Assembly (NCBI GenBank): GCA_973895155.1
Contig: OZ316893.1
Coordinates: 8,619,839-8,683,838, forward strand
Direction: 5' to 3'
Source of the DNA: Marsupella aquatica
Lineage: Eukaryota > Plantae > Marchantiophyta
DNA length: 64,000 bases
Shown: positions 1 through 64,000 of the stretch, one piece after another
Layout: the number at the start of each line of letters is the position of its first letter
Position numbering within the stretch: the first letter of the stretch is position 1
Notes under the pieces: model-generated
Seen by the model: only the letters and a program-made list of their open reading frames with translations
Databases searched by the model: none
What the model was told of the DNA's origin: nothing
Made by a program: the position numbers and the translations under genes

Positions 1-29
1 AAAAAGTAACCGTGCAGAAGCATAATGCC

Positions 30-480
30 CTTGTGTCTCAGTTTTGTGCCCTTTGTTGTGATTCTCTGTGTGCAATAGTCAACTGTTACAGGAGTACCTC
101 AATTAGTGTGACTAAAAGTGTGGGAGTACCTCTGTTGTGATTCTCCCTGTGCTACAGTAGTCAATTGTGACAGGAGCACCTCAATTATTTAGCAGACTAA
201 AAGTTTGGGAGCACCTTAGTTAGTGTGACTAAAGTGTGGGAGCACCTCAATTAGTGTGCTAAAAGTGTAATTAGTGTGACTAAAAGTGTGACTTAGTGTG
301 AACTATAATTTGAGTGACAGGCAAAAAGTGTGGGAGCACCTCAATTAGTGTGCTAAAAGTGAAATTAGTGTGACTAAAAGTGTGACTTCATGTGAACTGT
401 AATTTGAGTGACACCAGATATAATGTGACACTATTTCATGTGAGAAGGAAAATTTTAAGGGCTACCTAATAGTGTGACTA
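30..480. repeat. Cluster of short degenerate repeats (AATTAGTGTGACTAAAAGTGTG / GGGAGCACCTC), subterminal-repeat-like
   Basis: Motif recurs many times in the first 480 bp and resembles the GTGTGACACTAAT subterminal motifs of the element at 26284-28345; no terminus found in the window. Confidence 0.6.
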
Positions 481-1343
481 CCACACAAGTCCCTCCCTCT
501 TTATTTGCCTCTCGCAGTAAAGCAGTCATGGTCCCTACCACAACTGTACAAAATCTTCCTTTTCTTATTTTATAGTCATTGTTCATGGCAACATCCTTTT
601 TTCTGATTTTACTTTATTTACTAAGTAGTCGGTGTGGTAAGAATAGCATCCCGACCCTACCAGATCCATACCACTAAAAACCCGGACCACGAAACCGGAG
701 TTTTTCTATTCCCTTGAATGTCTTTCATCTCATCGGTTGATTGGTTTGTATGATGAGGGTCATTAGAAAGTTTTGGGAATCCACTTTTCTCCAAATTAGT
801 TTTGTAATTAGGTACCCAAGCTGTTATAGGTACTCAAGCTAGGCATAACAGCTTGGGTACATTATGCTCTACACAGACTTGACAATATAAAACGTTGGCT
901 AAAAAACCTTTTTTTAATGCATAATAGGATGCTGACGTGCCCTAGTAGCACAGAAAATAACATTAGGGAAACCCAACAGTACTGATAATTGATGAACTTA
1001 AAGTACTGTCAACTTAAGGTGCACATGGTCAGTGCACTTATTTATTAACATCTGATTTCATCCACGGATCTAAGAAACCCAATGGCATGCACCTTTTCTT
1101 GTGAACGTTATGCACCCTGGTCCACCACCATCAATCAAATGAGTTGATCAATCAAATTTGACGGAGATGTTCTCCATTGTTTTTAAGTAAACCTGTTAAA
1201 TATGAAGAAATTGTTTACTAGTATCCAAAAAGCAAGTAATAGAGTTACAGTTGTAAACCTTTTAGCAGTGGCTCTTTGTTATTTGGAATTTAGCTCTTTG
1301 ACATTTTGACATGATACAATTTGCGGGCATAACCAATTTTGTT

Positions 1344-1465
1344 TTTGTTGTTTTTTAAATTTTAAAGTGGAAATCCCACAGAAAGGGAAGAGTCAGCCAC
1401 AATAGTTGAACCCAAGACCTATCAGTCTCAACTCAATTGAGCTACCACAAAGTCATGCCTTTTTA
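1344..1465 (-). mobile_element. tRNA-derived SINE-like element, copy 1
   Basis: Reverse complement matches 50459-50617; A-box-like TAGCTCAATTG and B-box-like GGTTCAACT; T-rich tail on + strand; 18-bp TSD GGCATAACCA(A/T)TTTTGTT at 1326-1343 and 1466-1483. Confidence 0.75.
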
Positions 1466-2425
1466 GGCATAACCATTTTTGTTAACATTGTCCCAAACAC
1501 AAATGGACATGTTTAAGGAAACTGCAATCGTGCACGTTTGTGCTTGGGAAAGAAATCAATGATATATATGGTGGCTCAGAGTGCCACCAATTTCGCAAAA
1601 GACTTGTCATGAGGGTCCTTTAAAAAACAATATAAAGAGACATTGTGTTTTGTGCCAAATTAAATTGTACTTTCCATACCCTACAAGTGAGGGAAGGGGC
1701 TTTACCTGGGGCTTCATATTCATATATGGCATAGAACCCAAGTGAGTATGTTACTACTATACTTGCCCAATGTCCATGCATTGCATTGTATCATTCGCTG
1801 AATGATGGTATCTGATGTTAAGTGCGAGTGAGATGGGGTGGCCACACAATGAGTTGTTGTGGGGGGCAATAGGTGATTCTGCCATAAACCAGTAATTTAA
1901 TTACAGTTGTGAATTAGGGGTGCCTAGAAAAACTTATTGGGATGTCCTTTCCAAAAACAATTGGTCGTGACAGGTCCCTTTTTCTTTCCTATGTAAACTG
2001 GATGATAATTTTATGTAGTCCATGAGGATAGGCTGGGACAAATCTTGGTCCATCCGGACTTGGGTTTCTGGACTGCCACTCAAACATTAATACATTGTAT
2101 TAAAAATTATTATTGCCACCTCTTAGGAAGAATTACTTTTGAAATTCAGCTCACTAAGGTGAAATAATTATCCTCTTAGTTTGCTACTGGAAGGACAATA
2201 TAATGAAGTCTATTGCAGGATGAACCTGCCATAATTCCAGGAGGGCAAAGGAGAGTGGGCTTGTTAAAACTGTTCCAATGACCACAACTCACAGGAAAGT
2301 TCACTCGCAGCTAGATTGGAGAGCCAGAATCTGTCATCAACACCAGCCTGAAAATAGTTGACTGATTATGACAAGACTAGCCCAATGCCCGTGCGTTGCA
2401 CAAAATATGTTGAGGAGAGAAACGA

Positions 2426-3412
2426 GAGATATATGCTTGATGGGCCCCCTGGTGAACCTTTCTTACCTGATGGGCCCCTAGGTAACTTTTTTTTACCAAG
2501 TAGGACCCCTCTTAATGACCAGTACACTTGTTCTTGTGTGGTGCCTACACCTGTCCTTGTGTGGTGCCTACTATGTATGGTGACTCCAAGCAAACTGCAC
2601 AGTTGAACCGTGCGGTCAACCTTGCGGTCAACCTTGCATGGTCGACCAAGAAATCACGGAGATGATTCGGGAGAAACCGCGAAAAGCGACTGCCGCTGTC
2701 GAAACTATGATTTGAAGACAATATGCATTATGTCTTTGGATTCAATGGGTTAATGCCTGAAGACTCAATGGATTATGTCTTCCCGTGTTTCAAGGTTTAA
2801 GGTTTAGGGTGTACCCCGACACCTTTGGGTCTGTCTTCTTTTGAAATTGTTTGTATGCATTGCACAGGGAGTATTACCATTTTTTGAGCGCAATTGTCAA
2901 TCATTTGCCAATTTTTTTTGTGGCGGCAGTAGGCAAATTCTGAACATTGAACTTGAATATTCTTTGTGGACATTTGGAGGTACCCCACACTGACGCTGAC
3001 AGTCGTGCATGAAAACATCATGAAAAACCCATGTGCGCAACGTGAAAAAATACCTAATAACTACCACACGATACGGTAAAAATTTGAATCCAAAGACATA
3101 ATCCATTGTGTCTTCAGGCATTAACCCAGTGAATCCGAAGACATAATGCATATTGTCTTCAAATCGCAGTTTCGACAGCGGCAGTCGCTTTTCGCGGTTT
3201 CTCCCGAATAATCTCTGTGGTTTCTCGGTCGACCATGTAAAGTCGACCGCATGGTTCAACTGTGCAGTTTGCTTGGAGTCACCATACATAGTAGGCACCA
3301 CACAAGAACAGGTGTACTGGTCATTAAGAGGGGTCCTACTTGGTTAAAAAAGTTACCTAGGGGCCCATCAGGTAAGAAAGGTTCACCAGGGGGCCCATCA
3401 AGCATATATCTT
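2426..3412. mobile_element. Mutator-like (MULE) foldback MITE, 987 bp
   Basis: ~330-bp inverted repeats (GAGATATATGCTTGATGGGCCCC... / ...GGGGCCCATCAAGCATATATCTT); 9-bp TSD GAGAAACGA at 2417-2425 and 3413-3421. Confidence 0.9.
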
Positions 3413-3420
3413 GAGAAACG

Positions 3421-4120
3421 ATGTTGAAGTGAGAAACATATGTTGAGGTGATGAAAGATGTCACAGAGAGAAAAGATGTCAAGGTGAGCAAAAGATTTCA
3501 AGGAAATAAATGATTTCGGGGTGAGAAAATATGGCAAAGAGATAAAAGATGTCTTGGTGAGCAAAAGATGTCAAGGAGATAAAAGATGTCTTGGTGAGCA
3601 AAAGATGTCAAGGAGATAAAAGATGTTGAGGTGATAAAAGATGTCGAGGAGAGAAGTTAATTGTCAATGTGAGAAAAATGTGAAGGTGGTAAACACGTCC
3701 AGGCGAGAAACGATGTTGAAGTGAGGAAAAGATATTGAGGTGAAAAAAGCCAGGAAAAAGATGTCGATGAGAAAAAGAAGTCAAGGTGAGAAAAATGTCA
3801 AGGAGAGAAACTATGGTGAGGTGACAAAGAGACGTAAAGACGAAGGAAAGATCTTAAGGAGAGAAAAAACGTCAAGGGTGAGGAAAAGATCTGAAGGTGA
3901 GGAAAGTATGGCAAGATTAGAAAAACACAAGATGTTGAGGCGAGGAAAAGATGTCAAGCCAAGTGAGAAAAATTCTCAAGGAAAGAAAAGATGTCGAGGG
4001 TAAGAAAAAATGTAGTGGTGAGATAAAGATGTGAATGTGAGATAAATATATCAAAGCAAGACAAAGATGTTGAGAAGAAATAAATATGTAAAGATTAAAA
4101 AAGGATGTCAAGGCAAGGCA
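3421..4120 (+). repeat. Degenerate ~20-bp purine-rich tandem repeat (GAGAAAAGATGTCAAGGTGA-like)
   Basis: AAAAGATGT core recurs at roughly 20-bp spacing; explains the low-complexity K/R-rich ORF 3740-4003. Confidence 0.75.
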
Positions 4121-5904
4121 AAAACAAAAACGCTTTGCGATGTAGTGGTGAGGCATGTTATGTGTGATCTTGAACGATTATATAGTTGTTGTGGTCGTGT
4201 TCAATAACCCGTGCGTTGCACATAAAACTTAGAGACCCAAGATAGTAGCCACCACATCATAGAGTTTAATTATGTTTTTGTGGGCAGGCTAAAGGGCAAG
4301 CAATTTATTCTAAATGAGGTTCGTGGATATTTCTGAAAAAGTCCAAAAATAATAGTTTAGACAAAGGATCAAGATTGGTTTCCACTTTTCCCTGACTTTG
4401 TTTTAATTGGCTTCAAATAATTAGTTTTTAGCTTTTTGAAAAAAAACTACTTAAGTTCACTCCCATTAAAAAATGTAATTTTCACAATCACATACACCCA
4501 TTTTAGTTTATTTCATATTCCTAATTCTACATGTATTTCATTTTAGATACATAGGCTTTTAACATGTAATGATTGAGTACCTCTATTAAATATACTTATG
4601 TGTACCAAAATGTCTTGGTGTTCTTAACTTGTACCCCTTCGGTCTCCCCTTATAATTATTACTGCCCCTCATAATTATTATCACCTACGTACCCTAAGGT
4701 CCTATTTGCTTTGGTGGACAGTTAGTTCTAGCTGATCAAAGGCTAGAATTAAACCTAACATAAATCCAATGGTCAGGCTTTGTTTCCACCAAATCTGAGT
4801 TTGTAAAGGGACGATTGACTACTTTTGGCGGGCTTCTTTATTATAGTTGTAGATGAGTCTTGATGAAAGTGCTCCAAGTGTGATTGCAACAGAAATGAGG
4901 ATCACCACCAGCTCATGTAAAGTCTTCAATCTTGAGAGTGGCCAATGTTCACAGCTAGATCCTCCTAGTCATTTCAAGCATTCCACTCATGGGGGCTCCA
5001 CTTCTCTACCCTTTCATGCACAAAGCACATGATTGTATATGGTGCTTGCTTGTTTTTGAATTTTGTTGGAAACAGTTTTTATGTGGGTCTGGTTAATTGG
5101 CAAAAACATTTCTCTTCAAATTTGGTTTTGGTGGTACTTTCTTCGTTTTAAGCCAGTTTTTGTCAAAAAGAGCCATCACTCCTGCTTACAATGAGCAAGT
5201 TTGAGGATAGGGCTACTAGATTTTGAATGTAATATTTTGTTTTTGTAAAAACTGACCTTTGCCGACAGTTCTACTAGAATTTAGGCTATTGACCAAAGTT
5301 TTTAGGGGCAAAACTTTGCTGTTATTCACCAGGTTTATAAAATAGATACAGTGAAGGCAGAACAATTTGCTCTTCCCAATATACTTTCCAATCAAAATTA
5401 CCCCACTAGTGTTGTCAACTTGCAACACTTATAGTACTAACGGAGAACCCAGATCTCCATGTACCGTTTGATGACAGTCTCTTCTTTCCCTGCTTAGCAT
5501 GGTTGCATTTTCAAAAGAAACCTATCAGCCAGCCAACAAGCAAACCAGAGACCCATCGACTATTGAAAGTACCCCCTCCCAACTTACTTTCCCTCCGTCT
5601 CTCTGAGGCTGAGTATATTTTAATTGCAAAAATTAGCCATTTGAGTCCACCCTACTAAAAATTATCCACCACATTTGGTGGAAATTAGCTACTGTAGGTT
5701 TTTTGGTCTCCGATTAGCCAATGTCACACCTAGCCAGAGACCCACTATGCAGACTTTGACAGCTTTCTTAATCTACGGAGATCTAACAATCTAGAGAGAA
5801 TTAACAGTCCTAGCATCTTCTGTTTACACCAGGTGACTGTTCCAAGGCTCCCTTTGAGCTGTTGACCCTCCAGCCAACTAAATTTCAAACTGCCAACAAA
5901 CTAA

Positions 5905-7099
5905 CAGCAAAATAATTGATGGGGCCCCTCTAATGAAATATATTCCTGACCAGCCTCTAACTTTCCAAATATACTTAATGGGGCCCCTTGTCCCTGTAAC
6001 CCTTTCTCAGGACCTGTCACATTAGTATTTCCATTTTTTAATTATAATATATTGTAAAACTTTATCCGTCAGTCCACCAGATGTATTGTCTAGAAACAAT
6101 TCAATGTACATTTGTTTGAAAATACATATATAATTTATGTATGAAGTATTTAGCATTTCTGACTGCCATATTCGCTGCCCATATTCATTTGTTTCAGGTT
6201 TTTAAATACTTCTACAAGGGAAGTAGTACTTAAGATAAGTAAAATTTGCTCTCTTTAGTTATTTTCTCTCAATAGTCTGGAATACTCATACCTGAACGGA
6301 TTTCTCCAAAGCATAGTTTTACCTGAAATTTAAAAAGATGAACCAATGGGTTTGGGTGCTATTCGGGTGCTATTTGGGTGATATTTAAAAAAAAGTTATT
6401 TTCAATCCAACAGCAAAGCACAGCGTAACCTTCCGATTGCTGCTGAACACCCGAGTGTATATTTATACAAATAATAAACCCTTCCCCAAAACATCAACCA
6501 TGGATTATGAACTTCTTTGGCACCTACGTTACCATCTCTGGTACCTGCAGGTACAATGGTCTGGACACATGGGAGGTACACTGCGCTTGGCCATGGAAGG
6601 TATGCTAAGCTCAACAGACTTTGTTCCAAGGTATACAACGCTGTTTTGGGCAGCCAAGCTTCCCATACCTTCCATGGCCAAGCGTGTTGCTAGTGTTGTT
6701 CAAGAAAATAGGGTATGACATGTAGGTGGCTGGCAGCCCTACTCCCAATGAGTACTTTTAGTAATTGTTAGGGAATAACTAAAGAGAATAAATACTCCGT
6801 ACTTTCTGTGCAGGAGTGATATTTAAAATGAATATGAGAGTGATAGGGGCTAAATACTTTGTACATACGATGTATACATATTTTAAACAAGAGTACATTG
6901 AAAATTGATTCTGAAGAGTATATTTGATGGAATGACTTAGATAATTGTGAGATCATGTTACAATTAAAAACTGAAAAAATTAATATGACAGGTCCTGAGA
7001 AAGGGTTACAGGGACAAGGGACCCCATTAAGTATATTTGGAAAGTTTGGGGCCCGTCAGGAGTATATTTCATTAGAGGGCTCCATCAAGTATTTTGCTG
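5905..7099. mobile_element. MULE-like non-autonomous foldback element, 1195 bp
   Basis: TIRs CAGCAAAATAATTGATGGGGCCCCTCTAATGAAATA... / ...TATTTCATTAGAGGGCTCCATCAAGTATTTTGCTG, with degenerate inverted similarity extending ~350 bp; 10-bp TSD AACAAACTAA at 5895-5904 and 7100-7109. Confidence 0.88.
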
Positions 7100-8808
7100 A
7101 ACAAACTAAAGGTATCTACGTGGGACGTACTATCCTGAGTCAGGAGCCCCAATACAAAGGAAAATCCCCAAAGACCAATGAGCCACAAAGCCTTAGAGTC
7201 CTGCCTTCCTTTCCTGTCTCCTGATAATTAGAAGCCACTGTGCTCTCTTCCGAAAAAGGCATGGATGGAAAAAAATTGAAGACAAATACGTCAATAGGGA
7301 GCCATTTAAAAGGGGGACGAATTAGTGTTTATCTAAAACGTTAAATGGATATAATAAAATCCAAATGCACTGAAAACATAAAACAGTAATCCAGTAAGGC
7401 GCAGTGTACGTTTAATAAGTGTGACCTTCACGAATAAAACTTGAGCAGGTCATGAGAGATTCTCAATAAGGGGAAGTCAGGCCAATTTGATTGCACTGGG
7501 TTCATTAAATTGATTCACCATTTCCCACGAAAGAATGGTACTTCAAGTGAATGCATGAAATGAAATGAATGAATAGATAATTGAGATGACTAGATGAATG
7601 AAAGATAAACTGACCTCGTATCTCAAAGATTAGCGTGTGAATTCCTTCTTTCCCTCTTTTTTTTGGGTTGTTTGGTATCTGACTCCCCTCGGCCTGTTGC
7701 CCCTTGATAAACCAGGCCCGTGACCAAAGAGGTTTGGTCACAAAAGGTGAACTGTTACAAATATATTCTCTTTAGTATTGTACATTGTATTTTTCAGAAT
7801 CATATGGGCAGAAAAAAATTGGAGGCATTTTCAGGCCTCCACCACAAAGCCAATAATTCCCGGTTTGAGAATGGATCTTTTCTCTTCGGCATGAAATCCT
7901 TCTTTTCAGGATGCAAGCTGCTCCTAATATATCTATCATCAGTCGTCTTACTTAAGGATCATCGATACCTTTCCTTCTCATCTGATGGAGAGGGCTCTCG
8001 GATTTGCTCCATGGGGTATCCCCGGTTCCAGGCACAGATGCTCAGTTAGATATATCGGCCTGCTCTCATTCCTCATGCTCGAGGTGCAGAGCTCTGCCAA
8101 GTAATGGAGGTTATAGCTGGTTGAGCGCTCTTTCGACTATTGGGATTGTCCGGGCTCAGAATGGGATCTGGCACTTTGCTATGTCCTTTCTTCTGGTCAT
8201 GATGGGTGGCACAGCTGTGGGATGCATTCTGGATGCTGCGGTGTAGTTCATGGGTGACAGGTGCGGTGTGGCAGATGTGGTTTGGCAGTCTATGGGGAAT
8301 GGTGATCAGCGGTGGCATTGACAGTTTCTGGAAGGATTACTGGTTTTGGTTCGACTCTTTGTAGCACCTTCAATTCCCCACTTTTCTCTTTCTCTAGGCT
8401 CGGTTTCGGTGGCGGACATCCGCTTTCTGGGGCCCTCCTCTCCTCTCTTGTTCTGCCTCCTCCCATTAGGTGGAATGGATTGGTTTGGCCCTCCTTCTTC
8501 TCTCTGGGGTGCTGCCTCTCCTAGCCCCCCTTTCATGTTGGTTTTGTCTTTTCCCGTCTCCTCCTCTTAGGCGTTCCACCCTGTTTTGCCGTAGTTAATA
8601 AAATTTCTCAAGCATTTGGCCTTTCACCCCCCCTGCCCACCCAAATTAAAAAACAAAATTAGCGTATCTGAGGATTGAACTAATTCACTACAACCGAGTA
8701 ATGTATTTTCAGTCTTGGAAGAAGAAGAAACTCTTAGAATCCTGCCACGGAACACCATTCTGCGGGCCACTCTTTAGAAACCCATTTTTGACCGGGTGCT
8801 TCACACAG

Positions 8809-10230
8809 TTACTAACATTGGTACAAGAATGTTTGCAAGTAGACAATTTTGTTCATTCCAGGACTTAATTCCAGATGTGTTGCTTTGAGTGAACTGTATG
8901 GCCACAACTGAAGAAATACTTCAATCACGGGGCGGAATTCATTAAATTGCACATGTCACATTGTCGCTCAGTTATTTGTGTTGAGATCAGTTGGTCAGAA
9001 GTGGCGCCACCTTTTCAATAACACAAATTGATGGGAATTATCAAGATTCCAGCAAAAGATTTTGAAAACCTCCTGTAGCTCCGTTATGTTGAAGGTCCTC
9101 ATCTGCCTGAGGATTACATCCCGAACGAACCTATCCCTCCGAAATTCAGAGTTTATATTCAGAGTCCCCAATCTAAGTTCTTGGTGCAATGTCCTCCAAG
9201 CTGATTTCCATATTTGCAAAACATTAGGATTGGTGCTTCTATCCAGTAGAAAAATGGGAATTTCTGATCTGCTGTTCCCACATGGTGATCTGAAAAAAAA
9301 ACCCGAGGGAGAGGAATAGAAAAGCTGATTAAACGATGCAGGGCGGTGATTTAAAACTTGAAGGAAAAGTGTTTTGATCAATGAGTTGAACATCGGGTGT
9401 TTTTTTGGTCTCGGTTTCTTGACTTTGGATTCTCCTATTTTCAGAGCGTCATAAGAAATTCTGAACTGTCCAGGATGGCGAGACCGCGTCAAGATGTGTT
9501 CTTCAAGAGGTCTGAGACCTCGTGATCGAAGAAAAATGAACGGAAGCAACGAATCGAGAAGACTTCTCTAACAAATTCAAGATGTCTGATTGACAGGCTC
9601 CTAGACAACTCAGTTGAAAACCACATAATTTGGCCTTGTTTGAAATATCATTCTAAACGAGTAGGAAAACTTCCTCACAAATTGGTAGTTGAACGAGTGA
9701 AAGAAATTATGCGGCTAGGCTTGACATAGAGAAGAAAATGTCTCTCGAGAATTATTAGGTCTTCAAAAAGCAAATGACACATTCTACTGTTTTTTGGTCA
9801 CATTAATCTTAGTGTGGATAAGTTGACCTTCACCTCGCTTCATCAAAGTTTTCAGCGCCCTTTTTCTCCTCTCTTGCAATACCTCTGCTTCTACATATTG
9901 GCACTGGACGGATTTCTCAGCAATATGGAGTTGGTGACTGGCCGGGTGACTGTTGAGTCTATAAAAGACGCCTCCTCTGATACAGAAGAAACCTTTGTGG
10001 AATACCATATCGTCAAAGAAAACTTTCCCATCTTGCAACTATGGGCTCGTGCTCGATGGTCACCAAAACTACAGGGGCAGACTTTGGACATTGCAAATGT
10101 TTGAAACAAGAGCAATATTGGTTGATCATAAAGTTAGGGGATGAGTGAAGCTAAACTATCTCAACTAACATGAACATTGTTGTCGTGGTGACAGCTTGTC
10201 TGAGAGAGCCTTGAGGGGAGTGCGAAATGG
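8809..10230 (-). pseudogene. Decayed intronless ORF of ~470 codons, unknown family
   Basis: ORFs 9784-10038 and 8995-9549 are in one frame; manual translation from ~10230 to 8812 shows only TAG/TGA interruptions, no TAA and no frameshift before the terminal TAG TAA. Confidence 0.6.
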
Positions 10231-13010
10231 ACATGAAAGCAAGAGTACAGGCACGCCGACTTATCTTGATTGACAATGCTGGTTTATCATATTAAACTAA
10301 ACTGAAATTTACTGACATGCCACTTTCTCATGATGTTGGTTTGTCATCTTAAATTAAACTGAGATCTACTACCATGCCACGCTGCCCTCATGCATCAACT
10401 CCTCTCCCTCCTGCCAATCTATGTGACACCCACTCGGTGGGACTACTCCCCAAAGTTGTCTGTTCACTAGATTTCAGAGAACTTTTGCAGGCGGGCTAGC
10501 TCACAGTTCTACTGTCTCTGAAACTTTTCAGGGATTTCTATACAGTGGTTTCGGAACAATCACAGAATTCCAACTCGACTGCTAATTGCCGACAGTTGCT
10601 GGTCCTGACAACACCCACTCGATGCGATTACTTCCAAGGTGTTCCTATTCAAAACATATATTTCGACAAAAGTTCACCAGCGCGGTTGCTGAACTCTCTA
10701 CTTCCTCTCTCTGAGAAATTTGAGGAACTTCTATAGAGGCGTTTGATAGATACAAAGTATTCTTACGTGACTGCCAAGGCAATTGATGAGCACAATGATA
10801 ACAGGAGGGGGAGGCAATGGTGGTAGAGAAGTGGTTTTACAAGACCTTGGGGCCACTTTGAGCCACTTTCAGTGTTGTTTTACCAAAGCTCATCTATCCC
10901 CATTTAACATTCTAAAGATAGACTTGTACTGGGGATAAAAGATAAAAGTTAACAAAGAGAGTTTGGAATCAGTTTATGGCCCCCAATTGTAGCTAATTGC
11001 AAATGATGCTAAAATATTTTGTTAGGAGACAGGTTGGGGATCCACTGCACCTAAAAGCCACAGAGTTCTTTGGCTAGGGCCCTTCTTGCTCTGACAAGAG
11101 AAGATCTCATGAGAGGCCCACTTTTAATGTAGAGACTCAAAATAGAAAGGGACCAAGCAGCCAAACTTGGAGTACTAAAATCTATGACAAAAAATGTGCT
11201 CCACGTAATTAAAATTTGGACGGTTCACTCCTTTTCATGTAGGATCACAAATAGTTTGGAACATAACAGCCCCCAACGTCTTGTAAAGTGATCAGCAACT
11301 GTATTTCCCGAATGAATGGCCTTGATCACATCATTCTAGGAGACCTTGAAATTTCCCCCAATGGTCTGTAAATCCATCGCTAGCAACTCTATCCAAGCCA
11401 TTGCTGGCAAGTCCAGAAATTAAGAACAGGAGGTCGATCAGGATGTTAGATAACCCCATGTGGTGTGCGTTAAAAGTTTGGCTTACTTACTAATAAAAAA
11501 GAAATACTCTAGTGGCAATTAGGGATTATAGCATGTTCATCCTACTACATGCCTATTTTGACTTATCTAAAAGAGTTTATTTCATTAGTTTACTAAAAAC
11601 AAGTATTGAAAGAATGATTATAGGAAAATTAATGAAAAAACTATGTACCTTTTTAAAAGTGAGAAAAGTACATGTGCATTAATTTCTAGGTACTAGTCAA
11701 TGTACTTATATAAGTACAACACTTTATGATTCAAAGAGCATGAGCTGAACTTTGTTTAAAAAAAAAATTCTGCTCTATTTTGGCTCTTTATTTAGGTGAC
11801 ACCTGTTCATGAATAAACCAGGAACAATGTAAATAACCAATTGAATATAAGGTGCACTCATCAATGAATAGTGTACTAGTTGCTTGGTTGAAGGGTCCAA
11901 CTTCTCATGCAAGTAAGAAATATGCCCCTGAAAATGTTTTTAAAAATGTTTTGAAAATTATAGGGGACCTAATAAAAACTAAGGAAATTAAAAAAGTTAA
12001 AAGGGTTGCCAAAATGACTAAATTGTAAAGAATACATGGGTGAAACATCTACTAGCTGGGGCAAATTAACATAAAAATACATTTTAATCAAATTGAATGA
12101 GACAAGATAGCCAAAGAGTGTCCCACCATATAATAGCCTCGAATATAGGAAAGTGACAGTGACATGACAGTGAATTGAAGCCATAATGGATCTGCAACTT
12201 TACCAAAATATTAGAATGGACTTTTGCAACCTGGATGAATTGTCCATACTTAGGGAAACCCTTGCTTTCTCTCATTTTTGTACGCATTACACAGATGAGT
12301 AAAATGTTATAAGAAAATGAGACAAAGTCATCCTAGAAATTTAATGTACAATATGATTGTCAATTCTAGATGAAAATTTCCCACATTAGGCTCATTGGAA
12401 AGATCTCTCCAGGTTTTTTCTGACAAATCCCAGTATTTGGATTCAACTGTACATTCAGGGAGATATTATTGGGGCTCGTTGGAAAGATGTTTCCAAGTTT
12501 TTTCTAACAAACCCGGAAATTCAGAATTCAACTGTACATTCAGGGAGATATTATTGAATAATTATCAAAGTTAGGTGCTCAAAAGTTTTGGAAGTGCAAC
12601 TTAGCAAGGATAGTGAAATATTATGGTCAGACTAATCTCACAATAATTCATAAAAACTACTGTGTAGATATTGATTTGCTGGAAAGATCTTTACAAGCCA
12701 CTCCTAACGAACACAAGAAGTCAGAGCAGATTCACTTGGATATCAGGTCACACATTGAAGTTCAAACTCTGTAGTTGAGAACTTTATGAAATTAAACTAT
12801 ATGCGTGTCCATGAGTGAGAACTTTATGGAAAGTGTATGGGTGTCAGTAAGTGAAGTGGAGGACTCATGAATCCATGGGAGTATCGTTTTGTGGCATAGC
12901 AGTAAACTAAAATATATGTCGTGGTCACTGTCCAGATCTTCTTAGTTCGTTATTGTGCTCGTGTGTTCTAAGTTTGCGGAAAGCTTGAATTACCTGCGGC
13001 TAATGCGTTC

Positions 13011-13036
13011 TACGGTGTTTGAAATGTTGCGGGGAG
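13011..13036 (+). repeat. Left TIR of the giant element
   Basis: TACGGTGTTTGAAATGTTGCGGGGAG; patchy inverted similarity (AAAAAG...GAGAGAAAATAT) continues to ~13071. Confidence 0.85.
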
Positions 13037-13999
13037 AAAATCTGCTAAAAAGTTGAACCGAGAGAAAATATCTGCGGAAAAGAGTGTGAAAAGAGAGGAT
13101 TCGGAACTGGAAAGATAAAGGGAGAAAAACAGAATTACATAACTAGTAATACGTAAAAATAATCCAATGGGTCACTACATAGTGTAATTATAATTTTTCT
13201 TCTCAAACACAACATTGGAAAAAATTGGAAATATTATAAGGTGAGAAATATTTGAAGCATTCAATAAAGAGTAAAAAATTCAAAATATTCTACAGAGAAA
13301 ATTAATTTTGAGATATTGGAGAAAGTAAAAGGTTTTACTCCAAATGATAGTTAGGGGAACAAAAATGGAGTATTTTGAAGGGAGAACAAATTTCACGGAA
13401 AAAATACCTTCTCCCAAAAAAGTCACCCCAAAAAACAATGCACATCCAGAAAAAATAACACACAAAATATACACCACCACCAAGGTTTTATTTTATTTTA
13501 GAGAACTAAAAAATGGTTTTCATTCTCAAGAGAGAAACATGCAATAGTTTTCAAGTGGGAGTTTTTTTTTTGGGGGGGGGGAAGTGATTCATTGAACAAA
13601 CTACTGTACACATTGAAAAACCAATTATCCAATTTCTAAATAGGGAATAAATAGGAACTAATTAAAACTCATGCACTTAAATGCTTAACAAAATGCCCAG
13701 ATGACTATATGAACTTAACTCATTTTATTAAAAAAATAACTTTAATTCTGGTAAGGATAATGTGGTCTATCGCTATCTATTTGTGTTTCTTGGAACCCAC
13801 TTCACATCAAACCCTCATGATACTTTGTTCATACTACCCTGGTCCATGACACTTTAATTCATAAGTAATTGATAAATAAGTTAGTTTTGTAAACATTAAC
13901 CTTAACCACATTTTATGACTAACCATCACCATAGAAAAAAAGGCGTAACTAAGGCTTCAACATACTTGCTCCACAACAACAACAGTTCAAGGAAAGGTA

Positions 14000-15565
14000 G
14001 AACCACCAAAGTCAGGACCAATTGCGATCACAAGGTCGGTCATGCTGTGTCTCTTAAAAAATACACAAAGAAACTATCAGCATTTATTATTTGGCAATTT
14101 CTTTCAAAGGGGTCCAGACTAGAGTAAATACCAACACTGTTTAGAAATACAAACAACTTGAACACATTTGGGTATCGCTCTATGGTGTAAATACACAAAG
14201 AAAACATGACGATTTGTTTCTCAGCATTTTATTAAGACAATGGTCCACAGCTAGGGTAAATGGGAAGAGCACAACAAAAATGCAAAGGACTTGAACTGCA
14301 CCACCACACAATTGGCCAAAGAAATGTCAAACTGACAGCAAAGTGGGAGCAAATTTGGAATCACCGAGGCCCACTAAATCTAGGGTGTAAAAAGTTATGT
14401 TAATTTTCTTCTTGACATTTTTTTGAAAGAAAGATCCAAAGCTAAGGTAAATGGGAAGCTCATATTAACCAAAATACAAATGACTTTCTCCGCTACACAA
14501 CTGACTTATGAAAAATGAAACCAATAAAGTGAGAACACATTTCAAATCACAATATCAGGCTTAGCCTTAGGGGTAAATACACAAAGAAATCATGTGAATT
14601 TGTTTCTTGGCATTTTTCTTAGACAAGGCTCCAAAGTTAAGTGGGGTAAATGGAAGGATCATCACCAAAATACAAAGAACGTGAACAAACTTGCTCCCTC
14701 ACATAGCTAACTAAGGAAAAATGAAATCAACGAAGGGAGAACTGATTTTGATTCACATTATGAGGCTCAGCATGAGGTGTAAATGCAAAAAAAAAACCAT
14801 AAGCATTTGTTTCTTGGCATTTTTCTATGACAAAGGCCCAAAGTCAAGTAGGGTAAATGGGAGAACCATAACACAAATACCAAGGACTTAAATAAGCGAG
14901 CTCCATCCCAAGGAAAATGTGCAACCAGCAAAATAAAAGTGGGTTTGAGATCACCAAACCAGACTCAATCAAAGGTGTAAATAAATGGAGAAATTATGTG
15001 AATTTGTATCTTGACATTTCTAACAAGGCTCCAAAGCTAGGGTAAATGGGAAGATCAAAATGAAAAATAATACAAAGGATAAAAACAAACTTGTTCCCCC
15101 ACACAACTGACTAAAGAACAAAAATGAAAAGCAACAATTTTGATTCACAATATGAGGCTCAGCCTAAGGTTTAAATACAAAAACAAATAATGAACATTTG
15201 TGTTTTGGCATTTCCCTAATCTGACAAGAGTCCAAAGTCAAATAGGGTAAATTATAGGAGAACTATAACACAATTAACAAGGACTTGAACAAACTCACTC
15301 CATTCCATGAGTTGGCAAGAAAATCTGCAACCAGCAAAATGAGATGTGGATTTGGAATCACAGGACCAGGCTCAATCAAGAATGTAAATAAATGGAGAAA
15401 TTAGGTGGATTTGTATTTTGACATTTACTTGAAACAAGGTTCCAAAGGTAGGGTAAATGAGAGCATCATAACCAAATTACAAAGGAGTTGAACAAACTTG
15501 CTCCCTCACACAAATGGCTAAGGAAAAATGAAACCAACAAAGTGAGCAGATATTTGATCACAATA
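14000..15565 (+). repeat. Degenerate ~190-206-bp tandem array, part 1 (~8 units)
   Basis: Anchor AGGGTAAATGG...AAATACAAAGGA...AACTTGCTCC...ATTTGTTTCTTGGCATTTT recurs near 14255, 14446, 14645, 14851, 15040, 15245, 15451. Confidence 0.85.
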
Positions 15566-16206
15566 TAATTAGTCTGAGCATATAAACCCCAATTTAAGGA
15601 ATACTGAAGTATTAGATTAATTCCAACTTTATCTAAATATTATTAGTTAATGAATAATCAACCTCTTTAACATTTGGTGGGATAGTCAAAAACTTCAAAT
15701 GTTTTGTTGCAAGATCTTTATAACAATGCATCACTAAATGACATCAAGTACCTCTTGATCCATGCACAAATTCTTAATTAAACTGTCATTCATTGTTTCA
15801 ATTGTCTATTTAATTACTACAGGGTTGAATACAAAAAAGATTGACAATCATAGTACCACCCTTTAATTAGTTAGTTCTATTGCTTTGACTCAATCAGGCA
15901 TGGAACCATATAAAATCAGAAATCATTGAAAGTTGTGTTCACTTGAAGGTGTAACTATAATTATTATTTATTAATAGGATTGTTGTATATTACAATGTCT
16001 ACTCGACATTCATTTGAATGTCAATAATATCATGCCTTAATATCACCAAACTAAGGCCCCACTAACTAATATTATATCTTAAATAAACTAACCAACTAAC
16101 TAACTTAGACAATTATAAGACTTGTCTAAACTTGAGTTCTCTGGCTACTACTATTCTGAGCTGCCTTTAATTAAACTGTATGCTAAACTACCAGCTTCAT
16201 TACTGT

Positions 16207-17325
16207 CTAGGATTTGTCACTTGCTATGCATGTCAAGAGATAGTCTCTTGCCTTGGCAACAACATTCTTTGGAATTCCAACCAGCCCTGTCACTGGTCCT
16301 TTGCGTGCGTTGAAACACCACAAGGCAGAGGAAACATCTATTGTCTCAGCTTCCTCATATATTGGAGCTGGATCACGTTCCCATTTCTTATCCCAAGAAT
16401 CTACCCACCGCTCTCTTGGCTGCCAGTCTGATTGACCACGTTGCTTCTTTGCCATAAATGGTCTAAACCACTCAATGCCACATACATGAGTAAGAAAGTT
16501 TTGTTCATTCACTGGTCCTTCTACCACATCTGTAAAAACTAACCCCATATGGACAGGATAAACATCCAGGTCTGAGTCGTCCGACCGTACCAACACATAA
16601 CAGCCCTTCACAACATCAACCCTAGGGTTAAAACTCTCAGGAGGTTTATCTTTTGCTGGTCCCACATAATCCAGTGTTGCCTCCAACTCACATGCCACAT
16701 TTCGATATTCTAGTGGAACGTGCTCTCTCCATATTGATAAAGGCCAAAACCCGTATTCCAAGTTGTGTGCACCTTCAGGTTCATATTGCACCTGCTCACC
16801 CTATAGAGTATCTACAATGTCATTCCAATAATTGATGAGAGTTGTCCAACGTCGCTTTGGTTCTTCCTCGTTTGTTCGCTTTAGAATAAACTCAAAGAAT
16901 GACACATGCTTCTTCAACCCTGTCAGCACTTCAGGAAGCATTTTCAGCTCCATCATTGGTAGCCTTTTGGGCACCCCAATTGGGATGTGAGGACTTTTGT
17001 CATCGTTCCATGACCACATTTCAATACCTTCCTTGGGTAACCGTCCCTGATCAGTTGACTTCATTTTGTATTGGAAGCATGGCATACTATCGTGACGAAC
17101 ATAGAACCTAAACAGCCCAGGTGGGTTTTAAATGCCCCACCAATGCCTCAGGGCCCTTCAACATGAACGGAGCTAAGTAGCTTTTGAAATCCGGGACCTC
17201 CTGTAGAAAATGTGGGACTGCATTGGGTGTCCTTGCTCTCATGAACAAGGACATTAACTCACGCAATGAGTAAGCACAAATAAATTTTGAGGATTTGTGT
17301 CTTGGCCTTTTCTTAAAATAACGGT
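16207..17325 (-). pseudogene. C-terminal fragment of a Sola/DUF7869-like transposase
   Basis: Collinear minus-strand ORFs 17108-17395, 16801-17085 and 16207-16791 (SLRELMSLF..TP....LQEVPDFKSYL....LVGH....MPCFQYK) resemble the region following the GHT..D motif in such proteins; 5' end truncated at the tandem array. Confidence 0.5.
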
Positions 17326-18565
17326 CAAAGTTAGGGTTAAATGGGAAGACCATGACAAGTATACGAAGGACTTGGACCGACTTAGTGCACCACATAACTG
17401 GCCAAGAAAATGCTGAACCAGCAAAGTGAGAGTGGATTTGGAATGACCCAAGCCAGGCTCAGTCTACTAAGGGTGTAAATACTCAACAAAATTATGGGGA
17501 TTTGTATCTTGGGATTTTTCTCAATCAAGGTCTGAAGGTAGGGTAAATGAGAAGATCATATCCAAAATACAAAGGATGAGAACAAACTTGATCCACCACA
17601 CAACTGACCAAGAAAATGTCAAACCAACAATGTGAAAGGTAGATTATGAATGAAAATGCCATGCTTAGTCCAGGGTGTGAACTTGTGACAAAATTATGAG
17701 GATTTTACGCTTGGCATTTTGAGACAAGGGCCTAAAGGACAATAAGCTCTCCTGGAGCAAAATATAGAAATGACTTGAATACTCTTCCTCCACTACAGAA
17801 GTGACTTAAAAAAGGTGAAACCAACAAAGTGAAAGCTTGTCCAATGACAACAATCATTGTAAATGGAGGGTGTACAACATAAACAAGTTATGAGGATCTG
17901 GTTTCTTCAGACAAGCTAGGTTGGGTCTAAAGCTAGGGTCACTGAGAATAAATAACAAAAATACAACTTAGGACAATAAAGAAACTAGCCCCACCACACA
18001 AGTGAGCAAAGAAAGATGGAACCCACAAAGTGAGAGCAAAGTTGGAATCACCAGGTCAAGCTTGGTCCTGGGCTTAGTCTAGGGTGTAAATACACATTAC
18101 ATTAATGAAGATTTATTTCTTGACATTGTCCAAGTCAAGGGTCCAAAGGTAGGGTAAATGGGACTACCATGACAAAAAATACAAAGGTAGATCACGAACT
18201 TGCTCCACCACCACCATTAGGAAAGATTCAACCTTCAAAGTGTAGGTGGATTTTGAATCACAATATTGGGCTCAGTCTATGCTATAAATACACAACAAAA
18301 TATTGAGGATTTGTTCTTGGCATTTTTTTGAGACAAGCTAGTTAGGGTCCAAAGTTAGGGTAAATAGGAGGACCATTATAACAAAATACAAAGGACTTGA
18401 ATCAACTTGCCCCACCACAACTAGCCAAGGAAATTTCAAACCAACAATGAGAGAGTGGAATTGGAATCAAATACCAGGCATGCTTAGTCTTGGATGCAAA
18501 TTTATGAAAAAAAATCAAGGATTTAATTATTGGCATTTTCAAACATGGGTCCGAAGCTAGGTTAA
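17325..18565 (+). repeat. Degenerate ~200-bp tandem array, part 2 (~6-7 units), same family as 14000-15565
   Basis: Same anchor recurs near 17334, 17541, 17936, 18152, 18358, 18560. Confidence 0.85.
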
Positions 18566-18721
18566 ATACTAGGATGAGAGCAAAATTATGGGCTCAAAAC
18601 ATGAACAAGTATCTCTTAAGCCAATAGACTAGAAAATAACTTCTTTGAATATTGCTACAGCCTCAAGAAGAAGTGTTTGTGTCACTGGTATACTATTACA
18701 TTACCTCACATATTGTGTCAG

Positions 18722-20379
18722 TCATATAATCTGTAATGTTTGTTGCAAGGATCTTAAGGCCCATAATCTACCATCTGACAAATTAGGTAGCCCTAATTCA
18801 TTTTGTACATAGTCCTCCAAGTCCAATGAAGCGTCCATACTATTTTGACACTCTATAGAAAGAAGAAGATGCATTCACAATTTGTCTTTTGCAGTTGTGA
18901 CTGTCACTTGGTTCCTTTCATATGCAATATCACGAATGTATTGTAGATTCTGCAAAAGAAATAAAACATGAATAAGGGCATATAAACAATAGTATTTCTT
19001 ACATCATCATTTCATAATTCACATGAACATTAATAATAATACAAAACAATGCTTACTTCATCATTCAAATCGTTTATGCGATCTTCAAAATTTCCACGAT
19101 TATTGTTGTGATTCCAATAATCAATTCCCATTGGATTGATGATGTCATCTTCTTGTTCGATATCCACCTGAGCTTCTTCGGCATAAGGTGGAGGCTGAAT
19201 AATTCTAGCTTCTCTTTCTCGTGATTGAAATGCAATGCAAATTCTGGAATATGTGATGGTCTCAACATACCTCCAGTCCGCACAGCTCTCACAGTATGTG
19301 CATTCCATGTTAAAACCACATCATTTACAGCCTCTTGCAGTAAAGGAAGAATCACAGTAACCATACAATATCTATGAAGTGGGATATCAATTTGTAAAAA
19401 TCCTTCCACACATGATAAGTCATATAAAGTCTTCTTGAAGTGAGTAGTTCCAAAATGCCTCAATTCTCTGCCAAAACATATGATAGGACACAAATATAAG
19501 TACCTGCACAAAATTGATGTCAAATTTACAGAATTTCCAAGCTACAATCGATGACATGAAATATGAAATGAACCACTCTATATGTTCTTGTTAATAAAAA
19601 ACATTACCTGATTATGAACAGAAGACCGCGTGCGAAAACAATTTGTATTTGGTCTTGCTCTTTCAAGGTTTTTTCTTAGTACCAAAACATGCTCTGTTGC
19701 ATAATCAGAATGAATCATCAATGGATGACCAAATCTAAGTATGGCTGTCTTATATCCCACATATAGAGTCTGCGCTTTCTTGTTCAATGCCACATGCATC
19801 CATGGAACAAAGTGTGTAGCCCCATCAATTGCACCATGAATTCTGAGTCCCCGTTGCGTCAATTTATCATATGCTGCATTCAATTTCCAAACAATCTATT
19901 AGTATTGAGGATCTATTCTAAAGTTAACTTCAATATAAAAGCAGGAAAAATTTAGAAGAGACATAGATATTCTACTTACAATCCATATGCCACAGATGCA
20001 TTGGCTCAATTACATCATAAAATCTCCTTATGATGCATCTTCGTGCCCTTCCTTCAAGTACACCAGGAAGTAATGTGTCCAAAGCATTTCTGACAAGTGC
20101 TAGTGAGATTTTATAACCAGCCCTTTTTAAACGTGCTCTAACAAAACGTATTCCCCAATCTTCAGCATATCCATGGATTGGTACAATCTCGGTAATAAGA
20201 GAGCAAACATCTTCTAAAGTATATCGGGGATATATTCTATGCTCAATATCAAAGTTTTTGAGGCATTTCCATAGAGTCACTCTATGTACACCAAGTGCAT
20301 CTGCACATTCATTCATAGTGTACCCTAGGTCGAGAGCTCGTTTTACATCTGTATACTGTTGAAAATCTGGATCATTCAT
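18722..20379 (-). pseudogene. HTH + DDE integrase-core transposase (IS3EU-type), spliced, frameshifted
   Basis: N-terminal HTH (CADALGVHRVTLWK); spliced core LWHMD-SYDKL...IHGAIDGA...HSD...SVHNQ-RIEAFW...WNAH; GT-AG introns 19979-19874, 19607-19468 and 19056-~18950; frameshift near 19445; true 5' end may lie further upstream. Confidence 0.85.
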
Positions 20380-20823
20380 ATTGATTGTCCAGCGTGGGTT
20401 GAGTATAGATTATACTCCACAGTTTCATCAACTAACAATTTTAACACCTTCAACCATATACAAATATAAATAACAGTAGTCACTCAATTTTTGTTTTCTA
20501 CAGCAATGGACTATTGCTCTTGTAAGCTTGGCCCCAACGTTGCCTGTTCATAAATAATTGTTGATGATTCCCAATTTGGAAGCAGATGACATTTTCAAAA
20601 TTTTCATTGGCTTTCTTGAACCTATTAAAAACTCACAAGTCATATTACAGCCACAAGCACCAATACCAATGAACAAAAATTCTATAACAAGAAGATAACT
20701 AAAAACTTTAGCATGAGGATATATAGTACACCATTATAACCAAATCCACTATAGTAATAAACAAAAAATAGACCAAAAGAAAACCCGCGTAGCTACTCTC
20801 AGTGTATCACAAAATTTATTTAA

Positions 20824-23297
20824 TTACTTTCACTTTGAAACTCATAAGCATTGCCAAGTTTTTGGTTTACGGCAATTCCAACCTCGGGGGGTTGACTATC
20901 AAAAATCTTAGGAACCACGTGCAATCCAAAATAGGTATTTTTGGCAGATTTTAACTAAATTTTTAAAAAGCGTAGGAGGCAAAAGAAGGTATTATAAACT
21001 CATGTTTATAGAATATTCTTTAATATATACCTTTTATAAAGTAAAATAGGTTATTAATATTGAAAATAGAGAATATTCTTGGAATATTTTCTTTATAAAA
21101 TAGGTCTATTTATATTAGGCTAGGATCGCACGTGGTACCCCAAAATATACACTTAGTTAACCCCCCAAGATTCCAACTACATATACTGGTTTCATTGGTG
21201 GACTTCTATACGATGTAGCATGAGGATCTTGACCCCAAACAAAAAACAAATCTCCATCTAAAATTGGAATTTTAATTCCATATTTTAGCATCACTAAATC
21301 TCCACCTCTACTTTCATTCGATGGATTACATGCCAAGAAGTAAACTCGCTTTCATCTACATCTGTATGAACTTCATTGCAATAGTCCTTTGTGATGAATA
21401 AAGGATATGCAGGAATGGCTTTTTTCATGAGTTCAGGCTTTGAAAAACAAGCCAAAAGCTCACTGCTAAGTTCCATCATTGGAGGCATAATCTCAATAAA
21501 ACTCTCCACCACTGGCCAGAAGTGTTCACAGAAAATAACAAAAATAATTTCAAACAGTAATTGATGTGCACATTGCTCATAGAGCAATTCTAACTGAACC
21601 ACAGTAGGATCCCGTGTTTGTGATATCTTCAACTTGTTATGGTAGAAGCTCACAAAATGATTACCTTTTCTTTCTTGCTAGTTCACTAATGGGCCAATTG
21701 CCCTCATGACATTTTTCAATGCAGATCGTGTATCTGACCTCTTCATTGTATATTTATCATTCCATATTTCTTCCACAAACAATTGAACAAAAGATCTATC
21801 TTTCTCTGGAACACCTCCTTTCATCCGACCTCCAATGATTTCATCACCATCCATCCAAATCTCCACCCTTGATGAAATATTCATCTTGTAGAAAGGCTCG
21901 ATCATCGGTCTCCAGACTATAATTCGATTTGCCCAAGGTGTTTCCAAATCTTCCTCAATTAAATAGTTGGAGGAAAATCTACCAACAAAATTGGAAGATT
22001 TCTTGGTGAAATTTGTAAACTTTATACGGGATTTTCCAAATTTCTGGTAATGATCTTTCTTACTTCTTAGATACATGTCTGGATCAGTTCAGAACTTTCG
22101 TATCCGATCTGATAAGCCTCTCCCAACAGATGATAGATTGTAACGATTCATTATCATATGATTGATGCTACTCCATTCTTTTTCATCAAACCAAGCAATC
22201 CAACTTCCATCTCTTCTTAAACTGTAAAAACCATCAAAAAAGGTTGACTGATTTCCTTTTAGGTTTCCCTCGGATAATATCTGTACTCCATATTCAAAAA
22301 GATAGTATTCGCCCAACAACCACTTACATAGAATTTTTGTATGAAAATGTCCTGCTTTCCCACCAGCTTTTTGAGCAAGCTTGATGATTTCACAGAAATA
22401 AAGAGATGCTGCAGAGAACCTCTCGGAAGATACCTTCACTGTTTTTTTGCCCTATAAAAGAAAAAAGATTTTCATCTTAAAATTGCAGTAAAAATAACAA
22501 ATATAAACCTATGATGAGTATCAAATATGCTAAACATTTTGGACACAAAACACAGCCATAGAATATAGACTGTATCGGCCACCGGATAATGAGGTTTCTT
22601 CCACTATACGGGAAGTCACGCCCCCAGTAGGTCAACTATCAATATATTCACCTGACAATGAATTGGCCTCACAAAATGTGTACTGGTTTCAAATATATTC
22701 CAAACATTTTCTGATCTCAAAGTATATTAGTAGTGAGAAAATATCTTACCTTTAGAATTGGAGTCTCTCTTTTTTTTGTTTGTTTTTTTTGTCTTTCAGT
22801 CCTTCCATATTGACTAACATGTAAAATGATTTAAATTCTCAATGATTTGTCAAACTATGTGCAATAGAAAGACTATCACCTAGGAAAAAGCTTAAATTTA
22901 GAATGAATTCTTGTCATCCCAGTTCAAAAATTATGTTGGACGGCAAGCAGCCACAAAGCTAGCATTAGTCCACCATCCAAAATGTGAATCGCAAAGATTT
23001 CTCCTATGGTAGTATGTAACATACCTAAAAATTGAAGATACGGTGTATCAGGTAGGGTGTCATCCAGTGCACAAACTTAACAATGGAAGACTTGATTTTA
23101 GAGTCAACGCTGCATCTGTAAAAACGACTTGTAACGGACAGGGCATAATGAGCTCATGGACAAACAAACTGAAATAACACAACCTAATCCAAAGAGATAA
23201 ATTTAGAAAGCCTTATTTCACTTACAAATCTTCCTCCGTTGAAGATTGTGAATAGAACATCCACATCAACAATGGTGGTGGTCTTGTCAAACGCCAT
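20824..23297 (-). pseudogene. TET/JBP-like 2OG-Fe(II) dioxygenase gene, decayed
   Basis: In-frame ORFs 22089-22439, 21678-22076 and 21294-21653 separated by TGA/TAG; C-terminus reconstructs as FITKDYCNEVHTDVDE...RGGDLVMLKYGIKIPILDGDLFFVWGQDPHATSY...VVGIAVNQKL after a frameshift and removal of the MITE; putative upstream exons from ATG 23297. Confidence 0.65.
20883..21169. mobile_element. MITE family A, copy 1 (287 bp), inserted in the dioxygenase coding sequence
   Basis: Termini CTCGGGGGGTTGACTA / TAGTTAACCCCCCAAG; internal inverted ACCACGTGC..TCC; 8-bp TSD ATTCCAAC at 20875-20882 and 21170-21177. Confidence 0.9.
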
Positions 23298-23354
23298 GGT
23301 GATCGGGATATTGAAATCAATAGTATTGGACCTAAGGAAACCTATGACCCTCTC

Positions 23355-24680
23355 AGATTTTCTAGGGCAGCATTCTCATGATGAAATGCACTCAAACTTT
23401 GCCAGAAAATGACACCTAAAAAAAGATGTGAGTTGCTCAAATTTTGTAGGGCAACATGTGCTGCACAGAATGCACTCAAACTTTGCCCCATCTTAGAAGA
23501 AAGAGTCACAACTGTGCTGGCAAAGTTTCAGGGAAAACCAAGCTCAGAATCAAAACTGAAAAAACAAAATGATCAAGAGATACGAACTCGATAAAATTTG
23601 ACCTAAAAAAACTTTGAGTTGCTCCAATTTTGTAGGGCAACATTTGCTGCACATAATGCACTCAAACTTTGCCAGATCTTAGAAGAAAGAGTCACAACCG
23701 TGCTGGCAAAGTTTTAGGGAAAACCAAGCTCAGGATCGAAACTGAAAAAACAAAACGATCAAGAGATACGAACTCGATAAAATTTGACCTGAAAAAAGCT
23801 GCGAGTTGCTCGAATTTTGTAGGGCAACATTTGCTGCACAGAATGCACTCAAACTTTGCCAGATCTTAGAAGAAAGAGTCACAACCGTGTTGGCAAAGTT
23901 TCAGGGAAAACCAAGCTCATAATCAAAACTGAAAAAACAAAATGATCAAGAGATACGAACTCGATAAAATTTGACCTAAAAAAAGCTGCGAGTTGCTTGA
24001 ATTTTGTAGGGCAACATTTGCTGCACAAAATGCACTCAAACGTTGCCAGATCTTAGAAGAAAGAGTCACAACCGTGCTCGCAAAGTTTCAGGGAAAACCG
24101 AGCTCAGAATCAAAACTGAAAAAACAAAACGATCAAGAGATACAAACTTGATAAAATTTGACCTAAAAAAAGCTGCGAGTTGCTTGAATTTTGTAGGGCA
24201 ACATTTGCTACACAAAATGCACTCAAACTTTGCCAGATTTTAGAAGAAAGAGTCACAACCGTGCTGGCAAAGTTTCAGGGAAAACCGAGCTCAAAATCAA
24301 AACTGAAAAAACAAAACGATCAAGAGATACAAACTCGTTAAAATTTGACCTAAAGAAAATTGCGAGTTGCTTGAATTTTGTAGGGCAGCATTTGCTGCAC
24401 AGAATGCACTCAAACTTGCCAGATTTTAGAAGAAAGAGTCACGACTGTGTTGGCAAAGTTTCAGGGAAAACCGAGCTCATAATCAAAATTGAAAAAACAA
24501 AATGATCAAGAGATATGAAATCGACAAAATTTACCTTATAAAAAGCTGCGAGTTGCTCAAATTTTGTAGGGCAACATTTGCTGCATGGAATGCACTCCAA
24601 ACTTTGCCAGATTTTGGAAGAAAGAGTCACGACTATGTTGGCAAAGTTTCAGGGAAACCAAGCTTAGAATCAAAATTTGA
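23355..24680 (+). repeat. 187-bp tandem array (~7 well-conserved units)
   Basis: TTTTGTAGGGCA(A/G)CA recurs at ~23442, 23628, 23815, 24002, 24189, 24376, 24562; explains the repetitive ORFs 23409-24864. Confidence 0.95.
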
Positions 24681-25174
24681 CTTAAGAAACACTACGACTC
24701 CTGAATTTTATACGACTACATGTGCATTGATAAAATTGACTAAAAGTTTCCAAGATATTGAGCAAATAATGCCAACTCTTCTGGAAAATATTCAAGAACA
24801 ACTGATCTTAGCATCCATATTGAAAAATATGGAGCATGGATCATTAAAATCCAGTAAACCATAAAAAACCAAACACAAATTGAAGGCAAAAAATAGACTT
24901 TAGAAGTATGTAGTAAAGTCATGTTTAGTTGGCATTATGGAATATGACCAAAAAATGAGAGCTTTAGCTTGCATTTAGAGGGGTTGTTTCCCTAATGGTT
25001 TGGCAAATAAAACCTTATTATATTGAAAGGCTTGAGAGATTTTATTTTTTCTTGATTTAGTGAAAGTAATGGACAATCTTACTCAAGAGGTGATCCGGAT
25101 CTTGTGGTGGGCATTATGCTCCAAGAATGTCCTGAAAAATACAAATGGAAAACTTGCAAAGGGCATTAAGAAAG

Positions 25175-25455
25175 CTCAGGCGGTTGACTATCAACAATCT
25201 TAAGAACCACGTGCGATCCAAAATAGGTATTTTTCATATAAATTAGCTAAATTTTTTAAAAGCGTAGGAAGTAAAAGAAGGTATTATAAACCTATATTTG
25301 TAGAATATTCTCTAATATATACCTTTTATAAAGTAAAATAGGTCATTAGTATTGAAAATAGAGAATATTTTTAAAATATTCCTATTATAAAATAGGTGTG
25401 TTTATATTAGGCTAGGATCACACGTGGTACCCCAAAATATACACTAACCCCCGAG
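25175..25455. mobile_element. MITE family A, copy 2 (281 bp)
   Basis: Collinear with 20883-21169; termini CTC...GAG; 8-bp TSD TAAGAAAG at 25167-25174 and 25456-25463. Confidence 0.9.
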
Positions 25456-26283
25456 TAAGAAAGGAACATTTTGGATGGATCTTACCTTGAATCAAAAGCA
25501 CGTGAACTGTGATTAGATAGAGAAGACTCCACTAAAGACCTGCATAAATTCTGAATAAACGAGCGACCACGAAATAATTCTACTTTCCTTTTGAGCCCTG
25601 GTACACTATCTAGCTTTAGGATGTTACATGGCTGATAGATTAATTAGCTCTGGTGAAAAAACAATGAAACTGCCCCCAAGGCCTTGTATCCTAACAAAGT
25701 GAGCAATACATTCATTGAGAAAGACAAGTTTGAAATACAAAAGGAGGGAAGAAGTTGAAGGACGAAGAATAGTGCTTGGAGGAATTCTCAAGTTGTAACT
25801 TTGTTATGCATGTGGACCTAGAAAAGCGATGGATATAACACTAAATGTTGTGATTAGATATAGTGTTGGTATACAAATAATTCAAACACTATTTCACAAG
25901 TGTACATGAAAAAATGTGTCATGTGTCGTCTAAATTAGTTTGCATGAAATGGGTGTAAGGTATATTGATGTCTTGCAACTAAAGTCTACTTCTGCTATTT
26001 ATATGACTTCCTGAGGACTCACCTACCATGGTCACATGAGTGACTTTTTGACTAGTCACTAACATGTCTTTATGTAATCTATAAAAATCTTGGGATTAAA
26101 TGTCTTGTAATTAGCATGACACCTATAGGCCACTAACAACTGAAGTATTGCCAGGTCACTTATAATTCAAAAAGAGATATTTTCTCTTAGTGTCATTTTA
26201 GCCAATGGTTCCCCATTGCTTCCTTGCTTCCCAGCTTGCATGTTTTACTAGTTAATCCATTATAATATTTCCAAGGGTAACTA

Positions 26284-28345
26284 CACTCTTTACAGTATGT
26301 AGTCTCACAGACTCTAATTACTGTGAGGTTATATTTGAGGTAAGTGACGGTAATTAGGGTGTGTGACACTAATATAGTATGACACTAATTGTGGTCACAA
26401 GTCAAATAGTGTCACACATACTTAAAGTTAAAAACAAAGAATGGACAATAGTTAAAATTTGCTTATAAAAAAGCTAAAAATGTGCACAATATTTGATTAC
26501 AATTTACAAAACTTACTACTCATTCAAACATTGAGAAAACTTCAGAAACTTATAACTCCTTTCATATAGCATGCTCATCCTGGAACATGCTTGCTCATCC
26601 TGGAACATGCTTTACATTTTGTCTTGTAGTGATATTAAGTGGACAAAATTAAAGAGTAAGACTAGAATACATATTAAATGTGAATGAAATCAAATAATAT
26701 AAATAAAGTACATACAATAAAAGCACATAGTGACCAATGGAAAGTACAATTTCATTACACAAAGTTGCTACGAGTTGTGCACAATGAAATCAAATAATAT
26801 CAATAAAGCTCATGCAATAAAAGCACATAGTGACCAATGGAAAGTACAATTCTATTACACAAAGATACTATGAGTTGTGCACTTATTTCAGTGTGTCTTA
26901 TTAATGACTCTTATTCAATAAAAACCATAAACTTAGGAAAGAAAGACACAAGGGGAGCTTAAGACAAGATGTGCTGACATTTCTTAGAATCATTCCTCTC
27001 ACTCATGAGTATACTTAAAAGCGGTAGAAAATGAAACCCTTAGTTTTCTCTCTAGGACTTAACGAAGTTTACAAATCATACAAATTAAGGGGGCTGCCAA
27101 AATAAATTCAAAACACTATAGAATACCAAAAATTTAAAGGGGTCCAAAAATGAATTAAAAGTCTATGTGATACAAAGGATGCCCCTTGTTAAGGTACATT
27201 CAAATAAAAATTCATGATACACAAATATGAATAAGACAAAACATGAGAGTTGGATTCACCATATAGCAGCTTCAAAAATTTAGCTTCAGAAACTTATAAC
27301 TCCTTTCATATACTACTCAAATATTGAGCAAACTTCAGAAATTTATAACTCCTCCTCACATTTGCAGTTTGGGGTACTCTTGAAACACATTGAGCAAACA
27401 AGATCTCTTTGATTCACTTTAATCAACTATGAATAGTAGATGTTGTCTCACATAAGCTACAAACTAACATTTTTTCACTCTCCTACAATCTGTCCCATGT
27501 GTCTCATCCTTGCAAGACATTGTACAGCCCCAAGAGAAGAGGGTTGAGCTGGCTCTTCACCTGGGTCACCAATATCAGGAGCCACTTCAACAGTAGCATC
27601 ACTGTCAAGGCCAACTCGACTCCTTTAAAACTTCACTCGATATTTCGTTATGATATTCTGAAGCTCAGGTGTAAGTTGATTTTCAGACTATAAACCATTG
27701 ACATTTAGAGACAAACTGGTGTTTATCATTGAATTTTGTGCATAAGACATGTCATGTCTGTCAACAGAACTGTTCACCTCAGCTACAAAGTCCCTTGCCA
27801 ATGTCAAAAATCAATGTTTGCCTTCATGTTTGCCTGGATTTATCAATTTCCCAGATGTGCCCTGTGTCCCAATCCCCACATTTTTTAAGTCTTCATTTAC
27901 CATTTTTTGAAATGCAACGAGGATAACCCAAACGAGATGCAAACTAATTACCAGTGACATTTTCGTATAGTTGTGATTCTCTTTCCCTTGTGCTAGCAAA
28001 TCCAACTATGACGGCCAATCCATTCCCACCATGTTATAAATCTATCAACCTCCTTTCACAAAGACTAACAAGATAAAACACAAAGAAACTTTCTAAGAAA
28101 TACACACAAAGAGATATTGTTGGTAGTTTGGATAACTTTGGAGTGAGAGCAGTTTAGGGTAATAACAGTGTCACCTCTAATTATCAGTATTTTTCAATAT
28201 ATAATTTATTTTTCAAAATTAAGGGTGGCGGTATATAGTGTCACTTGGCTGAAAATCAAGAGCTACCCCTAATTAGTGTGTGTGCGTGTGACACTATTTG
28301 TTAGTGACACTAATTGTTTTGTGACACTAAATACTGTAAAGAGTG
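26284..28345. mobile_element. Non-autonomous CACT-ended (CMC/EnSpm-like) element, ~2.06 kb
   Basis: TIR CACTCTTTACAGTAT(G/T)TAGT(C/G)TCACA at both ends; GTGACACTAAT subterminal repeats; flanked by TA on both sides (C-TA...TA-G). Confidence 0.8.
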
Positions 28346-31289
28346 TAGGTAGAAAAGTGAACAGCCGCATTTGTTCAATTCACAAAAAACATTATGTTTT
28401 ATTTAGTTATCCCAAACTATAATACAAGGTTGCGGTTTTTTTTCCATGGTCGTCATTCAAATATGGCGGCCTGTTTTCAGTGGGAACAAAGCAAATTGGG
28501 GAAAAAGGGAGCAAGAGCCGCAAATCAAAAAAGATTGCGCTGAGTAAATGGCATATAGCGCGAGGTGGCAACCAAGCGCGGGAATTCAGGGAGATGAGTC
28601 CCTGCATTGTCATTCAATGCACCTCGATTCTCCCCCATAGCCCACCGGAATACTCTCTCCATTTTTGTGTCTCACTGCAGTTTCAGGCCAGCCCCATTTT
28701 TGGGTCCCCCTTCAATTTTGAGGAGGGCACAGATTTTTGAGGAGTTCTAATGCTTGACATTTTTAACTTATTCAAAAATGACATAAAACTATAATATCAA
28801 TTTTAAAAATATGAATATATTTTTTAAGATAAAATATAAAATTATTCTAAAATATTTAATGGTAATGAGCATGGAGAATTGACGCATAGAACTAGTGTGT
28901 GACCTAGTGGTATTGGAGCTCAGTTGAGACTACGAGGTGATGTGTTCAAGGCACATGACAGGCAACTTTTCTTTCCTTTGATTGAGAATGAACGTTAGAG
29001 GGGGCGAGGGTGTCCAATTGTATTTGAAAATAGAAATGGCAAATGAGATATATATGAGGGGTTCAAGTAATTTGGAGATAGAAAAAATAACAAAGGAGAC
29101 ACCCATCAGAGCCAGGCATAAAAATGAAATTAGTACGAGGACCCCTTGAGACAGATAAACTTGAATACATTCAACAAATTGGATCAATGAAAGAACACTC
29201 TTGCCCATCCCTTCATTCATAGTGGAAATGAGAGCTACGGGTATATATATCTGGAGTTGTGGTTTAAGGGTTTCCCAATCTGCAAGACATTTGCCTACTC
29301 CATCTATTAGTAGGAGGAATTGCCAAATAATGTAAGTAGCAGGATTTGTTTGTAACTTGCAAGAGGGATTTAATATATCTACTAAATTCACCAAAAACTG
29401 GCTTGGGTGAGGGGGCAAATTGCCAGATCTAAGAGTATAAGGGTAGCCATTAGCTTTGTCATGTTATCTCAAGTCATCAAGCCATTCCCTTTGTCATCTC
29501 AAGCTATCTAAAACGTACCATCTACAACTTACTGCGGTTACCAGTGCTTGGAAACCCAACAGTTTGTTTTTACTTTATCAAATATTTATTACAAAACTTT
29601 GGAAACCCAACAATTTGTTACTTCACCAAATACTTATTACAAAAACTTGGAAGCCCAACAGTTTGTTTCTACTTCCTCTAGCAATGTTTATTTAAAAATC
29701 TTTTAAAATTAGAAAAATCTAACATTTAATGAAAAACACTGATATATCAATTCTAGAACTTCCAAGTGTTAATTACTCTTTACCTCATTGTTTGTTTCAA
29801 CTTTACTCTTCAGTTTTTTTATCATTTTTACAGTTACCGGGATTGACAGTTTTTTTTGCCTTGTCACAAACACAAACCATCAGGTTTTGTTCTTCTTTCA
29901 CATCTAGATTTTCTTGTTTGTGGCCATTCCTGCTGATGTGGCTCAACGTGGTGCCAGGGATTTTGGAAGGAACTTCCCATGGGGGTCTGTAAATAATGTC
30001 CAAAAAAATTGGACTTGGGGATATGAACCAAGGATGCGCCATATAGTAGCAACAAAAAAGTTGAGGAGACATGATCACATAAAAAACCATTTATCTCCTA
30101 AACCATTTATGGTAAGCACACATCTTATTGTATAAGAAGCAAAACTTTAATCATGAAATTTGTTTTCAAATCAATAGAAAACCTAGAAGCCAACGGCAGT
30201 CTACCACCCTACAATTAATCACTCAATCACGTATATTTTCTACATACAAGGTTGGAAATAGTCTAAGTTGGCTACCCTGGGAAACAAGTGTACCAAAGGT
30301 GCTGTGTTTGACACATTTGTCAAGACACTCAAAGAATTCAGACCCATGCTTGCACCTTGCAAACTTTCAAAACCTGTCAATTGGAGCACACTTACCACTC
30401 CTGGCCCTGTTGTCTTCTCTACCACACTTTTGGACTTCATAGGGGCCTTCTGCTGGGTTGGTTTTTGTGCCTTTTTCATAGGGGCTTTCGTTTGTCTTAC
30501 TGGTTTCTCAGCTTGTTGCACAAGGCTTTTCTTCTCTTGTCAACACCACCTCTAATATTGTTTGCCTTTTGACTTCTAACCTCTTTTGTTGGCTTCTTGT
30601 GCTAACCTCTTTTGTTCGATTCTTCCTAAAACTGAAAGCAACTACCCACCAGGAACATGATTGGCACCTCACAACAATGGGCAGGTATAGGAAATTAACA
30701 AAAGAGGTTAATTTATCTCCCTGGCTCTCATGGGTGTTTCCTTTGTTATTTTTGCTATCTGCAAACTACTTGAATCATATATATCTCATTTACCATATTC
30801 ATTTTCAAATACAAATACAATACTCCATGCTCGTTTTCGTCAATCCAATCCAAAGATATGCTAATCGAAGTTCAGGTGGATTGTGCTGCAAAAAAATTGA
30901 TTTTTTGGCAGAAAAATTGCATTTTCTTTGGGGAAAACACGACTTGAATGTAGTGGCTATGGAGGCAAGAGAGGGAGTGGAGGGGAGGGGAGAATATGGA
31001 GGGGGAAGTCATGATTCTCACAAGCTACTCCACGCTCATTTTGACCTACCCGATGCAAAGATATATGACACGAAAGTTGAAGGTCTATTGTCATTGTCAA
31101 CTCCCGTTTCCTTTGGCAAAATTGCAAATCCTGTATTCAAATCGCATTTTCTTTGGGAAAAACGTGAGTGCAATGTTTGTGTTTTGCTCCTACCCTAAAA
31201 GCAAGGATTAGGAGGCGACGGGATTGATAGGAACGAACCAAGAATATCAGGGACAGGTTTTCAACAGTGGGAGAGGGCGGGCAGGGGTG

Positions 31290-31713
31290 TGTTGGGTATT
31301 TACTCTTACGTCTAGGTTAGGTATGACGTGGTTGGTACAACAACGTGGGTTGGTACAACTACGTGGTTAGGTACAACTACGTGATTAGGTACAACTATGT
31401 GGTTAGGTACAACTACGTGATTAGGTACAACTATGTGGTTAGGTACAACTAAGTTGCACACTATATCATAAGAGGCATGTGTGCTTGAACAGGTCCCAGA
31501 ACCAAGGCTCATTGTTATGGAGCCACTTGAGAGATAGGGAGAGCTTACACTGTGGAGACTCGGTATAGCCGACGGGCTTAGAGTTCAGTAAAGCTCTCTT
31601 GTGTGTTCCCGTGGACGTAGCCTCAAGGAGGTGAACCACGTATCTCTTGTGTCGACTATTGTGCGTTGGATGGTTCATGGGCTTGCCGTTGCGATCGTCG
31701 TCTATGCTCAACA
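31290..31713 (+). repeat. 5' LTR (424 bp)
   Basis: By eye, identical to 36607-37030 except one C/T (GGACGTAG vs GGATGTAG); internal 18-bp tandem repeats. Confidence 0.97.
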
Positions 31714-31715
31714 AT

Positions 31716-31727
31716 TGGTATCAGAGC
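31716..31727 (+). other. Primer-binding site, tRNA-iMet type
   Basis: TGGTATCAGAGC two bases after the 5' LTR. Confidence 0.93.
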
Positions 31728-32137
31728 ATGCTTGGGAGGTGACGTGTGTTCGTGACGGGATTTCATGACGGTTTTTCCAGCGTTGAGTGTTGGTGGATTA
31801 TCCAGAGTTCCATCGCATGGAACTTGGAGTTTATGGGCTCAACGGATAGATCAGGGCAAGAACTTTCTAACGGTGTGAAGAAATCATTGAACGGAGCTCG
31901 TGGTGCAGAGAGATCTAAGTTTTCGTTGTTCTGGATTTTGTGAAGAAAGTTGGCAATCGACTCGGAGGGAGAAGCGTCAAGTGTTTTGACTCAACGGAGA
32001 GATTGAGGCAAGACGATTGTTTTTGAGTCCGGGATTGGCTCTTTGATGCAAAGAGGAAGGCTAAGCAAAATCAATTACCTTGTTGGACTTGGTGACGGCA
32101 CCAAGTGCAATTGATCAACATTCGTTGTTGACAAGAC

Positions 32138-33142
32138 GTGGAACTTGAAGCACGAGGATCACCGCGGAGGTTTCAGGGGCAGAGAGAGGAGCAGGAGGAA
32201 GAGCACGTGACACCGATACCATCACCGGTGCGGCGTGTGGTGGAGGAAGCAGTACTACTACCGGAGCTCACGGTAAAGAAGAAGATGGGGACTTTCAAGC
32301 TTGGGGGACCCAAGTATGAAGTGACAAAGTATGATGGGCGCTCTGACTACTTGCTATGGGAGAAGCAGGTGAAGGGAGTGCTTTATGCGTCAGGGATGGG
32401 CCAACTGCTGAGCCCTCGTGAAGACGATGTTGATGAGAAACAATGGGACCGCATGCAGGAGCAGGGAGTGTGGTGTGTTACACTCTATCTCATGCCTCCC
32501 ATCATCAAGCAGTTAGGTGCACATAAGGATTGCATGTCCTTGTTTGCGGAATTGCAGAGCAAGTATCACCGCAAGGAGTTGTCGAACCGGCTCTACACTT
32601 CCTACAAACTGATGAGTTTCAGGATGAAGGAATCTGGTACGAAGTTGCAAGACCATGTGGATGCTTTCAACGACATGGTCGTTGACTTGGAAAACCTTGG
32701 GGAGACTTTGAATGATGAGACGAAGGCTCTGCAGCTTCTTAGTTCATTGCCTCCATCTTACTAGTCCCTATCACGAGTGTTGTTGCATCGTGATAGGGAT
32801 ACCATTTCATACAATGACGTGGTAAGTTCTCTGCTTAGTGATGATCTTCAGCAGAAGATGCACATCACGTCACAGCCTTCATCATCTGGAGCTGCCCTCA
32901 ATGTTAACCGTGGGAGGAGTATGCAGCGACCAACTGGGGACCGTAGAACCCAATTTAGATCTAAATCCAGATCTAAGTCCAAGGGTAAATCCCCTCAGAG
33001 GAGGCAGGTGACATGTTGGAAGTGCAACCAAGTTGGACACTTCAAGCGAGACTGTAAGGGAAAGGCAGCGGAAACTTCATCGGCAAATGTGGCTAGGGCT
33101 GATGGAGAAGCTGATTTACTCAATGATGAGTATGTTTTATGA
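32138..33142 (+). pseudogene. gag: Copia Gag with CCHC zinc knuckle, interrupted by an in-frame TAG at 32762-32764
   Basis: KYDGRSDYLLW...LLSSLPPSY*...CWKCNQVGHFKRDC; both ORF pieces are in the same frame. Confidence 0.9.
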
Positions 33143-36100
33143 AGCCGGGGGTATGCCCTGTGCACGTCATCTAGGAGAGCAGATGATGTGTGGATTCTTG
33201 ATTGTGCTTGCTCTTTTCATATTTGTTACATTCGTGAGTTTTTCAGTTCTTACTCTGTTTCAAACGGTTCAGTTCTGATGAGAAATGATCACTCCTGTCA
33301 AATTGAGGGAATTGGGTCTGTGAAGATTCAAATGTTTGATGGCGCTGTGCGCACAGTGTCCGGAGTCAGGTATGTACCTGGCATGCGTAAGAATCTGATT
33401 TCACTCGGTGTGTTGGATTCAAATGGTCATCAATGGAGCGTTATTGATGGTGAACTTCAAGTCAGGTCGGGAGAGACAGTGATTTTGAAGGGGAGTAGAC
33501 AAAAGAATTTGTATGTATTACAGGGCAATACTGTATGTGGAGAGGCCAATGTAACCAAGTCTCACGAGGAGATGACTCAACTGTGGCATTCACGGCTAGG
33601 CCACATGAGTGAGAAGGGTTTGGCTATCTTACGGAAGAATGGACTCATTTCTGATTTGCAATCTTGTAAATTAGAGTTTTGTGAGCATTGCATTCTTGGA
33701 AAGCAGCATCGTCGTGCTTTTGGTGTTGGAACTCATCGTTCCAAAGCGGTTCTTGAGTACATACATAGTGACGTGTGGGGTCCATCCCCGACTCCCTCAC
33801 ACTCTGGAAAGTTGTACTATGTATCATTTATTGATGATTACTCAAGATTTGTGTGGATTTATTTCATGACGCATAAGTCTGATGTCTTGTCCATTTTTAA
33901 GAAGTGGAAGGCCCAGGTGGAGAATCAGACTGGAAACACGATCAAGTGTTTGGATACAAGGGTGAAGAGTCTGAGGTCAGACAACGGCGGGGAGTACACT
34001 TCAATGGAATTTGAAGAGTACTGTTCAGAACAGGGGATAACTTGCCATCTCACCACAGTTTATACTCCGCAGCAGAATGGTGTCGCTGAGAGGCTCAATC
34101 GGACACTGTTGGAGCGGTCATGGAGTATGTTGAGCCAATCAGGTTTACCACAAGAATTTTGGGCAGAAGCTGTCAATACCGCAGCTTATTTGGTAAATCT
34201 TTCTCCTTCTAGTGCTATCAATTTCAAAACGCCGTTTGAGATGCGCTATAAGCGGCAAGCAGACTATCATGGCTTGGTAATTTTTGGAAGTGATGCATAT
34301 GCTCTCACACCAAAGCAGAATAGGACCAAGTTGGATCCTACCTCCAGGAAATGTGTTTTTCTTGGGTACCAGAGTGGTGTGAAAGCCTATAGGCTATGGG
34401 ATCCTATTGCCTGTAAGCTCGTTGTCAGTAGGGATGTTTCCTTCAATGAATCCAGATTATTGAAGGAGGGGGAGAATACTCAGGTCTCCCGTACTGACAA
34501 AGGAAAATCTCCTATCCCGGATCTCGTTGAGGGGGAGATTGGTTATGAGGTGCATGACCGGAGAGAAGGAGTTGCTCCAATTATGGAGCTGGTTCCTATG
34601 CCAGAGGAACCAGAGGAGTTTGTTGATGCTGGTGAGCAACAAGTGGATGCTGTTGAGCTTCAAATTGTACCAGCACACGCAGATCAACCGGAGTCATCGG
34701 CTAGAAGAACATCTGGTCGCACTGTACGCGCTCCATCAAGGTATGGACAGTGGGTTGATTCATCTCAACTGCAAGAGGATGATTTTACAGCTGATGATGA
34801 GGGTGATGCGTTAATTTTGGAAGAAGGAGAACCTTCTTCATTTCATGAGGCAAGTGCTTCAAAAGAGAAGCAGAAGTGGACTGCAGCAATGCAAACGGAG
34901 ATGCAGTCACTAAAGGACAACAAAACTTGGGAGCTTGTTAAGCTGCCTAAGGGTCAGCAAGTGGTGGACAGCAAGTGGATTTACAAGCTGAAGGATAATT
35001 CCATAGGAGGTGGATCGAAGGTCTACAAGGCTAGATTGGTAGCAAAGGGATTCACACAAGAGAAAGGTGTGGATTACAATGAGGTCTTCTCACCAGTTGC
35101 TAAGTACTCTACAATACGACTATTGTGTGTACTTGTTGTAATGTTTGGTCTGCTCCTAGATCAGATGGATGTTGTCACAGCTTTCCTCTATGCCACATTG
35201 GAAGAGGTGATCTTCATGAGACAACCGCTAGGTTTTGTGAAGAGAGGACAAGAGGAATTGGTTTGCAAATTGCTGAAATCCTTGTATGGGTTGAAGCAGT
35301 CACCAAGACAGTGGAACAAGCGGTTTGACGATTGGATTCGGTCACAAGGTTTTCACAGAAGTGTATTTGACCCTTGTGTGTATTTGAAACCGGTGAAGAA
35401 TGTTGTCTTTGGGTTCATTGTTTTAGTACTTTATGTGGATGACATGCTAATTGCAGCCAAGGATAGGTCTGAGATTGTTAAGCTCAAGGCACTGCTTAGT
35501 GCAGAGTTTAAGATGAAGGACTTAGGGCCAGCTAAGAGGATTTTGGGTATGGAGATCACTAGGGACTTGGAGGCTGGCAAGCTATGGTTGACGCAGAGCA
35601 GTTATGCGAGGAAGGTAATTGCAAGGTTCAACATGGAGAATAGCAAGCCAGTAAGTACCCCGTTGGCTCCACACTTCAAGTTATCATCAGCGTTCTGTCC
35701 TACGGATGACACAGAGAAGGGGTTGATGTCAAAGGTTCCATATGACAAGGCAGTGGGGAGTCTCATGTATTTGATGACTTGCACTAGACCTGATCTTGCC
35801 ATGGCTATGGGCAAGGTGAGCAGGTACATGTCGAATCCAGGGAAGGTACACTGGGAAGCAGTGAAGTGGATTATCAGGTACTTGAAGGGTACCGTGGATC
35901 ATGGTCTTTTATTTGATGCGAATGCAAAGAATGCTAGATCATTGATTGGCTATGTAGATTCTGACTATGGACAAGATTTGGACCGAAGGAGATCAACAAC
36001 AGGATACGTGTTCACACTTGGCGGTGGATGCATAAGTTGGAGGTCTACTTTGCAGAAGTGTATTGCTCAGTCTACTACAGAAGCGGAGTATGTTGCAGCT

Positions 36101-36415
36101 GCGGAAGCAGCAAAGGAAGCGATTTGGTTGGATAGACTTATCACTGAAATGGGATTGCCACAGGGGAATGTGAAGCTCCATTGTGATAGTCAAAGTGCGC
36201 TCCACCTTGCTGTGAACCAGGTGATGGACAGCAGAGTGAAGCACATTGACGTCAGGTACCATTTTATCAGGCAGGCTGTGTCTGATAATTTGTTTGAGCT
36301 AGTCAAGATTGATGGTAAACTCAACCCGGCTAACGCATTTACCAAAGTGATTCCTTTGGAGAGTTTCTCTAGACACCGTGACGTATTGCAGGTTTTGCAA
36401 TTGCATCACAAGTAG
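33143..36415 (+). CDS. pol: Copia Pol (protease, integrase, reverse transcriptase, RNase H)
   Basis: WILDCACSFH, LWHSRLGH/CEHC, HSDVWGP, LRSDNGGEY, PQQNGVAER, LYVDDML, YVDSD, STTEAEY, KHIDVRYH; same frame as gag, after a TGA. Confidence 0.95.
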   Translation, partial: SRGYALCTSSRRADDVWILDCACSFHICYIREFFSSYSVSNGSVLMRNDHSCQIEGIGSVKIQMFDGAVRTVSGVRYVPGMRKNLISLGVLDSNGHQWSVIDGELQVRSGETVILKGSRQKNLYVLQGNTVCGEANVTKSHEEMTQLWHSRLGHMSEKGLAILRKNGLISDLQSCKLEFCEHCILGKQHRRAFGVGTHRSKAVLEYIHSDVWGPSPTPSHSGKLYYVSFIDDYSRFVWIYFMTHKSDVLSIFKKWKAQVENQTGNTIKCLDTRVKSLRSDNGGEYTSMEFEEYCSEQGITCHLTTVYTPQQNGVAERLNRTLLERSWSMLSQSGLPQEFWAEAVNTAAYLVNLSPSSAINFKTPFEMRYKRQADYHGLVIFGSDAYALTPKQNRTKLDPTSRKCVFLGYQSGVKAYRLWDPIACKLVVSRDVSFNESRLLKEGENTQVSRTDKGKSPIPDLVEGEIGYEVHDRREGVAPIMELVPMPEEPEEFVDAGEQQVDAVELQIVPAHADQPESSARRTSGRTVRAPSRYGQWVDSSQLQEDDFTADDEGDALILEEGEPSSFHEASASKEKQKWTAAMQTEMQSLKDNKTWELVKLPKGQQVVDSKWIYKLKDNSIGGGSKVYKARLVAKGFTQEKGVDYNEVFSPVAKYSTIRLLCVLVVMFGLLLDQMDVVTAFLYATLEEVIFMRQPLGFVKRGQEELVCKLLKSLYGLKQSPRQWNKRFDDWIRSQGFHRSVFDPCVYLKPVKNVVFGFIVLVLYVDDMLIAAKDRSEIVKLKALLSAEFKMKDLGPAKRILGMEITRDLEAGKLWLTQSSYARKVIARFNMENSKPVSTPLAPHFKLSSAFCPTDDTEKGLMSKVPYDKAVGSLMYLMTCTRPDLAMAMGKVSRYMSNPGKVHWEAVKWIIRYLKGTVDHGLLFDANAKNARSLIGYVDSDYGQDLDRRRSTTGYVFTLGGGCISWRSTLQKCIAQSTTEAEYVAAAEAAKEAIWLDRLITEMGLPQGNVKLHCDSQSALHLAVNQVMDSRVKHIDVRYHFIRQAVSDNLFELVKIDGKLNPANAFTKVIPLESFSRHRDVLQVLQLHHK

Positions 36416-36606
36416 AGTTTTCTTAAACAGTCATTGTAATTATTGATATATGCTCTTCCTCATTCCTATGTATTAGGCTACGGCTTAGTTCTGGTTTGCT
36501 CTAGTTAGAGAGGGAAACCGGTTTGGTTTCTGTCCAGAACTTCCCGCTGAGGGATCATATACATTGGCAGTATTACTCTCCCCTAGACCAGAGTCAAGGG
36601 GAAGAT

Positions 36607-37030
36607 TGTTGGGTATTTACTCTTACGTCTAGGTTAGGTATGACGTGGTTGGTACAACAACGTGGGTTGGTACAACTACGTGGTTAGGTACAACTACGTG
36701 ATTAGGTACAACTATGTGGTTAGGTACAACTACGTGATTAGGTACAACTATGTGGTTAGGTACAACTAAGTTGCACACTATATCATAAGAGGCATGTGTG
36801 CTTGAACAGGTCCCAGAACCAAGGCTCATTGTTATGGAGCCACTTGAGAGATAGGGAGAGCTTACACTGTGGAGACTCGGTATAGCCGACGGGCTTAGAG
36901 TTCAGTAAAGCTCTCTTGTGTGTTCCCGTGGATGTAGCCTCAAGGAGGTGAACCACGTATCTCTTGTGTCGACTATTGTGCGTTGGATGGTTCATGGGCT
37001 TGCCGTTGCGATCGTCGTCTATGCTCAACA
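36607..37030 (+). repeat. 3' LTR (424 bp)
   Basis: TGTTGGG...CTCAACA followed by the TSD GGGTG. Confidence 0.97.
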
Positions 37031-37344
37031 GGGTGAGCTCACACTAGGCAACGAACCCCTTCAGCTGGGGCAGAACAAGGTGGGTAAGGATTTTTGATGG
37101 AAATCCCCGCCATTGGATGCAGACATGTGGCATGATTTTGGTCGTCGGATGAGTATGAGTTAACCATAGGTGGTTAACTTAACCACTACTGCAAAAAGGT
37201 GGCATTCTAGTAAATAATCTAAAAACCATGGCAAGGTAGTAATTTTGCAAAAAAAGAGTGGCAAAATAGTAAATCTCAGTTCTTATAATATGTAGGCTTG
37301 AGTGGATGGTTGAATATTTTTAGAACTATTTTGTGATTGTACAG

Positions 37345-39891
37345 GCACACCCGAGAATGACCAATTTGAGGATGATCTTATAACAAGTGAGACAGAGACG
37401 TCAGCCCTGCTAGATGCGTATTGTGCAGCACAAGAGCGGCTTCAAAAATTGGATAAAGGCATAAAGTTGCCTGTGGATCAAGCACGAAATCAAGCCATGG
37501 CAATCTTTTGGGAAAATTTTGATGCCGTTTTAGTAGAGGAACGCAATAAAATGGATGCTACAGTTGCTTGTGCAGATCTGGAATTCCTTCAACATCGAAG
37601 AGAAGCAAAATTGGGATTATCAGATGCAATGCTGGAAGATTTTGTTACACCAATGTTAAATGGTTTAGAAGGCCTAAGTTCGTATACCAAGTATGACTTT
37701 GGATACTATTTTGAGGCAGCAGCCATTCCAAGGTGGCACATGTGGGAACAATTGCAAAAACTCATACCCGATCTTGTTCCTGAGTTTGTTCAAAATGATT
37801 TGGACAGATCATTACAAATCTTCAGGTAATTAATGGTTGACATGTTTATTTCAGTGTTCATTTTCATCAGATGCAGTGAGCTGAATGCATTCCATTAAAA
37901 TTATGATTTTTGTAAGTTTTCATTGTTGAATTTAACAACATACTGTGGATTGTTGAGCATTATTTCAGAGATTATTTGCTTACTCCATCATACGGGAAAG
38001 GGAAATTTTCAGAAGCCCGCATTATCTCTCTGCGCGACAAATACATTGAATGGATTGGAAAATGTCAGCTTGAAGAACCGATGCTTACAAGTTGTGAAAA
38101 TATGTACATTGAAGCCAAAAAAGAAACTGAAAGGACAAAATACTTGTTAAGGGTCCATCAGATTTCTGACATTGGACTTTCTCACTTTCGAAAACTCTAT
38201 AGGCAGGTTTCACAAATTTGAATTCAGGTAATGTAGAAACAAAAGAAACCCAGTCTTGAAAATGTTCATACTTATCTATAGCCTTGTTGTATTTAATGTC
38301 ATTTTGCATTTAAGTTTATACATCTAAATAACTTTATTTTGTCTGTGCAATTTTATGACGGTGATGAGTTAACTGCTATTCGAAAGATGTGCCAAGAAGC
38401 TTTGAGAAGACAAGAGATATTTGGAGATTTTGCAGCAAAGTTAATCTACACAACACATAGTGGAGAAGTAACACTGGAGGAATCTGAAACTGTAGATGCA
38501 AGGGGTGTCACAAGTTGATTGTTGACAGGGGCTTGGAAGACTCTGTACGTTTAGTGGAAGTGCAGTAAGTTTTCTTGATCATGAATCAATAATTTTGTTC
38601 AAGACTAGTCCGGGGACTAGTCATGCAATTCAACCTTGAATCATAATTAACATATTTATGCAATGTAGGAATTCCATGCAGTTTTCACAGAGGGATGTGG
38701 CGGGCTTCATCATCTTAATTCCAAAAAACAGTTTACAGATGAAGAAAGATGTAAGTCATAAATAACAATGTAAAGTTTTTAAAATATTATTCAATTGTAG
38801 TGTTCCAGACTGTTTCAGTGGTAACTTATATCATTGCTTCAATTTTTTTAATGTTATTGATTTTAACTAGGTTTTTACTTGTCATATTCCATCACGTTCA
38901 GCTTGTTGGTCAACTCATGTTTCTTCTCATATTGAAAAAGAAACAAGTTCATCGTCCAATCACAATGGCCACAATTGCTCATGCCATGGGTAAATGTCCC
39001 TCCCGTGAAGATATTTACATGCAAGTGCAACAAGAAAAAACAAAACGATCAATTTATATAGAAGATTTTCGAGCTGTTCGACCAACATGGTATGTAAATG
39101 TACCTAGTGGGAACCGTGCACTTTGTTGTTATACATTATTTCTATGATATTATTGTCTTCTCATTTTATACTATGATCTTAATTTTATAGGTAATGATCA
39201 AACTAATTTTTTATTGCAGGTATGGTTTCATGCAGTCTTTGATTAATGCTCCAGAAGAATCAAGAGAGGGTCTCATTGACAGCATGGAGGATATAATGTC
39301 TGAATATTATTGCAGAGTTGTAACACTTGACCCAAACTGGTCAACTGAAGCATTTCAGAAAGCAACTACAAAACTGTATGCAGATATCATATAGGAGACT
39401 CTATTTGGAGCTTGCAGCATGGTTGGTGCACTACTTCATGACGGATTCTTCTCATTGGCGAAGACTGTGATGGCATCTCCCTTCATTAACGAGGCTGAAA
39501 AGAAGCTTGTGTTGAAAAGTACATTTAAAGACGTCTCTGCGAAAGCCATGCAAGCATTTTTCAGTGCGCAACAAGGAATCACAAATAGAGAATTTTGTCA
39601 AGGGTCAGATATTCAATAGATTTTCCACCAGCATTGAAAGACTTATTTCAAGAAGCAATTGGTCAATTTTTTGGTGTTGAAACCTATAGATTATATAGGT
39701 TTATTACAGATGAGAAATACAATGCAGGTACAATATGTCATCTGAATTTTAGCCCTAGTCGACCTTCAAGCTCTTTGCCTATTGCATCCACCAGTTCTAA
39801 ACAAATTGATATTCCTGCATATCCAAATGTGGAAGTGATGCACTCCAAGTTGGTCATGGCTAGTTTCAACACCGCCTACGGCAAGTTATAA
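37345..39891 (+). pseudogene. HECT-domain E3 ubiquitin ligase-like gene, spliced and decayed (5' exons not found)
   Basis: Multiple GT-AG exons; E..VDARGVT (~38490, like HECT N-lobe 'VDAGGVTRE'); C-lobe LYRFIT...LPIASTSSKQIDIPAYPNVEVMHSKL...YGKL* like LPxAxTCxxxLxLPxY...KL; internal stops and frameshifts. Confidence 0.7.
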
Positions 39892-40499
39892 GGATTATTA
39901 TCTTCTGATAAGATTCAACAAAGGTAATTTTTCAACCGTTGCACGTGTTAATTGTATTGTGGAAACTCGTATTGTTTTTTCTCAGTATCATTATGTGAAT
40001 ATATTTCATGTTGTTTTTTCAGGATTTTCAGGTTATACACTCTACAAGAGACGATAGAAATGCAATGGCTTGGAAGGATCACAGAAGAAAACATTGTTGG
40101 ATACCGGATAGCCTCCAATAGCTATTTTTTATCTAGCTTGCTAATCATCAAGAATTAGTATTTAAGGCAAAAATTACTTATCTTTGAGTTTGGAGGCAAC
40201 ACAATGTACTTTGATTTTAAGTAATATGATTGAGAGTTCATTTCAAAGTTGACAGAAATTGCTATTTATTAATCTATCTTGTGTAATGGTTGGTAAAGAC
40301 TTTGGACTGTTCAAACTTCACAATAATGTCTCTATCATAGCCTGGATGGAACTGATCATTTTGAATCCCAAAACTTCTACCAAAGAGTCAGTTCAAAATA
40401 TTTTTGACACATTAGTAAATATATTAATTAACGTTCCATTGAGAGTAGTGGCACAAGAGTGTTTTTGTAGAACCTGCAAAGAAATAAACTGTCAGCTCT

Positions 40500-41170
40500 T
40501 ACAACCTTGAGGAGTACTTGCAGTTTCATCATGATTCAACAAGAAAGGCACTTCTAAGGCCAATATTGTCCAAAAGACAAGCATTGCAGGATGCACAGAC
40601 ATAAACATTTTCATCCTGATTGAACAAGAAAGACAGTTTTAAGCCCAATACTATCCTGTGCTTGGATGCCCAATATTTTCCAATCCAAAAGACAAGCATT
40701 GAAGGATGCAGAGGTATAAAGGACTTGTAGACCTATATAATTAGTAACTTTAAGCATGTCAACATTTGGGGGTAATTGTTTGTTCAGCAGTCAACACCAG
40801 GCCTCTAGTTGCTCCATAACATCTCTAATTTTGCCATTGAGGGATGCACTATTTGTCCTTTGAGGATCCCACCCACCTCAGAATGATATACTCCTTATCT
40901 CAATTAGAGTGGACTAATAAATTTCATAAAAATAGAAGGCAAGAAGGAGGTGCTTGTCTGTTGTGATCAAGGCCCATGTCCCAATGATAGACAAGTCAAA
41001 TCCATTGGGAAGAGTAAATCCATCAATGGAGGAGTTGAACCAACATGCAGACTTACTTGGCCATGGTTGAAACTCGTAGATATGGAGTAACAACATTCTT
41101 CCCGGATGACTAACCTAATCCTTCAGGTTGGCCTCTTCTTTCCTTGAAACTTAAAAGTATTGGCTGAGTA
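40500..41170 (-). pseudogene. Possible fourth decayed cargo ORF
   Basis: Frame of ORF 40914-41096 continues through TAG/TGA stops (...KHLLLAFYFYEIY*STLIDKEYIILRWWDPQ...); family not established. Confidence 0.3.
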
Positions 41171-42641
41171 AAGTACAAATTTTCTCCCCGTGTCTACGAG
41201 CCAACAAAAAGTACAGTTTGACAGTTGGACATTAATTTCTAGTTGGCTTGTAGATAAGGGGAGAAATTTTCACTTTACGAAACCGTATAGAGAAAAAACA
41301 ACTATGTAAGGAGAGAAAAAAAACATTCACACTTTTCAAGATGATTTATTTTGGTCAACTTTTTTTGCTTCTTCATTACGGACCCCACTAGAGGTCCCTT
41401 CCAAAATTCCTGGCACCACAGCGTGCCACATCAACAACAACCGTAACAAACAAGACTCGTCGGGTTTGTGAATCAAACTTATAATTTTCATTCGTGTTTG
41501 TGTCAATTTGGGGTGTAAATTTTGGGACGCCGTGCCATAAAAAGAAAAGTAAAAACATTGGAAATGCAAAGAGCAAGACGGTTAAAACTGTCAATATGTA
41601 ACCGTTTTAGTTACATTTCCAATTTTAAAAATTAAATTCAAAGATTTATAAAAAGTATTTTTCATATAATAAATAATGACTAATAACTAACTTGATAACT
41701 TCCTTGTTAAACCGCAACTCCCGGTATGTAAGGACCTCTCGTATTGTACGACCATTAATGTTGGGAAGAGCACATAGAAACCGAGGATCAGGGAGGAGGA
41801 ATGGCTGGAATCTTGAAAGTTCATCGAACTTTATACTCAAAACTATTTACTCATTCTCAAAACAAAAATACCCAGTCGTAGATCTCATTGAGATCTTTCT
41901 TTTGCACCCTAGATCGCCTTCTAACATGGATGAATAAGATTTCTAGAGGCATTACAAAATGGACAGCAACGATCGTAAAATCAACAAAATCATCGGCTAG
42001 GAAGGCTTGGATTTGTTTAATTTTTCATTTGAAAAATATTAACCCATTTGCAAAACGGACAGAACCCATCCATAGATCTATTTGAGATCTTTCTTTTGAG
42101 CCATAGATTGGCCATTATGATGGACGGACGAGATGGCTCAGATCAACTCTTCCCCTGATCTTATTAGCCAAGGGGTCCACAAACTAATTGATTTGGTATA
42201 TAAATGTGTTTTAATCTCAATCTTGATTGAACGTTATGTTTTGCTCTTTGAATTTTTTTTGTTTGGTGTAGGAAATATTTTGTGAGTTTTCACTCATGAG
42301 TAGAATTCTTGTGATTTCAAGGATTGAAAATTTTCAAAATATTGTACATATACAAAAATGAAGAATGAAATAGTTTTTGAATTTCAAAAAGTGGAGAAAA
42401 AATATGAATTTTGTTAGAATATTTTAAAAACATAATTCATGTGTGAATGATTTTATGTATCACATGATAATGTTCAAAATGTTTTTGTTGAATTACTGAA
42501 GTGAGTGAGAAATTATTTTAAATTACTTCAAACGCATGCAAATTACACTTTAGGGTATCCTACAAAATAAGTTGGGGTATTTGTATTTTTCTTGTGAAAT
42601 ATTGAATATTTTCTCTCTTTAGACTCTTTTTCTGGAAAAAA

Positions 42642-42667
42642 CTCCCCGCAACATTTCGAACACCGTA
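42642..42667 (-). repeat. Right TIR of the giant element
   Basis: CTCCCCGCAACATTTCGAACACCGTA, reverse complement of 13011-13036 with one mismatch. Confidence 0.85.
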
Positions 42668-43270
42668 GCATTCACAAAGAATCGATCAGGTCAAAAAGAA
42701 AGTTCTGAATGGTAAAACGTTCTCTCCTCTCTTCTCTGACTCCATCTCTGTTGAAGTCTCTGTACAAACTATCGACATGAAAGTTCTCGTACAGCTCGTA
42801 TGCCTTGCCCAAACCTTTACTCACAGTAAGATTCTATACATTGTTTGCTAGGGAGGGTCAAGCACATCATGTGCAAACAAAATATATGGTCATTTTAATT
42901 ACTTTGAGAAAGATTTAATAAGGTGATAGTGGAATTTCATATAGGGTTTTTGTTTTTACATTGCAAATTGAATACGTGTCATCATATGAACGATGTGGTA
43001 CAACTTTATTTAAAATGATCAAGGGGGGTCATAAACAACCCACATAACAGTGGAATTTTCAATTTTCAATAAAGAAGAACTGAAAGGAATCTTCTCGGGT
43101 AGTAGATTTCCCGTCGACTATACAAAGCTAACTAATGTAATACTACACGAAGTCGTGGCTCGTCATATGCAAGAGAGATAGAAAGAAAGCCACGAACAAA
43201 CACAGCAACCAGGATATGCTGTCTTTTGGAACCAGTTTCAATTGAAACCAGCAGTCCAGTTGTTACCGCC

Positions 43271-43645
43271 CTAATCTGTATTGGAAGTCAGCACTCTTTC
43301 GAAGTCCGCAAGCAGTGCGTCCAGTGGGGAGCCATAGATAATGATCAAAACGGGATTTTGGTCACAGGCTTCCAGGAGCTTGAGCATATCCTCGAGATCT
43401 GCTTTCATTCCAAGCGGGGCCTCAGCTTCTGATTCCGACGGACTTGTGTCTGATGACAATGAAGTAGACGAAAGTGCATTCTTCAGCAGCACAACCCGGT
43501 GGACTCGAAGGCGATTTGAGTAGGGGCCGAGTTGGACCGTCGCTACGAACTGTGCAACGTAAAGAGCTGCCGAGAATATGTTTCCGAGAGACGCCAGGGC
43601 AGAAACCAAGGCGAGACATGTCACCACAACATCGTATAGAGCCAT
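43271..43645 (-). CDS. Putative small protein (~124 aa) with hydrophobic N-terminus, unknown function
   Basis: ATG-started, GC/CpG-rich single ORF (MALYDVVVTCLALVSALASLG...); no recognised domain. Confidence 0.35.
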   Translation of the reverse strand: MALYDVVVTCLALVSALASLGNIFSAALYVAQFVATVQLGPYSNRLRVHRVVLLKNALSSTSLSSDTSPSESEAEAPLGMKADLEDMLKLLEACDQNPVLIIIYGSPLDALLADFERVLTSNTD

Positions 43646-44261
43646 CCTCGAGCTGCGATTGCTGCCGGCTCGACGTAGTGAAGAGTTCGAAGCCACAGAT
43701 TAAGAAGAGGCACAACAAATGGAACGCAACTTGGCTACCGGGCAAGATTCATCGAATACCGTTTAAACATTAAGGTGGCAGCAGAACCAAAACATCAGAA
43801 TGCAACAACTAGTCACTGTCCCTTTGAGCAGACAATAATCTGATAGATCGAAGAATGTGACAGACTTGTCTACCGGGACAGGTTGATCAAATACTACTGT
43901 CTAAACATTAAAGTTGGCAGCAGCATCGGAAACATGAGTACTAGCAGTGAGGGATTGCAACAGTCCGAGTAGACCTTTCCACCACGGGCCGTCTTCCCGG
44001 CTTCTCGCGTTGGTCACCAAATTTCTCTCTTGATTATGCAGTTGTGATATCAAGTTATATAGTCTGACTATGTACAACTATCTTGTACAGCACACGATTT
44101 CCTTCATCATTCATCATGTATATATATATATATTAAGATAACAATCTCATAGCGTTCCCGAATTATCGGGGGTGAACGCGCATTCCCGGACTTGTTCGGG
44201 AAAATGCGTGAATACTCAAGCCGCCACCTGCCGGGAAGACGGCCCGTGGTGGAAACGTCTG

Positions 44262-44388
44262 CAAAGATGGCCACTGGTGGAAAGATGGCCGCTGGTGGAA
44301 ATCTGCTGGAAAGATGGCTGCTGGTGGAAAGATGGCATCTGCTGGAAAGATGGCCGCTGCTGGAAAGATGGGCTGGAAAGATGGGCAT
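44262..44388 (+). repeat. Short tandem repeat GGAAAGATGGCCGCTG(G/C)T (~18 bp, ~6 copies)
   Basis: Visible directly; produces the repetitive ORFs 44107-44510. Confidence 0.85.
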
Positions 44389-44540
44389 TGGTGAGAAATT
44401 AGAGTGCATATATTATATTTGTATTGTTGTTGGGATGGATCAGAGCCCTTCAGTGGAGGATTTCCCATGGAATATGTATTTTTAATTAAAGATACCTTAA
44501 GAAGCAACATTTACAATCAAGTAAAGGAAAGCACGGTGGA

Positions 44541-44736
44541 CCCCATGCTCAATGTGAAGCCCCATGTATTGGCAAAGCTTGGATGGAGGACCCCATGCTC
44601 GTTATGAAGCCCCACGTATTGGCAAAGCTTGGACGGAGGACCCCTGCTCGTTATGAAGCCCCATGTATTGGCAAAGCTTGGATCAACGACCCCATGCTCG
44701 GTATGAAGCCCCATGTATTGGCAAAGCTTGGATGGA
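44541..44736 (+). repeat. 50-bp tandem repeat, ~4 copies
   Basis: CCCCATGCTCGTTATGAAGCCCCATGTATTGGCAAAGCTTGGATGGAGGA. Confidence 0.92.
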
Positions 44737-44885
44737 CTTGCTCCAAATGTTAAATCTTACTCCCAAAGAGCATTTACACTTTAATTTGACTGAAATGTGA
44801 CCTGTAAACGGTCTGGTTAACCTTACATCCTATTTCAATTTCAATCACATTACAGGACAGGTCTCCTTGGTGGCTTGAAAAACTT

Positions 44886-45079
44886 GTTTTTATTTTATTT
44901 GTAATTTAAGGGGAAATCTTACATCTCCTTGGTGGCTTGAATTTTTTGTTTATTTATAAAATTTTAAGGAGAAATCTGTGAAACCCCAAAGGAAGGGAAA
45001 AGCCCGTTACAACATTTGAACCCAAAACCTATGAATCACTACTCAAATGAGCTCCCACACAGCCATGCCTCAATGGGCA
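44886..45079 (-). mobile_element. tRNA-derived SINE-like element, copy 2 (older, tail region duplicated)
   Basis: Minus strand GCCCATTGAGGCATGGCTGTGTGGGAGCTCATTTGAG...GGGTTCAAAT; flanking GTGGCTT(G/C)AAAA(A)CTT at ~44870 and 45080. Confidence 0.6.
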
Positions 45080-47667
45080 GTGGCTTCAAAACTTAATTGC
45101 CTTGAACCTAAAAGACATCACAATGTTCATGCCATTACTTAGGACACCACTGGAACCCAGTCTTCAGTTGACCCACATGAGATATTCCAGATTTTAAGTG
45201 AAGTCATGATATAAATATGTACTATATTATGATATATGATAATGATGTCATAAAGTCTCAAACATTGTCAGGTAGTAGATTGGACATTGGACCATGCTGG
45301 AAACATTTCAGCTTAACTGCGGATCCAAAAGTACTCAATATAATGGACATATCCAAAGATATACAAGGCTTTTGTCTTAAGACAGTGGATAACTTTTATT
45401 GAAGGAAGTTGTCAAGACATCACATCCCATTTTGAAAATGCGCTAATTGCAGAGTTTGTGACAGGTGCTCAAGACGCCGGTCGGAAGAAAAGATGTCTGT
45501 CATCAGATTTCTTAGATTGACAAATGAGATTAAATGTTGATAATTAACAATGAGGATATGCACTTTTAACCTAATGTTAGTCAAGTGTTCTTTTGGGGTT
45601 TTGATGATGTTGTTTATAAGCAATTGGGGTATGTCAGCATCCTATAAAATGCATCAAAAGAGGTGTTTAGCCATAATTTTGTCATCTCAAGTTCATTTAC
45701 TTTTTAAAATTTGTTTGGTCAGTAGGTATAAAAAATAATGGTATTGGTCTCGTTTTTGTATTTGGCCATAGTTAAAAATTGAATGAGAAATTTATATATA
45801 CTGTTCTTAATCCTAAACTTGCTGGTCACGTTTTTTGTGTTGGCCATTTCTAAAAATTGAACGAGAAATTCATATATAATGTTTCTTAAACCTAACTTGC
45901 AACACCAGAATTTTTAGTTCTCCTGATACGCTCACCTGATTGTTGCATCCACATGCATCAGCAAAATAAGCTTACAGCTTATGGATGCAACAATATGGAT
46001 GCAACAATCATGTTCTTGCTGGAACGATTGGGCACCCATGATCTGTGGCCATCCAATTTCCGACTGTTCTGTCTACTTTTGGTTGTGACGATTGTCCCCT
46101 CATTTTGTGGCTTTGGTGTAAGGAATTGTCACCCTAGGTAAATGCAGATTTGAAGCAAAAGAAGACACTTGAGGCTCCCCTGCCACCCTGGGTGGAAACG
46201 GAGCAATTGCAAGATGGTGAGAGCAATCCTTGAAACATGTAGCAAAGGAATCTGATGTCTTTGTAGGTGGTTGACATGTATACCAAATGTGAGAGCACAG
46301 AGGATGCAAGGCGTGGTTTTGATTTCAACATGTTGTGGCAAGTAGCCATTTGGATGTTTAGGGTATGTTTCCCCCCATAACTCAGACAGTAACAGATGTT
46401 TTGATTTTGTCGTTGAACAAGAGAATCGCAACATGGTACAGTTCACCTCAATGCTGTGAAATCAAATTGAAGAGAGGAGTGTGTGGAAGTGTGGCTTAGG
46501 AATGGATGACCTTCAGGTACAGTTCACCAGAAGTGCCATCATAGCCTTGGATGCGTGGATGATATTGAAGCAGATGGGAAGATCATCCGTGCAGAACCCT
46601 CGCAAAGATACTAGAAAATCAGCCATGGACTGTCTAAAAGTAGACCGTAGCAGATGAATGACACAGAGGTGTGACAGCAAATCATCTCAGCGATTACAAC
46701 ATATAAACTATGGAAATTAAGACACTACATTTCACGTCTTTGACACATATACGCAGCCAAAACCGATAGCGCAAGTGAAGCCCCAAAAGTAATTGAACAA
46801 TCTCAATGTTAGTGTGACGTAATGAGTGTACATTTTCACCTCTTATCCTGTGATTGGATATTAAGTACATGGATCTGAGAACTCTAGTCTGTCCAACAGA
46901 TGATCTATAAACCAGCAACGTGCACATGGAAGAATTGAGCTCCGGACAGGTCCAAGGCAGCGTCAGGTGTGAGCTCTCATCCTTAATGCATCGACAGCCC
47001 GTGGAAGATACCATAGTTTGGCACCTGGGCGAGCTAAACAACTCCACATAAGCTTTTTCCTGACAATATTTTCAATTTGGGGAAGATTGCACTAGCTTCT
47101 TGATCTAGAAGCATGTCAGTATCTCCAAAGTGTACAGACTTCAATTCACGCATCTCAGGTCTCTGCGGTCTTCAAAGACGGATATTATACAGCGAATATT
47201 TCATACAGGCGAGCCAGCAATTTGACGCCGATTTTGGAGGCATTTCACTCCAGCACTCATCTCGTGCGGTGAAATGATTGTCCACGGTCCTTCCTTCCGC
47301 TGCCACATATCATTCTGGGTTGATCTATTCATGACAGTAGCGCACTTCACAGAAAGCAGTGCAATACAATCCTTGAATTGAAGAGAATATTTGGATCAAT
47401 TAAGTTTACAGTCCATCACCAAATTGAAAGACTTCTTCACCAACAGGAGAGGCTTGTAATGTTCAGGGTCAAAGATTATGATTGGGAGGATATTACAGTT
47501 CGTTGCAATGCGTAAGGGCATTTTGACAGGAAGGGATACATGTCACGCTCGAGGGGGACAATAGGCTCACGGATGGACAACCCTGTGCTATATCGTACTA
47601 CTAATTTGACTCCTGTTTTGACGGGCAAAGTGAAAAATGGCTGAAACAATTCACAAGGCTTGTCATC

Positions 47668-48761
47668 TCACCATATAGTTGGCTTCCGTTCAAACCCCTG
47701 AGGAATCTCATCTTTCCAGGGTGATACCTCAACACTACTAACTCTGGCTGCCGCCGGTCCCTGATGACACTTTTGAATAAGAGAATCCACGGTGGCAGAT
47801 TTGCCAGAAAACACAGCTTCTACTGACCCGTCTTTCAAGTTTCTAACCCATCCGTTTACACCAAGCTGCTGTGCAGTGTCGACTGTCCAGTTGCGGTAGT
47901 ACACTCCTTGAACCTTTCCTTTAATGATCACATTAACCTGATCCACAAATCCCCAAACCCTGAGTGACGAATGTCCATATTCATTAAAGCCATCCCACTT
48001 TCTGCATCAGTGAACCATGCATTGCTAACCTAACATGAGAAAGTTCTCGGCAAATCATAAGTCGCTCAGCACTATCTGCACACCGTGAACAGGCAGGGAG
48101 CAAGAAATGACCCGGTTTCAATTTCCGACACAAACACAGTCAGCTCCCCTATCTCTGTTCAGAATTGTACCAGGAGAGGGATACAGAAACTGATAACGGG
48201 TGGAATACCTGAATCTAAGTCCACTGTAGAACACCCAGTTTACGTTATCACTCTCAACAGAACTGACTGAGAACGAGATATAGCGAGCGATCGGAATTCC
48301 GACAGATTGGTGAATTCATCAAGAAATTGATTTTGGGTGGAGGGCCAGAGAATACCAAGCGGGACAAAGAGCCCCTCTGAGAGTTCGAAAACTAAAGCTC
48401 GGCCAACGGTAACCCTGAGCATAGTAAGCGTCAATCACCAGCCATGGCATAATGATGCTTTCAAATGAATTGTCCGAACCTTTGCTCACAGTAAGATTCC
48501 ATATATTTCAGTATCACGCATGTGAGGAGCTCGAAGTCTAGTCAATGTCACAAGAGTTTAGGTCGTCAACGCGGTTTAGGCTAAGGGAAATGGGGACTTT
48601 TCTCTAAAAGAAATGTTTGAAGCTGTGGTCTAGCAGTATGCACATTCGAGCCATCTGGAGGGATCAACGTCGAGCGGTTTAGCTTGCCCTTCGACTACAC
48701 AGCTAACAATCTCCTCACGAACTTGCTACTTACCACTGCGCTTCATATGATATGCGCGATG

Positions 48762-48841
<80 letters not shown>

Positions 48842-49154
48842 CAGAGAAGCAAAGGCGTACCGTTTTAGAGGCGATTTCCGCATCGCCATCTTTGGAGGCC
48901 ACGGAGGGCTCTTCGGCGGGTGCGGAGCTCATACTCAGAGCACCTGGGCCAAGACGACGACCAGCAGCAGCAGCAGCAGCACTGTGATTGTGAAGTGCCA
49001 ACCTCCCGAATTGACGACCACAAGAGGAATCAGTTCGCGGTGCAGAGCATGACGACGCCTGGTACTCAAACTCTGGCAGGATTGGCGGAAGGGGGCCCCG
49101 AACAATCCCGCAAGCAGGACGCGCTGAGAACAACAACAACGGTGCCAACACCAT
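47668..49154 (-). CDS. ACYP: Acylphosphatase with N-terminal transit-peptide-like extension (exons 49154-48861 and 47937-47668, ~187 aa)
   Basis: GKVQGVYYR and GWVRNLKDGSVEA signatures; phase-0 GT-AG intron; start codon inferred. Confidence 0.9.
48765..48838 (+). repeat. (AG)37 microsatellite in the acylphosphatase intron
   Basis: Visible directly. Confidence 0.98.
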
Positions 49155-50458
49155 TATTGGAATTCCGGAAGGTTTTCCTCCACAAGGTCCGCCATTCTTC
49201 GAAGCTGCGAGGTGCAATTGTGTGGTTTTGGAAGAGGTGGTTGATAGTTGTTCGTTACTATTGATCGGGGAGCTTTGGACGTTTGGTGGGGTCTGAACTT
49301 TCCTCCACACGCGTCACGTCACCATTGGGCACGGTGTAAATTTATTAACTCCCCCTCTTCTTTAACGATATATGTTTTATGGTAATACTAACTTGAATGC
49401 TAATAGAAACGACTAGCGTGATTACCAGACCCTGAAGACACTAAAAAGTCTTGAAATAAAAGAATTCTACACTGTTCCCTACATTTTTGTCCCATCCCTG
49501 ATTTTTAGCCAGTCTTTTTCATTTGTCTTTATTTGGAGTCAATGTCGTGTCACTTTCTTTCATCTTGGCTCCTGTCCCTATTTTTTGTTCACCCTTATGT
49601 GTGTTGTCATTGTCACTTTTGTCTTTGTTAAGAGTTATGGTCTACAGACTTCACTTTACACCATAGGCTTTTAAAATAGCTTCCCTTTGCTAACTATTAG
49701 TAAGATGACAAAAATAATCATACATGATTATCATTTTGACATTGTGTCTAAGTGTGTGTCTAATTGTAGGCTCACAGGACAACACCCCAAGCTTGCACTT
49801 ATCCACGTTTTGTACTTCATCATAAGTGCATGTTGCACTTATCCATATGTGTGTGTTGCACTTTCCAATAAGTGCCAATGAAATCACTTAATATGCACTT
49901 CCACAAATGTCTTGTCAGGTCATTTGCATTGACTTCTCATACCCAGAATCCTTGTGGTGCACAATTTGACTGGATAATGGCATGAAACTACAATGTGTAG
50001 TCATCTGTTGCACTTATCAATAAATGCTTCTAACATATGTGTTGCAGTCATTGATTGTGCATCTGTACTCTTATAGACGGAAAATGCCCTTATGTATTTG
50101 TTGCTTAGTGAAGAGTGACCTGCATTTATAGACAATGCATTTTTTTGGAGCATTTACAAAGGAATTTGCTGTATTATCGAGGGACTACACGATCACCTTG
50201 CAGTTACCCACGGAATGCAGTTATACACGTTGCACTTATCCATGGTAGACTGTCCATAACATTTCATTGTTTTTTGTGTCCAAAATTTTCTCTAGATTCA
50301 CAGTCTAGAGGCTTCACTCCAGAAGCCTAGACACAATTCTAGCTTCTCATCACCATTTATTAGTAAACTTTTCCACAATGACAGAAAGAAGAAATCATAG
50401 GTGCCGAATGCATCAAGAGAAATTTCTGGATGCTCATCTTAAGAGCTGTCTTCAATGG

Positions 50459-50617
50459 CCCATAGAGGCATGACTTTGTGGTAACTCAATTGAATAGAGA
50501 CACTAATAGGTCTTAGATTCAACTATTGTGGTTGACTATTGTGATTTCCCCTTTTAAAATTTATATAAAAAAAAAGAAAAAAAAGAAAAAAAAGAAAAAA
50601 AAGAAAAAAAAGAAAAA
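50459..50617 (+). mobile_element. tRNA-derived SINE-like element, copy 3, with (A8G)n tail
   Basis: 18-bp TSD AAGAGCT(G/A)TCTTCAATGG at 50441-50458 and 50618-50635; degenerate A/B boxes; A-rich tail. Confidence 0.85.
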
Positions 50618-51597
50618 AAGAGCTATCTTCAATGGAGAAGGTTTAGAGGGCCAACATGTTCATCCGTCAGTTTGTACCAGGGTCTGATTTGCACTGATAT
50701 GTTTCTTTTCAGGACTCAATGGTGAAAACTCACGCACCCACAATCTTGCCAAACACAATAGTAACATTGAAGAACAAGGTGAAATGAACGGGGATCAGTG
50801 ATGTTAAGCCCCAAAAAGCGAGGGAGTGTATATTCTCATACCTACAGTACACAGATTGACTCATGAAGTCTGGGAGTGATTGAGGTCATGGAGCACTTCT
50901 GTGTCACTCTTGTTATCTCATCTTGTTCCAGCAGAACCGTTGTGAGTTAGAGTAAAAGCACATCTGAAGCCCTTATGGCAGTTTCAGGCCCCATTCAAAT
51001 CCTGAGTTGCTCAACTGAGAACTACGCTCAACCCACCTTGGATCTGTGCCAAAATAAATGTTGACTCACAAAACCACCTAGTTCAACAAACCATTATTCC
51101 ATCAGTCAGAGCCTGAATGGAAGACAGGCCAGTCAAGCATTCTTGCAACCATATCTTGCACAACTCATTCATGCCTTTATTATACAATTAGCTTATATCA
51201 TCAATCCATTCCTTTATATGACCCTTTGGAAGGCTACAAGGAACAAGGACCTGGTCGGACGTGAAGATGTGGGAGATGAAGATGTGTTTTGACTAGGGGG
51301 GAAAAATGCCTTTTGTGCAATTGGGGAAAACAACAGAAATACTAGTCAGCATTTCAAGTTGGATCTGTGTCTAGAAAAAAGGTAGGGATGCCATCCACCA
51401 CTGCACGCCCAAACAACCTCCCCTCAACCCTAAACTATTCCAATGCCCGGGCAGGGCCCAATGGGGACTGCCGGTGGGGATGCTCTTACCTTACAAATCT
51501 CTGCCATGTTAAAAATGTACAGTAGTGTCAGTGAAATTTATTTGGTAGCAAAAACACCAACCCATCTTGTGTCAGATAAACTGCTGTTAGACTTCTA

Positions 51598-51820
51598 TAA
51601 CCATGGTTGCACTGGAGCAGAGTAGTCTAAACAAACCGCAATTAGAGGTCTACTAACCATGGTAGAGTAGAGTAGAGTAGAGTAGAGTAGAGTAGAGTAG
51701 AGTAGCCAAACCGCTGTTAGACGTCTACGAACCATGGTTGCCCTGGAATAGAGTAGAGTAGCCAAACCGCAGTTAGAGGTCTCCTAACATGGTTGCACTG
51801 GAATAGAGTAGCGTAGAGTA
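51598..51820 (+). repeat. ~60-bp tandem units plus (AGAGT)n microsatellite just upstream of the proteasome gene
   Basis: AACCATGGTTGC(A/C)CTGGA...AAACCGC..TTAGA repeated 3-4 times; (GAGTA)n at ~51663-51704. Confidence 0.8.
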
Positions 51821-52044
51821 GAGACCTGATTTCTTTGCTTGTGTCTGAAACCTCGAGAACACAGAAACATTGTTCGAAGCACGTCTCTAACCTCAACAAA
51901 GAAGAAACATATCTCTTTGAAGCCCGGTTCTGGATTGCCGAACAATTTCGGAGCGAAGGCGTTGGAGGAGGGTGTGGAATTTGCAATCGAGAGTGGTACG
52001 AGGATCGTGGTGGTGAGGCCAGAGAAGCTGAGCATCGCGCGACA

Positions 52045-53949
52045 ATGGAGTGCTTATTTGGATTTTTGGGTGACAAGTTCGCGTTGGTGGTCGCCGATAC
52101 CTCGCAGGTGCAGAGCATCGTAGTGCAGAAGACTAGCGAGGACAAGATCATGCTGCTCGACTCTCACAAGCTTCTGGGAACGATCGGCGAGGCTGGCGAC
52201 CGGTTGGTTTCTCTCCTTCCCTCTGTTCTCGTGCTCGAGTGGCTTTTCGTCCTTGTTCTCGACCGAACGAGTGGGGAAATGAGTCAATTGCTGAACGAGA
52301 GGCCTGTTCTTTCGATAGGTCGAGCTGTGGTACGGAGAAGATCAAAAATTGAGATATATGGCTGGGAGCTAGTGCGTTTCAGCCGAGGAGTTTAGGGTTC
52401 GCGGTGGGGAAGTTCTAGAGTGAGGATTTCATTTATTTAGGGTTGGGGGAACCAACTCTTGCTCTTGTCTGACCAGTTTCTAGGTTAAATATATGTCAAT
52501 TCCTATGGCGGGAGATGTTACTTCATCATCGTTCTGTTCGCCGCTATTCTAGCGGAGCTGGTAGGGAAGAGACTATATTTTATCATTCATCAAGCTTGTC
52601 GAAGCCCCTGAAATTAGGTTGTGCTCCATTCGTGTTGAAGTAGTATGGAAATGTGGACGCGTATTATCGGGGAAAGTTAGATTGGCCTAATCTGGAGTTT
52701 TCTCCACGACTATCTGGTTGAGATAAGGTCTTGCCATAACAATGGCCGTGAGCCATGAATCGGACAAGAATTTGAGAAGTCTTTATGATAACTTCCTAGT
52801 TCGATTCTGTAGCAGGAGGGCAGTTCTTCCGGGCAACAGAACTTACAGTGTCGGTTGTTCTGGTATCGTCTCAAATATGGCATGATATCAACGGAGAATT
52901 CCTTGTATTCGCCTTCCCTAACCCTAAACTTCACACCACTACCATTTTACACAGGGTGAAGGTTATTTCAAATGATGAAATTTTTTGACAGCCAGGAATA
53001 CGAATGATTTCATCGTTGCTCTGTCTTTAACAAGTGGAGCTTGGAATTTGCAGGGTGCAATTTTCTGAGTTTATTCAAAAGAACATTCTTCTGTACCAGT
53101 TTCGCAATGGGATTCCTCTCTCCACCGCTGCTGCTGCCAATTTTACTTGTGGGGAACTGGCCCATGCTCTCAGAAAGGTTTGAATCTGCATATCACAAAC
53201 CCTACAGGGGGTATTCATTAGCTTGGCCCGTAAGGCCTTGCTCTATTTCAGAATCTAGAATGGTGCCCTTACTGAAGTAGACATCATGTGTTGTGCTCAA
53301 CAGATTTCAACTGAGCCCTTACTGTATCTGGATGCAAGTTTTTATGTTTTTAACTCAATTTCAAAATAACGCATTATGTCAACTGATCTGAGCTGTGTGC
53401 AGAGCCCATATTATGTGAATATGATGATTGCTGGGTTTGATGCTGATACTGGCCCTTCTCTCTATTATCTGGATTACATTTCAACCCTTCACAAAGTCGA
53501 AAAAGGATCGTTAGGCTATGGTGAGTCTCATTTTCTTTGAGTGAGTTCCCGATGGATACATTCTGCATCGTATTTAGAAGGAACATTCACACAGCCCATA
53601 TAAGAGGGGTTTACTTGGAACCGTTATGAACTGTTACTGGCTATTGTTAGATTTCAGACCATGTGCTAATGTCTAGAAATACTGATAATCGTTTGCAGGC
53701 GCATACTTCATCTTGTCATTGATGGACAAGTATTACAAGAAGAACATGAATTTGGAGGAGGCTCTGGTATTGGTAGATATGTGCATTCAAGAAATCAAAT
53801 CAAGGTTGATGGGTGCTCCACCGAACTTTGTAGTCAAGATTGTGGACAAGGATGGTGCACGAGAGCTAACCTGGCGGAAGACTGTAGAGGACACCAGTGG
53901 TCCCCCAACAGACCAACTCACCCCTGTTGAGGTTACTGTCCAAGCTTAG
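52045..53949 (+). CDS. PBD1: 20S proteasome subunit beta type-2 (beta-4); exons 52045-52202, 53054-53177, 53403-53520, 53699-53949
   Basis: MECLFG...[47 protein letters not shown]...LYYLDYI...[15 protein letters not shown]; GT-AG introns keep the frame; PBD1 vs PBD2 paralog not resolvable. Confidence 0.95.
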
Positions 53950-55034
53950 GCCGAAACTGAAACAGTATACACAGGTGACTTCGAAAATGGATTGGGTGTA
54001 CAGACCTTCAAGGTGGTACCCACAGTGAAGGAGGGAATTTAGGAAATCCTATAACAGGACTCATTTACAGTTTTGTACCCCTTGCCGTTTCAATTCATTT
54101 TGTTGCATTTTTGTTTGTTGCTTCTTTGGCGAGGACCTTATGTTATAGATAATTTGGGCATCGATGGGACATATTTTGTCAACAGTCAAATCCTAAATTT
54201 CGTTGCCCTTGTTTACTTTCAGAAATTTGAAAAACAGTGGCTGATACCCAGAAGTTCCATCACTCTTTCCCTCCTTGGTGTGTTTCTGCCATATTGTGTT
54301 CCAATGAATTTTGGAGGAAGATCTCCCCATGCTTGTGATGCAATCTTCTATATATATGTTACTTCTAGCCTTAATGCAGCTCCTCTATTTCTGTCACTCC
54401 TTGCCATTGTATTGGACTTATCCCTCTCCCCAGTTGATTCAACTGTGCTTGCCCGTACACGTGATCTACTCTGAGGTGTAAAGACTACACTCGAAATACA
54501 TATTTATCCAAGACCCTATGTGCTCTAAAGAAGCAACCCCTTGGCCACAATCCATGGACCAAATGACACAAAGTTTGCAAATGGGACATCTCGACAGTTT
54601 CACAACACTAACAAGAGCAATGGGTTCCTTATTTTATACTTTATTGCATTATACGGTTCACAAGCAGACCGTCCAGGTATTGTTGAACAAGACTATGTTG
54701 AAAAGTATACTTCACAACTTGAAGATACTCACTGACCTTTGTTCTTGCAATCTAGAAAGGTCCTTGCAGCCATGTTGAGTAAGTCAATTTACATTGAATG
54801 GAGTTGCATTAAGAACTTGCAAATGTTCTCTTAGGGCAACTGGGAACTTGGCCCCTAGATGTATTTTTTTTATTAGTGGCAAAAAAATAGCCAAAATCCA
54901 CCTCACTGAAAATTCTTGGCCACTTTTGGTGACAATCTGCCAGTTTACACTTAGCCATAGCCCCTCTGGCAAATTATCGTTGAAATGCTGGGAGATCTGG
55001 TGGCAGAAAATAATCTGGGAAAATTAGTCAAGAA

Positions 55035-55360
55035 ATATCCTCAGCATCTTCTCCTTCACACAAGGTAAATATCCTTAGCATCTTCTTCTTTACACAAGGT
55101 AAGTATCGTCAGCAGCTTCTCCCTCGCACAAGGTGGCAAATAGGTCCAAAATTAATCTAAGAAAATGAAGGAAAAATATCCTTAGCATATTCTCCTTCAC
55201 ACAAATATCACCAGCTACAAGGTGGGCAACAGATCAAAATGTGTAGGAATTTAGCGGAAATTTTTTTTCCTCTCTTGTCCTTCACATAAGGTGGCAAAGA
55301 GGCCAGAAGGTAATCTAGAAACGCTAGTGAGGAATCTCCTTAGTATCGTCTCCTTCACAC
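55035..55360 (+). repeat. Degenerate ~33-bp repeats (ATATCCTTAGCATCTTCTCCTTCACACAAGGT)
   Basis: Three tandem copies plus dispersed copies. Confidence 0.7.
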
Positions 55361-56489
55361 GATCACCCCCTAGGTACTTTTATCAATCAATTGTGTAGAC
55401 TCAAAAAGGTTGCAGGGGCTTCCCCTAACTAACAATAATAAAATAATAATACATTTAGCCATACATTTGCAGGTTTCTTTTAGGATTAAGATGCGCAACT
55501 CTTTGACGTTTGGGATGGGCAACATAGACTTCTTGTGCAATGTTTACATCCATTTTATGCGTTATTGTATTGTATTTCACCAATCAAATTCCAAGTGCCC
55601 CGGAGATTGCAAGAGGGACTGGTTTCACTTTTATGGTGCTTTCTGCTTCGTCATTTGTTACTCCGTCCCACCATAATCACTAGGTTCAAGTGACAACAGG
55701 GGCACCACATAATTATATTGTTTTGTCATTTATTACTCCGTCCGATCATAATGAGTCATTCAAAAGTGATACCTTGTCCACCAAACAATCTATGTTATTA
55801 ATTTATTGAGATCCCTGTTTTGTCATTGCTACACCATCCCAGGACAATTTTTGACCCACAAGTTTTTCCAAAATTCCTGGCACCTCATGTGGTCATGTCA
55901 TCATTTTCCGGCTAGGCAAAAATGTGCATGATTGAGGTTTCTGTAAACACACCTATTAGTGTTTGTGTGAGCGTCAGCAAAAATGGTTATGCCATGGAAC
56001 CATAAAAAATTAGAAGCTAAATTCTAAAGAACAAAGAGCCAGAGGGGTAAAACCCAAATGTGCTTTGGAAGTGTGTGCAGCCTTTTTGGAAACGTGCTAC
56101 TAAATCTTAGTCCTTTACTTACCTGTTGAGCCCACCCTTTTGCCTTTTGGTAACCCTCAATCTTGTAATCCACAAGTTATAATTGACATAATTGGTATTT
56201 GAATTGAAGGGGCAAACCAGAGAAACTTTTGGGGCATGCAAATAGTATTACCAAGGTCAATTAAGCTAATGAGTTTAGAATACCCTTCATTGGGTCTGTG
56301 GGATCATGTGTCTATAGGTCTGGAGCTTTGTTGTTGTTGTTGTTGTTGTTGTTGTTTTGCAGTTATATATAGTCAACCCCCCCAAATAAATAGTTACCCA
56401 ACTAGGCTTTTTTCTTTGCCTCTGTGGGATTGGCTGAATTTTGTTGTGATGAGGCCTAAAAATGGGCCCAGACCAAATTCTCCCATCTC

Positions 56490-56680
56490 TGTTGTCTCTG
56501 TATTGTTGGAAGTACTGAACAAGCATTGTCAAAACATCATTTGCCGTGTATTGTCGGAAGTATCGAACAAAGTATTGCCAAAACATGTCTGCTGTATATT
56601 GTTAGAAGTATTGAACAAAGTATTGTCAAAACATCTCTGCTGTGTATTGTCCGAAGTATTGAAAGAGTTGTTGTCAAAAC
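56490..56680 (+). repeat. ~48-bp tandem repeat, 4 copies
   Basis: TGTATTGT(T/C)GGAAGTA(T/C)TGAACAAAGTATTGTCAAAACAT; explains the repetitive end of ORF 56236-56688. Confidence 0.8.
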
Positions 56681-57149
56681 AGAAATGAATGCATAATTAG
56701 GCAACCCAGTAAATGCACATAAGAAAATTTACAGCTAGATATTTATTTTGAACACTCAGTGATTTAAGCAAACATTTGGGTTTATCATAGAGTTTAGCAA
56801 CCTCTTGTGACCACAAACTTTTGGTAAGCTGTGGTCACAGGCCTGGTATAGATAATAAACTTGCCAAATCGATGATCCAATTGGAAACGCTGTTTACCAG
56901 TCAATCGAGTCCCCCAAGTCTTCTTATTTCTCCCAGACTAATAGGTACCTTGACAATGCTGTCGACAGACTCTACTAAACGTGAAATCTGGGCGTACCAT
57001 TTTTGCTTTATCGTAGGTTTGAAGACCTATCCCTCCCACCCTCAGGGAGCTTGCAAAATTCTACTAGTAAAGCGCAATCAGAGTTACTTTCAAGAGTAAG
57101 TGCTACTTTCAAGAGTCACTGCTACTTTCAAGAGTGAAACTTCTAGACC

Positions 57150-57292
57150 TTAACTCTCAATAAATCAAAACTGACATGTGAAGGTGGACAAAAACCGTAA
57201 CTCTCAATAAATGAAAACTGACATGTTAAGGTAGACATAAAAAAAAAGACAGTAACTCTCAATAAGACAAAACTGACATGTGAAGGTGGACC
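57150..57292 (+). repeat. ~50-bp tandem repeat, 3 copies, upstream of the ABCG gene
   Basis: TAACTCTCAATAA...AAAACTGACATGTGAAGGTGGAC. Confidence 0.8.
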
Positions 57293-58135
57293 AGGAAAAA
57301 GGATGGGAGCAACCATTAACAAAGATTGACTCTAAATAAGGCCAAAAAACTAAGAATGACAACTAGGAGTGCCTCTCAATAAGATAAAATAGAAGTGAGG
57401 TGGAAAACAAGAGGGATGGAGGCAAAGCTGACCAACAATCTTCTATACTTTGGAAGATTTTTTTTTGTCTTATCTCAATTTACGTGCAAAGAAAGGGTAA
57501 TCAAGCTAGTCCTTCGAATAGAACAATCCCAAGAGAAAGGAGAGTTCTTGGATTTCACTAACCTCGGTCACAGCTCATGATTATCACTTCCATTTGCTTA
57601 GCCACACTTTTATTAGTAGGCCGGCCGACCTCCACTGACCCCTTCATTCGTGATGGTTGAATTCTCGCACTGCTTGGCAATCAGCTCGATCGTAACGAGC
57701 TAAGCCTGATCTCGATACATGCCAAGTGTGAATTCAGACTTGTATCGTTGATTTCTTTTCACGAAGTTTGGTTTCTGTTCCTAATTTCTGAGTACCTGGT
57801 TTGCGTAGTGTGAAGGTCAATTGAGAAAAGCTCATTACTATGTGAAGAGCCACCCTCCAATTCCTGCGGCGCTTTACTTATCGAACGTTTCTAACCAGGT
57901 TCTCCCGCTTACAGAGACTATATGAGCGCTCGAGTCAAATCGGACTAGGAGATGTATCCTGCGAAGCCAATTTTCATGGGAAGCAGAATGCATTCTGTAT
58001 TGCAAATGTTTGTAGCGAGGCTGGGCAGAACTTGTCATTCCTTGCTATCTGTGTAACTACAGGTGCTCTGGAGACTTAGCATACGTGGAGACCTTGTCGA
58101 CGATAAAATCTTCCGTCAAAATTAATCGTTCATCA

Positions 58136-61100
58136 ATGAAGACCGACAGGGATGTAGAGTCACAGGAAGCCACCTCAGGGGAACGTGATATCCCAAATAC
58201 TGAGCAGAGTACCTATGGGAGCTTAAAGGACGGCGCTGAAATGAATACGGCCTGTCTGTCATGGAAGGATTTGAAGCTGACGGTGGACGGGAAACGCTAT
58301 ATTCTGCAAGGGTTGTCTGGATGTGCGGAACCAGGGAGATTGCTTGCCATCATGGGTCCGTCTGGGGCGGGGAAATCCACACTGCTTGATACTCTTGCTG
58401 GTAATTTTGCCATTTTCAGACTACGCACAATGTTGGAGAGTTGTTTTTCCCTCCTTGTTGTTGGTTGCTAAAATCCGGAGTAATCTTATGTAAGCGACTT
58501 GGGAAACAACAGTGCACTTAGCTAGGAACTAGCCTTTCCGTGTCGTGAGTATGATAATGTCAATATTTAGAGGAATGATCATTTTTTACACACCCATAAG
58601 TCGCCAGAGCTCTTATAATCGGTGGGTGTTTCGCTAGATAGGAATTACTTTCTCCAGTCTGGGTATGTAGGGGCCAAAGCGCAGTGAATTGAACTTCCTA
58701 ACAGTTCTGTGACGAATCCCTTCTCCCGTCCTTTCTAGGAGCTCTTACATGAAAACGGTTGACAACGATCCTTACTTATTTCCACTAGAAAGCAGCAAGT
58801 TCTCTGCAACTGAATCTGTTTTTCCTCAACTCCAAACGTTTACGAAATTGTAGACAGTTAGCTTGGGTACGTCTAGTTCACAGATCGACTTCGTGATTTA
58901 CGATAGGAATGAGCTCGGTCTTCTTGCTGGACTAATTATGGAACGTCTTTGACCCATATATTCAGGGAGGCAATCAAGAGATTCAATTGTGACTGGCGAG
59001 ATTCTCGTGAACGGCCAAAAAGCGAACCTTTCCTACGGAAGCGCTGTAAGTTTCCAATCTTCTGAAGAGGACATGAAGCTGGGTATTTCAAATGGAACCT
59101 CATGATGTATAGGAATACGGAAGTACTCGGCCCAGCTTCGAGTACTCTCGCAGGAGCTGTCTAAATGTGAACCAAAGCTGGCCGAGAATCGTTCGTACGT
59201 CAAATAGTGCCTCAACAACGGCAGATCTGGAGATAGGATGTTTTCAAGATTTCCGCCGCCACTAATTCGTGCATGTCGTGGGCGCAGGCTTACCTAGCAC
59301 AAGACGTTGCGCTCCTAGGCACTTTAACAGTATACGAGACGCTCTACTACTCGGCCAAACTCCGGTTCAAGGACAGCATGAGCGACACAGAAACGAAGCG
59401 GATAGTGGGGAGCGCAATCGAAGATGTGGGGCTTGTGGACGCCATGAACACGCTCATCGGGAGCTGGTTCAGCCGGGGAATTTCCGGGGGAGAGAAGAGG
59501 CGAGTGAGCATTGCCGTCGAGCTCCTCACATCTCCCGTCCTGATCTTCCTGGACGAGCCCACTAGTGGCCTGGACAGGTATCGTTGGTGTGCTGACCCCA
59601 TTAATCAGACGATTTCTTTTCTCATGCCCAGACACAAATTTTGAGATTTTGAACACTGTGAATGAATACACGATTAAATGCATTTCATACCAAATGACCG
59701 GCGTGCATTTACTAATCAACAAGCGTCTGTGATGATACAGTGCCTCATCGTTCCACGTGATCAAAACTCTCAAAGGCCTTGCAGAGAGTGGGGACCGGAC
59801 GATTCTATGCTCCATTCATCAGCCAAGTAGTGAAGTATTCGACCTTTTTGATGACCTTTGTCTGCTCACAAATGGCCGACAAATCTACTATGGCCCGCTT
59901 CAACAAGCCTTGCCGGTAAGTTACTCGATCACTCTGATGACTTTTAAAGCACGTCAACAAAATACACTCACCCATGTGGCTCATAGACCAAGCGTAATTG
60001 CTAGGAATGTCATTACTTCCTTCAAATTGCCCAGCCAAGGTTCTTATTTGAGTTTAAAGTTCACTCGTACTGAGGCAAATTTCTGAATCATTTATACTAA
60101 GTTCACTCGTACTGAGGCAAACTTCTCAATCAAACTTCTGAATCATTTGTACTAACTCACTCTTACTGAGGAAAACTTCTCAATCATTTGTACTGCGACA
60201 CAACTTTCAGTTTTTTGAGAGAACTGGGTATCCCTGTCCGTCGCGACGAAGTCCTGCCGATCACTATCTGCATTGCGTAAATTCCGATTTCGATTTCGTG
60301 GAACGAATACTCACCAAGCAAGCAATCACCGCCAGGTCAGACAGGAGGCTCGGTTCCTCCTTAACAGGCACGCCGGAGCATAAGACAGCTAAGCAAGCAG
60401 TGACCGAGTTGACGGAGGCTTACAAATTGTCTGACGAGAAGAAAACTCTGGACAGCCGTCTAGACGTTGTCTCAAAGATGGTGAGTTCACAATGAGCACA
60501 GTTAATTATGCAAGGACTTGACTACTCGCGCGAGAGCCTTTGTTAGAAGTGATCATAGTTTTCAGAATTGCTCGAATTGATTCGATTGACAGGTCGAGAG
60601 TTTTTTGTTGCCGCCTGCGGCAGAGTATCGACCGACGTGCATAAGCTTTCTTCTTGGAAGTACTTCCAACTCCAAAATAAGTATATGTCTGGCGCCGGTA
60701 CTAACATGTGCAGTCACAACTCCAAACCATATTAATTAGCAGCCTGGATGACCCATCGTTGTTCAGGATTGTGGATATTTCCAGGGCAAAGGTAGCCATG
60801 CCAGCTTCCTCAAGCAAGCAGTTTACCTGACGATGAGGTCGTTTTTGAACATGAATAGAGATATTGGTTACTACTGGCTGAGAGTGGCCATGTATCTCGC
60901 AGTGGGCGTTTGCCTTGCAACGGTTTATAACAATATTGGCCACAGCTATATTTCTATCCAAGTGAGATCACGGCCCACGTATTCTAGATTTCTCCTGCAG
61001 CAAACAGTTAATTAACAGAACAAGAAAGCTTTCGTCAAGGGTGTGTTTTGCCCGAAGGGCGGTGAGATCAGTAGAGACGTATGCATTGACACTCTTGACT

Positions 61101-62799
61101 GTAGTTACTGGTACTTTGAGATAATTTTAGTTTCTAGTTCGTAGGTAATTAGGTCGCACATGATTTCAGCGGGGCGTCTGTGTAATTGCTGGACTTTTTG
61201 CAGTAGGTACCAACGCTGGACTAACGGATTTTAGGAGTCAATACAAACTGACCAACCAAGTTCTCTTGCAGGCTAGAGCTGCGGCCTTCTTTTTCATGGT
61301 CAGCTTTCTCAGTTTCATGGCAATTGGAGGGTTCCCATCATTCATCGAAGACATGAAGGTACCTATATACTTATAATATTATGTAATCTACATCGTTCAT
61401 CATATTACAAATATTAATATTTGATCGGCAAGACCTGACTTAGAATTGGGACCATAATGTTACAGTTTGGTTTTTCAAGCTGCCATAGGGTCACGCCCTT
61501 CAATTCAGCGTCCTAACAGGCCCGCGTGCATGGATGTATGTTTTGGATCCTTACCAGGTATTTCATACGGAACGAAGGAACGGACATTACAGAGTGTCGG
61601 CGTTTGTAGTCGCCAATACTCTCTCCTCTCTGCCCTTTATATTCATGATCAGCACCACTGTGATGATTTTCATGTATCCTCTGGTGAAATTCCACGGTGG
61701 TCTTGTGCACATTGTATATTTTCTCTTGTGTCTCTACAGTTGCTTGCTGGCCTCCGAATCTATGCTGATGGCCGTGTCCAGCTGTGTCAGTCAATTTCTG
61801 CTGGGAATCATGCTGGGAGCTGGATTACAGGTACGATGAATTTGCAAAGAATAGCCTGCCTTATGTATTTGATTTGGACTGTGTGCCCAAGGAGAGTAGA
61901 TGCTATTGAGCCCAATCCACTCTAAGATATTGCCTGTCTCATTATCAGGCTCTTCAGTTGAATGCACAGTATGATCTACCATAGATGAAGTAATGTAGAA
62001 AATAAAATGTGTATTGACAATCTGGTCTCACGGAATAGTTGATAAGAATTCCCGTCTTTATCCAAATTGAGGTCTCAAATTCCATTGCAATTTCTTTGCA
62101 TGTATATATGCAGGGAATCTATATTCTTACCGCCGGATTCTTCAGACTATCAGACAATTTGCCCAAACCTGTTTGGAAGTTCCCATTGTTCTACATGAGT
62201 TACGTTTCTTACGCATTTCAAGTAAGTGCTTCCCATATCATCGAGCGTAGATTTCTGAATCAGATCTAGATGAATGAGGGTTTTAAAATGATTGCATCAC
62301 TTGTTAGGTCTCAATCATGGGCAACTGTCGATCATCAGAGTTCAAGAACTTGCCATTTGTCCGTGACCGGGCTAGAGACACTGCTCTGTCTTCAATCAAT
62401 GTTGCTCCTGGAGAAAAGGTTCAATTGGGTTAACTTCAATGCTCTGAAAATTGTGTTCAAATGTACCAGGGTTTGATGCAAAACGAATTGCAAGGCCTAT
62501 CCTTCGAAGGGCTTTCTCCGGGAGATCCCCGCGTTACTGGGGACTACGCCCTCTCTAAATTGTACGACATCAAGGACCGTAGCAAGTGGGTGAACCTTTT
62601 GATCGTTGTCGCCATGATTTTCATTTACAGGTTTATCTTCTTCCTCCTGTTGACAGGACGAGAGAACTTCTTTCCTACCGTCGCATCTTACTCTTACAAA
62701 AGGTGGTTGGTCCTCCGAGAATACTCTTCCAAAACTCTAAGTCCCAAACAATCCTTAGCGTTTTGCAAAAATCCTCACGAAACTCCTTCTCCCCAATAA
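58136..62799 (+). CDS. Half-size ABCG (WBC / ABCG11-like) transporter, ~10 exons
   Basis: Walker A GPSGAGKS, signature ISGGEKRR, Walker [54 protein letters not shown]; approximate exons 58136-58400, 58966-59045, 59289-59577, 59741-59915, 60211-60480, 60767-60961, 61272-61358, 61558-61830, 62114-62221, 62470-62799. Confidence 0.93.
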
Positions 62800-64000
62800 C
62801 CACTACTGTCGTGATTTTGACCCCAATTTTGATGTCTTTGTTTTGACGTCAATATCTATGGAATGACGTTCTTTATTGAGATGTCCTGGTGACTCCGGTA
62901 CAGATCATATTACCTCCTCTGGAACACCAATTATCCAAGAACAGCCAGTTCAAAAGAAAAACCGAGCATTTCCAGACATGATGGATCTCATGAAGATCAT
63001 GTGAACTCCCGTGTGAACTTAGAATCTGCACTCATACATGCATCACAGGGATGTCTCAAGTCAGCCGTCCATACATGATCTTGAGTTCGATAGAATCACA
63101 GACAACTTCTAGATTTAGAAGGTACGGATATTGCTATTTCATTTTTATTTGTTCTAAAAAAATAAAAATTTCTTATTTTATCAACCAAAGTTTGGGAAAA
63201 CTATCAAAATTAAATCCAAAGTAAGACCATAGGTATTAGTCTATAATAAAATTGTCTGTATTTTATTTATCAATAGCATGCTCTGGTCCCTTTAATAAAC
63301 TTTTATCTTTTTCGCTATCGGGTTAGCTATTTTCTAAGATTGTAAAATAAAATGTAAAAGTCATTGGCAAATATTGACTCTAGAATCAATGTAGGTATTT
63401 TTTCATTTGGTTTTTTTTGCCATCCCAGCCTAACGAACAAGTAAAAATTTCGTAGATTTCCTCGTTTCCATGACTTAAACTTTTTCGATTAGGTTCCTTT
63501 TCCGCAGTTGAGTCTGGATTTTCTTATTCAATTTACTCAGTTTATATTGAATTTAAACTCCGTTTCTTTTCATATTTTTTGCTCCACAATACTGCTCTGT
63601 AATTTCCTATTTTTCCGTAAACCATACAATTTTTTCCATCTGACTTTGCTTCACAAAGAAATATTTTTCATTTCTGCGGAAAGATTAATTCAATAAATGT
63701 TTACTACAAGTATTTGAATTAGTTAATTAGTTTATTAGTTTACTGGTTTATCCCAATTCCCCGTCATGAATTCCATATTCATTTATTTATAGCTCGACTC
63801 TGAAAAGGCTCCGATCTCGCCTCCGGTACAACAGCTGGTTAAGCGTCATACATTCAAGCGACAGAACTTTGTACAATCGAGGGGCCGAAGGAGACACTCT
63901 TAGCTCCTTCCAACAAGTTACAGGTTCCGAACAGAGTGTAGACTGACGACACCAGCGAAGACAACACCTCCGATCGTTAGTAATGTAATAAAATTCGATG

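Follow-up and report, generated by a model that had tools for sequence, protein, structure and literature searches.

The window analysed here, a stretch of 64,000 nucleotides from contig OZ316893.1 of the liverwort Marsupella aquatica, contains a fully bounded transposable element of 29.7 kb that begins with TACGG, ends with CCGTA and is flanked by a 6-bp duplication. The duplication, located by a scan for ends, reads GCGTTC on the left (13005..13010) and GCATTC on the right (42668-42673), matching at five of six positions, with the one mismatch being a CG-to-CA change. The terminal inverted repeats, at 13011..13036 (plus strand, starting TACGG) and 42642..42667 (minus strand, ending CCGTA), agree at 25 of 26 nt, compared with 21 of 26 for the best of 100 shuffles; a weaker likeness between the two ends extends to about 60 nt, and contig depth drops beyond the right repeat. 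Inside the element, a decayed, multi-exon transposase gene (19077..20409, minus strand) encodes an N-terminal HTH and an rva_4 integrase core (PF24764, E 1e-10 and 0.0018), with the motifs HMD...RIHGAID...HSD...EH...SSVHNQ and a third acidic residue that falls in a broken stretch. It lies downstream of a TET-like dioxygenase gene, on the same strand. Because the ends, the 6-bp duplication and the integrase-related transposase all match published descriptions, the carrier is an IS3EU/GingerRoot DNA transposon. The earlier note had proposed that the dioxygenase gene was transposon cargo, and its position between 13011 and 42667 bears this out; the KDZ and Plavaka elements that it had in mind as context do not apply, since the adjacent transposase is of the rva_4 type and no KDZ or CMC-type transposase was found among the 22 long ORFs scanned in the window. 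The element is depleted in CpG (observed/expected 0.35-0.49), which fits 5-methylcytosine (5mC) as a pressure on it. In three public runs the internal contigs have ~3-8x the depth of the contig spanning the right junction; since depth does not equate to copy number, this can be taken only as a hint that several copies of the element exist.

The main exon of the TET-like gene (21345..22451, minus strand) encodes a helical N-terminal region followed by the dioxygenase domain. It is read in frame -3 from 22451 to about 21340, where it ends in ...NEVHTDVDESE, and it includes the codons of the HxDxD motif (21368-21354). Two in-frame stops, TGA at 22091-22089 and TAG at 21680-21678, interrupt it, and after a frameshift near 21340 the gene continues in frame -2 (21169..21351, minus strand) as ...GGDLVMLKYGIKIPILDGDLFFVWGQDPHATSY...VYVVGI as far as 21169, with the distal His codon, in HATSY, at 21222-21220. 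There, within the dioxygenase domain's final beta-strand, a MITE of 287 bp (20883..21169) severs the closing residues and stop codon (20820..20882, minus strand); beyond it the frame reads VGIAVNQKLGNAYEFQSES from 20882, with the stop codon at ~20822-20820. The window copy is thus a dead pseudogene. Upstream, 22452..23297 on the minus strand probably holds several small, decayed 5' exons and introns, judged by eye; contig depth there resembles that of the remaining gene, and three read-through pieces of this region gave no match in Pfam. An intact homologue of 479 aa, P0003, is 50% identical across 96% of the read-through piece, and its score (E 2.7e-117) argues that the reconstructed reading is not due to chance. 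When P0003 was used in tblastn, the same three pieces were recovered in order, at 22439-21339 (50%, 367 columns), 21339-21169 (53%) and 20882-20829 (61%), which shows that the read-through reconstruction is right. The earlier note had arrived at this protein by reading through two stops and a frameshift at ~21340 and by excising the MITE with one of its target-site copies; P0003 yields the same reading, including the C-terminus that starts at NEVHTDVDE.

The MITE is flanked by two copies of ATTCCAAC, an 8-bp duplication, and a further MITE copy lies at 25172-25445. Sister contigs from all four public runs lack the MITE, with 20874 joined to 21170. Among the differences listed between window and sister contigs (40 of 766 substitutions and 12 of 132 indels), the TAG position encodes Trp in every contig that covers it, in three of the four runs (the fourth has no cover there), and three differences beside it restore residues of P0003 in the same covering contigs. 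Read on the plus strand, each of these four changes is a C-to-T in the window copy, and the majority form among the sister contigs has neither the TAG stop nor the MITE. Since its insertion, the window copy has gained C-to-T changes, stops, a frameshift and nested elements.

The third gene (37314..39890, plus strand), on the strand opposite to the transposase, is also decayed and multi-exon, and its end resembles a HECT C-lobe: the PF00632 match (E 1.9e-4) is below the cut-off, all five PDB matches at E<=1 are HECT ligases, and the window copy has Ser at the position of the HECT catalytic Cys. No kinase was found among 17 ORF pieces, although in so decayed a region a kinase may have been lost. 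The sister contigs carry one extra base at 39592 in this gene. Besides the MITE, four nested insertions are skipped by sister contigs: a non-autonomous 2.06-kb insertion with 32-nt inverted ends (26282..28345, skipped in two of four runs), a non-autonomous insertion (29128-29990), a Copia LTR retrotransposon (31290..37030, plus strand, skipped in three of four runs) and a non-autonomous insertion of 0.8 kb (41375..42186, likewise three of four). With the MITE, the 2.06-kb insertion, the Copia element and the 0.8-kb insertion skipped, ~20.7 kb is left. The Copia element is young, its LTRs being identical over the first 326 nt, and it has a 1090-codon pol frame and 18-bp repeats in the LTR. Two repeat arrays flank the coding part on the minus strand: just upstream of the TET-like gene is a tandem repeat of 187 bp (23414..24675, 6.8 copies, 92% match), and downstream of the transposase is a degenerate array of ~200-bp units (14000..18600). 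Both are possible candidates for binding arrays of element proteins. The latter array is interrupted by a 1.7-kb segment (about 15584-17271) of far higher depth that sister contigs skip, and this segment contains a read-through frame of 306 codons (16210-17127, minus strand) with no Pfam match.

P0003 is one of 19 relatives, the others being 15 from a representative library and three from a profile search; none of the 19 has an informative name. The first motif is covered by 11 relatives and by the window, and all 12 sequences have [YF]CxxxHxDxD there; the distal His, as H[GAS]T, follows 50-52 residues later in all six relatives that reach the end; the window keeps its own distal His. Binding of Fe(II) by HxD...H is established for the superfamily, and the triad, noted earlier from the window by itself, is conserved throughout the family: it is invariant although the five longest relatives are only 20-68% identical in pairwise comparison, and five relatives, of 319-479 aa, have an open frame through the domain. 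The 2OG-binding Arg, already reported as not obvious, is indeed missing: between positions +10 and +20 after the distal His, none of the six relatives has an Arg or a Lys. The window has a single Lys at +10, in a variable loop, and by sequence alone a basic residue is found at +5 in five of the six relatives and at +9 in three. The sequence of the last strand is Y[VM][VG][GCA]xx[VIL]N, with Tyr or a small residue at the Arg position. Since this absence extends to all six relatives, it characterizes the family as a whole and does not reflect damage to the window copy. The base-stacking aromatic (Y1902/F295/F416) likewise has no sequence counterpart in the six, with a register uncertain by one residue. 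An Arg does precede an M-x-[GA]-x-GP motif in nine of nine sequences, at a place that may be compared with the canonical N-terminal active-site Arg (R1261/R224/R244) and where the model has pLDDT <50. Pattern scans for close relatives in viral contigs, metagenome contigs, named phages and prokaryote genomes found none; the sole genome match (L001) was discarded because it sits within an oxidoreductase gene that is unrelated.

The fold was examined on a model of the relative P0013, which is 22% identical to P0003 and matches the window piece with E 3.3e-8. This AlphaFold model has a pTM of 0.57 and a mean pLDDT of 54, which rises to 59-82 in the strands of the barrel; the model of full-length P0003 has pLDDT 49 and its Foldseek matches are meaningless. 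Foldseek against the PDB placed only CcTet, CMD1 or NgTET1 chains at ranks 1-10, with CcTet first (E 6.9e-4 to 3e-2, 237-270 columns), followed by prolyl and lysyl hydroxylases aligned mostly over 91-118 columns. In a wide VIA search of 48,161 chains, NgTET1 came first (Z 13.0, rmsd 3.5, 184 aligned) and TET2 second (Z 12.0, rmsd 4.3, 209 aligned), followed by an AlkB homologue in third place (Z 11.7) and CMD1 in fifth (Z 11.4, rmsd 4.7, 229 aligned), while in the second-look list a Shewanella oxygenase tied for first (Z 13.2, 144 aligned). A phage JBP1/TET domain ranked third in a viral structure library, and in the ESM Atlas the nearest clusters were unnamed ones from Mucoromycota, which we do not take as evidence of gene transfer, followed by Tet_JBP and PF20515 clusters at 0.92-0.94. 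Profile evidence is thinner. PF20515 (Tet-like) matched weakly in four of 17 members (best E 0.0014), no TET model reached the Pfam cut-off (best 19.1 bits against 27 for PF20515, no match for PF12851), the window's own gene pieces had no Pfam match, profile searches of the PDB gave weak unrelated matches only, and phmmer with P0003 gave seven weak matches. Based on the P0013 model, the double-stranded beta-helix barrel is secure, assignment to the TET/JBP subfamily has good though not overwhelming support, and the product of the window gene is predicted to fold like TET/JBP dioxygenases, including their characteristic N-terminal extension. The earlier suggestion of such a fold is supported by the structural comparison; of the competing folds it had named, prolyl hydroxylases come after the TET chains in Foldseek, and AlkB trails NgTET1 by ~1.3 Z in VIA.

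The closest published arrangement is that of the fungal TET-bearing IS3EU elements, which, according to Kojima's 2025 study (PMC12730594), have TAYGG...CCRTA ends, a 6-bp duplication and an integrase-type transposase, with the TET gene flanked by the transposase on one side and, on the other, by a third gene of opposite orientation, an alpha-kinase. The marks that define IS3EU/GingerRoot also appear in PMC10045372 and PMC6839031. The element described here shares the ends, the duplication, the transposase type and the gene order, but it resides in a plant and not a fungus, its third gene is HECT-like instead of an alpha-kinase, it measures ~20.7 kb without the MITE and the three other insertions subtracted above, compared with 8-13 kb in the IS3EU rows examined, and the N-terminal region of its TET-like protein is long and helical. 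IS3EU is one of 11 fungal transposon lineages with published TET cargo. GingerRoot elements, which among plants are reported from bryophytes and lycophytes only, have similar TA...TA ends and a 6-bp duplication in Selaginella and mosses (Cerbin 2019, PMC6839031), and the printed transposase query shows, by eye, the same RIHGAID, SD...EH and SS.HNQ. In contrast, the reported GingerRoot cargo consists of host gene fragments, and the reported size is 3.9-12.9 kb with TIRs of 100-150 bp; the main text of PMC6839031 uses none of the terms TET, dioxygenase, HECT or ubiquitin. The arrangement is the one seen in fungal and algal TET-bearing transposons, and we do not assign the canonical TET class because the test for the canonical 2OG Arg failed.

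At the level of the protein, the best structural matches TET2, NgTET1 and CcTet share the Fe triad and an FCxxxHxD-like first motif, but they have a last-strand Arg and an aromatic residue that are missing from the family, and R1896 of TET2 and R289 of NgTET1 have been termed strictly conserved in 2OG binding. In Kojima's alignments, the iron triad HxD/E...H comprises the only residues marked as common to all TET/JBP types (PMC12730594). Most motifs are held in common with the PE type of Pezizomycetes and Agaricomycetes, compared by eye and unscored: NY[ACS] three residues ahead of the first His, a G-I-R-I strand and H[GA]TS after the distal His. PE-type proteins also lack the last-strand Arg, with Gln in its place in all 11 alignable of 14 rows, unlike the Tyr or small residue of the present family, and they have HxE where all 12 sequences here have HxD, as in some of the PU type. 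In the 13 PU-type rows of part 1 of the supplement, the position is Arg in eight, Lys in one and His in four, all of the latter from IS3EU (PMC12730594).

The reading that we favor, tentatively and at somewhat less than even chances, is that any intact sister copies would carry out 2OG-dependent oxidation of 5mC. The putative substrate, co-substrate and anti-silencing role are drawn by analogy from TET2, NgTET1, CcTet, CMD1 and Kojima's argument; the latter proposes an anti-silencing role for the fungal elements and describes itself as lacking experimental validation (PMC12730594). In such copies, HxD...H would bind Fe(II), 2-oxoglutarate would probably sit on a non-canonical anchor, and oxidation of the methyl group on 5-methylcytosine would loosen methylation-based silencing of the element. 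In a plant, replication could dilute out the oxidized base, or it could be taken out by DML glycosylases, enzymes that excise 5hmC (PMC10573277). The missing last-strand Arg weakens a plain 2OG reading, though it is not the mark of a dead enzyme, given the Gln that occupies this position in the PE rows.

An unlikely alternative, and the one that survives best, retains the fold and cargo role but has the chemistry of CMD1 of Chlamydomonas, with ascorbate as co-substrate and 5-glyceryl-methylcytosine, or an adduct like it, as the product made from 5mC. CMD1 has a TET-type fold with an HxD...H spacing of ~50 (H345/H397), lacks a usable basic residue in the last strand, as all six relatives do, and cannot use 2OG (PMC7854593). 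Also from the green lineage, it rides a DNA transposon, and other Chlamydomonas TET/JBP genes likewise lie in transposons (10.1101/2022.06.16.496473). It also gives the longest structural overlap in VIA (222-234 residues) and is the only dioxygenase among the P0003 phmmer matches (E 0.48). From its ascorbate pocket, made up of R244, H249, T337, W358, T399 and S414, the family has a Thr resembling T337 at His-8 in nine of 12 sequences and one resembling T399 at distal His+2 in six of six. Against this, the Trp that blocks 2OG, W358, has no counterpart at His+13 by simple count (none of 12), both Thr also occur, by eye, in the PU-type TETs that bear the Arg, and NgTET1 and TET2 score equal to or above CMD1 in VIA. 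Moreover, neither F416 nor R418 is matched by sequence, CMD1 has HxDxxD (D350) where the family has HxDxD, its element is a different one, and the structural identity is 12-14%.

It seems rather unlikely that the protein is a neutral passenger, captured and carried, or a non-catalytic DNA-binding protein that shields methylated DNA without turnover. The loss of the 2OG Arg and of base-recognition residues, the dead window copy and the frequency of non-functional gene fragments in GingerRoot elements (PMC6839031) could be explained in this way. However, neither the invariance of the three metal ligands over so wide a range of identity, nor the five relatives with open domains, nor the majority sister-contig form would be expected of such a protein, and the fungal PE type is also without the Arg. 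Less probable is an active dioxygenase directed at another target, such as thymine (5hmU), N6-methyladenine or RNA: JBP acts on T, CcTet, the top Foldseek match, acts on 6mA, and the cytosine-reading residues of TET2 and CMD1 are unmatched, but the CcTet determinants for 6mA are unmatched as well and the CpG depletion of the element points to 5mC. Finally, a double-stranded beta-helix enzyme of the AlkB or prolyl-hydroxylase type is very improbable, for although AlkB and PHD chains lie within ~1-1.5 Z of the TET chains in VIA and no TET profile passes the cut-off, the ten leading Foldseek matches are TET-family chains aligned over the whole domain, and Atlas, Pfam and motif comparison all lean toward TET-type families.

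TET cargo on transposons is published for fungi and Chlamydomonas. Literature searches, judged mostly from the titles listed, turned up no land-plant transposon reported to carry a TET/JBP gene, and the GingerRoot supplements, with their lists of captured fragments, may bear on this novelty. Surveys by the Aravind group may mention scattered TET/JBP genes in mosses. If the enzyme proved dead, or its host to have a described moss-type TET, the finding would shrink to a new host record. Otherwise, the arms-race strategy of TET cargo would be extended, likely to land plants, and a concrete protein can now be named. In reviews, plant demethylation is glycosylase-based and TETs are the animal route (PMC10573277, PMC11065753), and the reliance of further TET/JBP enzymes on other co-substrates is posed as an open question (PMC11065753), on which the family-wide loss of the 2OG Arg, as in the fungal PE-type TETs, bears. 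It is a speculative and quite improbable proposition that non-seed land plants carry a transposon-encoded TET/JBP lineage with a rebuilt pocket, working with ascorbate or another non-2OG partner and writing a modified cytosine, 5gmC-like or new. If true, land plants would have, besides the ROS1/DME glycosylases, an oxidative means of getting past 5mC silencing, and the lineage would be one candidate origin of the unexplained oxidized cytosines reported in plant DNA.

Four of the relatives, P0010, P0013, P0019 and P0020, form a second subfamily with open frames, ~20% identical to that of the window; its nearest Atlas clusters are unnamed proteins of Mucoromycota, which may represent an undescribed TET-like group. 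Outside the element, two long foldbacks occur at 2427-3411 and 5926-7079, with arms of up to 164 nt that are 90-100% complementary, and the first adjoins an 18/37-bp tandem array. Among the host genes of the right flank is one for a proteasome beta subunit (51952-53946, plus strand), an exon of which had a single match with E<=0.001 in a set of 177,635 PDB sequences. The matched chain, 7QVE_r, belongs to an entry cited in the plant 26S proteasome paper, so this one gene supports a green plant as host, and the plants known to have GingerRoot would point to a non-seed land plant more than to an angiosperm. The other host genes there are a frame at 47671-48006 (minus strand), which we take to be acylphosphatase-like, and an ABCG transporter (58016-62799, plus strand), whose exon did not discriminate between hosts.
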